Source: Pseudomonadota bacterium
Lineage (GTDB): Bacteria; Bdellovibrionota; FAC87; UBA2466
DNA length: 39,966 bases
Assembly: GCA_043767805.1 (NCBI GenBank)
Contig: JAYUGC010000026.1
Coordinates: forward strand, 1-39,966
Direction of reading: 5' to 3'
Under the pieces are notes generated by a model. That model saw only the letters and a program-made list of their open reading frames with translations. It made no database searches and was not told where the DNA came from. The translations under genes and the position numbers were made by a program. Each line of letters starts with the position of its first letter. The first letter of the stretch is position 1. Positions 1 through 39,966 of the stretch are shown one piece after another.

Positions 1-70
1 GCGGAGCACGATTAGGACGCGGGTAGGGAGTGGGTAGGGGCGTTGCTTGCGCTTTGCTTAAGGTTACTCA

Positions 71-430
71 TGCCTTCCGACGCTGGTGGCGGCGCGAGAA
101 TGTTGGCGGCGGGTTAGGCGTTTCTCTTTTTAGGCGTGTGCGCCCAATAGACCACGCTGCCGTCTTGTGGCTTGCCCGCTCCGCCCATACCGCTGCAAAG
201 CGCGGCCCTCGCTCACGCCTCCGTTTCGGATTTAAATATTTTTATTTCCGAAGAAAAAAACAAAAATTTAAAAATCCGAAGATCACAGCAGTACGACTTT
301 TGATGTGTCCGAGGGCGGTTAGGCGTCGGGCGGGGCCGAGCTAGAAGCGTAGCCGAGTAGGAAAAGGCATCGCAAAAGACGAAAAGTTGACGCCACTGGA
401 CACGCTAAACTTCGCCAGCGTCGGAAGGCA
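71..430. mobile_element. MITE-like non-autonomous element / structured repeat (360 bp)
   Basis: Perfect 16-bp inverted repeats TGCCTTCCGACGCTGG (71-86) and CCAGCGTCGGAAGGCA (415-430); TG...CA ends; CTCA direct repeat on both flanks (67-70, 431-434); several internal stems; no convincing ORF. Confidence 0.65.
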
Positions 431-540
431 CTCAACACCCAGTCTATCGTCGACAAAACGCGCTCCCTATTGCTTCAAAAAGCTATTGCCCCGACATCAG
501 CAGAGACGTATTCATACTCTCGATGCAACGCAATCTCTGG

Positions 541-1335
541 CTAGCGGCGAAACGGGAGGGCGAGGAGCCAGCCGAGACGGGAAGGCTTGGCGTCGCGGTA
601 CTCGAGCAGGCCGATCTCCATGCCCTGATGGCCGTCCCGAGGCTGAGCGATATAGGTGCCGCAGAGGCGGTCCCAGATCGGCAAGTTGAAGCCGAAGTTG
701 GAGTTGGTCTCGTCCCTATGTACCGAATGATGCACCCGGTGCATGTCCGGCGTGACGAGGAACAAGCGGAGCACCCGATCGAGGCCGAAGGGCAGGGCCA
801 CGTTGCTGTGATTGAACATCGCGGTTCCGTTCAAGATAACCTCGAAGAGTACGACGGCGAAAGCGGGAGTGCCGAGCAAATAGATGGCGCTGAACTTAAT
901 CACCATGGAGATTACGATCTCCGCCGGGTGAAACCTGAGTCCCGTCGTGACGTCGATATCTCCGTCCGCGTGGTGCACTTGGTGCAGTCTCCAGAGCACG
1001 GGTAGGAAATGAAACATCACGTGCTGCAGATAAATGACGAAATCGAGGAGAATGACGGTGAGAAGCACCCGTGCCCAATAAGGCAGGCCAAATTGGTTCA
1101 GTAACCCTATCTGATGGCTTTCCACGTAATGGGCGAGCCAAATCCCGGTAAAAGGGAACAGAAAGCGAACGGCCGCCGAGTCCACGAAGACGAGCGCGAG
1201 ATTGCTCGTCCATCGCCTTGCCTTGGGAAGCCTCAACGGCCGCTTCGGCCTAAAAACTTCCCACACGGCCATGAAGCCGAGGATTAAGAAGAAGCACCCA
1301 AGGCGAACGGTCAGTTCAAGGCGGGGGTCCATCAT
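541..1335 (-). CDS. Sterol desaturase / fatty acid hydroxylase family membrane protein
   Basis: His boxes HVMFH, HQVHH, HRVHH, plus NSNFGFNLPIWDRLCGT. Start moved to MMDPRL (ATG 1335) because the longer ORF overlaps the rhodanese. Confidence 0.9.
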   Translation of the reverse strand: MMDPRLELTVRLGCFFLILGFMAVWEVFRPKRPLRLPKARRWTSNLALVFVDSAAVRFLFPFTGIWLAHYVESHQIGLLNQFGLPYWARVLLTVILLDFVIYLQHVMFHFLPVLWRLHQVHHADGDIDVTTGLRFHPAEIVISMVIKFSAIYLLGTPAFAVVLFEVILNGTAMFNHSNVALPFGLDRVLRLFLVTPDMHRVHHSVHRDETNSNFGFNLPIWDRLCGTYIAQPRDGHQGMEIGLLEYRDAKPSRLGWLLALPFRR

Positions 1336-1351
1336 GGTAGAGTCTCTTCCT

Positions 1352-1744
1352 ATGAGCTTGAAAAATCTATTGTATCGGACCTTTTTCAAGGACGCGAAGA
1401 AAGGGGAGAAGATCACCCCGAAGGACGCCTTCGCGCAAACGAAAAACGGAAAAGCCGTCCTGGTCGACGTCCGTGAGGCCGCGGAGCTCGAAAAGACGGG
1501 CATCGCCGAATCAGCCCAATGGATCGCGACCTCCGAAATCGCCGCGCAGTCGGGTGCCTTCAAAGCCTTCGTGGCGCGCCTCCCCAAAGATAAGAAAATC
1601 ATCGTTTACTGCGCCGCGGGCGTCCGGGCCGGCCGCTTCACCGAGTGGCTCGAGGCCAAAGGCTTCGCCGCGGCGAATCTCGGCGGGTTTAACGAATGGG
1701 CCAAAGCGCAGCTCCCCATTCAAAAATGGAACGGTCCCCAGTAG
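1352..1744 (+). CDS. Rhodanese-like domain protein
   Basis: LVDVRE...IIVYCAAGVRA...NLGGFNEW; start at ATG 1352 (MSLKN). Confidence 0.88.
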   Translation: MSLKNLLYRTFFKDAKKGEKITPKDAFAQTKNGKAVLVDVREAAELEKTGIAESAQWIATSEIAAQSGAFKAFVARLPKDKKIIVYCAAGVRAGRFTEWLEAKGFAAANLGGFNEWAKAQLPIQKWNGPQ

Positions 1745-1847
1745 TCATCCCCGCCCTTTCCGCTTATACTAAACAAATAGGTATTTAGCCGCCCCCCGCT
1801 TTTTTAGTCTCGAGGCTCCTCGGGATGTCCTTTTCTGGAGAAAATTC

Positions 1848-2645
1848 ATGGCTCTCAAGCTCAGACACTCCTTTGAGTTCATGGACCTCACTTGGGTCCC
1901 CCAATCCATCCGGCTCACCATGAGGGAAGTTCTCGAGTGCGCCATGTCCGCGCCCTTCCGCGACTACTACGACTGGGTGGCGGGAGAAGTGGCCAAAGCC
2001 GCCAAGGAACGAGACTGCGACACCATCGTGGAACTGGGGGCGGGCACGGCTCCCCTCACACGGCGCCTCGCGGTCGATCCTGAGGCAAAGGGCAAAAGAC
2101 TTGTCGTCTGCGATCTAAATCCCGACGCGGCTACCTATCAGGCTCTCGAGAAGGAGTTCTCCGGACAAGTCGAGCCGGTATATGCCGGCGTGGACTTCGC
2201 TCGCGTGCCGTCCTTTGGCCGGAAAGCGTTACTGGTTTTGTCGGCCTCGTTTCATCACGTACGGGAAAAGGAACGCGTCGCGCTTTTAAGGAGCCTCTTT
2301 GGGAGCTCGCCCAATGTTCTCGTGTTCGAGCCGCTCCGCCGGAACCTATCCTCCGTGATTTATGCCTCTTTTACGTTCATGCCCGGCCTGATGGCCCCCG
2401 CGGTCTTCTTGAAGTTTCACGGGCTGCGCCGGGGAGGCCATCTCCGTCGTCTTTTCTGGTGTTGGCTCGTGCCGGTGGTTCCTTTCATGCTCGCGTGGGA
2501 CGGGATTGTCTCGTGCTTGCGAATGTGGACCGCTGAAGAATGGGGTGAGGCATTGGAAGGCGCGGCCGTCCAAGAGTCTCCCCACAAACAAATCGTCGAT
2601 TGCTTACCGGCCACTAAAGCTTCGTCCCGCAGCCGAGCCGCATAG
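1848..2645 (+). CDS. Class I SAM-dependent methyltransferase
   Basis: Motif I IVELGAGTA, VVCDLNP, SASFHH, VFEP; GGAG RBS upstream. Confidence 0.8.
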   Translation: MALKLRHSFEFMDLTWVPQSIRLTMREVLECAMSAPFRDYYDWVAGEVAKAAKERDCDTIVELGAGTAPLTRRLAVDPEAKGKRLVVCDLNPDAATYQALEKEFSGQVEPVYAGVDFARVPSFGRKALLVLSASFHHVREKERVALLRSLFGSSPNVLVFEPLRRNLSSVIYASFTFMPGLMAPAVFLKFHGLRRGGHLRRLFWCWLVPVVPFMLAWDGIVSCLRMWTAEEWGEALEGAAVQESPHKQIVDCLPATKASSRSRAA

Positions 2646-2841
2646 GCGTACACCGTAAGAATTCACGAGCCCTTGTCCATCGCGTCTTCAAGAAGTGCCC
2701 TGTCCAGCGAAGGCGCTCGTCTAGTCGGGGAGCCTCCGTATACCGCTTGTCTCCCTAATTCTCTTCCGGACTTAGCAAGCGTTTAGTATTTCCGAGCCTT
2801 CGCTTGACCGACGAGGCACGCCCGTTGCATTTCCATAGGGC

Positions 2842-3516
2842 ATGACTATTCAGCTTGCGACCAAGTCCGATGCGGTTCAGCCTTTTAAACGGCTCCTGGA
2901 GCGGTTCAGCGCTCTCGCCCAGAAGGAAGGGGTCTCGGTCGTGCCTTACAGCGACCTTGGCCCGATTCATTTTCAGGCCCTGCCTCTCGACCGCCAGCTG
3001 GCGACTCTCGATAATTTCTCCCGCTATGTGAGCGTCTGCGAAGAAGCGGCGGCAAGCGGCGAGTCCCTGAAAGAGAACGGCCAGGTGCTCTGGCGCATGT
3101 TCAATCGCATGGGATTCCGTCCGGTGAGTACTCTCATGGACGAGGTAACCAACGACATCGTGGTCGAAATGTACGACCGCAATTACGTGCAGATTTTCCG
3201 CAATCTCCGCTTTTTTGAGTTTTGCAGCTACACGATCGACGAATTGCTCTGCCGGCCGTTTTGGGAGCTCTTCCGCCGTGAAGAGTCTCTGACGCCGCAG
3301 ATGCTCGAGAAAACGGGAGCGCTCTTTGGTGGCCAGATTTGCGGCACCTACCAATGGGACGTGGGTATCCACGTCGTTGATGAGATCGAGAGTCCCTACA
3401 AGTACCGTGGGGTGGTTAAGTATAAGTTCATTTCGCCGCTCCATGACGCCTCTGGTCAGGTGGCGGCGATGATTAATACCTTCGAAATCATCTCTTACAC
3501 GCGCATGGTCCCTTAA
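2842..3516 (+). CDS. Stand-alone PAS-like domain protein with N-terminal helical extension
   Basis: DIVVEMYDRNYVQIFRNLRFFEFCSYTIDELLCRPFWELF matches the PAS core pattern; SPLHDASGQVAAMI resembles a PAC motif; no output domain. Confidence 0.6.
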   Translation: MTIQLATKSDAVQPFKRLLERFSALAQKEGVSVVPYSDLGPIHFQALPLDRQLATLDNFSRYVSVCEEAAASGESLKENGQVLWRMFNRMGFRPVSTLMDEVTNDIVVEMYDRNYVQIFRNLRFFEFCSYTIDELLCRPFWELFRREESLTPQMLEKTGALFGGQICGTYQWDVGIHVVDEIESPYKYRGVVKYKFISPLHDASGQVAAMINTFEIISYTRMVP

Positions 3517-3655
3517 GCCTCACGATCGCACTGGACTATAAACAATTTGGTGTTTATAAGACGGGTCAGAAGCTCGTTTTTGCCTAGGCGGTCGTTTGAA
3601 GGATGTCCACATACCTTACGTCGAATTGGAAGCCCGGGACGGCTCGGAGGCCCTG

Positions 3656-4060
3656 ATGCCCGTCTATGCCTTGCATCTGCGCTACGTTCCCGAGCTTGGG
3701 GTAGCCATCGCCGACACCCGGGATCAAATTGAGGAGCTGGCAGAAGGGGAAGGCCGAATTTTCGTGGAGCTAAAGCGCTGGCGGGGGCACCTTGAGGCGC
3801 TGGAGGGCCGGACGAAGGAACTCGCCCAGCGATCCGAGCGTCGTAGCCAGAGTATTTTAGCTTTGGTGGAGGAAGCCGAAAAAACAGCTTCCCTGATTAA
3901 GAAAATCTCCATGGAACTGGGCGAGGCTTCTTTAAACTTGTCAAAAGTCACGTGTTTGGTTGACCGAATTGCGAAAAGCAGCGACGATTTAATTCAAATT
4001 TTTAGCGCGCTGCGACTAGCGGAAACGTCCACTAGGTCTGAGTTTGGGAGTCATTCATGA
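3656..4060 (+). CDS. Hypothetical coiled-coil protein
   Basis: Heptad-like helical sequence; ATG 3656 preceded by GGAGG (ORF track start TTG 3596 is the alternative); ATGA overlap with the XRE gene. Confidence 0.55.
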   Translation: MPVYALHLRYVPELGVAIADTRDQIEELAEGEGRIFVELKRWRGHLEALEGRTKELAQRSERRSQSILALVEEAEKTASLIKKISMELGEASLNLSKVTCLVDRIAKSSDDLIQIFSALRLAETSTRSEFGSHS

Positions 4061-4371
4061 AAACTGCTAACGAAGAACAAGACATGCGCTGCCGAATTCT
4101 CGGCTCGTTTCTGAAAAACGCGCGAGAAAAGGCAGGGCTTACTCAGCAGGAAGTGGCTCAGCGCCTCTCCTACACGTCGGCCCAATTCGTCAGCAACTGG
4201 GAGCGGGGAGTGTCCTCGCCTCCGTTGGACTCGCTTCCCAAAATCTCCATACTCTTGAAGATCAGCCCTCGGTCGCTCATCGAGACTCTGCACAAGTACC
4301 AAGACGAGCTTCTGAGGCTTCAGAGAAAAGAGCTCATGGCAATCTTCCGTAAAAGGATGGGAACCCGGTAG
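4057..4371 (+). CDS. XRE/Cro-CI family helix-turn-helix regulator
   Basis: LKNAREKAGLTQQEVAQRLSYTSAQFVSNWERGVSSP is a classic HTH_3 pattern. Confidence 0.9.
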   Translation: MKTANEEQDMRCRILGSFLKNAREKAGLTQQEVAQRLSYTSAQFVSNWERGVSSPPLDSLPKISILLKISPRSLIETLHKYQDELLRLQRKELMAIFRKRMGTR

Positions 4372-4375
4372 GTCC

Positions 4376-5035
4376 TTACGCCGCTTTCTTGAGCTTGGTG
4401 GTAACACCCTGGCTCTGGGCGACGACGTCGGCCAGCATCGACTCGTATAGCGCCCGGCTTTGCGCCAAGTTTTTCAAGGTCAGTTCGGCCTCTTCGGGAG
4501 GCGCCGCGAGCATCCGGTTCATGCCTTCCTCGAAATGCCCTTTGTCTTCCATGGCGTGAACGCGGACGAAAGTCGCGCCTTCCCGTCCATAGGTTGCCTC
4601 GAGTCTTTTCACGACCGCCTTGCACTCCCGGACGGCCAAGCCTTCGAGCATCAGGGAGTAGCCGGCATGGGCAAAGGGACCGCACCGCTCGATCCAGTAG
4701 TACTGCGTCTGCCAGATGAGCGCGGTGTCCCGCAGCTCGGGGAGCGTCTTTAGATCGTAACCAATGTGCTTGAGATCCCGCGCGGCCAGCTCGTCATGGC
4801 CCACTTCTTCGCGCAAATGCTTGAGTACGTCGCGGTGGAGCTTGGGGCGCTGAGGCCCGAGCTTACTCGCCACCAGGCAAAGAAAATTCGTCGTGTGCTG
4901 CACGAGATAATAGGATTGCGCGAGCCACAAGGCATAGGCGGCTTTATCCTCCCACGGAAAGTTGCGGAAGGACTCGCCCAAGGGCTTGATGTGCTCTTCG
5001 AAGGCATTCACGAGACGCTTTTTGTTCAGATCCAC
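4376..5035 (-). CDS. Heme-oxygenase-like diiron (iron-containing redox enzyme, PqqC/CADD-like) protein
   Basis: HLREEVGH, MLEGLA and VHAMEDKGH supply E/H/E/H/D/H ligand candidates; GTG start with AAGGAG RBS. Confidence 0.8.
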   Translation of the reverse strand: MDLNKKRLVNAFEEHIKPLGESFRNFPWEDKAAYALWLAQSYYLVQHTTNFLCLVASKLGPQRPKLHRDVLKHLREEVGHDELAARDLKHIGYDLKTLPELRDTALIWQTQYYWIERCGPFAHAGYSLMLEGLAVRECKAVVKRLEATYGREGATFVRVHAMEDKGHFEEGMNRMLAAPPEEAELTLKNLAQSRALYESMLADVVAQSQGVTTKLKKAA

Positions 5036-5045
5036 GGGGGCTCCT

Positions 5046-5747
5046 TTAAGCGGCCTGCTTTAGGCCGGGCTCTACGACAATCCGAGTCGTATCGGTTCGT
5101 TGATTCCAGAAAGCTTCGACGAGATGGCTCACGTCCGCGCTGGGGTGAGGGCGCATCGCCTGCGGGAAAAAAGCGATCTGCTTGCAGGGCGTGTTGTAAA
5201 TCCGCCGGACGTCGCCCACGACGACGGCTCCCTGTTCCTGTACGAGCCGATCGACGCCGACGTCGACACGCGCGATGCCCACGGCCGCGTCCACGTTCCA
5301 TTCCTGGGCAAGCTTTACGCCGAGCCCGATCATGACGGAGGCGAGGGAGACGCCGATTTTGGGGGAGCGCCAGGCTTTGAGGACCGAGTACAGCTCCATG
5401 GAGAGCAGTGTGTTTGCGCCCTGCGCGTGAAGGCTCTTCAAGTAATCGTCAGAAAAGTAACGGGAGAAATAGGAATGCGCGCGGGTACCGACGCAACCGG
5501 TGTCAAAAAAGGAATGGGCGTGTAACGCTACGATTTCCCCTTGGGACTCTAGAAACCCGACTACCGTTTGGCGCAAGAAATCATCGGGGTTCGGAGCTTT
5601 GTCCGTGCGATTTTTCTTGAGCACTTGCGTCCAGAAATCGAGCCAAAAACGATAGGCGCGGTCGTGGAGTTCCGTTTGCCGATACCCCGGAGGCGGGGTG
5701 CCCGGAACTTGGAAGTACTTTAGAGATCGCGTCAGTAAGCTGGACAT
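5046..5747 (-). CDS. Putative GNAT-fold acyltransferase (LuxI/FeeM-like)
   Basis: HDRAYRFW helix, NPDDFLRQ, strands VVGFLE..EIVALH, SMELYSVLKAWR (GNAT motif-A-like), then helix and AVGIARVD; 10 bp upstream of the diiron gene. Confidence 0.5.
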   Translation of the reverse strand: MSSLLTRSLKYFQVPGTPPPGYRQTELHDRAYRFWLDFWTQVLKKNRTDKAPNPDDFLRQTVVGFLESQGEIVALHAHSFFDTGCVGTRAHSYFSRYFSDDYLKSLHAQGANTLLSMELYSVLKAWRSPKIGVSLASVMIGLGVKLAQEWNVDAAVGIARVDVGVDRLVQEQGAVVVGDVRRIYNTPCKQIAFFPQAMRPHPSADVSHLVEAFWNQRTDTTRIVVEPGLKQAA

Positions 5748-5929
5748 GTTTTTTATAAAGTAATTTTGTTTAGCGACTCTTGAATTGTCGGAAAAATTTC
5801 GGCGGATCCTTAGTCGTTTTTAAGAGCCAAAAGAGTTAAATAGTCTTAAAGTCCTGATTTGGGTTACCGACGGTGTTGACGTAACTCAACCGATTTTGTT
5901 TAGTGAGGGGCGTCAAAAATTCGAGCGGC

Positions 5930-6298
5930 ATGCCTGAAAAACAACTCATTTTAGTCGTCAAGGACGAGTCGGCCATTCGGAATCTGCTTCAAGCCATCCT
6001 GGAGGCCGAGGGCTTTGACGTCCGTCTGGCTGCGGATGGCGAAAAAGGCCTGCAGCAGGCCCGTGAGCTCGGCCCCGACCTCGTTCTACTGGATCTCAAC
6101 TTGCCGCGGGCCGACGGACTCGAAGTCTGCCGCAAGATGCGGGGCTCGGAGAGAACGAAGCGGCTGCCCATTCTCTACGTGACGGGCGGCGGAGACGAGC
6201 ACGACAGGTATGCCGGTCTCCGCGCGGGTGCCAATGCTTATCTAGCAAAGCCGTTCAATCGCGCTGAGCTCATGGCCAGCGTTCGTTCCGCTCTCTGA
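5930..6298 (+). CDS. Single-domain response regulator (CheY-like receiver)
   Basis: ILVVKDE, LVLLDLNLP, YVTG, LAKPF; no output domain; ATG 5930. Confidence 0.85.
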   Translation: MPEKQLILVVKDESAIRNLLQAILEAEGFDVRLAADGEKGLQQARELGPDLVLLDLNLPRADGLEVCRKMRGSERTKRLPILYVTGGGDEHDRYAGLRAGANAYLAKPFNRAELMASVRSAL

Positions 6299-6396
6299 AA
6301 AGCTTTAGCCTGAACGCACTGTGTTAGGCGCGGATTAAATCCTCGTGAGGTCACTGTAAGACTGAGTTAGAGTGACGGCTTCTTCCGGAGAATGGC

Positions 6397-9156
6397 ATGT
6401 TAAACCGCGATGTGGCTGCGGCTTTCGTGATTTCGGCGGCCGCTCTCATCTTTCAGTTCACACTCACGCGCGTGCTCTCGGTGCTCTATTGGCAGCACCT
6501 CGTTTACGCCATTTTAACGACATCGCTCTTGGGATTCGCCGCGAGCGGGACGGCGCTGAAAATCTCGAAGCGACTCCAAGGACTCACCACGACGGAGCTC
6601 GTCCGTTTTTGTTTTGCGGGCTTCGCGCTATCGAGCGTCCTGGGTGTATGGCTGGCGAGTTGGCTGGCGGGCGATTTCTTCACCTTGGGAGCCGCGAGTT
6701 TCACCGCTTCCAATGGCGTGCGCCTGGCGCTTTCCTACTTCTTTTCCGCCGTGCCTTTTTTCTTCTTCGGGTTACTCGTTCTGGGCCTCTTCTCGAAGAG
6801 TCCCGGACAGTCAGGCGTGCTTTACGCGGGCAACTTACTCGGCTCGGGGCTAGGCTCGCTCCTCTATCTAGGTCTCATGCGGCCCCTCGGTGCGTTGGGC
6901 GTGCTCCGGTGGTTGATCTTCCTTCCTTCGGCGCTGGCCGTCTTGTTTCCCGGTAAAGATCGAACCCCCGTTTCGAAAAGCCTCGCCTTTGCGCTTTTGG
7001 CCGCTCTCGTCGCGACGGGCTTTGTCGACATTTCCCCCGATCGGCACAAGCAGTATTGGACGCTCAGCTCCGATAAAGTCGTCGAGAAGAGTGAGTGGAA
7101 CGCCATTTCCCGGGTGGATGTCATCCGGGTTCCCAAAGGACGGCAGCGCCACATTCTGATAGATGGCGACGCGCAGACGGCTCTCGTGCCTCCCGCGGAC
7201 CGAGTGGAGAGAGAGGTTCGCTTTCGCATGGCGGAAGTTGGGTCTGAAGGCTTTCGGTTTGCGACCACGGGCTGGACGGAAGTCAGCGCGCTTTTCACGC
7301 TCGAGCTCTCGGGGCGCGAGACGGCGCGTAACGTGGTGCTTCAGCTCACTACGGGTGGCAATTCCTATCTGCAAAACGTCTCGGTTCCGGCCGGCCGGCC
7401 CGTCTCGTTTTTTGCGAGCTGGCGCGCGGAGGACAAGGCGAGCCGGGTTGCGGTGGACTTCGGACAGTTTGAGATGGCGAGCTGGCCCTCCTTCGCGCTT
7501 GGTCCAGAGACTACGATTTCGGTACAAGACGGAGCTCTGCTGAAGGCGATGCGCGTTTGGGATAAGGCACTCGATCGAGCTGAGCTCTATGCGTTTTCTC
7601 CGAACTACGGCGGCTATGAGCGGGTCGTGAGCCATGACCTCTTCAAGAAGGAAACGGGACGCGCCGAGGATCGGGTGCTCGTCATCGGAAATGGCGGCGG
7701 AGCGGACTCGGTCGCCGCGGCGAGGGCGGGGGCCATGCACATCACCGCCGTTGAAGTGAATCCCACGAGCTACTCGTTAGTGAAGGACGTCTACCGCGAC
7801 TACCTCGGGGATTTTTTCGCGCGCTCCAACGTCGATTTGAAGCTTGAGGACGGACGAAGCTTCGTGCGGCGGTCCACGGAGCGCTTCGATTTGATTGCTC
7901 TGGTCGGCGTCGACAGTTTGGCCGCGGCCAATTCCGGCGCGTACGTTTTAGCGGAGAGTTTTCTCTATACAGCGGAAGCTCTCGATGATTACTGGGCTCA
8001 TTTGAGCACCGAAGGAAAGCTTCAGATTAGCCGGTGGCACTTTCCGAAAACGCCTCGCGAGACACTTAGAATTTTCAGCATGGCGTACGAAAGTTTGGCC
8101 AGAAACGGGGTGGCCGATCCCACGCGCCATCTCGCCATGATTGCGCCAAAGGGCGCGGATCAATTGGACGGTTGTTTTGCGACTCTGCTCGTCTCTAAGG
8201 CCCCGTTTAGCGCGGCTTCTCTACCGGTACTGGCCTCCCTTGACGTCCTGTTTCACCCGCTAGTGGACGCCGGGCCTCGTCCCAATGCCTTTCATCGTTT
8301 CATTGCGTCGGCCAGAGACGGCAAAGCGGAAGCTTTTTATCAGGCCTATCCTTTTAACGTGAAGCCGGTCACCGACGATGCCCCCTTCTTTTTCCACTAC
8401 GGGAAGTTTTCTCAGCTCCTTCGCCCTTACGAGGTGGGCGTGGCTGGCTTCGACTCTATCCTCGGCCGCTGGCCGTTCTTTGTGCTCGCGGCACTCGTCC
8501 TGCAATGCCTACTCGGCGGCGTGCTCTTGGTGCTGCCTTTGGCCCGGCATTTGGAAAAAGGGAAGCCCTCGGGTTTCGCGTACTTCTCCTGTCTGGGCAT
8601 CGGGTTCATGTTCGTGGAGATGTTTCTCGTCCAAAAGCTGGTGCTCATGCTCGGGCATCCCATGTACTCCTTGGGGGTAACGCTGCCATCGCTTCTGGGA
8701 GCCGCGGCGCTCGGCAGTTATCTCTCGCGTGGCATTCGATTGGACGACCTTAAGACCCGTCTCGGGCTCTTTGCCGCCATTGCCGCCGTCATTTGTATGC
8801 TCGGGATAGCTTTGCCGTCCATTTTGGAAGCGACTCTGCCGCTTTCCTTTAGCGCGCGCGTGTGGGTTTGCGCCCTGATCACGTTTCCCGTGGGCATACT
8901 GCTTGGCATGCCCTTTCCGTCTGGACTGAGGGCGTTACCTCCGTCTGCGTTGTGTTTCGCGTGGGGAGTCAATGGAGCGTTCGGCGTTTTGGCTTCCGTG
9001 GTGGCGGTGATACTTGCCATGCAATTTGGCTTTTCGTTCCTGCTTATTCTTTCCGCTTTTCTCTACGCGAGCGCGGCGCTGGTCGCCCCCGTGAAGCAGA
9101 GCGTTTCGTTGAGTGAGCCGGCGCGCCCGTCATCTCTGAAGGAAGTCCTTCGTTAA
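6397..9156 (+). CDS. Membrane-bound spermidine-synthase-like SAM-binding protein
   Basis: N-terminal TM bundle (LYAGNLLGSGLG), WNAISRVDV, VLVIGNGGG, AVEVNP, EDGRSF, LYTAEA, VTDDAPFF, C-terminal TM bundle (GMPFPSGL, AWGVNG). Confidence 0.82.
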   Translation: MLNRDVAAAFVISAAALIFQFTLTRVLSVLYWQHLVYAILTTSLLGFAASGTALKISKRLQGLTTTELVRFCFAGFALSSVLGVWLASWLAGDFFTLGAASFTASNGVRLALSYFFSAVPFFFFGLLVLGLFSKSPGQSGVLYAGNLLGSGLGSLLYLGLMRPLGALGVLRWLIFLPSALAVLFPGKDRTPVSKSLAFALLAALVATGFVDISPDRHKQYWTLSSDKVVEKSEWNAISRVDVIRVPKGRQRHILIDGDAQTALVPPADRVEREVRFRMAEVGSEGFRFATTGWTEVSALFTLELSGRETARNVVLQLTTGGNSYLQNVSVPAGRPVSFFASWRAEDKASRVAVDFGQFEMASWPSFALGPETTISVQDGALLKAMRVWDKALDRAELYAFSPNYGGYERVVSHDLFKKETGRAEDRVLVIGNGGGADSVAAARAGAMHITAVEVNPTSYSLVKDVYRDYLGDFFARSNVDLKLEDGRSFVRRSTERFDLIALVGVDSLAAANSGAYVLAESFLYTAEALDDYWAHLSTEGKLQISRWHFPKTPRETLRIFSMAYESLARNGVADPTRHLAMIAPKGADQLDGCFATLLVSKAPFSAASLPVLASLDVLFHPLVDAGPRPNAFHRFIASARDGKAEAFYQAYPFNVKPVTDDAPFFFHYGKFSQLLRPYEVGVAGFDSILGRWPFFVLAALVLQCLLGGVLLVLPLARHLEKGKPSGFAYFSCLGIGFMFVEMFLVQKLVLMLGHPMYSLGVTLPSLLGAAALGSYLSRGIRLDDLKTRLGLFAAIAAVICMLGIALPSILEATLPLSFSARVWVCALITFPVGILLGMPFPSGLRALPPSALCFAWGVNGAFGVLASVVAVILAMQFGFSFLLILSAFLYASAALVAPVKQSVSLSEPARPSSLKEVLR

Positions 9157-10205
9157 ACGATCGCGAACTCGGTGAGCACGCCGTAGTGATCGGAGAGACG
9201 GGCGGGACCTTTGCCGGCTCCGCAGAGCGGCTGGTCGAAAATGACTTGGGACTCGGTCGGCACCAGCCGCGACGACTGGCTCGCGAAGATGTAATCGATG
9301 CGCGCATCGGGGCTGTTGCTGAAGTGGCCGCTCTTCTTGTACGGATTTCGTGAGTCGTCGGTGTGGCCCGGTGCCCCCCTCGCTCCGACTACTTCGAAAG
9401 TGTCTTCGAAATCGAGCTCTCCGCCTGGAGCGAAAAGCCCGTGCTCATAGGTCGCCCGAGTCGCTCCCACTTCTCTCGGAGCGGCATTCAAATCGACGCC
9501 TAGTAGAGCGGACTCCGAGGTGCGGGTCTTTTGGATCCACTGCGCGAGCTCCGCCGCTTGCTGCCCGCGTCGCGCGCCTTGGCTCAGATCGTAGTTTCCT
9601 TTTCTCGAATCGAAATCCACGGCGCCGAGGTGGCTGTTGTAGACGTCGATCCAGCCGAGAGACGGCACTTGAACGCTCGCTCTGAGCGCGCCCTTGGCGA
9701 CGAAGGCCTCGTCGGGCCGGGTCGAAGTGGAGAAGGCGAAAGCATCGAAACGTGGGCCGAGCGGATAGCGGGAAAAGATCTGTAGGCCATTTCCCATGGT
9801 CTTTTTCATTCTGTCGATGAGCAAGGAGCTCGCGGCCACCATGGCTAGGGCGCTTCCGCTCAAGGCGGAGACCACGCCGAGGTTGGTGCCGCCCGGAAAA
9901 AGGGAGGCGAGGCAAAGAGGCAGAAGGCCCGTCAGTGCTCCCGGCGATTGACCGGGAAGAGTGAAGCTTAGCTCGGGAATCTGAGAAGCCTCGTAGGGAT
10001 ACCCGTGCTTCGAGAAAGCGGCGCGAAGCTGGTTTCGTAGCTGGGAGTCCCAGACTTCCTGACAAAGCACGATGTCGGCGCCGGTGGCGGCCACCAGCCC
10101 TGGAACCAGCGCCGCTCGCTCGTCGATTTCCGGCGCGAGCGATACGCGGAAGGGAAGCCGAAGGAGCCAGGTATTGAGCGTTAGAACGCGAAGCTTCCGT
10201 CTCAT
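9153..10205 (-). CDS. Endonuclease/exonuclease/phosphatase (sphingomyelinase-like) protein
   Basis: LTLNTW, LCQEVW, GLQIFSRYP, KGAL, NSHL, GVDLNA, RIDYIF, SDHYGV; ATG 10205 with GGAGGG RBS. Confidence 0.85.
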   Translation of the reverse strand: MRRKLRVLTLNTWLLRLPFRVSLAPEIDERAALVPGLVAATGADIVLCQEVWDSQLRNQLRAAFSKHGYPYEASQIPELSFTLPGQSPGALTGLLPLCLASLFPGGTNLGVVSALSGSALAMVAASSLLIDRMKKTMGNGLQIFSRYPLGPRFDAFAFSTSTRPDEAFVAKGALRASVQVPSLGWIDVYNSHLGAVDFDSRKGNYDLSQGARRGQQAAELAQWIQKTRTSESALLGVDLNAAPREVGATRATYEHGLFAPGGELDFEDTFEVVGARGAPGHTDDSRNPYKKSGHFSNSPDARIDYIFASQSSRLVPTESQVIFDQPLCGAGKGPARLSDHYGVLTEFAIV

Positions 10206-10340
10206 GTGGTCCCTCCCTGGGAGCTTTGGAGACGGTCTAATTATCGGCGACGCACAAAAAGACCGCGCGAACGGTCCATTAGTTTTGTGCAAAGAAGATT
10301 AGGCTAAGGAATCTATAGGTTTCGCGCCGCGTTTGGCGGC

Positions 10341-11171
10341 CTATTCCTTCAGAACGACGTTGTTGTAGCCGCGTTCGTGGATGAGACGGTCGAAGTACCC
10401 GACGATGCCGTCGCGACGGTGCAGGATGCCGCGCTTTTCGTCGTCCGAGAGAAATCCAGTCACTTCCCTGAGGTCGTTCCAGTGAAGCCCGCGTAAACGA
10501 TCAAGAGTCTGTTCGCGGACGTGATCGACGGGAGCGTCGTTACGGTAATACGGGTAATAGGTCATCGAAAGACCGAGGTGGGACTGCCCGCTCGCGGACC
10601 AATCCATGAAGACAGGGCGGCGCCGGCCATCGACCCAGTGTTTTCCAATCAGCAAATTGTTGTGAATGGAGTCGGGGTTCTGCAAGAGAACCGTGAGCAC
10701 GCGGTTGTCGGAGAGGAGCGCTGTTTTCGAGATGCCCCATTCGCGTTGCGGGGTATCGAGTAAGTAATGAAGGTCGTCGACGTAGTGAATGAGCGCGCCT
10801 TCCGGATAGGAAACGCCGTTAATCTGAAAATTGTAGCGGTAAGACACGGGCGCGATGTAGTCCATGCCTAGCTTACGGTTCACGTGATAGGCGACGAACT
10901 CGCCCGTCGCGCGCGCCCACCCCTCGCTGTCCCCGTACGGGCGGGGCTTAAAAGCGGTAAGCCGCTCTCTACCGGTTACCGAATCGCGGATGACGACTTT
11001 CAAGACTTCGTGCCGGTTGCCGTGACCGCCGAAGGCCTGGCCCCAGATGGCGTTGCCGTTGAACAAATCATGGGTGATGGCGCCGTGGGCGCCGTTGATC
11101 TGGTCGAAGTAGGTTTCGCAACCCGCGGAAGCGAATGAGGAAAGGAGCACTAAAAACAGGCTGAAACGCAT
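10341..11171 (-). CDS. Secreted or lipoprotein atypical kinase-like protein (PI3/4-kinase / Fam20-like fold)
   Basis: Signal peptide ending SAGC; AFKP, EFVAY..NRKLG...AP, GALIHY, NPDSIHNNLL, VFMDWS. Confidence 0.55.
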   Translation of the reverse strand: MRFSLFLVLLSSFASAGCETYFDQINGAHGAITHDLFNGNAIWGQAFGGHGNRHEVLKVVIRDSVTGRERLTAFKPRPYGDSEGWARATGEFVAYHVNRKLGMDYIAPVSYRYNFQINGVSYPEGALIHYVDDLHYLLDTPQREWGISKTALLSDNRVLTVLLQNPDSIHNNLLIGKHWVDGRRRPVFMDWSASGQSHLGLSMTYYPYYRNDAPVDHVREQTLDRLRGLHWNDLREVTGFLSDDEKRGILHRRDGIVGYFDRLIHERGYNNVVLKE

Positions 11172-11303
11172 GACTTAAATACCCTTCAAAGACCCCGAAG
11201 TCTTGAATCGTGCGGGGAATTCTCCTCCTAACCCTCCGAAAGCGGTGACAATTCTCGGCTCAGCGGCGTTTAGGTGCGCCGCGTGTTCTACCGATAAGCG
11301 TTC

Positions 11304-11771
11304 ATGCGAATCAAGGGCTATTTCTTCGTGTGGCTCGTCCTGTGCGGGGTCTCCTTGGGAGCCAGCTCCAAACGGTGGATCAACAGCGACCAATGCACCC
11401 AACTCTGTGGGGCCATCGAGTCCTGCGCCGACAAGATTCAGCGCCCCGAGCTCTCGCGGTTGCTCTGTCACGTGGCGGCCTGTGAGGTAGGAAAGCTTTG
11501 CGGGAAGAAAGAGATCCGCTCGCCGAACGGACTTTTTCACGGGCCGTATCAGTTCACCAACGCGACTTGGAAGTCGGTTTGTCAGCCTCTCTTCAAGCAG
11601 CAGGGTCTCAAAGGATGCGCGGGCAAGAAGTCCATCTACGACACCTGCTGCACCACGGCCTGCGCGAGCAGCCTCATCGCCGAAGAGATCAACGGCGGCA
11701 TTCGCAACTGGCCGCAGTGTGGTCCGCTCGCCAAACGAGAAGTCGCCTCCGAGGAAAAATCTAAAAAGTAA
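11304..11771 (+). CDS. Secreted Cys-rich Rpf-like lytic transglycosylase
   Basis: VAACE, NGLFHGPYQFTNATW and GIRNWPQC parallel the Rpf motifs AQCES, NGYYGGLQF..TW and GAWP.C; signal peptide. Confidence 0.65.
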   Translation: MRIKGYFFVWLVLCGVSLGASSKRWINSDQCTQLCGAIESCADKIQRPELSRLLCHVAACEVGKLCGKKEIRSPNGLFHGPYQFTNATWKSVCQPLFKQQGLKGCAGKKSIYDTCCTTACASSLIAEEINGGIRNWPQCGPLAKREVASEEKSKK

Positions 11772-11906
11772 TCCGTCACGCGTTTTTTGCGGTCGCCGCT
11801 TACGCGCGTAGTCAGCGGAAAGTCCCCGAACTTCTTGAGGGGCGCGATCGGATTTGATACCCCCTTGGCATCCTGGGTTGACCCAGACATAGGGTGAGGG
11901 GGAACG

Positions 11907-13076
11907 ATGCGCACTTTCCGGATCTTTCTGGCGGCAGTTTTGGCGACTTGGCTTTCGGTGGGGGCGGTGCCCGCCCGAGGTGTGGCGCTCACTCCGGGGC
12001 TTTACGATAACGAGACCGGCTCGCCTCTCTTGCCCGTCATTCTCGCCACCAAGAAGACCTTGGATATCGCCATCTACACCATGACCGACACGGCGGTCTT
12101 GCAGGCTTTGCATCAAGCGTTGGCGCGAAAGATTCGTGTCCGGGTCATCAAGGAACCGGAGCCGGTTGGCGATACGCCTTGCCGCGTGTTCGCCGCGCCC
12201 ATCGCGAGCGAGGAGCCCAGCTGCGGAGAACAACGCAAATTAAAGGATGCGATTATCGCGTCCGGCGGCTCTTACGTTCCCTTCGAGAAAAAAGCGTTCT
12301 GTCCGGATCCCACGAAATATTGTTTCCTCCATGGCAAGCTGGTCGTCGCCGATCAGCAGGCGGCTTTGGTCAGCACCGGAAACTTCGACGGCAGCAACCT
12401 TTGCGATCCGGTGGAACATCCGAAGCGCTGTAACCGCGACTACACTTATTTGACGGCGGACCCCATCACGGTCCGAGCGCTCGCGACCATCTTCGAGGGC
12501 GATCTCGGCCGTCGCAGCTACAACCTGCCGGCAATTCTGAGCGGATCGGTCGCTCAAAGGCTCACCGTGAGCCCGTACTCGTTGGCGCCGCTCGTTCAGT
12601 TCATTCGGTCGGCGAAGGCCAATATCCGCATTGCGAACCAGTACCTTTGGGAGCCGCATTTGAATCAGGCCTTGGTGGACGCGGCGAAGCGGGGGGTGCG
12701 CATCGACCTCCTGGTGGCGAGCGCTTGCGCGTTTCAGCCGCCGACGCCGAAAGATCAGGAGCGCGTAAAGGAAGTTTTCTCGGCGTTCGATGGCGCCGGC
12801 ATCCGCAGCCGCATGTTCACTTCGTCTCAACTCATCAAAGGAGTGCCGGGTTACCTGCATGCGAAGGCAATCTTGGTGGACAATCAGCGCGCCTGGGTCG
12901 GCTCGGTGAACGGATCGAGCACGGCGTTCAACAATAACCGAGAGTTCGGGCTTTTCGTCGAAGATCGCCCGTCGATTGTTGGACTCGCTAGTCGCTTCGA
13001 CGCGGATTTCGCTTCGGCGGGAACGGAAAGTTGGCAGGAGTCGTTGCGTTGCTTGAAGGACAAGGCCGCGCCTTAA
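11907..13076 (+). CDS. Secreted phospholipase D family protein
   Basis: Two HKD motifs (HGKLVVAD..STGN; HAKAILVD..GSVN); signal peptide. Confidence 0.9.
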   Translation: MRTFRIFLAAVLATWLSVGAVPARGVALTPGLYDNETGSPLLPVILATKKTLDIAIYTMTDTAVLQALHQALARKIRVRVIKEPEPVGDTPCRVFAAPIASEEPSCGEQRKLKDAIIASGGSYVPFEKKAFCPDPTKYCFLHGKLVVADQQAALVSTGNFDGSNLCDPVEHPKRCNRDYTYLTADPITVRALATIFEGDLGRRSYNLPAILSGSVAQRLTVSPYSLAPLVQFIRSAKANIRIANQYLWEPHLNQALVDAAKRGVRIDLLVASACAFQPPTPKDQERVKEVFSAFDGAGIRSRMFTSSQLIKGVPGYLHAKAILVDNQRAWVGSVNGSSTAFNNNREFGLFVEDRPSIVGLASRFDADFASAGTESWQESLRCLKDKAAP

Positions 13077-13143
13077 GCGTAGGACAACTTGCATTGACCG
13101 AGTTTTGCGCGGCGATATAGTACGGCTTTACGGACAAACTGAA

Positions 13144-14793
13144 ATGCGTCGCCTGACCGGTCAATTACGACCCCTCGTGGAGAGTGCCGCCCTGGCAGTC
13201 GTCTACTATTGGGTGGGGAGACTTGGCGTCTTGACGGCCATCCCTCCTGGAGTCGCGACCGCCATCTGGCCCGCTTCGGGGGTGGCGCTGGCGGCGGTCG
13301 TGCTCAGAGGAAGTGCCATCGCGCCCGGCATATGGTTGGGCTCGCTCGTTTTGAATTTTCAGATCTTGGTGGCCGCGGGGACCGTGCCGCCGCTTGCGGC
13401 GTTCGCGGCAGCCGCCGGCATCGCGCTTGGTTCGTCGCTCCAGGCGTTACTTGCGTCGTGGCTCATTCACCGGATCGTCGGAACCCAGCACTTTCTGGAA
13501 ACGGCCCGCCATGCTTTGCAATTTCTCGGAGTCGCGGCCCTCAGTTGTCTGATTGCGGCGAGTCTCGGGGTACTGAGCCTTTGCGCGTCGGGCGCCGGCT
13601 CTTGTCATATCCTAAACGAAGGGTGGGTGACTTGGTGGCTCGGTGATTTGGTGGGCGTCTTGGTGATGACGCCTCTTCTTATCGTCTGGTCGGGCAACCA
13701 ATTTAAAACCCGGTGGGGCATGCGGCGGGCTTTGGAAGCCTTGGTCTCTCTCCTCTTTTGTTTCTTGGTAGGGGAGCTCGTATTCGGGGTGCCCTTGCGG
13801 GAGGGGACGCACTACGCGGGCGCTTACGCCTTTTTTCCCGTCATCATGTGGGCGGCCTTTCGGTTGGGACCCATCGGCGGCGTGTCTGCGCTTTTCGTGA
13901 CCGCGGTGCTCGCCGTTTGGGGCACGGTGCTTGGCTCGAGTCAGTTTTCGAGCGCAATCCTCAATACGGCCCTTCTGTCCGTGCAAATTTTCGTCGCCCT
14001 TGCGGCGGTCATGAGCCTTGTTCTCGGCGCGGTGCTTTTCGAAAGAAAGCGCACGGAGGAAGAACGCGCGGGTCACTTCGAGGAGGAGAAACGGCTTCGT
14101 CTGGAGCTTGCCCGCTCAAATAGCGATTTGGAACGTTTCGCTCAGCTCGCGTCTCACGATTTGCGCGAGCCGGTTCGCTCCGTCATTTTGCATCTGGGGC
14201 TACTGGAGAGCGCGGCAAAAGGGGCGTTGAGCGAGACCGCGGAGACCAATCTGCGGTTTGCTTACGACGGCGCGCAGCGCATGCAGCGTCTCATCGAGGC
14301 GCTCCTCGAGTTCTCTCGGGTGAGGGCGCAGCCGCGGGCCTTTGGGCAGGTGGCCTGTGATGAAGTAGTTGGAGAGGTGCTTTGGAGCTTAAAGGCGGCC
14401 ATCGCGGAATCCGAGACGCAGGTGAAAGCCGAGCCGCTTCCCACCGTGGCGGGCGATCCGGTGCAGATTGGGCAGCTCTTTCAAAATCTCCTAGCTAACG
14501 GCATCAAGTACCGGGCGCGCGATCATCGGACGGAAATTCGCGTGGCCGCCGAGAAGATCGGCAAAGAGTGGCTATTTCGGGTGAGCGACAACGGCATCGG
14601 CTTCGAGATGAAGTACGCGACGCAGATTTTTGAGATCTTCGAGCGCCTGCACCCGGCGTCGCGCATCGAGGGCTCGGGACTGGGACTGTCGCTTTGTAAG
14701 AGCATCGTGGAGCGTCACGGCGGGCGAATCTGGGCCGAGTCCGAAGTAGGCCGTGGCTCGACTTTCTTCTTTACTCTTCCTGCCCTTGGTTGA
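13144..14793 (+). CDS. MASE1-domain sensor histidine kinase
   Basis: IWPASG and WWLGD MASE1 motifs; ASHDLREP H-box; QNLLANGIKY, DNGIG, GSGLGL. Confidence 0.9.
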   Translation: MRRLTGQLRPLVESAALAVVYYWVGRLGVLTAIPPGVATAIWPASGVALAAVVLRGSAIAPGIWLGSLVLNFQILVAAGTVPPLAAFAAAAGIALGSSLQALLASWLIHRIVGTQHFLETARHALQFLGVAALSCLIAASLGVLSLCASGAGSCHILNEGWVTWWLGDLVGVLVMTPLLIVWSGNQFKTRWGMRRALEALVSLLFCFLVGELVFGVPLREGTHYAGAYAFFPVIMWAAFRLGPIGGVSALFVTAVLAVWGTVLGSSQFSSAILNTALLSVQIFVALAAVMSLVLGAVLFERKRTEEERAGHFEEEKRLRLELARSNSDLERFAQLASHDLREPVRSVILHLGLLESAAKGALSETAETNLRFAYDGAQRMQRLIEALLEFSRVRAQPRAFGQVACDEVVGEVLWSLKAAIAESETQVKAEPLPTVAGDPVQIGQLFQNLLANGIKYRARDHRTEIRVAAEKIGKEWLFRVSDNGIGFEMKYATQIFEIFERLHPASRIEGSGLGLSLCKSIVERHGGRIWAESEVGRGSTFFFTLPALG

Positions 14794-14828
14794 AGAACTA
14801 AGGGAGACAATTGAACTAAGAGGTCACC

Positions 14829-15287
14829 ATGCTCGACAACGGACAAAAATTTCCCGACTTTTCCCTGCAGAACCAAGACGGTAAGACGCGTACGTTAAAG
14901 GATTACGCCGGCCAGTGGCTGGTGCTCTACGTTTACCCGAAGGACGACACGCCCGGCTGCACGATTCAAGGTAAGTCGTTCACGGCGACTAAAGCGGATT
15001 TCGATAAAGCGGGCATTCGCGTGGTGGGTGTCAGCGCCGATGACGTGGTCTCTCACAAGAGCTTCTGCAACAAGTTCTCTTTCACCATCGAGCTTCTCGC
15101 CGATACCCATGCCCAGCTTCTCAGCGCGGCTCACGTCGGGCAAAGCGAGTGGAAGGGGACGAAGTACTGGGACCGCACGACGTTCGTCATCGATCCTCAG
15201 GGTATCTTGCGCAAAACCTACCTCAAGGTGAGCCCCGAAGGGCACGAGGCGGTTTTGCTGAAAGACATCGCGGCGCTTAAAAAGTAG
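14829..15287 (+). CDS. bcp: Peroxiredoxin Bcp/PrxQ
   Basis: YPKDDTPGCT peroxidatic motif, GVSAD, RTTFVID; GAGG RBS. Confidence 0.88.
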   Translation: MLDNGQKFPDFSLQNQDGKTRTLKDYAGQWLVLYVYPKDDTPGCTIQGKSFTATKADFDKAGIRVVGVSADDVVSHKSFCNKFSFTIELLADTHAQLLSAAHVGQSEWKGTKYWDRTTFVIDPQGILRKTYLKVSPEGHEAVLLKDIAALKK

Positions 15288-15417
15288 CGTTTTGACTCCG
15301 GCCGCTCCGGAAAAAATTCACGCTTCTTCGCTGTCCGTCTTTTTCTGAGCTTCGAAAGTCGTGGCCTCCCCCTTGCACAAGGGAGCCGTAAGCTTTGGGT
15401 TCATGAGGAGGGCAGAT

Positions 15418-15717
15418 ATGTTATCTAAAATTGGGGTCGCGATTTTACTGGGCGTGTCTTTGTTGTCTGGCGTGAGCTTCGGCGTTTCCAGCCGCGCTGC
15501 GAAGGCGAGTTTCGGCGAAACCGTGCAGGAGGCGAACCGCCGTTCGACGCCCCAACGTTCGTGCCAGCAGTACACGTACTGCCGAGGTGGATACGCGATC
15601 TGGTGCTACGAAGAGGGCGACTATTGCGACTCCGACGTCGGCTACGGCTCCTGGGTCTGGTGTGCTGCGTCAAACGATTGGGGTCAGTACTGGGAATCCA
15701 GTGACTTCTGTTACTGA
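15418..15717 (+). CDS. Small secreted Cys/Tyr/Trp-rich protein
   Basis: GAGGAG RBS, signal peptide, six Cys in the C-terminal 54 aa. Confidence 0.7.
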   Translation: MLSKIGVAILLGVSLLSGVSFGVSSRAAKASFGETVQEANRRSTPQRSCQQYTYCRGGYAIWCYEEGDYCDSDVGYGSWVWCAASNDWGQYWESSDFCY

Positions 15718-15793
15718 ATCCGCCGAGGTTCATTGCGTAGGTAAAGGCCGTTGGGAATAATGCGGGCTAGTCTCATCTCGCAAGGGGGAACCC

Positions 15794-17218
15794 GTGGCCT
15801 CAACTCGTTTGTTCTTGGTAGCGCTTTGCTCGTTCTTCGCCGCAGCGGTAATCGCTGCGCCTTCCACTGTAAAAATCCGCAGCGGACTTTGCGGCGCGAG
15901 CGCCTCGCTCACCACTTCCGGGGTGCCGATCGTTTTTGACGGCAAGACGTATGTGCTGACGAGCTCCTGGGGAATTCTCGAGGAAGCGACTGGGGTTTGT
16001 CATGAGATCACCGACGGGAAGGGCGCGACCTACCAAGGTGCGCTCGCAGCTCTCGATTGGGCTTTGGGATACGCGCTTCTCGAAGCGCCCGGTCTCACGG
16101 TAACGGAAGATTTCGTCTCGGCCTCGGCGCTTCCGACCGCGGGCGATCTCGAAATCCAAGGCTACTCCACGGCCGGCACCGCCGAAACGAAGCACGGCCG
16201 CATCGTCGCTTCGAAAAGTAGCCGCCACCATTTTCCCTCCCTCGATTATTCGTTCGAAGTCCTGGCCGATCGCCTCCCCTCGGCTTTTATCGGCGCGCCC
16301 GTGTACGGCAAAAGCCTCGAAGGGATCTTGTCCGCGCAGTGGCTCGAGATCGTTGCCGGCACGTACTCGAAAATCCGCGAATGGAAGACGGGATCCACGG
16401 AGACGCCCAATCACTTCTTCGTCATTCCGCTCGCTTTGATCCGGGCGAATCTGCAAAACGGCCTTCCCAAGCGTACGACGTTCCAACCCGCGAGCACGAA
16501 GCTCGGCGATCGCTCGATCTTATTCACCGGCGCCTATAAGTTTGGTTTGAAATGCCCGGTAGGCGCTGGCCTTCCGCCCGCGGATGGCGTGGGTCCCATC
16601 GGTGGGGGAGATGGCGTTGGCGTCGGCGGCTCCATGAAAGGCGCTGAGACTTGCACGGCGAGCCTCTCCAAGCAGAAGGAAATCACTCTCGCTACGCCGA
16701 AGTTTCTGCCGCACGCCTTTGTGAAAGATCTTACGACGCCACTTTCCAGCGGGGGCGTCTTGGACTTTCCTTTCTTGAGTACTCGTAGCGCGGGTACGAA
16801 GCTCGCGCGCGTTCCGTTTTTCTCCGTGCCGCATTTTTTCAATGAGCTTTCTCACGGTAAGCGTAACTGGGTCTTGGTTCCGGCGACGAAGGCCCCTCTC
16901 ACCGGCGGGACGCTATTTGAAGAGCTTCTGGCCGAGAACGCGAAGCTTAAAGATCTCCTCTTGCAAACCTATTCGCTCATTACCGCCCGTGAAGACGATC
17001 GAGACGACTACCGCGTCCTCTATACGCACGCGGTCGTTTTGGAATCGCTTAACTGGAAGCTGGTCAAATGGGCCGACGTCCAAAGTCTTTTGACCCTGGT
17101 CGGGCATATGGATTTTGTCGAAGGTATCCAGTGGAAGGGCGCCCTGCTTCGCCAGCAGCTGGCCGACACTATACAAAGGATGGATAGAATATTTATGGCC
17201 GTCGGAGGTACGTTATGA
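15794..17218 (+). CDS. Secreted trypsin-like fold protein, probably catalytically inactive
   Basis: Aligns by eye with the next gene (YVLTSSW, LDWALGYALLE, SAFIGAPV) but lacks the catalytic His and Ser; GTG start with GGGGG RBS. Confidence 0.6.
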   Translation: MASTRLFLVALCSFFAAAVIAAPSTVKIRSGLCGASASLTTSGVPIVFDGKTYVLTSSWGILEEATGVCHEITDGKGATYQGALAALDWALGYALLEAPGLTVTEDFVSASALPTAGDLEIQGYSTAGTAETKHGRIVASKSSRHHFPSLDYSFEVLADRLPSAFIGAPVYGKSLEGILSAQWLEIVAGTYSKIREWKTGSTETPNHFFVIPLALIRANLQNGLPKRTTFQPASTKLGDRSILFTGAYKFGLKCPVGAGLPPADGVGPIGGGDGVGVGGSMKGAETCTASLSKQKEITLATPKFLPHAFVKDLTTPLSSGGVLDFPFLSTRSAGTKLARVPFFSVPHFFNELSHGKRNWVLVPATKAPLTGGTLFEELLAENAKLKDLLLQTYSLITAREDDRDDYRVLYTHAVVLESLNWKLVKWADVQSLLTLVGHMDFVEGIQWKGALLRQQLADTIQRMDRIFMAVGGTL

Positions 17219-18627
17219 AGTTCGCTGTTTTTCTGCTCGCTCTCTGTTTGCCGGCTCTCGCCACCGATGCGACCCTCATCCGTCGCTCGCTCATTAAAAT
17301 AACCTCGACCCAGTCGGGGGCTTCCGCCGAGTTAAGAGGCAGCGGGCTTCTCTTTAACCGAAACGGGAAGCGGTACGTGCTGACTTCCGACCATGTGGTC
17401 GCCCACACCAACGGACTGTTCGGCTCGCACCAGGCGACGAGCTCGGTGACGAACGAGACTTGCAAGCTGAAATTTCTCGCGGCCGAATGGGCCAACGGTT
17501 TGGCTTTACTCGAGGTTGAAAACGACACGAATCCCGCCGACGCAATTCCCTATGCGGAGCTCGCGGTGGCGCCCACGTCAAAAGCAGGCGACGCGGCTTC
17601 CTTTTACGGCTACCCGTTCGAGTCGAGCGATCTGACGGAGGAAACGTTCGCGAAGCTTCTTAATTTTGCGGCCCCGGTGCCTTACTTCGTGGGACCGAGA
17701 AGCCTCTTGGAGCTGGAAGCCGCCATCGGAGAGTTCGGGATGTCGGGCGGCGCTGCGTTCTCGGCGGCCGGAGATTTCCTGGGCGTCATCGCTTATCAGA
17801 AAATTCTGGATACGAGCCTTCAGCCGCAGCCCAATCGCGTGTATGCGATTCCCAGAGACACCGTCTTGCCGTGGGTCGATCACTATTTCGCAACGACGAC
17901 CAATTACCGTCCCTATTTTTCCGAGCCTTGGTTCGCGCAAGGGGACCCGAGACAGCTGCTTCTCACCAATGACGGTTTGATGCTCATGTTCCGTAACGTG
18001 CAGGGGCAGTTTCGCTTGGCCTTGGGCCACGTGCAGCAGCTGATTATCCTAAAAGATGGCCCCACGATTCCTTACGTCGACAAGCGCGGGTTCATGACGG
18101 CCTTTCGAAAATTCATCAAGGAAGAGCCGTGGCGTCCTTCCGAGTTCGCGGTCTTCGAGCGCACGATGGGAATCCCCGTCGTGAGAAAGATCCAATACCC
18201 CGCCGAAGTTTTGACGAGCTTTGACGACCCTAAGACCTCGGTCATCCTCTTGCTCGGAGAAAAACACGAAGAGCGCTACGACCGGGTGAAGCCCGCGTTC
18301 GATAAGTTCGAGCTGGGTCTCGCGGACCTCAATAAGGCGATGGCAGGGCAAACGGCGCCGCAGTGGACGGCGCTCGCGAAAGACCTCGCTTCGCTCTCCG
18401 CTAATTTGAAAACCATGCCCGCGAAACCGAATAACCCAGGCGCCGCGGGAGCCAACGAGTTCTTCTCGACCGATTGGGTGAGCCCGGTCATGTTTCAAAT
18501 CGAAGCGGATACCGGCCATGCGGGCTGGAAAGAAGCCGATGCCATCGCGCCCGCGCGGGTCAAAGACGTGAGAGGGAAGCTCCAAGAGCTCGGGGCCTCC
18601 TTCAAAGCCATCGTCGTAAGTCCCTAA
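17215..18627 (+). CDS. Secreted trypsin-like (S1) serine protease
   Basis: GSGLLF, VLTSDHVV (His), GLALLE, YGYP, FGMSGG (Ser); ATGA overlap with the upstream gene. Confidence 0.78.
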   Translation: MKFAVFLLALCLPALATDATLIRRSLIKITSTQSGASAELRGSGLLFNRNGKRYVLTSDHVVAHTNGLFGSHQATSSVTNETCKLKFLAAEWANGLALLEVENDTNPADAIPYAELAVAPTSKAGDAASFYGYPFESSDLTEETFAKLLNFAAPVPYFVGPRSLLELEAAIGEFGMSGGAAFSAAGDFLGVIAYQKILDTSLQPQPNRVYAIPRDTVLPWVDHYFATTTNYRPYFSEPWFAQGDPRQLLLTNDGLMLMFRNVQGQFRLALGHVQQLIILKDGPTIPYVDKRGFMTAFRKFIKEEPWRPSEFAVFERTMGIPVVRKIQYPAEVLTSFDDPKTSVILLLGEKHEERYDRVKPAFDKFELGLADLNKAMAGQTAPQWTALAKDLASLSANLKTMPAKPNNPGAAGANEFFSTDWVSPVMFQIEADTGHAGWKEADAIAPARVKDVRGKLQELGASFKAIVVSP

Positions 18628-18794
18628 TTAGGGACCTGAAACCGTTTCGAAACATTTGGGGGCTAGCTTCTTATGTAGGAGGCCTAGCCATGCACCCCCC
18701 CGTAAAGCCTCGAAAGCAGGCTGGAAACGGTGCGCCAAATTCCTCTCAATCCCGCTCTCCAAAATGTCGAAAAGGTGGGGAAGGGGAGGCGCCC

Positions 18795-19466
18795 GTGGAT
18801 ACCGTTTTGCTGCTGGAAGACAATGAGACTTTGGCCAAGCATTTGAAGGCTGGGCTGGAGCTCGCCAATTTCAAAGTCACCCTCGCGACGACTTTGTCGG
18901 AAGCGCGAAAATGCCTTTTCAAGGAAAAATTTTCGATACTGCTCTTCGATGTGAATCTTCCCGACGGCAACGGCTTTGAGCTCTGTCAGGAAGTCATCGA
19001 AGCCCAGCTCGACGCTCCGGTCATCTTTCTCACCGCGAAGACGGACGAAGAGTCCGCGGTCGAAGGCCTTTCCCTCGGCGCGAAGGATTACGTACGTAAG
19101 CCGTTTCAGATCCGCGAGCTCGTCGCCCGCATGCACGCGCAAATTGCCCGTAGCGGTAAGGCGGGCAAGCAGGCCGAGTTCGAAGGCGTGGTCATCGACA
19201 TGGCCGAGCGCCGCGCCCGGTACCGGGAAAAAGAGCTCTCTCTGAGCCGCGGTGAGTTTGACGTGTTTTCTTATCTCGTTCGCCACGGCGGAAACCTCGT
19301 CGATCGCGAAAAGTGTCTCCAGGAAATCGACTCCGCGAGCGAAATGAATAGCCGCTCTCTCGACGTCGTCGTTTCTCGCATCCGCAAGAAGCTCGTGGGC
19401 GCGGGAGCTAAAGACGTCGTCATCGAGTCGGAGTACGGCATCGGTTATCGGCTGGTGAAAAAATGA
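18795..19466 (+). CDS. OmpR-family response regulator
   Basis: LLLEDN, FDVNLPDGNG, FLTA, KPF, winged helix RSLDVVVSRIRKKL...YGIGY; GTG 18795 with GGGGAGG RBS. Confidence 0.92.
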   Translation: MDTVLLLEDNETLAKHLKAGLELANFKVTLATTLSEARKCLFKEKFSILLFDVNLPDGNGFELCQEVIEAQLDAPVIFLTAKTDEESAVEGLSLGAKDYVRKPFQIRELVARMHAQIARSGKAGKQAEFEGVVIDMAERRARYREKELSLSRGEFDVFSYLVRHGGNLVDREKCLQEIDSASEMNSRSLDVVVSRIRKKLVGAGAKDVVIESEYGIGYRLVKK

Positions 19467-20911
19467 AATTTCCGGGATGGGTGCGACACGGCCTCATCCT
19501 GGCTGCTTGCTATTGGGCTTTCTCTTTTGTCAGCGTCTTTCTGGCGGTCTTTGCCTTCCGCGGCCAGATTCTGACTCTGGTCTCCGGCGCGAATAAGGAA
19601 GTCGCCGTTTGGCTCGGCGACGATTCCGACGAGCGCATGCAAAAACGGCTCGATGGTCTGCGGAAGTTGAAAAAGGCAGGCCCGACGGTGGTGGGCGATC
19701 TTTGGATCGTGGATGAGACGGGAAAGATCTACGCCACTACGTCGGAATATCCACTGCCTGATTTTTGGCGAGAGGCGCCATTGCCCACGGAACCTCTCGA
19801 GCCCGCGCTTTACGACATGGAGCTATTTTCCAAGCGCCAACTGGTGGTGATTCTCCTTCGGAGCCACCCCGCCCGCTATATGGTTTCCGCGAGTCTTTCC
19901 CACATTCCTGAAGTCGCAGAGCGGTCTACCATGGGGCGAATCATCGAGGGCAGCCGCTACTACATGATTTGGTACATTCTAGGAACGGCCTTTTTGTCCA
20001 CGTTTACCGTTCTCTATGTGTTTCGCCATAAAGCTAAGCAGGCCGGCCGAGTGATGACGGCCATCGCCACCGGGGATTTGAAGGCTCGGTTCGTGGTATC
20101 GAAAGTCGACGAGATCGGCGGTCTGATGGCCCGTTTCAATAGCATGGCCGAGACCATCGAGTCCCTCGTGAACCGGCTGAAAGCGGCCGAGGCCGCCCGC
20201 GTCTCACTCCTTCAGGAGCTCAACCACGATTTGCGTACGCCGCTCACGTCACTCCACTTGATGGTGGAGACCATGACGGATCACCACGCGCGCCTCACCG
20301 CCAAAAAGCGGGAAGGACTCATCAAAGACATCGGCAAAGAGCTCGATTACGTGACCCGCCTCGTGCAGTTTCTTTTTTCTCTCTCCGACATGGCCGAGGC
20401 GAGTTACCGCGTCGATTTCGCGAAGGAAGATATCCGGGGCTTGGTGAAGGAGGAAATCGCGCACCGCAAATCGAGTCCTTTCCCCGGGGGCAAGCCCATG
20501 CAGTGGTCATTCGAGGCGAAAGGCCCGACCCATTGCTTCGTGGATGGGGATAGATCGCTTCTGGGCCGCTTGGTGCGAAACACTTTGGATAACGCTTCGA
20601 AGTTCGCTAGCGGCAAAGTGCACATGCGACTTACCGACCACAAGTCGGTCTGGACGCTCGAGTGTTTTGACGACGGTCCTGGCCCCAGTGAAGTAGCGCT
20701 GAAGAGTTTCGGCCGCCGTCCGGCTAAGCCTCACGGTCTCGAAGTCCTGAAGCCCGCCCAGAGCGTGGGACTAGGCTCCGCCATCATGCTAGCGGTCGCC
20801 GAGCTGCATGGAGGCTCCGTCACGCTTGGCAAGGCCGACGCTCCTTGGGGCGCGGTTCTCACCGTCACCTTGCCCAAAGGCAAGCTCTCCTCCCTGCGCC
20901 GGGCAGCCTAG
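19463..20911 (+). CDS. HAMP-domain sensor histidine kinase
   Basis: Two TM segments, DEIGGLMARFNSMA HAMP, NHDLRTPL, NTLDNASKF, DDGPG, GLGSAI. Confidence 0.9.
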   Translation: MKFPGWVRHGLILAACYWAFSFVSVFLAVFAFRGQILTLVSGANKEVAVWLGDDSDERMQKRLDGLRKLKKAGPTVVGDLWIVDETGKIYATTSEYPLPDFWREAPLPTEPLEPALYDMELFSKRQLVVILLRSHPARYMVSASLSHIPEVAERSTMGRIIEGSRYYMIWYILGTAFLSTFTVLYVFRHKAKQAGRVMTAIATGDLKARFVVSKVDEIGGLMARFNSMAETIESLVNRLKAAEAARVSLLQELNHDLRTPLTSLHLMVETMTDHHARLTAKKREGLIKDIGKELDYVTRLVQFLFSLSDMAEASYRVDFAKEDIRGLVKEEIAHRKSSPFPGGKPMQWSFEAKGPTHCFVDGDRSLLGRLVRNTLDNASKFASGKVHMRLTDHKSVWTLECFDDGPGPSEVALKSFGRRPAKPHGLEVLKPAQSVGLGSAIMLAVAELHGGSVTLGKADAPWGAVLTVTLPKGKLSSLRRAA

Positions 20912-20913
20912 AA

Positions 20914-20940
20914 GCCCGCTAAATCCTCAATTTAGCAGGC
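20914..20940. terminator. Possible terminator hairpin
   Basis: GCTAAAT...ATTTAGC stem immediately after the kinase stop; no clear U-tract. Confidence 0.3.
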
Positions 20941-20987
20941 GTAGGCATTGTCGCAATTCTGCAAGGTTGCGCCGTTAAGCTCTATCT

Positions 20988-21899
20988 ATGAGCTTACTCA
21001 ACCAAAAAGGTGAGACCCTGATGACCGTGCTTGCGGCGGCCACCATCGGCAGCATCGTGATGCTGGGAGCGAGCCGCTTTACCTCCACGCTTTTTAAGTC
21101 CACGAAGCACTCCGAGCTTTCCGCGGATTTCGCTCTGCTGAAAAACGTGTTGAACGATCAGATCGACTGCGACGCCACGTTTGCTTCGGCCGGCATCAAT
21201 CCAAACGATCCTAAGTTTTGTAATTCCAATTCGTCGGATACGGGGCAGGACCAGGCGGGCATTTATCTCCGCCTTCGCCGCAAGGTCTCCAATGGCTCGG
21301 TGCAATTTCTGACGGGCGCTCTGAATCACGGGTCGGCTAAACTTGGCACGTACTCCATACGGGCGACTTGCTCCGTCGCCGAGCAAAGCCTCGTGGTGCG
21401 GGCGGCCATGCCGTTGGGCAAAGGATTCGCGGAAGACCCTCTGACTCGACGGCTGGCGAGCTGGGACATTCCCAAGGCGCTGCTCTTCGGCGGCGCGGGC
21501 ACCGCCATCCCCCTCTGTTACAAGGGCGGAAGCGCGCTTTCCAAGCGTCAGGCGAATCTCATCGTCTACGTTCCCATCACCAATGCGGGTGGGGATTTTA
21601 TCGATATCGATCTCACGGGAACCGCCCCCGCCGCTTTCGGAACGGGCAGCCTCTCTTCTTGGGATTGGATGGAGGCGTTTTCTAAAAGTGGCAAAGTCAT
21701 GGCCGCGGCCAGCGTTCGCTTTATCGATGTCCGCGTGGGTTACTCCAACGTGACGGCGACCCCGCTCATCAATTTGACTTACCCGTCGCCAGGGCGAGTT
21801 CGCATCGTCCTTGGTGTGGTAGGCGACATCGAAGCGGCGGGGGGCAGTAACCCGGCAAAAGGCAGCCTGCAAATTCAGCTCAATGTAACGCAATACTAG
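20988..21899 (+). CDS. Pilin-like (class III signal) protein, atypical
   Basis: NQKG|ETLMTVLAAATIGSIVML hydrophobic helix; no Glu at +5; Cys-containing globular domain. Confidence 0.6.
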   Translation: MSLLNQKGETLMTVLAAATIGSIVMLGASRFTSTLFKSTKHSELSADFALLKNVLNDQIDCDATFASAGINPNDPKFCNSNSSDTGQDQAGIYLRLRRKVSNGSVQFLTGALNHGSAKLGTYSIRATCSVAEQSLVVRAAMPLGKGFAEDPLTRRLASWDIPKALLFGGAGTAIPLCYKGGSALSKRQANLIVYVPITNAGGDFIDIDLTGTAPAAFGTGSLSSWDWMEAFSKSGKVMAAASVRFIDVRVGYSNVTATPLINLTYPSPGRVRIVLGVVGDIEAAGGSNPAKGSLQIQLNVTQY

Positions 21900-21912
21900 G
21901 AGACGGCAAAAA

Positions 21913-23448
21913 GTGAAGGCGCGGCAACTTTGGTTCATCCTCTTGGTCCTCTTTTCCACCTCGCTCACCAACGCGGGAGAGCGAGTGCTCACCCGGAGCG
22001 GCTATATCGTCGGCAAAAGCCTGCCGCGCTCGACAGTCTTTTTGGGAGTTCCTTTCGCGGAACCTCCCGTGGGCGCGCTTCGCTGGAAAGCGCCGAAGCC
22101 GGTGACACCTTGGCGAGGAGATTTCCCGGCGCAAAAGTTTGGCTCGGTTTGCGCGACCCTCACGCCCACGAAGATTGTGGGAAGCGAAGACTGCCTTTAC
22201 CTCAATGTCTGGGTTCCGGCGATTGGGGTCAACGAGCGGCTTCCGGTCATGGTCTACATCCACGGCGGCGGCCTCATGCTTGGCTCCGCCGCCGACCCGA
22301 GCTTTGACGGAGCTAACCTCGCCGAGCGAGGGCGCGTGATTGTCGTCACGATTCAGTATCGTTTGGGCGAGTTTGGCTATATGGCGCACCCGGCTCTCAG
22401 CCGCGAGAGTGCTTATGGCGGTTCCGGTAACTACGGCATGATGGATCAAATCGCTTCGCTGACCTGGGTGAAGGACAACATCGCCGCGTTCGGGGGCGAC
22501 GCCTCCAACGTGACGGTCTTTTCGGAATCCGGAGGTGCCGCCTCGGCGTGCGCGCTTCTCGCCTCGCCCCGGACCAAGGGGTTGTTCTCCCGGGTCATCT
22601 TGGAGAGCATGTCTTGCCCGGCCATTGGAAAAGGATTGGCGGAGCAGGAAGGGCTTGCCTCCGCTAAGGCCGCCGGCTGCGAAGGAGTCGGCGACTCGAC
22701 GTTAGCTTGTCTGCGCGCCAAACCGCTCGCCGCGATCATGCACACTCCGTCAACCGAGATGGTATCCCGTAAGGATTTTCGCCGCATGACCTCCACTTTG
22801 AGTGTCGACGGCTACTACCTTCCCGAGCTTCCCTTGGAATTGGTTCGATCGGGGAAGGGGCAGCACCTTCCCATGCTTCTCGGCAACAACTCGGCCGAGG
22901 GAATGTTCTTCGTTCCCTTCTATTACACGCCGCTGACGCTTCTCACTCAGATCACGGCTTTTTTCGGCCCCGTGGGGGCCACTCAACTTTACGCGCATTA
23001 CCCGCGCGAGCTCTATTCCTCCACGCTGGCTCAGGCGGAGGCTATCTTCGCCGACAGCATGTTCGATTGCCGCGCTCGGCGTTTGGCGCGTGCGAAAATC
23101 CAAGGCGATTCCGCACCGGTCTATCGCTACCTCTACACTTTCGGAATGGTAATGGGTGGCCTCACTTTGCCGGCCGTCCATACTGCGGAGACTCCCTTCG
23201 TTTTTCAGCGCGGGGCGGTGCTGAAAGGTTTTCCGCTGAACCTCCAGGAGGCGAGGCTCGAAGCCGCGATACTGAGCTACTGGACTTCGTTTGCGCGCAC
23301 GGGAAATCCAAACGCGTCAGGAACCCCGCAGTGGGATGAGTTCTCGCCGGAGAAGGACAACTACCTGGTGCTCGGATCGGAAATCCATCCGGGCTCGGGC
23401 CGGCACCGCGCCCAGTGCGACCTTTGGGACCGTCTGGATCCACGTTAA
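21913..23448 (+). CDS. Type-B carboxylesterase/lipase
   Basis: GVPFAEPPVG.LRW, SEDCLYLN, IHGGG, FSESGG nucleophile elbow, NNSAEG, AVHTAE. Confidence 0.92.
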   Translation: MKARQLWFILLVLFSTSLTNAGERVLTRSGYIVGKSLPRSTVFLGVPFAEPPVGALRWKAPKPVTPWRGDFPAQKFGSVCATLTPTKIVGSEDCLYLNVWVPAIGVNERLPVMVYIHGGGLMLGSAADPSFDGANLAERGRVIVVTIQYRLGEFGYMAHPALSRESAYGGSGNYGMMDQIASLTWVKDNIAAFGGDASNVTVFSESGGAASACALLASPRTKGLFSRVILESMSCPAIGKGLAEQEGLASAKAAGCEGVGDSTLACLRAKPLAAIMHTPSTEMVSRKDFRRMTSTLSVDGYYLPELPLELVRSGKGQHLPMLLGNNSAEGMFFVPFYYTPLTLLTQITAFFGPVGATQLYAHYPRELYSSTLAQAEAIFADSMFDCRARRLARAKIQGDSAPVYRYLYTFGMVMGGLTLPAVHTAETPFVFQRGAVLKGFPLNLQEARLEAAILSYWTSFARTGNPNASGTPQWDEFSPEKDNYLVLGSEIHPGSGRHRAQCDLWDRLDPR

Positions 23449-23526
23449 TCACTGATCGTAACTATTGGATTTAACTCAAGTATATGCTGCAACGTTTTCG
23501 CAAGGGTCGGGCCGTATTCTAAGAGT

Positions 23527-23721
23527 ATGAAAACGAATCGCGCCACCAAAACCTACCTGACTCTGGTTCTCACCTTCGCCTTGGGCCTTGCCGGCACGAT
23601 CGTGCACGCGTCGTTTAACGAAGTGACCAACCCCAAGCGGGAAGCCGCGCCGTCGGTTCAGACCTCTTACCTCGGCATGAAGCTCGCGGGAGAGTTCGCG
23701 AAGCTTCAGCACCGAAACTAA
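23527..23721 (+). CDS. Small exported or membrane-anchored hypothetical protein
   Basis: Basic N-terminus plus hydrophobic helix; TATTCT 6 nt before ATG; 4-nt convergent overlap with LysR. Confidence 0.55.
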   Translation: MKTNRATKTYLTLVLTFALGLAGTIVHASFNEVTNPKREAAPSVQTSYLGMKLAGEFAKLQHRN

Positions 23722-24602
23722 GCCCGGGCCATTTCTCTGAGCTTCTTCAAGACCACCTCGGCTCTTGCCGGGAGTCGGTACCCGAGCCTCCGAATCAGAT
23801 ACACCGCCGACCGGGCCGGTCTCGATGCCCCCTTCGGATCCGCACTCACGAGTAACTTTCCGGAGAGCGCTTTCTCCACGCATTGCTTGGGAACGATGCC
23901 CGTCCCCGCGCCTTGAGCGAGCGCCTCGATTGCGCCGGCGAGGCTGCCAACGTGAAGTACGGATACGGGAGAGACGCGCTTGGAAACTCCGTGATGAGAC
24001 GCCCAAAGGCGGAAGAAAGTTTCCCATCCCGGATAGGTGACGAGCCGAAGCGGCTCTCCTTTTTCAAAACGAGGTTTCACGCCCTTCGCATGGACGGCCA
24101 CGTATTGTTCCTCGGAAAAGGTCTCGAATCTCAGATCGGGGGACGTCCTCTCTCCCACCACGAATCCGAAATCGTATTTGTCGTCGAGAACGCCCGCGAC
24201 AACCGCCTCGTTCGGAACGATGGCGATGTCGAGCCGGATCTTCGGAAGCTCACCCAGGAGACGAAGGACCCTCTGATAAGCCGGGGTCCAAAGGCAGCTC
24301 TCGGGTTTGGCGAGGCGCACCAGCCCCTGGGGGGTTTCAGTCTCTTCTCGCAGCCGGCTCGTGAAGCCTGCTAAATCCTCGAGCCAAGGTGACGCAAAGT
24401 CGTTTAGCCGAGCCGCGAGCTGGGTAGGGCGGATGGCATGACCGTTTCGCTCGAAAAGCCGGTTTCCGAGCTGCGCCTCCAGGCGAGCGATGCGTTGGCT
24501 GACGTTCGGTTGACTGACGCCCAGGCGCTTGGCCGCCAGGGAAAAGCTGCCCGTCTCTATAACCGCGCGGAAAGTGCGAAGCGTCTGGGAATCGAAGTCC
24601 AT
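23718..24602 (-). CDS. LysR family transcriptional regulator
   Basis: GSFSLAAKRLGVSQPNVSQRIARLEAQLGNRLFER HTH_1 plus a substrate-binding domain. Confidence 0.93.
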   Translation of the reverse strand: MDFDSQTLRTFRAVIETGSFSLAAKRLGVSQPNVSQRIARLEAQLGNRLFERNGHAIRPTQLAARLNDFASPWLEDLAGFTSRLREETETPQGLVRLAKPESCLWTPAYQRVLRLLGELPKIRLDIAIVPNEAVVAGVLDDKYDFGFVVGERTSPDLRFETFSEEQYVAVHAKGVKPRFEKGEPLRLVTYPGWETFFRLWASHHGVSKRVSPVSVLHVGSLAGAIEALAQGAGTGIVPKQCVEKALSGKLLVSADPKGASRPARSAVYLIRRLGYRLPARAEVVLKKLREMARA

Positions 24603-24649
24603 AACGAATACTTATACAATGAATAATAAATATATGTTTTTATTATAAT
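24601..24649. promoter_or_regulatory. LysR box and divergent promoter
   Basis: ATAACGAATACTTAT (24601-24615, T-N11-A dyad) over the LysR start; ATAATAAA/TTTATTAT dyad (24623-24646); TATAAT at 24644-24649. Confidence 0.6.
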
Positions 24650-24688
24650 GGCCGGGGGCGTATCTCTCTTTCCTTAAAAGGAGATTCC

Positions 24689-25504
24689 ATGAAACTCAGG
24701 TCATTCATTTTGTTACTCGCATTGGGAGCAGGCCCTGCGCCGGCCGCCCAGAAGAAAATCCTAATCGTGCTGTCGGGAGCCACGGCGCTTCCTTTAAAAG
24801 AGGGAGGCACCCACCCGACCGGCTATTTCCTCTCCGAAGTCGTGGAGGGCGTGCGCGTCCTTCGCGCTAGGGGTTACGACCTCGTTTACGCAACTCCAAA
24901 TGGCGGATCGGCCGCGAAAGATGCGGGTAGCGATTCGGCGCAATGGTTTGCAAGCGAAACGGTTTACCGCGAAGCCAAAGCTTTGATGGCGCGTGAGACC
25001 GCGATTGAGCGCCCCGAAAGCGTCGCGCGCTTTTCCGAAGCCGAACTCTCGCGCTTCGCGGGAGTCTACGTGCCGGGTGGGTATGCCCCAATGATCGACT
25101 TGCCGACCAGTCAGGCGCTCGGAAAAGTCTTGCGCCACTTTCACGCGCGAAAGGCCCCCACGGCTCTCGTTTGCCACGGGCCAATCGCCCTACTCGCGGC
25201 CGGAGAGAGCTACCGCGGTTACCGAGCCACTATCGTATCCCGCGCCGAAGAGCGGGAAGAAGAAAGCGCCGGGCATTTGTCCGGCCACCAGCTCTACTAC
25301 GTCGAGGACGCTCTTCGGCAGAGAGGCTTGCGAGTTATCGTCGACAAACCTTGGACGTCTCACGTGGTTCAAGATCGCGAGGTGGTGACCGGCCAAAATC
25401 CCATGTCCGCGCCCGCGCTCATCGCGGCCTTTGTCGCGGCACTCGAAGCTACTTCCCGAGCCCTTCCGCCTGCATCGCTTTCTGAACGGCCGGCCGGGTC
25501 TTAG
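24689..25504 (+). CDS. DJ-1/PfpI (type 1 glutamine amidotransferase-like) protein with signal peptide
   Basis: TGYFLSE, YVPGGYAPMIDL, LVCHGP, VTGQNP; AAGGAG RBS. Confidence 0.9.
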   Translation: MKLRSFILLLALGAGPAPAAQKKILIVLSGATALPLKEGGTHPTGYFLSEVVEGVRVLRARGYDLVYATPNGGSAAKDAGSDSAQWFASETVYREAKALMARETAIERPESVARFSEAELSRFAGVYVPGGYAPMIDLPTSQALGKVLRHFHARKAPTALVCHGPIALLAAGESYRGYRATIVSRAEEREEESAGHLSGHQLYYVEDALRQRGLRVIVDKPWTSHVVQDREVVTGQNPMSAPALIAAFVAALEATSRALPPASLSERPAGS

Positions 25505-25649
25505 CTCGTTCCGCGAATCCGAGAAGCGTCGGCAGCTTGGTGAGATCGATGTGGTGATAGCGCGCCCATCCGAGCATGACGGTCAGATAGATGTCAGGAA
25601 GGGTAAAGGCGCTGCCCATGAGAAAACCGTCTTTGATGATGGTCTCGCC
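25449..25649 (-). pseudogene. Glutathione S-transferase C-terminal remnant
   Basis: Hand translation: GFLMGSAFTLPDIYLTVMLGWARYHHIDLTKLPTLLGFAERAKTRPAVQKAMQAEGLGK*; N-terminal domain absent; not in the ORF track. Confidence 0.75.
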
Positions 25650-27006
25650 TCAGGGATGGGCGAGATCGACGATGAGCCAAACCACGTCGATGACGTCGAA
25701 TAGGGCGAGAATCAGCGCCGTGGCGTATAGGCCAAAGACGCCCACTTTCGGAAGGCGCGGGATCGCAAAGCTCAGGCCTCGGACCAGAGCGACGGCCGCG
25801 GCGCCGGCCGCGGGGGCGACGTAGATGAACTTGGCGAAGGGGAAGATCGGATAGACCATGAAGTAGCGGAGCCCCGCGAGCAGAAAGGTGCCGAGCATTA
25901 CCGCCGCGGGCCATCCGGTTCCATCTAGTAAGAGCAAAGCTACACCGACGATCAAAAGTAAGAGCGGCACCAAGTTCAGGAGGTGAAGGGCTCGGGCCAG
26001 CGGAACGCTGAGAGGAGCTTTCGTTCTCCAGCTCGCGGGCCAATCGTGAAAGCGGGAGTAAGTGGCGTTGCCATAGACTTGGGTCCAGTAGGATCGCATT
26101 AGGATCGCATGTGGAAATGGGGGATTTTTCCTTTTACGTACTCGTTCCAGTCCGGCGGAAACTCGTTATAGGGGTGAAGCAGCAAATCGTAGAAGGGAAA
26201 AGTGAGAAGCCCGGGAGCGGGCAGGGCTCGGGCTCGTTCGGAGACGAGAGGCACTTCGTCCGTTCGGCTTTTTTCAAAGGGATTTTCGGCGACCACCGAC
26301 TCCGAGAACGCGAGCTTTCGATAAGCGGCGTGATCGCGGTAGACGCCGCACGCTTGCGCGGCAACGAGGGTGACGAGAAGGGTAAGCGCGGCCTCTCTGA
26401 AACGGCGTTTGCCGAGCAGAATGAGAACGACGCTGATGGCAAGCGCAGCGCATTGCCTTTCGATCCGATGGCCGCGGCTAGGCAAACGAGGAGACCCGCG
26501 AGCCGGGGACGGGACGGCCCCTCGAAGAGCCGACACAAAAAAAAGGTCGCTCCAAGGGAAAAACGTATGACCAAGGCATCGTTAGTCGCCTGACCGCTGA
26601 TGGCCACGAGCCCCGGATTCAAAACGAGCCAAAGGTAGACGGGAAAAGTCAGCGCCGGGCTCGCGGGCAACGTCAAAAGAAACGCCCAAAGAACGGCCAT
26701 GGCGGCGATGCCGGCTAAAGCGCTCACCGCTTGCGCGACGAGAAGCTGTCTTTCGGCGTTCTCGATGCCGAAGAGCCGTACGATTCCAACCACGGTGCGG
26801 TGGTAGAGCTTTGGATGATAGCGGAAGATCACGTTGCCGGCGGGTTGCCCCAGGAGTATCGGGCGGATGACCCAGCCGAAATGCTTATCGTTGGCTTCCC
26901 GGTTCACGGTCGCGACTCCGAGTCTCAGGGCGGAGGACAGCAAAAAGACGCAAGCGAACGCCCAAAACCATTTCGATTTGAATGGGACGGGCGTCACTTG
27001 AATCAA
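25650..27006 (-). pseudogene. Disrupted GT-C (ArnT/PMT-like) membrane glycosyltransferase
   Basis: EANDKH...YHPKLYH, ATNDAL, KGNAL motifs; split over three frames by a frameshift near 26445 and an 11-bp tandem duplication at 26089-26110. Confidence 0.7.
26089..26110. repeat. 11-bp tandem duplication TAGGATCGCAT x2
   Basis: Removing one copy joins ...PHFHMRS to YWTQVYG... in frame. Confidence 0.9.
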
Positions 27007-27016
27007 TGCCTTTGGT

Positions 27017-27157
27017 CTACCAGTGGTTCTTGACCGGAATCAGCTCTCCCGGCCCGGACCACGGGGTCGTATTGTCGATGAAGATCGCCAGCGCCTTGGG
27101 GCCGAGCGTGCGAAACTGAAACGCGTAGCCCAGAGGTAGAGACTGGCCGCGAATTAA
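27017..27157 (-). pseudogene. Cupin-domain C-terminal remnant
   Basis: Hand translation: LIRGQSLPLGYAFQFRTLGPKALAIFIDNTTPWSGPGELIPVKNHW*, resembling cupin motif 2 (PxG..FQFR) with a PW.G..E tail; in-frame TGA directly upstream. Confidence 0.5.
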
Positions 27158-27199
27158 TCAACTGGTGGAAATTGGGGACAGGGGCCGCCGGGACCCCAA

Positions 27200-27234
27200 T
27201 TGACAGACTCGCCGGGCTCACGCTTTCTAGAGCC
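27200..27234 (+). promoter_or_regulatory. Putative sigma70 promoter of ppc
   Basis: TTGACA (27200-27205), 17-nt spacer, weak -10 CTTTCT, then 6 nt to ATG 27235. Confidence 0.4.
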
Positions 27235-29898
27235 ATGTTTGCCGGCAATTCCAATGATAGTGTTTCGGATCCCCATGCTCCGCTTTGGGAAGACATTCGC
27301 CTTTTAGGCGGTCTTCTCGGCACGACCTTGAAAGAGCAAAGGGGCACCAAGTTTTACGAGACCGTCGAAGAGGTCCGGGTGCTTTCGCGCAATATCCGCC
27401 GTGGCCGCGAAGAGGACTCTAGCCGGCTCGCGACTCTGCTCTCGGGTCTTCCCGCCGAAGAGATGCGCCAGCTGGCCCGGGCGTTCTCGTTTTTTCTGAA
27501 TTTCGCGACCATCGCCGAGCAGCACCACCGCACGCGGCGGCGGCACGAGCATTTAAAGCAGGGCGGGGAGCCGCAGAAGGGCTCCTTGGAAGAGACTTTC
27601 GCGAAATTTCTCTCCGAAGGCGGTACGCCCGAGGCCCTACGCGCGGCGGTCCTGGATCTAAAGATCGAGCTGGTGCTCACCGCGCATCCGACGGAAGTGG
27701 TGCGCCGCACGATTTTCGAAAAGTATCAGAGAATCGCGGACTGTCTCATGAAGCGAGACCGTCTCGACCAAGACACCGAGGAAAAGGCCGATACTCTCAC
27801 GACGCTCAAACGAGAAATACTTTCCTGCTGGCTCACGGATGAAGTGCGGCGCCGCTCCGTCACCCCCGTGGACGAGGCACGGGCCGGACTCACGGTGCTC
27901 GAGAAATCGCTCTGGGGCGCGGTGCCCGACTATTTGCGCGCGCTCGATCAGGAATTGAAAAAGCATACCGGCGAAGGGCTTCCCGAAACTTGCGTCCCCA
28001 TTCGGTGGGGTAGTTGGATGGGCGGGGACCGAGACGGCAATCCGAACGTCACCCCCGCCATTACGGAAAAAGTCGTTTACCTCCACCGCTGGATGGCGGC
28101 GTCGCTCTACGCGCAGGAAGTGGACGCGCTCATCGCCGAGCTCTCTCTCACGGCGGCAAATCCGGAGCTACGCGCTCAAGTAGGAGAGGTTTCCGAGCCT
28201 TACCGCGCTTTGCTTCGTCCTCTGCACAAGCGGCTGAAGGACACCATGGCGCACTTCGACGCGCTCTTTTACGAAAGAGGAAGATCGGAAGTCACCCCCA
28301 TTGCCGATATCGACGAAATCGAAAAGCCCCTGCGCCTTTGCTACGGGTCTTTGCGCCAAACCGGCGCTGAGGAAATCGCGCGGGGAAGGTTGCTCGATCT
28401 TTTGAGACGGGTGCATTGCTTCGGCTTGTGCCTTGCCCGTCTCGATATCCGCCAAGAAGCGCCTCGCCACGCTCAAGTCATGGCGTCCTTGGCCGCTGCG
28501 CGCGGCGTTTCCGGTTATCTCGAAGCGCCGGAGAGCGACAAGATTGCCTTTCTGCTCCAGGAGCTTACCTCCCAGGACCCGCTGCCCTCGTCTTTTGTCG
28601 ACGATAAGTCACTGCAGGACGTGTTGGGCGTCTTTCGGGTCTTGAAAGAGCAGGGCGAAGCTTGTTTTGGAGCGTACGTCATTTCGCTCGCCAATCAGGC
28701 CTCCGACGTTCTGGCAGTGGAAATCTTGCTGGTGAAGCTGGGCGTGCCGTGGGCGATGCGGGTGGTTCCCCTCTTTGAGAAGATCGGCGACTTGAAGAAG
28801 TGCCACCTCACCATGGACCAGCTCTTTTCCCTGCCTTGGTACCGCGCTCGTCTCGGAGCGCACCAGGAGATCATGCTCGGCTATTCGGACTCCGCCAAAG
28901 ACGGCGGGCGGCTTACCGCCGCCTGGGAGCTTTTTAAGGCGCAGGAGCGTCTGGTCGAAGTCTGCACTCGCCACGGCGTTAAGTTCACTTTCTTCCATGG
29001 CCGCGGAGGCACCATCAGCCGCGGGGGCGGACCCACTCATCTTGCCGTCGCGTCCCAGCCTCCTGGATCGGTGCGCGGATCGCTGCGCGTGACCGAGCAA
29101 GGCGAGATGATTCAAGCGAAGTTCGGATTTCACGAGCTCGCGCTTCGCAATCTCGAGGTCTACACCACGGCGGTTCTGGATGGCTCGCGCCAAAATCCTT
29201 GCGCGGTGGAGCCGCGGTGGCGAGAGCGCATGGAGAGCTTGTCGGCGAGGGCGCTCGAAGGCTTTGAAAGCCGGGTGAAGCGCCAGCCTCGTTTCGTCGA
29301 GTATTTCCGGGAGGCGACGCCCGAGCGCGAGCTCGGCCTGCTCAACATCGGTAGTCGTCCCGCTCGAAGGAAAGCGAGCGGAGGCATCGAGTCTTTGCGG
29401 GCGATTCCCTGGATTTTTGCTTGGACTCAGACCCGGTTTCTGCTGCCGTCCTGGCTGGGCATGCCCACGGCGTTTCGTTCGGCCATCGATGAAGGCTGGC
29501 TCCCCGAGCTGAAAGAGATGTATAAGCGCTGGCCCTTTTTCAGCTCTCTCGTGAATCTTCTGGAGATGGTGCTCGCGAAGACCGATATCGACGTCGCTCG
29601 CCACTACCAAGACCTGCTGGTGCGCCCGGAGTTAAAGCCCATCGGAGAAGAGCTCTTGGGAGAGCTCGCGGCCATTCGGGAGATGGTGCCTCGTCTGACG
29701 GGATCCGAGATGTTTCTCGAGACCAACCCGGTCTTGAAGCGCTCCATCGAAATCAGAAATCCCTACATCGATCCCTTGAATATTATCCAAGCGGAAGTGC
29801 TCCACCAGCTTCGCCAGAACGAAGAAGACGCCGGGTTGAGAGATATATTCCTGTTGACCGTGAACGGGATCGCGGCCGGACTGCGCAATACCGGATGA
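27235..29898 (+). CDS. ppc: Phosphoenolpyruvate carboxylase
   Basis: VLTAHPTE, SWMGGDRDGNP, QEIMLGYSDSAKDGG, FHGRGGTISRGGGP, LRAIPWIF, C-terminal RNTG. Confidence 0.97.
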   Translation: MFAGNSNDSVSDPHAPLWEDIRLLGGLLGTTLKEQRGTKFYETVEEVRVLSRNIRRGREEDSSRLATLLSGLPAEEMRQLARAFSFFLNFATIAEQHHRTRRRHEHLKQGGEPQKGSLEETFAKFLSEGGTPEALRAAVLDLKIELVLTAHPTEVVRRTIFEKYQRIADCLMKRDRLDQDTEEKADTLTTLKREILSCWLTDEVRRRSVTPVDEARAGLTVLEKSLWGAVPDYLRALDQELKKHTGEGLPETCVPIRWGSWMGGDRDGNPNVTPAITEKVVYLHRWMAASLYAQEVDALIAELSLTAANPELRAQVGEVSEPYRALLRPLHKRLKDTMAHFDALFYERGRSEVTPIADIDEIEKPLRLCYGSLRQTGAEEIARGRLLDLLRRVHCFGLCLARLDIRQEAPRHAQVMASLAAARGVSGYLEAPESDKIAFLLQELTSQDPLPSSFVDDKSLQDVLGVFRVLKEQGEACFGAYVISLANQASDVLAVEILLVKLGVPWAMRVVPLFEKIGDLKKCHLTMDQLFSLPWYRARLGAHQEIMLGYSDSAKDGGRLTAAWELFKAQERLVEVCTRHGVKFTFFHGRGGTISRGGGPTHLAVASQPPGSVRGSLRVTEQGEMIQAKFGFHELALRNLEVYTTAVLDGSRQNPCAVEPRWRERMESLSARALEGFESRVKRQPRFVEYFREATPERELGLLNIGSRPARRKASGGIESLRAIPWIFAWTQTRFLLPSWLGMPTAFRSAIDEGWLPELKEMYKRWPFFSSLVNLLEMVLAKTDIDVARHYQDLLVRPELKPIGEELLGELAAIREMVPRLTGSEMFLETNPVLKRSIEIRNPYIDPLNIIQAEVLHQLRQNEEDAGLRDIFLLTVNGIAAGLRNTG

Positions 29899-30129
29899 CC
29901 GCCCCTTAATTACAATAGCTCTGGAAGGACAAGGCCTGGGCCTTTCCAGAATATCCAAACTCTAAAGAGAGCAACGCGCGCCTACCTATAGACTCAGTTT
30001 CATAGATGGAGCGTCGGGCGCCCACTCACTCACGCCGTTTCGGGAGAGAAAGGGGAGCAGGTTTTCCAGCGGGCTCGGCTTGAACAAGCGGGGGATACCT
30101 TTTTTCCCGATTCCTTGTAGATTGGGATC

Positions 30130-30948
30130 GTGCGTTTGATCTCCCTCCAGTCCGGCAGCAGCGGAAACTGCATTTACGTCGAAAGCGAAGATGTCCGGAT
30201 TCTGTTTGACGCGGGGCTTAGCGCCAGTCAGGTCGAGCAACGCTTGGCCTCTCACGGCCGGACCGCCGTGGGGGCGGACGCGCTTTTCATTTCCCACGAT
30301 CACTACGATCACGTGCGCTGCGCCGGGATTTACACCCGCAAGTTCGACGTGCCTCTCTACATCACCGAGCGAACGCTGGGCGCGTCTCGCCGCAACTTGG
30401 TTCCGGGCTGGGACATGGACCTCGAGCATTTCCGGTCGGGTAGCTCGGTGAAGGTGGGCCACCTCACGGTGGAAACCATCGGCACGCCTCATGATGCCGC
30501 CGACGGAGTGGTCTTCGTCGTCGACGACGGGCGCCACCGCCTGGGAATCTGCACGGACGTGGGCCACGTCTTTGGCGACTTAAAAAGCCTCGTCAAAAGT
30601 GTCGACGGGCTCTTCCTGGAAAGTAATTACGACGAGGCGATGCTTGCCGAGGGGCCTTATCCTCAGCGGCTCAAAGATCGCATCAGCGGATCCCGCGGTC
30701 ACATTTCCAATCGAGAGGCGGCGGAACTCGTGGAGAGTAGCGCGACTCCCCGGCTGCAGTGGCTTTGTCTGGCGCACCTTTCGGATAAGAACAATTCCCC
30801 TCGCAAGGCGCTAGCCATGCACCGGGCGGCCCTCGGCTCGGAACTGCCCATTCAGGTGACGAGCCGCTCGAACGCGACCGATGTCATGACACTCGACTCG
30901 TCGGCGCCCGCGTCGAGTCTCCACCGCCAGATGCGCTTCGATTTCTAG
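30130..30948 (+). CDS. MBL-fold metallo-hydrolase (YycJ/WalJ-like)
   Basis: SGSSGN, DAG, SHDHYDH, HDAA, ESNYD, GHISN, AHLS..NN. Confidence 0.9.
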   Translation: MRLISLQSGSSGNCIYVESEDVRILFDAGLSASQVEQRLASHGRTAVGADALFISHDHYDHVRCAGIYTRKFDVPLYITERTLGASRRNLVPGWDMDLEHFRSGSSVKVGHLTVETIGTPHDAADGVVFVVDDGRHRLGICTDVGHVFGDLKSLVKSVDGLFLESNYDEAMLAEGPYPQRLKDRISGSRGHISNREAAELVESSATPRLQWLCLAHLSDKNNSPRKALAMHRAALGSELPIQVTSRSNATDVMTLDSSAPASSLHRQMRFDF

Positions 30949-30995
30949 CGCGCCCGCTGCGCCCCCATTCACCGTCTTCCGAACGATCCCGGTTT

Positions 30996-31739
30996 TTACC
31001 GACCGCTTTTCAATCGCGCGAAAAGAGCGCGAATGCGTTCCGCGTTTTTTCCAAGATCGCTCTGGCCAATGCGGGACAGAGAGCGGGCGTCGACCCTGGA
31101 GCCCTGGGGACGAGGGGTGACCCGCACCACGACATCGTCCTTGAAGCCGAGCCACGCCGTGGTGTCGGTAGCTTCCAAGATACCGCCTTCTTCGGAAACG
31201 ATTTTCCATCCCAGCGCTCGCGCCTCCGCTTTCACTTTCGCGAAGGCCGCCTCGGGGGTGACGGTGAGCTCGAGCGGAACGATGTCCGGATAAGCTTCCA
31301 CCTGCTGCGCGGCTATTTCGGGGCCGCCATAATCAGCCGTGTTCGGCGCCTCGGCGCGAAACGGAAGCATCGCTTTAAACACCGGCGGGTCCTCGTAGTC
31401 GGTAGTGATGTCGTGGATGGGCGGGACGCTTTCCGCTTTGTGCTTGAGAAGCAGCAAGTTCGCTACGAGCAGCGTCGAGACGAGGAGCCCCACCACCGAG
31501 ACGCCGAAGCCTCGCTTTCCTTTGCCTGGAAAAGCGAGGAAAGCGCCTATGAGACAAAAGCCAATGCCCGCCATCGCGGTCATTCCCGACCATTTCACGA
31601 GGTTGATGGCGGTACGAACGTCGATGATTTCCATCCGGTGCCCTGGCCCGGAAAACACGAGGAGAACAAGCGCAATCAAGGCGACGGCGCCGCCGGCCAT
31701 GGCTACGCGGGACACGGGCCGTTGGGAAGTATCAGTCAT
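30996..31739 (-). CDS. DUF1499 domain membrane protein
   Basis: Three TM segments, PPIHDITTD, GFKDDVVVRV, RSLSRIGQSDLGKNAERI. Confidence 0.88.
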   Translation of the reverse strand: MTDTSQRPVSRVAMAGGAVALIALVLLVFSGPGHRMEIIDVRTAINLVKWSGMTAMAGIGFCLIGAFLAFPGKGKRGFGVSVVGLLVSTLLVANLLLLKHKAESVPPIHDITTDYEDPPVFKAMLPFRAEAPNTADYGGPEIAAQQVEAYPDIVPLELTVTPEAAFAKVKAEARALGWKIVSEEGGILEATDTTAWLGFKDDVVVRVTPRPQGSRVDARSLSRIGQSDLGKNAERIRALFARLKSGR

Positions 31740-31882
31740 GCCGATCCCATATCATAGGCCGCCGGGCTCGTCGTCTGGGAAGGGCAGGTAGAGGGCCGTA
31801 TTCGCCCCGGCGTCCGATACGCGCCAAGTTTCCGGTCTGGCTTTAGTCGACAGTAGGTGAGGGAGGCCACTAGAATCGCTTC

Positions 31883-33988
31883 ATGGGGAAGGGAATCAAA
31901 AGGATGGCTTGGCTGGCGGGGATCGCCGGCATGGCGATCGCTCTCCTCTGGTTCTCTCGGCGCGCCGCCTCGCCCGCGGACTTTACCTCGATCGTTGAAA
32001 CCACGGGAGTCGTGCTCACTTCGCGAGAGTTGCCGGATCGAAGCGGGGGGCAAAGCCGCAAGCCGGTGTTCATGAACGTTTCGGACTTGGATTTTTTGCC
32101 GGACGGCTCGGGGCGCTCGCTTCTCTCCCTGAATTACGGCACCGTCTATTTGCTCGGGCCGCAGTTCACTCCTGAGTCCTACTTGACCGTGCCGTCCGGA
32201 GTATCGGCGGCGGCAATCGAGGAGTTAAAGAAGCACCCGCAGCCCGATGGCTCCGAGGCGCACCCTTCGGATAACGAGGGACTGCTCGGCCTTACTCTCG
32301 ATCCGAGCTATGCCGAAAACCATTTTCTCTACGTGCATCTCGTTGCCAAGACATTGGGTGACGTGGAGATCTGGCGTCTCGTCTGGGACGCCAATCACCC
32401 CAATCCGCAAGCTTGGAAAACGCGTAAACTGCTTTACCGCGCGTCGAAAGCGGCCTTGCGTCCTTCCCCCACGGCGACCGAGCATAACGGCGGAAACCTC
32501 TCTTTCGGCCCCGATGGAAAGTTGTACGTTTTCTTTGGCTCGGGGGAAGGAAAAATCTTTTCCCCGCCCAAGGGAAACTATCTGACGAGCAATTTTACTC
32601 CGTGGGGAAAAGTCTGGCGGCTCGACCCGAGCGGGAAAACGCCGCCGGAGCTCGTCGCCAAAGGACTGCGAAATCCCTTTTCCAGCTCGTGGCTAGGAAA
32701 CTCACTTTTTATTGGCGACGTGGGCGCGGGCCGGGCCGATGCCGAAGAAATTAATTGGCTCGACGTCTCGTCGAAGGCCCGCAAGGTCCCCAACTTCGGC
32801 TGGCCCCTGGTCTTAGGCGGTAACTGCCGCCACGAGCCGTGTGGCGGGTATCGAAATCCGGCTCTTTTTTACGACGGCTTTAGCGTTCAAAGTCTGGCGG
32901 AAGAGGCTTTTCCCGCGGGAGGTCGTTCCCAGAATCCGGGGGCGATGAAATGCATCATTCTCGGTCCCGTGCTTTCCCCAAAAAGCCGGGTGCCCGAGCT
33001 GGCCGGCCGGCTCGTTTACGCCGATGCTCTGCAAATGTGGGTGCGCTCCGCGGTGGCCGCTCCCGATGGAACGCTCAGCCAGGATAAATTACTCACGGCG
33101 TACGATTCGTTCATTACAAAATTGGCGGAGAGCCCCGATGGATTTCTCTACTTGGTCTCTGGGTACGGAGATCCCATCCGCATCCGGCGCTACAGCTCCC
33201 GTTGGAAAGGGTCAGTCCCGGGCATTGCTCTGGCGGAGCCGGCTTACTTCAAGCCGAGCGCGGCTAACGAAACCGAGCTGTCCTATGACGTTTGGCACCC
33301 GATGCTTCCTGAAGGAACCCGCGCGACCCGTTCTCTCGTGCTTCCCAATCCTCAAGGGCATCAGAAGAAATGGCTCCGTAACGCGAGCTCGCTTCCCGCG
33401 GGGGCCTTTCTGTTACAGAAGATTTTCAAAGTTGGGCAAGCCGAACCGGAGGAGATGCGAGTCAGCGAGCATAATGCCCGGGGAGGGTGGGATTACTTTC
33501 ATTATCGTCGGAAAAAGGGCCGCTGGGAGCGCGATCTGAAGTCGGAGATGACGTGCGCAACGAGTTGCCACTCTTTTCTCCCCACCCTCGGCTACACGGC
33601 CTTACAAATACGAAGCCTTCAAAACGAATCTCTTTGGGTGGGTGAGCTTTTGACGGCGCGGCCGAGCGCATATCAGCTGAACGATCTCGAAAGGGTGCGG
33701 CATTTCTTGGACGGCTCCTGCGCGTCTTGCCACAGTCCGGGCGCTTCGCCGGGAGACAATCTCGGGCTTCGCCTGGATTGGCTGTCCACCGAGAAGCTCA
33801 GCACTCAAGTGTCGGGGCGCAGCGGGCGAAGGCTCGTCATCCCGGGCGACCCTCGGGCGAGTCTGCTCTTCGAAGTGCTCGGCGGCGGCGGAGGCGAGCC
33901 GTACATGCCGCCCCCGAGCACCGGTCTCAAGGCGGATCCCGCGGGCGCGAAGCTCGTCGAAAAGTGGATCCTTGCCCTGAAGCCTTAG
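31883..33988 (+). CDS. PQQ-type glucose/sorbosone dehydrogenase family protein with C-terminal cytochrome c
   Basis: EGLLGLTLDP, HNGGNLSFGPDGKLY, GLRNPF, GDVG, EEIN, NFGWP; CASCH heme motif, PGDP..SLL, MPP. Confidence 0.85.
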   Translation: MGKGIKRMAWLAGIAGMAIALLWFSRRAASPADFTSIVETTGVVLTSRELPDRSGGQSRKPVFMNVSDLDFLPDGSGRSLLSLNYGTVYLLGPQFTPESYLTVPSGVSAAAIEELKKHPQPDGSEAHPSDNEGLLGLTLDPSYAENHFLYVHLVAKTLGDVEIWRLVWDANHPNPQAWKTRKLLYRASKAALRPSPTATEHNGGNLSFGPDGKLYVFFGSGEGKIFSPPKGNYLTSNFTPWGKVWRLDPSGKTPPELVAKGLRNPFSSSWLGNSLFIGDVGAGRADAEEINWLDVSSKARKVPNFGWPLVLGGNCRHEPCGGYRNPALFYDGFSVQSLAEEAFPAGGRSQNPGAMKCIILGPVLSPKSRVPELAGRLVYADALQMWVRSAVAAPDGTLSQDKLLTAYDSFITKLAESPDGFLYLVSGYGDPIRIRRYSSRWKGSVPGIALAEPAYFKPSAANETELSYDVWHPMLPEGTRATRSLVLPNPQGHQKKWLRNASSLPAGAFLLQKIFKVGQAEPEEMRVSEHNARGGWDYFHYRRKKGRWERDLKSEMTCATSCHSFLPTLGYTALQIRSLQNESLWVGELLTARPSAYQLNDLERVRHFLDGSCASCHSPGASPGDNLGLRLDWLSTEKLSTQVSGRSGRRLVIPGDPRASLLFEVLGGGGGEPYMPPPSTGLKADPAGAKLVEKWILALKP

Positions 33989-34016
33989 ATACCTGGCTTA
34001 CCTCTCGGCATTTGAG

Positions 34017-34739
34017 TCAGGTGCCGACGCCGAAGCCGAGGGGCGTTTGGCAGGTGACCGCTTCTTGGCGGCCCCCGAAACCGGGCGACAGGTACAACTG
34101 AAGGCGCGATCTCAGTTGCGCGATGCCGCGGCCCCCGCCCAGCGCGAGGCCTGAGGGGGTGGCGATATTCCAGAAATAGACCGAAGCCTGATTGACTTCG
34201 TCGAACCCACTGATGCCGACGTCCATCTCGGAGACACCGGTGTAACAACGCGTGTAAGTGGTACCGGCGTTAGTAACCACTTCCACCGATAGCCCATTGG
34301 CGATCCGGCACTGTGAGACCACATTCACGTTTCCGCCGCCGAGCGGTACGGTGGCACGCATGGCCTGATTGCGGTCACAACAAGTGACACGGACTTGAGA
34401 TCGGTTACCAGCCGCCGCGGTAGTGAGCGGATTGAAGAGGTTGCAAGGCCGCAAATCGGCCAGCAAAATCACGGTGCCGGCTCTGCCGACGCCGAGTCCG
34501 ACCGTGGGTCCTGGAGGGTTTCTCTGAGTCATGGCGACGGCGGCGGCCCGATCGAAAAACCGTTTGAGATCTCTTTCGATGAACATGAGATCGGACTCGT
34601 TTTCCAGAGTCGCGCGGTTTTGGGAGTACATGTTTGTGAAATTTGTCAGAAGAGTCAGCGCGAAAACTAGCGCGGGGACGGAAATGCCGAGGGCGATGAG
34701 CATTTCGACTAGCGTGATCCCTCGTCGCTTTTGCTTCAC
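34017..34739 (-). CDS. Type IV minor pilin / pseudopilin (PilW/GspJ-like)
   Basis: KRRG|ITLVEMLIALG prepilin cleavage and methylation motif. Confidence 0.8.
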   Translation of the reverse strand: MKQKRRGITLVEMLIALGISVPALVFALTLLTNFTNMYSQNRATLENESDLMFIERDLKRFFDRAAAVAMTQRNPPGPTVGLGVGRAGTVILLADLRPCNLFNPLTTAAAGNRSQVRVTCCDRNQAMRATVPLGGGNVNVVSQCRIANGLSVEVVTNAGTTYTRCYTGVSEMDVGISGFDEVNQASVYFWNIATPSGLALGGGRGIAQLRSRLQLYLSPGFGGRQEAVTCQTPLGFGVGT

Positions 34740-35794
34740 TGAAGTGTCCCTTCCGAGGAGATATAACGTCTTTGGCCGGTTGGGTCCGCCTGAAAGCTGT
34801 TTATCCGTACGTTGACCCCGTCTTCACCAAATTCCACGTATTCGACGCAGCTATAGTCGACTGTGACGTGGAAGATAGTCTTGCTGCATTTGTTGGAGCT
34901 GCGGCATCGGCCGTTGTCTTGAATATAGGTGGCTTTACAACTGGTTAGGAGTTGCGGGGCTGGGCATTTCTGAGGGCAAGCAAAGGGCCAGCGAGCTCTG
35001 TTGCCGGCCGTGTTACTAAAATCGCCTCTAAAGATGGTTCGGTTTCGCTTCATCTCCCGAGCGACCACCATAATCGGTGAAAAACGGATGAAATGAGTGA
35101 CCCTAAGGGCGCCTCCGGCGGCGGCCGCGAGAGATTCGAACAGAACGCCGGAGGTGGTAAAGCCGGTGGACATGAGCCTCTTGCCCAAAGAGGAACTAAC
35201 AATATTGCGAGAGACGAGCGGGGAAGCGGCTAACGCCGTAGTGCCATTGGGTTGGGTGAGCGCAGCGTAAGAGCCGAGATTTACCCCGGTGGGTGAGCCA
35301 TTGTGGCAATTGAGGCAACCGGCTGCTGCCAAGGCGGGCCTGACCGTGTTGTCGAAGTAGGGTTGATCGAGCAAGGGATTAACTGCGCCCTGATTAAGAA
35401 TTCCCGCTTCCGGCCATTGATAAACCGCAGTGCGAACGGCATCTAGAGCGGTTTTTTGTCCCGCGGTGATGGGCGCCGGTATGGCATCGGGCACGCAAAT
35501 AGGGCCTCGAGCGGGTTGGGGGGCAGGGGGAATAGCACGGGGAGGGGGTGGACGATACTTCGTATAGGGATGCCCAGCGCAATTTGTGTGGAGCGCGTCC
35601 GTGACCGAAATGGCGAGGACAGCGTCGCGTACCGCAGCGTGCTCTCGCTGCAGAGAAGCGATGCGTTTATTTGCCTGTACGGATTGCAAAGCTTGAGACG
35701 AGAAAGAAAGACCAAGACTCATTAAGCCGGAAAGAATGGCCAAAGCCACGGTGACTTCGATGAGGGTAAAGCCTTCTCTGCGTCTGTTAATCAC
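34736..35794 (-). CDS. Prepilin-type protein with internal cytochrome-c-like CxxCH domain
   Basis: RREG|FTLIEVTVALA; YFDNTVRPALAAAGCLNCHNG...NLGSYAAL; start GTG 35794 (alternative ATG 35824). Confidence 0.75.
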   Translation of the reverse strand: MINRRREGFTLIEVTVALAILSGLMSLGLSFSSQALQSVQANKRIASLQREHAAVRDAVLAISVTDALHTNCAGHPYTKYRPPPPRAIPPAPQPARGPICVPDAIPAPITAGQKTALDAVRTAVYQWPEAGILNQGAVNPLLDQPYFDNTVRPALAAAGCLNCHNGSPTGVNLGSYAALTQPNGTTALAASPLVSRNIVSSSLGKRLMSTGFTTSGVLFESLAAAAGGALRVTHFIRFSPIMVVAREMKRNRTIFRGDFSNTAGNRARWPFACPQKCPAPQLLTSCKATYIQDNGRCRSSNKCSKTIFHVTVDYSCVEYVEFGEDGVNVRINSFQADPTGQRRYISSEGTLQ

Positions 35795-35799
35795 TGAGA

Positions 35800-35813
35800 A
35801 ATAGTATACTATT
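35800..35813. promoter_or_regulatory. Perfect palindrome AATAGTATACTATT, candidate bidirectional -10 element
   Basis: Reads TATACT on both strands between divergent pilin genes. Confidence 0.5.
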
Positions 35814-35822
35814 GGTTTATTC

Positions 35823-36497
35823 ATGGCCTCCAAAAAGATCATCGCCAATAGCAGGGGAATGGTTACGATCGGGATCGCTCTTACGATCGGCATTTTGATG
35901 ATCGCGGCCTTGCAGGCCTTCACGATGACGATTCAGCAAAAAACGAATCGGCTTCTGAAGCAGCTGCAAACGGAGAGACAGGTAGCCATCTTCGAAATGA
36001 TTTCCTCCCGTGTGCGTCAGGAGCTCAAACAGCAGTACATCGACTCCATCGACGGCAGTAAAGTCGACCCAGTGGAGCCCGTCCGTAGTCTCAACCATCT
36101 GTTCAGGCCGACTTCGAGGATTTTCAATAGAAATTTCCCTCGAGTTTTCGGCAAGGGCCAATTTCAGATCGATCTGCTCAATGGGGGCGGCCCCGCGACG
36201 GCTTTCGTGGCGCCCGAGGATGACGTGACTGTTTTCGTCAATCGGACCATAGGGCGGGGCTACCATTTGGTAACTGTTCAGACGTGGGTTTGCCGGAACG
36301 TAGTCTATGGGCGGGTTCGTTATCCTGCAGAAACGAGATTGGCCCCTAACCCAGGGCGGGGAATCGCTTGGCCGATTCGCTGCCCTGCCAATAGTTCCGT
36401 GGTGGTGAATCACACCTTCTATGTGAACATCTGCTCTCCTGTCTTTTCCCGCGGGGCCCGGCCCGATCCCGCCGGGGTCGCGCCCTGGTGCCCTTGA
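35823..36497 (+). CDS. Pilin-like protein without Glu5 (PilX/GspK-like)
   Basis: NSRG|MVTIGIALTIGILMIAAL class III-like signal; Cys-containing C-terminus. Confidence 0.6.
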   Translation: MASKKIIANSRGMVTIGIALTIGILMIAALQAFTMTIQQKTNRLLKQLQTERQVAIFEMISSRVRQELKQQYIDSIDGSKVDPVEPVRSLNHLFRPTSRIFNRNFPRVFGKGQFQIDLLNGGGPATAFVAPEDDVTVFVNRTIGRGYHLVTVQTWVCRNVVYGRVRYPAETRLAPNPGRGIAWPIRCPANSSVVVNHTFYVNICSPVFSRGARPDPAGVAPWCP

Positions 36498-36508
36498 ATA
36501 GAGATTCC

Positions 36509-37228
36509 ATGCCCGTCAGAGGAACTATTTCTGCGAAGGGGGTACAGTTCGCGGGAGCCGTTCTCCTGTTGTGGGGGATCGCCAACACCGTGGTTGATTT
36601 CCAGCGGTATGGGCTCTCCGCGGGCGTTTATTGGTGGTTCTGCAATCTAGCCCTGACCGGAGTCGGCTTTGGGTGCCTGATCAAAGATCGCGGCTTTGTC
36701 GTCGGTTTTTTGGCGATCTCGCTGTTCACGCAAATGTTTTGGATAGTCGACGATCTCTCGATGCTCCTGTTCAAGCAGAGCACCTTCGGTCTCGCGATTT
36801 TTAGGCACGCGCCTGATTACCCTTTGGACGAGTTTCTTCTGGCCCAATATCATTACTTCACGATTCCGATCGCGTTTCTCGGCTGGGGTTGTGCCGAGTT
36901 CAAACGCGGATCGGCCGTGGCTCGGGTGGCTCTCTTCAATCCTTTGATTTTTGGCGTCTCGTACTTCGTATTTCCGGCCTCGGCCAACATCAATTGTATT
37001 CATACCAGCTGCGTTCCGACGCTTCCGTGGAGCGGCCCGGTTTACGCCTTTGGATTTTGGCTGGTGATTTTCATCATTCACTTGGCGGTCGCTTGGGGTC
37101 TCGAGCGCTTGAGGGTCTCTCCCTGGGTTAACTCGGAGGAGGGGTCACAGCGGGTCAATCTTTTAGTGAGTTTGCTGCTCGGCTTCGGTGCCTTGTGCAG
37201 CCTTTACGGGATGTCCTCCCGGTTCTGA
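36509..37228 (+). CDS. Integral membrane hypothetical protein
   Basis: Multiple TM helices; WWFCN, H..TIP and NINC motifs; ATG 36509. Confidence 0.7.
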   Translation: MPVRGTISAKGVQFAGAVLLLWGIANTVVDFQRYGLSAGVYWWFCNLALTGVGFGCLIKDRGFVVGFLAISLFTQMFWIVDDLSMLLFKQSTFGLAIFRHAPDYPLDEFLLAQYHYFTIPIAFLGWGCAEFKRGSAVARVALFNPLIFGVSYFVFPASANINCIHTSCVPTLPWSGPVYAFGFWLVIFIIHLAVAWGLERLRVSPWVNSEEGSQRVNLLVSLLLGFGALCSLYGMSSRF

Positions 37229-37243
37229 GGCCCGAAGGCCGGA

Positions 37244-37966
37244 CTATTTAGGTGAGGAGTTGCCGACGAAAGTCATGGGATAGAGCAGCTCTCCCGCGAT
37301 GCCGCCGCGCCGCTCAATGTCCTGACACATTTCCCGGTAGGAGTCGGAAAGCTCGCCCTTGGCAAGATAGGTGCGATAAATCGCCGCGACCCACGGGCGC
37401 GTCTGCGCGGGCAAGGGAATGACGTAAATGCGCCCCGGCTCGACTTCGAGCACAGGAGTTCCGGGAGGAACCCGCACGTCGACATAGGCGCCAGTCTCCG
37501 CGCGTCCCACCCACCCCGCTTTTACTTCGGGAAGCGTCAAAAAGACTCCGGTCACGTCCTCGTACACTTTGCGATAAAGAATCGGGGATACTTCCTCGTA
37601 GGTCACGAAGGAGTTGGCGAGGCCTCCGGATTGCCGAATGCGCCCCACGGTTTCCTGTCCATCGGTGTAATGCCTAAAGATCAAATTCTCCGGTGCTTTC
37701 ACCCAACGCGCGTTTTTGGGGAATCCCTTTACCCGAATCTGCTGCGTCTTTAAGTCCGAGGCCGGGGTCAAAGCATGCTCCACCGGTGCCTGACCAAGAG
37801 ACGGATTCCACCGCTCGGCTATCTTTTGTGAGAGACGGCGTACGTCCTCCGCGGCAAGCTGCTCGTACTCGGTGCATTTATCCGCCGAGCTCGGCGTGCG
37901 GATGACTGGGGGAGTCAGCGCGCAACCGGCGACGAGAAAGGACATCCCAAAGATCAGAGAGCGCAT
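37244..37966 (-). CDS. Lipoprotein with possible ADP-ribosyltransferase-like (HYD1-type) domain
   Basis: Lipobox LVAGC; FRHYTD..IRQSGGLANS..GVFLT..AYVDVRV; AGGAG RBS. Confidence 0.55.
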   Translation of the reverse strand: MRSLIFGMSFLVAGCALTPPVIRTPSSADKCTEYEQLAAEDVRRLSQKIAERWNPSLGQAPVEHALTPASDLKTQQIRVKGFPKNARWVKAPENLIFRHYTDGQETVGRIRQSGGLANSFVTYEEVSPILYRKVYEDVTGVFLTLPEVKAGWVGRAETGAYVDVRVPPGTPVLEVEPGRIYVIPLPAQTRPWVAAIYRTYLAKGELSDSYREMCQDIERRGGIAGELLYPMTFVGNSSPK

Positions 37967-38026
37967 CGGCTCCTAGTATACAAGAACGCTCGCAATCGAG
38001 GCCGCGCGTTTTGATAGAATAAGAGA

Positions 38027-38389
38027 ATGCCCAGCCATGTGTCGGTGATCGGTTTAGAGTTCCTGCTCTGCGTCTCACTTTTCGCCGAGCCGGGCGCTGG
38101 CGAGACACCCAAGGCCGCGGACGATATTTTTTCTACGGCAGACTACGCAAAAACAGCGAAAGAGTACGAGGATCAGGCTCAACGCCAGAACAAAATGTTA
38201 CAGAATTTGCAGAGCGTTACGGGAACGGCGGAAGCTCCGCCTCCGACGCGCGTTCCGGCGTCAGCGCAAGCGCCCAGTGCCTGTAGTTCCGTCGACTCCT
38301 TCGCGGCCTTCAAGGCTTGTGTCGGAGAGCGATTTGATAAGTTCAATGGCACACCGGACGTCGCTAAAGAAATGCCGAAGGACCCCTAG
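38027..38389 (+). CDS. Small secreted hypothetical protein
   Basis: Signal-like hydrophobic stretch, low-complexity linker, two Cys; extended -10 TGATAGAAT 6 nt upstream. Confidence 0.65.
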   Translation: MPSHVSVIGLEFLLCVSLFAEPGAGETPKAADDIFSTADYAKTAKEYEDQAQRQNKMLQNLQSVTGTAEAPPPTRVPASAQAPSACSSVDSFAAFKACVGERFDKFNGTPDVAKEMPKDP

Positions 38390-39084
38390 ACGGTTCCGAA
38401 AAGAGAGCCCACCAAAGCGCTGGCCGCCAGGGCGAGCGCTCCCCAGAACAGCACGCGAAGGGCGCCTTTCCAAACTTTGGCTCCGCCGACACGCGCGGCC
38501 AGGGCGCCCAGCGCGCTCAACAGAAAGAGCGAGCCCACGGAAACGGCCGGAATGAGCTCGTTTCTGGGCGCGACTAAAACCACGATCAGGGGAGAGGCGG
38601 CGCCGAGCGCGAAAGTCGCTGCGGAAGCGAGGGCCGCTTGAACGGGTTTCGCGAAGGTTGCTTCCAAAATACCCAGCTCGTCGCGCGAATGCGCTCCCAA
38701 CGCGTCGAACGCCATCAGCTGAGTGGCGACTGCCTTGGCCAAAACGGGGTCGAGCCCGCGTTTTTCGTAGATCTCCGCGAGCTCTTTGTGCTCGTGCTTC
38801 CAGTCGTATTTCAGCTCGTAACGTTCCTGGGCGAGGTCCGCTTCTTCGGTATCCGCTTGGGAGCTTACCGACACATATTCGCCCGCCGCCATCGACATGG
38901 CGCCGGCCACGAGCCCCGCCACCGCCGTGATGGTGATGTCGTGGGTGGAGGTATGGGCCGAAGCGACTCCCACGATTAGGCTCGCCGTCGAGACGATTCC
39001 GTCGTTTGCGCCAAGTACCGCGGCTCTCAGCCAGCCTATGCGATCCGAACGATGTTTTTCCGTATGCTTGTGGCCGGGCTCCAT
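38386..39084 (-). CDS. VIT1/CCC1 family Fe/Mn transporter
   Basis: WLRAAVLGANDGIVS, AGAMSMAAGEYVSVSSQAD, AHSRDELG. Confidence 0.95.
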   Translation of the reverse strand: MEPGHKHTEKHRSDRIGWLRAAVLGANDGIVSTASLIVGVASAHTSTHDITITAVAGLVAGAMSMAAGEYVSVSSQADTEEADLAQERYELKYDWKHEHKELAEIYEKRGLDPVLAKAVATQLMAFDALGAHSRDELGILEATFAKPVQAALASAATFALGAASPLIVVLVAPRNELIPAVSVGSLFLLSALGALAARVGGAKVWKGALRVLFWGALALAASALVGSLFGTV

Positions 39085-39131
39085 CGCCGGAATCTAGCAC
39101 TCCTTCATTCGTCTGTCGCTGAGGCGCCGTC

Positions 39132-39812
39132 TCACTCGTACAAAACGTGAACGTCGAGCTTTCCCCGGTAGTTCGACGTATTGTCGTTCGTGATGGCCTT
39201 GACCCGGACAGAGTCGACGTACTGGCGCTTATCCAGAAAATGGACGCGAATGTCGACGGGATGTAGGTCGTAGGTGCCGTAGAAATTGGCGATGATATTC
39301 AGGTTCCGGGTGAGCGCCTGCAAGGCCCGGCCGATGAGCCGCTTGCCTGGAAGAGAATCGGAGTCGAAAGACTTGTTCTCGAGTGGCTTCACGCGGACCG
39401 AAAGCGAACGGCCGTCCGTGGAGTCGGCGGCCTGCATCCAAAACTCCTGGAGCTTGATGCTCGGTCCGTCGTCGGCGATGTGAATCGGGTTGTTCTTGAT
39501 CACCAGGGCGACGGCACGACGGCGAAAGCCGTCGGAGCCCAGGTCTTCCTTGTTGCCGAACGGGAGGGAGTGCCAAACTTGCTTCTGGAGCTCGGCTTTT
39601 CCCGCGTCGCCTCCGCCGATGAAGGAGAGGTTATAAACCGTGGGCGGCTCGACGTAGCCTACCGGAGTGGAATCTTGGAAGAGCACGCGCTCTCTCTCCC
39701 GGGCGTCTTTGTTCTTCTGAATACCGTCCAGAATATCGTCGATAGAATCGGCTCTAACGGCCGAAGCCAGGAATAAAGACGCGGCGAGCATTCCGAAAAA
39801 GAGTTTGGACAT
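39132..39812 (-). CDS. Secreted hypothetical protein
   Basis: MSKLFFGMLAASLFLASAVRA signal peptide; GGGGG RBS before ATG 39812. Confidence 0.7.
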   Translation of the reverse strand: MSKLFFGMLAASLFLASAVRADSIDDILDGIQKNKDARERERVLFQDSTPVGYVEPPTVYNLSFIGGGDAGKAELQKQVWHSLPFGNKEDLGSDGFRRRAVALVIKNNPIHIADDGPSIKLQEFWMQAADSTDGRSLSVRVKPLENKSFDSDSLPGKRLIGRALQALTRNLNIIANFYGTYDLHPVDIRVHFLDKRQYVDSVRVKAITNDNTSNYRGKLDVHVLYE

Positions 39813-39898
39813 GTGAGATCCCCCAAGATTAGGCGCGAAACGAATGGGGGAATTAAATATCAGGGGGGAGAGTAACGTCAATTTTGGTGCGAGTTAAA

Positions 39899-39966
39899 TT
39901 ACTTGAGCTGGGCGGGATCGACTCCCCAGGAGCGCAGGATGTCGACCTCGTCTTCGGCCGAGGCGG
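39899..39966 (-). CDS. Partial CDS (3' end only), unknown product
   Basis: Open frame ...ASAEDEVDILRSWGVDPAQLK* running off the window edge. Confidence 0.5.
   Translation of the reverse strand, partial: ASAEDEVDILRSWGVDPAQLK

Follow-up and report, generated by a model that had tools for sequence, protein, structure and literature searches.

A conserved gene module with GNAT-fold, diiron oxidase, PAS-fold and XRE proteins as a possible chemical signalling circuit of Bdellovibrionota

Gene content of the locus and nature of the encoded proteins

The window, defined here as the whole 39,966-bp stretch of DNA that was analyzed, includes a compact group of five ORFs, all of which are present in the ORF list where the original prediction had placed them. 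Two of them are located on the minus strand: a gene coding for a 233-amino acids acyltransferase of an unnamed family with a predicted GNAT fold, the putative synthase of the module (nucleotides 5046-5747), and, separated from it by the 10 bp that had been predicted, the gene for a 219-amino acids heme-oxygenase-like diiron enzyme (nucleotides 4376-5035). The remaining three are on the plus strand and code for a 224-amino acids protein in which structure prediction finds an N-terminal helical domain followed by a PAS fold, the putative ligand sensor (nucleotides 2842-3516); a 154-amino acids coiled-coil protein (nucleotides 3596-4060); and a 104-amino acids XRE-type helix-turn-helix regulator, the putative DNA-binding output (nucleotides 4057-4371). 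The coiled-coil ORF separates the PAS gene from the XRE gene, and its 3' end overlaps the start of the latter by 4 bp. The two groups converge, also as predicted, with 4 bp between the stop of the XRE gene at 4371 and that of the diiron enzyme gene at 4376. Scans of the regions 5748-5902, 2646-2841 and 3517-3595 detected no inverted repeats, promoters or terminators over the shuffled background, and no operator-like repeat stood out in the intergenic regions of the window. The region 2700-5950 was matched in only four sediment-metagenome DNA runs, all from one study, and in no RNA run.

The 233-amino acids protein matched no Pfam or NCBIfam family at E≤0.1, and when 31 of its relatives were compared with the families at E≤1 only chance-level matches to unrelated families were obtained. 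Searches of the PDB sequences with the protein or with its family profile also produced only chance matches. The family is nevertheless sizeable, with 913 representatives at E≤1e-3, and the closest named Atlas clusters bear FeeM or Acetyltransf_5 (score 0.93). An AlphaFold2 model (pLDDT 84.3, pTM 0.85) had as best Foldseek matches RpaI, FeeM, EsaI and BjaI, with E values of about 1e-7; RpaI was first (E 2.9e-7) and FeeM second. In the VIA comparison, 984 of the 999 chains aligned to the model had Z≥5 and the best 50 were all GNAT-fold enzymes. Hence the structure check by AlphaFold and Foldseek that had been proposed with the original prediction returned a GNAT fold, and on the basis of this model the 233-amino acids protein is a GNAT-fold protein.

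The more specific assignment, that of a LuxI/FeeM-like enzyme, stood only in part: the fold is that of the GNAT enzymes and LuxI-type synthases and FeeM are the best Foldseek matches, but neither the PF00765 (LuxI, Autoind_synth) model nor the PF21926 (FeeM) model matched the protein. A genome-wide search with PF00765 matched nothing, its controls being likewise silent, and a six-frame search of the genome of origin with PF21926 matched only two other genes (C147 and C101), not the gene for the 233-amino acids protein. Comparison of its family with six FeeM-family proteins of relatives using hhalign gave a weak match (probability 14%, E 0.002), in which the two profiles keep register between helix 1 and strand 5, with a conserved Glu of strand 4 aligned. 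The highest VIA Z-score, 15.7, was that of an agmatine N-acetyltransferase (rmsd 2.7, 176 residues aligned); RpaI scored 14.1 over 196 aligned residues and FeeM 13.5, and both arylalkylamine and agmatine N-acetyltransferases showed Z-scores no lower than those of the AHL synthases. Since other GNAT enzymes score as high or higher, the structural likeness to AHL synthases is not specific. The transferred group could be a plain acetyl, because by Z-score the fit to amine N-acetyltransferases is no worse than that to AHL synthases (15.7 vs 14.1), and this measure does not tell long-chain acyl synthases and acetyltransferases apart.

The 219-amino acids protein matched PF14518 (Haem_oxygenas_2) with 53 bits, above the curated cut-off of 28.9, and residues E77, H80, E131, H160, D164 and H167, which we take to be the three His and three carboxylate ligands of the diiron site, are invariant in 31 homologues. 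The call of a heme-oxygenase-like diiron enzyme (HDO) therefore holds. A PDB profile search found 3dde (1.4e-18), MboA (2.3e-8) and UndA (0.028). None of the characterized members is close. According to the available text of PMC13185094, HDOs mostly have as substrates compounds derived from amino acids, several bind the carboxylate group of their substrate at Fe1, and those characterized to date are biosynthetic. Regarding pairing of HDOs with GNAT enzymes, the terms acyltransferase, GNAT and N-acyl are absent from an HDO review (PMC13108848).

No Pfam family, the PAS models included, matched the 224-amino acids protein at E≤0.1. Its structural model (pLDDT 89.2) consists of a helical domain at about residues 1-100 and a PAS fold at about residues 100-221. 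The best Foldseek matches were NifL PAS and LOV domains (E 5e-5, probability 1.00); a VIA-wide search gave PAS domains as all of the best 50 matches, with moderate Z-scores of 6.0-8.3, and the matches include the RpfR PAS domain with BDSF (6dgj, Z 6.4). The protein was also related to PAS_9 clusters in the Atlas (score 0.95). By its predicted structure, then, the 224-amino acids protein has a PAS fold, as claimed in the original prediction, but it is not the PAS-only protein that had been described, as a helical domain precedes the PAS fold.

The 104-amino acids protein matched HTH_3 (47.1 bits, cut-off 23; 2.5e-12), which bears out its description as an XRE regulator. The XRE proteins of the module constitute a subfamily of their own, which has QF[IV]SNWERG..PP as its motif. 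The 154-amino acids ORF gave only sub-threshold matches to coiled-coil families in Pfam and NCBIfam. Its family was found in 2 of the genomes of 41 relatives, the genome of origin included; the second match is weak (E 3.7e-4) and lies in the N-terminal region of a histidine kinase whose gene adjoins the PAS gene.

Conservation of the module

Among 401 Bdellovibrionota genomes, 108 had both the GNAT and the PAS families, 19 only GNAT, 26 only PAS and 248 neither; two of those counted as having only PAS in fact carry GNAT and HO genes beside the PAS gene. About a third of the genomes sampled in the phylum carried the module, as did 46 of the 53 from the Bdellovibrio family. The gene neighborhoods were compared in a sample of 41 GNAT genes at 40 loci, from 37 genomes and 15 families, that were hand-picked from the matches listed and in which related genomes are not independent samples. 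An HO gene was located at 300 bp or less from the GNAT gene in 30 of the 41 cases, and an HO or desaturase-family gene adjoined it in 35. A PAS gene was within 3 kb in 35 of the 41, representing all 15 families, and an XRE gene in 22. All four genes were together in 20 neighborhoods from 13 families. The recurrence of this clustering in 15 of the 15 families sampled places it far beyond chance.

Gene order and orientation vary among the related loci, and some of the genes are fused: locus L059 includes a GNAT-HDO fusion and locus L105 codes for a 361-amino acids XRE-PAS protein with the helix-turn-helix first. Co-occurrence across genomes, the outcome on which the original prediction had been made to depend, was thus strongly favorable (108 genomes with both families, linkage in 35 of 41 neighborhoods, and two fusions). 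Taken together, the linkage counts, the variable order and the fusions indicate that the module consists of two units, one biosynthetic, composed of the GNAT and diiron enzymes, and one regulatory, composed of the PAS and XRE proteins.

Within the biosynthetic unit the oxidase partner differs by lineage, being an HDO, a member of the membrane desaturase/hydroxylase family or an FAD oxidase; the last is found fused to the GNAT protein in L058. A desaturase-family gene is the partner in 8 of the 40 loci. The presence of an FA_desaturase partner was considered to demonstrate a long acyl chain, and this argument was dropped, as the similarity to the arginine hydroxylase GntB is equal or better (1.3e-40, NCBIfam). 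Judged by sequence, this alternative partner is no closer to an acyl-chain desaturase than to an arginine hydroxylase.

As for the regulatory unit, the related loci include 18 co-directional PAS-XRE pairs, in both gene orders. Prediction of a complex between the PAS and XRE proteins from their alignments had a score of 0.00 and a mark of 0.32, values that speak neither for nor against association. No fused PAS-family forms of at least 448 amino acids were found, which is weak evidence since the 361-amino acids XRE-PAS fusion is outside this length range. In Bdellovibrio the PAS paralogues outnumber the GNAT copies (up to 6 vs 3 matches per genome). Of the 18 solo PAS paralogues, no more than 6 have an XRE gene next to them, so the PAS proteins may have outputs besides XRE.

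The genes surrounding this core are not conserved with it. The 154-amino acids coiled-coil ORF, which had been listed among the converging genes, has no homologue in any of the 40 related loci and is a lineage-specific insert outside the conserved core. Likewise, the flanking methyltransferase and receiver genes, proposed earlier as possible members, have homologues in just 2 and 4 of the 40 loci, respectively. A fatty-acid hydroxylase, a rhodanese and a 919-amino acids membrane protein were also considered and rejected, with homologues in 0, 0 and 0 of the 40 loci. The hydroxylase is OlsE-like (nucleotides 541-1602; NF052566, E 1e-24, under the cut-off), and the methyltransferase shows a faint similarity to OlsG (E 1.3e-5). 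Pattern scans yielded only two short loci in metagenome contigs and, in genome contigs, one true relative together with a fragment of doubtful nature from an Acidobacteriaceae MAG.

The enzymes of the module usually end in Ala-Ala and the regulators do not; the tmRNA tag of the genome of origin ends alike. Three enzyme families that are unrelated but belong to one pathway have a C-terminal Ala-Ala tail in common.

Proposed function and other explanations

The explanation that we put forward, and to which we give about an even chance, is that the synthase unit makes a small molecule, probably derived from an amino acid, and the PAS/XRE unit senses what is probably its product. The GNAT acyltransferase would acylate or acetylate an amino acid or an amine, and the adjacent diiron oxidase would oxidize the amino-acid part or the acyl part, with either enzyme possibly acting first. 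In some lineages a membrane desaturase/hydroxylase or an FAD oxidase would replace or join the diiron oxidase. The small ligand of the PAS-fold protein would most likely be what the GNAT/oxidase unit produces, and the PAS-fold protein would work with or through the XRE protein to control transcription. A signalling role is plausible from the sequence data, and the module may be an undescribed chemical signalling circuit of predatory Bdellovibrio-type bacteria; a narrow literature search, on Bdellovibrio signalling and on heme-oxygenase-like/GNAT clusters, did not find a description of it.

A stronger form of this explanation, and of the idea in the original prediction, is a true cell-to-cell system similar to quorum sensing. 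The released product would build up with density or inside the invaded prey and be perceived by PAS/XRE, and the synthase operon would be under positive feedback. As a sub-case of the two-unit explanation it is possible and clearly the less probable of the two. The synthase and receptor layout is kept as a unit, whole four-gene modules are tandemly duplicated (L070), and the surplus of receptor paralogues over synthases is consistent with it. The Ala-Ala tails, if they act as the tmRNA tag they resemble, would tie signal output to ongoing synthesis. On the other hand, no transporter is conserved in the module neighborhoods, and a pathway-specific regulator sensing its own intracellular product would leave an identical genome picture. 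In its full extent the proposal is that of a new Bdellovibrionota autoinducer system, in which GNAT and diiron oxidase produce an oxidized N-acylated amino-acid signal, a two-protein PAS and XRE receptor with many PAS "solos" perceives it, and short-lived, Ala-Ala-tailed synthases make the output track the phase of the predatory cycle; we regard it as a tentative possibility.

It is improbable that the module is instead catabolic or detoxifying, with PAS/XRE sensing an external amine or amino acid, e.g. one derived from the prey, and inducing the GNAT and oxidase genes to modify it. The highest Z-scores of the GNAT protein are indeed those of amine N-acetyltransferases, XRE regulators are often repressors of inducible operons, and the oxidase partner varies among lineages. 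However, no downstream catabolic gene, as no transporter, is conserved in the neighborhoods, the GNAT-oxidase fusion fits a committed two-step synthesis, and the HDOs characterized in the available text of PMC13185094 are biosynthetic. Remodelling of membrane aminolipids, in which the GNAT enzyme would acylate an amino acid to an OlsB-like lyso-aminolipid, the oxidase would modify it and PAS/XRE would be a local regulator, is very unlikely: the OlsE-like and OlsG-like genes in the window and the desaturase-family partners point to it, but the former two show no conservation alongside the module (homologues in 0 and 2 of 40 loci), the latter also match GntB, an OlsB-type Acetyltransf_5 gene exists separately elsewhere in the genome (C101), and no second O-acyltransferase is conserved in the neighborhoods.

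Returning to the two-unit explanation, its interest lies in that we know of no self-made signal described in Bdellovibrio or its relatives, whose life cycle of attack, entry, growth, septation and release demands tight timing. The pairing of synthase-like and sensor-like proteins is a concrete, clonable signal candidate for the Bdellovibrionota. This analysis also defines two sizeable protein families without a Pfam model and extends the heme-oxygenase-like oxidases by a branch linked to GNAT enzymes.

Comparison with known systems

The closest parallel to the gene arrangement is LuxI/LuxR, where the gene for a GNAT-fold synthase likewise lies beside that for a ligand-responsive transcription regulator. 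RpaI, EsaI, BjaI, TofI and LasI are among the best structural matches of the 233-amino acids protein, the alignments with RpaI and BjaI being the longest (196-200 of 233 residues). The module differs in its putative receptor, which is unrelated to LuxR and composed of two distinct proteins, PAS and XRE, in the obligatory oxidase partner, which would add an oxidation step, and in the failure of PF00765 to match. FeeM and the N-acyl amino acid synthases (PF21926, PF13444) share the GNAT fold, FeeM being second in Foldseek, but their Pfam models do not match the GNAT protein of the module and the hhalign probability is 14%. The HDOs 3dde, MboA (mangotoxin acetylenase) and UndA share PF14518 and the six-residue diiron site with the 219-amino acids protein, and by profile 3dde and MboA are its closest solved relatives.

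On the regulatory side, a small signal produced by the organism itself binds to the PAS fold in RpfR, the BDSF receptor whose PAS domain is in the match list of the 224-amino acids protein, and in the PAS4-type LuxR solos PluR and PauR. In these proteins the PAS fold is fused to GGDEF-EAL or to a LuxR-type HTH, whereas in the module it belongs to a stand-alone protein that has a helical domain of its own at the N-terminus and is putatively coupled to XRE. The excess of PAS paralogues is similar to the surplus of receptor over synthase genes known as receptor "solos". Finally, an XRE-type HTH is the DNA-binding output of the signal receptor in the RNPP regulators (Rgg, PlcR, PrgX). These have a TPR sensor in place of PAS, the ligand of the module is presumably no peptide and its parts are usually separate proteins, but the HTH-first layout of the RNPP regulators is the same as that of the fused XRE-PAS protein.

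Organization of the module and its linkage across genomes

The 233-aa ORF encoding a GNAT-fold acyltransferase (5046-5747, minus strand) is separated by 10 bp from a 219-aa ORF on the same strand that encodes a heme-oxygenase-like diiron enzyme (HDO; 4376-5035). The plus strand carries ORFs for a 224-aa PAS-fold protein (2842-3516), a 154-aa coiled-coil protein (3596-4060), and a 104-aa XRE regulator (4057-4371), the last of which comes to within 4 bp of the HDO stop codon. The layout described in the original prediction, a tight minus-strand pair converging on plus-strand genes, is exact in the coordinates of the ORF listing.

Pfam and NCBIfam identified in the flanks a fatty-acid hydroxylase, a rhodanese, a methyltransferase with a weak score, and a single-domain receiver, together with a 919-aa polytopic membrane protein (6397-9156, plus strand) with a weak spermidine-synthase-like methyltransferase-fold core at residues ~423-510; the remainder of the window resembles ordinary chromosome. 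The hydroxylase (541-1602, minus strand) and the methyltransferase (1848-2645, plus strand), both just upstream of the module, show sub-threshold similarity to OlsE and faint similarity to OlsG, respectively, a hint of ornithine-lipid modification; neither is conserved with the module. A MASE1-domain histidine kinase (13105-14793, plus strand) and a pair formed by an OmpR-type regulator and a HAMP kinase (18474-20911) appear to be routine signalling genes with no connection to the module.

Among 401 sampled genomes of the phylum, in which close relatives do not count as independent samples so that a p-value carries no weight, the GNAT profile matched 127 and the PAS profile 134 (both 108, GNAT only 19, PAS only 26, neither 248). 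Two of the PAS-only genomes have GNAT and HDO genes beside the PAS gene when a broader model is used. A homologue from a complete genome bears the name Bdellovibrio sp., and a same-genus MAG carries the label Pseudobdellovibrionaceae. When the 29 best loci besides that of the window were searched by tblastn with only a 1.5-kb flank, HDO was found in 23, PAS in 21, and XRE in 13.

The neighborhoods were then mapped in ~16 kb around 40 places (37 genomes, 15 families), hand-picked for taxonomic spread among the matches listed, using HMMs built from the loci themselves. Of the 41 GNAT genes found, 30 have an HDO gene within 300 bp (13 of 15 families), 35 a PAS gene within 3 kb (all 15 families), and 22 an XRE gene within 3 kb (13 families); all four genes are together at 20 of them, again in 13 families. 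The PAS gene can be convergent, divergent, or co-directional with respect to GNAT, and gene order is variable. PAS and XRE are always co-directional, with PAS preceding XRE 11 times and XRE preceding PAS 7 times, and with gaps mostly between -17 and +96 bp. This linkage, kept despite the rearranged gene order, argues for a shared function of the module genes. In one locus (L070, G140:C11:26000-45000) two complete modules are found in tandem ~5 kb apart (5705-8040 and 10893-13228); its genome has four GNAT matches in total.

Unsupervised clustering of all neighbors in the 40 loci revealed no further family in more than 7 of them. The flanking methyltransferase and receiver, which had been proposed as possible members, have homologues in no more than 2 (methyltransferase) and 4 (receiver) of these loci and must be left out. 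The hydroxylase, rhodanese, coiled-coil, and membrane proteins were rejected as conserved members, with homologues in none. The coiled-coil gene, also included in the original prediction, stands between PAS and XRE in this genome only. The only match of its product is a weak one (E 3.7e-4) to the N-terminal region of a histidine kinase encoded ahead of PAS in the same-genus MAG. We regard the gene as accessory and lineage-specific, or as a remnant.

The observation is confirmed, and the core of its interpretation, a putative synthase and oxidase coupled to a candidate PAS receptor and XRE output, withstood both attempts at refutation, on the GNAT fold and on the co-occurrence of the families. 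No account of the module was found in the main texts of the literature searched, and a term search of an HDO review (PMC13108848) returned neither acyltransferase, GNAT, nor N-acyl.

The putative biosynthetic and regulatory pairs

Gene fusions split the module into a biosynthetic and a regulatory pair. A single 469-aa ORF (L059) combines a GNAT part (residues 22-159), which shares 30% identity with the 233-aa protein (E 6e-13), with PF14518 (residues 271-433). Another ORF, of 361 aa (L105), includes HTH_3 at residues 12-63, with 39% identity to the window XRE protein over residues 8-71, and a region (residues 109-308) with 27% identity to the PAS protein (E 6e-31).

The 219-aa protein scores 53 bits with PF14518 (Haem_oxygenas_2), above the cut-off of 28.9. 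All 31 homologues encoded next to GNAT genes keep E77, H80, E131, H160, D164, and H167, which correspond to the usual three-His, three-carboxylate set of these enzymes. Its proposed identity as a heme-oxygenase-like diiron enzyme is borne out by both features. Among proteins of solved structure, 3dde, which has no known function, is closest (1.4e-18), followed by the mangotoxin acetylenase MboA (2.3e-8), with UndA marginal (0.028). According to passages of PMC13185094, HDO substrates are mostly amino-acid-derived and in several HDOs the substrate carboxylate is bound at Fe1.

An HDO gene or a gene for a PF00487 membrane desaturase-family protein is adjacent to 35 of the 41 GNAT genes. The latter stands beside GNAT without a nearby HDO in four loci and joins HDO in four more. 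It was dropped as evidence of a fatty-acyl product because its NCBIfam matches, none of which reaches the cut-off, are to both the arginine gamma-hydroxylase GntB (up to 1.3e-40) and the Delta5 desaturase DesA (1.5e-16); the oxidation could thus fall on the amino-acid part. The six remaining GNAT genes comprise two solo copies in Bdellovibrio, one with an HDO 1.6 kb away, two with PAS as the sole nearby partner, and one fused to a FAD-binding oxidase. This last, a 770-aa ORF (L058:6065-8377, minus strand) with a GNAT family domain and a GlcD-like FAD_binding_4 oxidase, adds a third kind of oxidase partner. The most economical guess for the putative product is an N-acylated, oxidised amino acid. 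In a Bdellovibrio locus (L045, G131:C1) a SAM-methyltransferase-like gene (9289-10095, plus strand), with a homologue at a single further locus among the 40, directly follows the HDO gene and is followed by two PAS paralogues in tandem.

An Ala-Ala C terminus is frequent in the enzymes but not in the regulators (loci L035-L074): 22/42 GNAT, 20/33 HDO, and 5/8 desaturase-family proteins, versus 1/37 PAS, 0/24 XRE, and 7/478 other ORFs of the same loci. The tail is usually K-x-A-A, and the window enzymes end in KQAA and KKAA (codons 5046-5060 and 4376-4390, both on the minus strand). Of the 148 full-length representatives of the GNAT family, 65 have AA at the C terminus and 107 have A. Such tails direct ClpXP degradation in E. 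coli, and the tag peptide of the sole tmRNA gene of the genome (G000:C3:18284-18636), GNNYQLAA, ends in LAA. By analogy, the Ala-Ala ends may be a built-in degradation tail common to three unrelated enzyme families.

The 104-aa protein is an XRE regulator, as had been proposed. It matches HTH_3 and shares the motif QF[IV]SNWERG..PP with a recognisable XRE subfamily. The PAS protein, with 11 close relatives, had no Pfam or NCBIfam match at E≤0.1. In its model (pLDDT 89.2) the first ~100 residues are helical and lead into a PAS fold of five strands, which Foldseek matched to NifL PAS and LOV domains and the ESM Atlas to PAS_9 clusters at 0.95. The predicted PAS fold is thus upheld, and the term PAS-only has to be qualified by the helical part. 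Bdellovibrio genomes have up to six PAS matches versus up to three GNAT matches each; of 18 PAS copies with no GNAT gene nearby, 6 have an XRE neighbor and the other 12 are among unrelated genes.

Relationship to known synthases and receptors

A search of 5.8 billion clustered proteins yielded only 10 close relatives of the GNAT protein, and a profile search extended the family to 913 cluster representatives (E≤1e-3). The protein had no Pfam or NCBIfam match at E≤0.1, and none of 31 family representatives scanned had a credible Pfam match. The best-kept residues among 40 family members are W35 (40), Y93 and W214 (38 each), R59 and G173 (37 each), R160 (36), R127 (34), and E118 (31). The AlphaFold2 model, built from a 10-sequence alignment (pLDDT 84.3, pTM 0.85), orders its strands and helices much as GNAT proteins do. 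Together, the Foldseek and VIA-align results for this model settle the predicted fold as GNAT, in agreement with the original assignment; by sub-type the enzyme may be a long-chain acyl- or an acetyltransferase.

Foldseek ranked the AHL synthase RpaI first and FeeM second, followed by EsaI and BjaI (E ~1e-7, TM 0.5-0.65). Neither the LuxI nor the FeeM Pfam model matched the protein. PF21926 (FeeM), searched against the genome in six frames, hit two other genes, and hhalign against six FeeM-family proteins of relatives gave 14% probability with the alignment in register; in the ESM Atlas unnamed Bdellovibrionota clusters came first, the nearest named being FeeM and Acetyltransf_5 at 0.93. By VIA-align, agmatine and arylalkylamine N-acetyltransferases scored highest (Z 15.0-15.7, ~175 residues), above RpaI, BjaI, and FeeM (Z 13.5-14.1), whose alignments are longer (177-200 residues). 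On the side of the putative receptor, all 50 top matches of the PAS model in a search independent of Foldseek were PAS domains (Z 6.0-8.3), among them that of RpfR with its bound fatty-acid signal BDSF.

Follow-up and report, generated by a model that had tools for sequence, protein, structure and literature searches.

The window, the whole stretch of 39,966 nucleotides analysed here (contig JAYUGC010000026.1), carries on its minus strand the gene of a pilin-like protein with a CxxCH motif, P0001, at 34736..35824, with its stop codon at 34736-34738. In the ORF list of the window the frame runs over 34736..35923, starts with a GTG and would give 395 aa, whereas a start at the ATG at 35824 leaves 362 aa with an N-terminus reading MNKPIVYY. 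The closest homologue, P0004 (360 aa, 52-56% identity), opens with MNKRIVYY, so the ATG start is taken as right and the gene limits proposed by the sequence-only reading are borne out. The translation contains ten Cys (82, 110, 170, 173, 283, 287, 296, 307, 313 and 326) and six His. As that reading had also reported, it includes a single CxxCH, C170-L-N-C173-H174 (35303..35317, minus strand), the signature of heme c attachment. Among all stop-to-stop frames of at least 100 aa in the window, the motif occurs in only two, P0001 and a neighbouring PSCyt1 protein, P0003.

P0001 is a type IV pilin-like protein with a class III signal. Its leader (aa 1-18, MNKPIVYYFSVINRRREG; 35771..35824, minus strand) ends with the cleavage-site Gly18, kept in 14 of the 15 aligned family members. 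It is followed by the mature N-terminus F19-T-L-I-E23 and a long alpha1 helix (aa 19-70; 35615..35770, minus strand) where E61 and E23, the mature E5, are invariant in 15 of 15. Pfam N_methyl (PF07963) matches at 26.0 bits for a cut-off of 21.2 and TIGR02532 at 25.9 bits for a cut-off of 16.3, both confirming the prepilin N-terminus first read from the sequence. The N_methyl match recurs at E<=1 in 8 of the 13 members scanned. A profile search of the PDB matched P0001 to pilins over their N-termini only, with a Geopilin domain 1 protein ranking first (E=3.3e-4). No family member reached the cut-off of the GspK, PilX and PilW profiles, and matches to the GspJ, GspH, GspI, PilV and ComG families were N-terminal and sub-threshold only.

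An exhaustive phmmer search over 1.84 billion representatives returned 13 matches at E<=1e-3, of which 12 are proteins of 332-508 aa with a pilin-like N-terminus and one CxxCH, and a profile search supplied two further relatives. Word-indexed homologue searches gave one relative in one case and four in another, and tblastn against plasmid sequences gave zero matches. The resulting alignment has 15 rows, P0001 and 14 relatives at 19-56% identity, with a mean column identity of 27% and a median of 1.13 changes per column on the end branches of the tree. P0012, a repetitive protein of 3000 aa with a repeated weak match to aa 136-180 that lacks CxxCH, was left out of the alignments. Judged from these comparisons, the P0001 family is small, deeply diverged and without a name. 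Taxon and gene context were seen for one of the 14 relatives, which comes from a Pseudobdellovibrionaceae MAG.

Only 12 columns of the alignment are invariant, and three of them are C170, C173 and H174. Each of the 15 members has exactly one CxxCH, and its invariance at such a low mean column identity implies that the motif is there by more than chance. Loss of the His had been named as the outcome that would speak against a heme; H174 is kept in 15 of 15 members across very long branches. The proteins contain 10-24 Cys each, several of which are invariant besides the CxxCH pair. C110 is one of these and lies just before the end of a Pro-rich stretch (aa 90-118; 35471..35557, minus strand). 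This stretch corresponds to the linker described earlier, which is indeed present but is variable and even deleted in P0004. Further downstream, the C-terminal beta region includes a Cys-rich portion (C283, C287, C296, C307, C313 and C326; 34847..34978, minus strand) in which C283 and C287 are invariant, and the extreme C-terminus is conserved as S-x-G-x-L-x (SEGTLQ; 34739..34756, minus strand) with an invariant G359.

The sequence-only reading saw no clear distal ligand for a heme iron, a view that the family alignment revises by offering two conserved His as candidates. The first, H85, belongs to an H85-P86-Y87 motif (35564..35572, minus strand) in which the His and the Pro are invariant in 15 of 15 members and position 87 is always aromatic; it could be a ligand or a pocket residue. 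The second, H244 (35093..35095, minus strand), lies at +74 from CxxCH, and its single alignment column holds a His, 61-82 residues past the motif, in 13 of 15 members. The remaining two, the sisters P0013 and P0014, have a His at +93 and +98, beyond long inserts, and an HG 4-8 residues upstream of the H244 column. A co-variation of H62 with H244 was considered and rejected as evidence, since both sequences lacking the two residues are sisters and the pattern represents a single event. No conserved Met is available as a distal ligand in the 15-row alignment, where M218 and M258 vary. In about 90% of cytochromes c the second ligand follows the motif at a distance of about 60 residues, according to the accessible part of Herfurth et al. 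2022 (PMC8833165).

Cytochrome c family profiles from Pfam and NCBIfam matched 0 of 15 members, which we count against the presence of a heme. The Pfam thresholds were E<=1 for 13 members and E<=0.01 for two, and the last 240 aa of P0001, taken alone, were scanned at E<=10; the NCBIfam threshold was E<=5. The PSCyt1 profile (PF07635) matched none of the 15, nor the C-terminal 240 aa of P0001 at E<=10. The suggested scan for N_methyl plus cytochrome c domains thus upheld its pilin half but not its cytochrome half. In the PDB profile search, P0001 met cytochrome c6 at an E-value of about 1. Family-named neighbours by language model are mostly cytochrome c families (0.82-0.85), and ESM Atlas scores reach 0.78-0.85, both to be taken as leads only.

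The likeness to planctomycete-type cytochromes proposed earlier fares little better. P0001 and PSCyt1 (PF07635) do share a context in which CxxCH comes after an aromatic residue, V/I, P and L and is itself followed by G and then by a G-[RK]-[RK]-L-L stretch, and the best hhalign and BLASTP matches of P0001 to the neighbouring P0003 fall exactly on the PSCyt1 CxxCH domain. However, the P0001 family is without the MPP Met, and its spacing before the first Cys presumably differs by one residue from what we take to be the PSCyt1 consensus. When P0001 was compared by hhalign with the PSCyt1 domain of P0003, 8 of 200 shuffles with C, C and H fixed scored as well, so homology to PSCyt1 is not supported. 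The surroundings of the motif are alike, but the resemblance is marginal and has no profile match behind it. A search with the PSCyt1 part of P0003 recovered the window's own copy only.

Two AlphaFold2 models were built from 15-row alignments, one of the full length and one of aa 72-262, with mean pLDDT of 74.2 and 72.9. The full model has a helix at 21-70 and strands at 241-361 with pLDDT 55-90. A helix at aa 154-167, bearing the conserved F157, V161, P163 and L165, precedes CxxCH, and nowhere is the model more confident than in this helix and the motif (pLDDT 91-93 for the blocks of 151-170). The modelled secondary structure suggests that CxxCH belongs to a segment, helical for the most part, between the pilin alpha1 and the C-terminal Cys-rich beta region, hence an inserted module and not a C-terminal appendage. 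Foldseek against the PDB gave 0 matches at E<=0.001 for the full model, itself of moderate confidence, and a best E of 2.6 for the equally moderate-confidence 72-262 model. Neither Foldseek listing contained a c-type cytochrome or a type IV pilin, and structure prediction, proposed earlier as a check, has thus failed to point to a cytochrome. A complex prediction of P0001 (44-362), heme and P0002 (32-240), the latter encoded by the next gene, had a score of 0.00 and a mark of 0.32, and has no bearing either way.

These results bring forward a heme-free alternative, in which P0001 would be a Cys-rich minor pilin whose CxxCH only mimics the cytochrome signature. Here C170 and C173 would form a disulfide, or a metal site (e.g. 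Zn or Cu) with a His, and stabilise an adhesive or structural insert. Such uses of the CxxC are conceivable because the protein is Cys-rich, and the extracellular setting, the missing cytochrome profiles and cytochrome c fold, the marginal PSCyt1 likeness and the weak match of P0012 to aa 136-180 without a CxxCH are all consistent with them. A disulfide, however, leaves both the invariant H174 and the conserved downstream His unexplained, and a His adjoining a liganding Cys rarely binds the same metal. The conserved amphipathic helix before the motif, with its Phe/Tyr, Val/Ile, Pro and Leu, also speaks for a cytochrome, since class I cytochromes c show such a helix before CxxCH. On balance we regard a protein devoid of heme as a possible but rather unlikely explanation.

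Downstream of P0001 on the same strand, a 240-aa pilin-like protein, P0002 (34017..34739, minus strand; KRRG/ITLVE), begins at a GTG and overlaps the P0001 stop by 4 nt. Its N_methyl score of 20.9 bits is just below the cut-off of 21.2, and its best PDB profile matches (E 0.02-0.09), none of them convincing, are to proteasome subunits and to a sub-threshold, N-terminal Geopilin domain 1 protein. On the other side, a divergent gene (35823..36497, plus strand) encodes 224 aa with a pilin-like hydrophobic N-terminus that lacks E5 (SRG/MVTIGIAL...), its ATG overlapping that of P0001 within CATG. This protein had no family match in Pfam or NCBIfam and no PDB profile match. The fourth member (36488..37228, plus strand) is a multi-pass membrane protein of 246 aa, likewise with no match in Pfam, NCBIfam or the PDB profile search.

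The same four genes are found at a related locus, L001, in the Pseudobdellovibrionaceae MAG, which was found from a two-row alignment. P0002 has there a 64% identical homologue in the same position with an ATGA overlap, the E5-less protein one of equal identity (64%) that is again placed head to head, and the membrane protein two tandem copies at 66-72% identity. Synteny between the window and L001 is limited to these four genes, where the 4-nt overlap is kept as well as the CATG of the head-to-head pair, and the four-gene module with P0001 is conserved between the two. A promoter and terminator scan of 33800-37400 found nothing above shuffles. Genes for pilus machinery, for PilY1 and for cytochrome c maturation are missing from both the 40-kb window and L001, an absence that we count against a heme-bearing pilin. 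The genome makes c-type cytochromes, as indicated by P0003, a predicted one that passes the PSCyt1 cut-off (22.4 bits versus 22).

With neither machinery nor PilY1 nearby and a multi-pass membrane protein conserved in the module, P0001 might also be a heme c protein that never enters an extended filament. Its class III signal would then serve as an inner-membrane anchor or build only a short periplasmic pseudopilus, and the protein would act as a tethered periplasmic cytochrome together with the adjoining membrane protein. At ~34 kDa the mature protein would be a large subunit for the body of a filament, and six of the 15 members have weak N-terminal matches to type II secretion pseudopilins such as GspJ, all below cut-off, in agreement with this scheme. 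A plain anchor would, however, require neither the invariant E5 nor two more pilin-like genes in the module, both of which fit a priming or tip set, and we consider such a tethered cytochrome improbable.

Our preferred reading, to which we give roughly even credence, is that P0001 is a minor pilin or pseudopilin carrying a single covalent heme c whose ligation is probably bis-His. The preprotein would be inserted into the inner membrane. The class III signal of pilins leaves the globular part on the periplasmic side of that membrane, and the CxxCH is therefore predicted to be periplasmic. Prepilin peptidase would cleave after G18 and the cytochrome c maturation system of the cell would join heme to C170 and C173, and H174 would bind the iron as proximal ligand. 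A conserved His, either H85 of the HP[YFW] motif or H244 at +74, may fill the sixth position to yield a low-spin bis-His monoheme, and the other Cys would form disulfides. We infer that P0001 is a low-abundance (minor) subunit which, with the translationally coupled P0002 and the E5-less pilin-like protein, would take part in priming or capping a type IV filament or a pseudopilus. In a Bdellovibrionota-type bacterium, the heme would in this way become part of the priming complex or of the tip of the filament. Taken in full, as a filament subunit with covalent heme c that forms a redox-active iron centre at one of these places and is served by a dedicated four-gene module, the proposal is a tentative one that we hold at well under even confidence.

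The nearest known relation between a heme and the pilus is TfcP (Mxan_0363) of Myxococcus xanthus, from a lineage formerly grouped with Bdellovibrio. The accessible part of Herfurth et al. 2022 (PMC8833165) describes TfcP as a cytochrome c of non-canonical type that belongs to the minor pilin/PilY1 cluster_1, encoded beside pilY1, soluble in the periplasm, with a type I signal peptide and a distal Cys ligand. It acts on PilY1 and was not found in pili, and the authors argue in the same part that it serves the priming of type IVa pili as a structural or accessory factor and is not an electron carrier. As far as this description allows, TfcP and P0001 are alike in being single-CxxCH c-type heme proteins, a putative one for P0001, tied genetically to minor pilin genes. 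Compared by description only, P0001 is unlike TfcP in its class III signal, in a CxxCH carried within the pilin-like protein itself, in the lack of a nearby PilY1 and in a likely distal His. By analogy with TfcP, we favour a structural or redox/gas-sensing role for the putative heme over long-range electron conduction.

A parallel of another kind is provided by modular type IV pilins such as PilB and PilC of Streptococcus sanguinis, GspK, CofB and ComZ (Raynaud et al. 2021, PMC8179133, accessible part). In these proteins, as may be the case in P0001, the pilin module is joined by a further functional module, and its expected place is the tip of the filament (PMC8179133, same part). GspK as described there also has an extra alpha-domain inserted within the pilin fold, an arrangement suggested for P0001 by the AlphaFold2 secondary structure. 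The extra module of P0001 differs in holding a CxxCH. Within the accessible part of that survey, none of nine cytochrome accessions appears among its 264 architectures (Raynaud et al. 2021, PMC8179133, Dataset S1). The sequence-only reading did not know the architecture from characterised systems, and a pilin with a CxxCH was indeed found neither in the literature searched nor in what was accessible of this 2021 InterPro survey of modular pilins (PMC8179133). We find it recurring as a family of 15 aligned members.

The pairing of a pilin N-terminus with CxxCH also evokes a major subunit of a conductive, heme-studded pilus for extracellular electron transfer. This pairing is all that favours such a function, which we judge highly improbable. 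With one heme per ~340-residue subunit, heme-to-heme contact along the filament would be unlikely. The family is rare (13 matches in 1.84 billion representatives), its sole relative with a named organism comes from the Pseudobdellovibrionaceae MAG, and thus from a group that to our knowledge is not noted for metal respiration, and the gene layout resembles a minor-pilin set and not a major pilin locus. OmcS-type wires are multiheme cytochrome polymers without a pilin N-terminus, and we know of no Geobacter pilin that carries a heme. With the filaments of Geobacter, too, one has to ask in what way hemes and filaments come together outside the cell, whereas P0001 has a single heme motif on a pilin-like subunit in a lineage that is not known to respire metals. 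The PilA-N/PilA-C pili of Geobacter (PMC5566968, accessible part) were included in this comparison.

The long dispute over extracellular electron conduction has had two protagonists, the type IV filaments and the c-type cytochromes. They have been known so far only as separate molecules: heme-less pilins, pilin-less cytochrome polymers and, with TfcP, a soluble helper. Should the motif bind no heme, the family would still define a conserved minor-pilin module that has no name and whose invariant set of Cys and His lacks an explanation. Should our reading be true, a pilin-like subunit with its own covalent heme would represent a third arrangement, and a cofactor-bearing module would join the catalogue of modular pilins. 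Behind the heme centre would stand a dedicated module of four genes, with an uncharacterised membrane protein among their products. Such a subunit would also make it possible to test what a redox centre does on a filament in predatory bacteria, where the heme might allow the sensing of oxygen, nitric oxide or redox state on contact, or a contact-dependent electron transfer or oxidative chemistry directed towards prey.

The pilin-like CxxCH protein under study (P0001) is encoded on the minus strand, in an open reading frame that spans 34736..35923 and counts 395 aa in the ORF listing if taken from a GTG. An ATG at 35824 yields a 362-aa product whose N-terminus, MNKPIVYY, matches the MNKRIVYY of its closest homologue (P0004, 360 aa); because these start residues are common to both, the coordinates 34736-35824 assigned by the sequence-only reading hold. 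The prepilin N-terminus that it had recognized, an 18-residue leader ending in Gly and followed by FTLIE, is borne out by N_methyl of Pfam (26.0 bits, cut-off 21.2) and by TIGR02532 (25.9 bits, cut-off 16.3). The CxxCH lies where it had been placed, at aa 170-174 (35303-35317, minus strand), in a protein with the 10 Cys previously counted and 6 His. Across all frames of at least 100 aa, the window holds just two such motifs, the other being in a neighbouring gene. The Pro-rich linker is present at aa 90-118 (35471-35557, minus strand) but is lineage-specific rather than conserved: P0004 lacks 14 of its residues, and other members carry unrelated loops there.

A word-indexed homologue search with P0001 found one relative only, and phmmer, run exhaustively against 1.84 billion representatives, retrieved 13 proteins at E≤1e-3; twelve are 332-508 aa long, begin like a pilin and contain a CxxCH. 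The thirteenth, a 3000-aa repetitive fn3-rich protein (P0012), matches aa 136-180 of P0001 weakly seven times, four of them above threshold, and lacks a CxxCH at the matching position. It was rejected as a family member, its likeness being probably a chance similarity multiplied by its repeats. A profile search contributed two further members. The resulting alignment of 15 rows, P0001 included and P0012 left out, spans 19-56% identity to P0001 with a mean column identity of 27%, and only 12 of its columns are invariant: E23 (E5 of the mature pilin), E61, H85, P86, C110, C170, C173, H174, G214, C283, C287 and G359. Every member carries exactly one CxxCH. The maximum-likelihood tree of the family has very long branches (end-branch median of 1.13 changes per column), and the invariance of the motif across them indicates strong constraint. 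A variable His would have spoken against the heme proposal; H174 is as constant as C170 and C173 in 15/15 rows, which counts in favour of a functional motif. The extreme C-terminus, S/T-x-G-x-L/F/I-x, is also shared by all 15 members, with G359 in P0001 aa 357-362 (34739-34756, minus strand). Such a conserved C-terminus is unusual for pilins.

By profile or fold, the segment around the motif is not demonstrably a cytochrome c domain. The scan for N_methyl plus cytochrome c domains suggested earlier recovered the former above its cut-off in P0001 but cytochrome families in 0/15 members. Pfam gave no cytochrome match in 13 members at E≤1, in the two others at E≤0.01, or in the C-terminal 240 aa of P0001 at E≤10, and NCBIfam, searched with all 15 at E≤5, returned only N-terminal pilin or pseudopilin families. 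Against PDB sequences the family profile matched pilin N-termini, best of all a Geopilin domain 1 protein (E=3.3e-4), and weakly, at E ~1, a cytochrome c6 over the helix-plus-CxxCH part. AlphaFold2 models built with the 15-row alignment reached a mean pLDDT of 74.2 for whole P0001 and 72.9 for aa 72-262. They comprise a helix (aa 21-70), a small hairpin (aa 88-112), helices at aa 121-140 and 154-167 running into the CxxCH turn (pLDDT 91-93 for blocks 151-170), short helices at aa 186-190 and 212-216, and strands of lower confidence (aa 241-361). With both moderate-confidence models, Foldseek found nothing in the PDB at E≤0.001 and listed neither a c-type cytochrome nor a type IV pilin, so that structure prediction did not uphold a cytochrome c fold. 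The absence of profile and fold matches speaks for a Cys-rich minor pilin with a disulfide or metal site and no heme, a rather unlikely reading that does not account for a His always following the second Cys. Covalent heme attachment to P0001 is, in our judgement, moderately probable.

The motif context had been likened to planctomycete-type cytochrome c domains, and the best local alignments do fall on a PSCyt1 domain. It forms the C-terminus of P0003, a 701-aa neighbour (31883-33988, plus strand) with a glucose/sorbosone dehydrogenase-type propeller, and itself barely passes the Pfam cut-off (22.4 bits vs 22). P0003 carries CASCH in this domain and CATSCH (CxxxCH) upstream; it also partially matches the SO2930 diheme family. 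BLASTP aligned P0001 with P0003 from the CxxCH onward (21/69 identical, E=0.012 for a single comparison), and the sole hhalign match of the family profile on P0003 was to the PSCyt1 domain (E=0.023, probability 2%). The family columns of aa 140-262 scored 27.0 against P0003 595-701; 200 shuffles of the P0003 segment in which C, C and H kept their positions averaged 20.6 (sd 3.4). A likeness beyond the motif is thus hinted at, yet 8/200 of these anchored shuffles reached 27.0, which leaves homology to PSCyt1 undemonstrated. Language-model neighbours of aa 118-250 that bear a family name belong mostly to cytochrome c families, including PSCyt1 (16% of one cluster), PccH, Cytochrom_C and Paired_CXXCH_1; their scores of 0.82-0.85, like the 0.78 for aa 120-362, provide leads only.

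That no distal MPP ligand is visible was correct as far as Met is concerned: there is no MPP-type Met, and no Met is conserved in the 15-row alignment, M218 and M258 being variable. Two His are nevertheless candidate distal ligands. H244 lies 74 residues past the motif and is His in 13/15 sequences; Herfurth et al. (PMC8833165) place the second ligand of ~90% of cytochromes c, Met or His, ~60 residues past the motif. The other two rows, P0013 and P0014, branch together as sisters (100/98) and have an HG 4-8 residues upstream of the H244 column, after long inserts. H62 is also absent from both, and because both losses fall on one event in the tree, H62 and H244 were not counted as co-varying. 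H85, the other candidate, begins an H-P-aromatic motif that is invariant in the family; C82 precedes this motif and the likewise invariant C110 follows it.

P0001 is encoded within a compact group of genes. Next downstream, the gene of the 240-aa pilin-like P0002 (34017-34739, minus strand) overlaps the P0001 stop by 4 nt with its GTG start; the protein begins with KRRG followed by ITLVE, and its N_methyl score of 20.9 bits is slightly below the cut-off. On the other side, head-to-head with P0001, a gene at 35823-36497 (plus strand) encodes a 224-aa protein with a pilin-like hydrophobic N-terminus, no Glu at +5 and no Pfam or NCBIfam match. The two ATGs overlap in the palindrome CATG (35822-35825), which leaves no intergenic region, so that each promoter must sit inside the opposite gene. 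After a 10-nt overlap follows a gene for a 246-aa multi-pass membrane protein (36488-37228, plus strand) that belongs to no known family by Pfam, NCBIfam or PDB profile search and has invariant His (H122, H172, H198), Cys and a YWWFCN stretch. In a reading that we hold to be improbable, P0001 would be a heme protein using its pilin-type N-terminus merely as a membrane tether or in a short pseudopilus, perhaps with this membrane protein as a working partner.

The single genome locus found for the family (L001, from an uncultured Pseudobdellovibrionaceae MAG) repeats this four-gene layout down to the ATGA overlap and the head-to-head CATG (10000-10003); there the membrane protein is duplicated in tandem (8637-9359 and 7909-8634, minus strand). 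The four proteins of the window are 52-72% identical to those of the MAG, and it is this identity that suggests a Bdellovibrionota-type genome as the source of the window. blastp of ORFs of at least 80 aa between window and locus yielded no further shared genes, the leftover matches being shadow frames of these four. Since nothing beyond these four genes is common to both, they constitute a conserved module at different places in two genomes. Neither window nor L001 holds genes for pilus machinery, PilY1 or cytochrome c maturation. The P0003 gene is convergent to the pilin pair and has no homologue within the 21-kb L001. At 37244-37966 (minus strand), an ORF of 240 aa starts like a lipoprotein (LVAGC) and matches no family; it is outside the module because it has no counterpart in L001. 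A 919-aa ORF (6397-9156, plus strand) has no Pfam match at E≤0.001, and several other window ORFs of 200-470 aa are also without family.

In function, the closest precedent is TfcP of M. xanthus, a cytochrome c that contributes to pilus formation and not to electron transport. According to PMC8833165, this soluble protein carries a type I signal peptide, has its heme ligated by His and Cys, and acts on PilY1; pili do not contain it. P0001 lies outside the TfcP family. In architecture, the modular pilins come closest (Raynaud et al. 2021, PMC8179133), among which GspK is cited for an extra domain inserted within the pilin fold. Dataset S1 of that paper, with 264 architectures, contains none of nine cytochrome accessions (IPR009056, IPR036909, IPR011429, IPR036280, IPR012286, PF00034, PF13442, PF07635, PF09699), nor the words cytochrome, heme or haem. 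When full-text literature, in which subscription journals are mostly uncovered, was searched for CxxCH or covalent heme on a pilin or on a protein with a class III signal, only TfcP papers and unrelated genome papers came up. Within these sources, the architecture is indeed not known from characterised systems.

P0001 has a class III signal and a filament-type α1 helix with the invariant E5, its family a single invariant CxxCH with conserved His candidates, and its module two more pilin-like proteins. Drawing on established pilin and cytochrome c biology, the prepilin would enter the inner membrane so that its globular domain faces the periplasm, and its leader would be cleaved after G18. C170 and C173 would receive heme from a maturation system; H174 would be the proximal ligand and H85 or H244 the distal ligand of a bis-His monoheme, while the remaining Cys would form disulfides. 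P0001, P0002 and the E5-less protein would then jointly prime a type IV filament or pseudopilus or make up its tip. We consider this whole proposal, a heme-bearing pilin-like subunit in such a priming or tip set, about evenly balanced. One heme per ~340-residue subunit cannot build a heme chain, and P0001 is most improbable as the major subunit of a conductive heme pilus. For this reason, and with TfcP as a precedent for a cytochrome c that aids pilus formation, we favour a heme whose role in this family would be structural or sensing.
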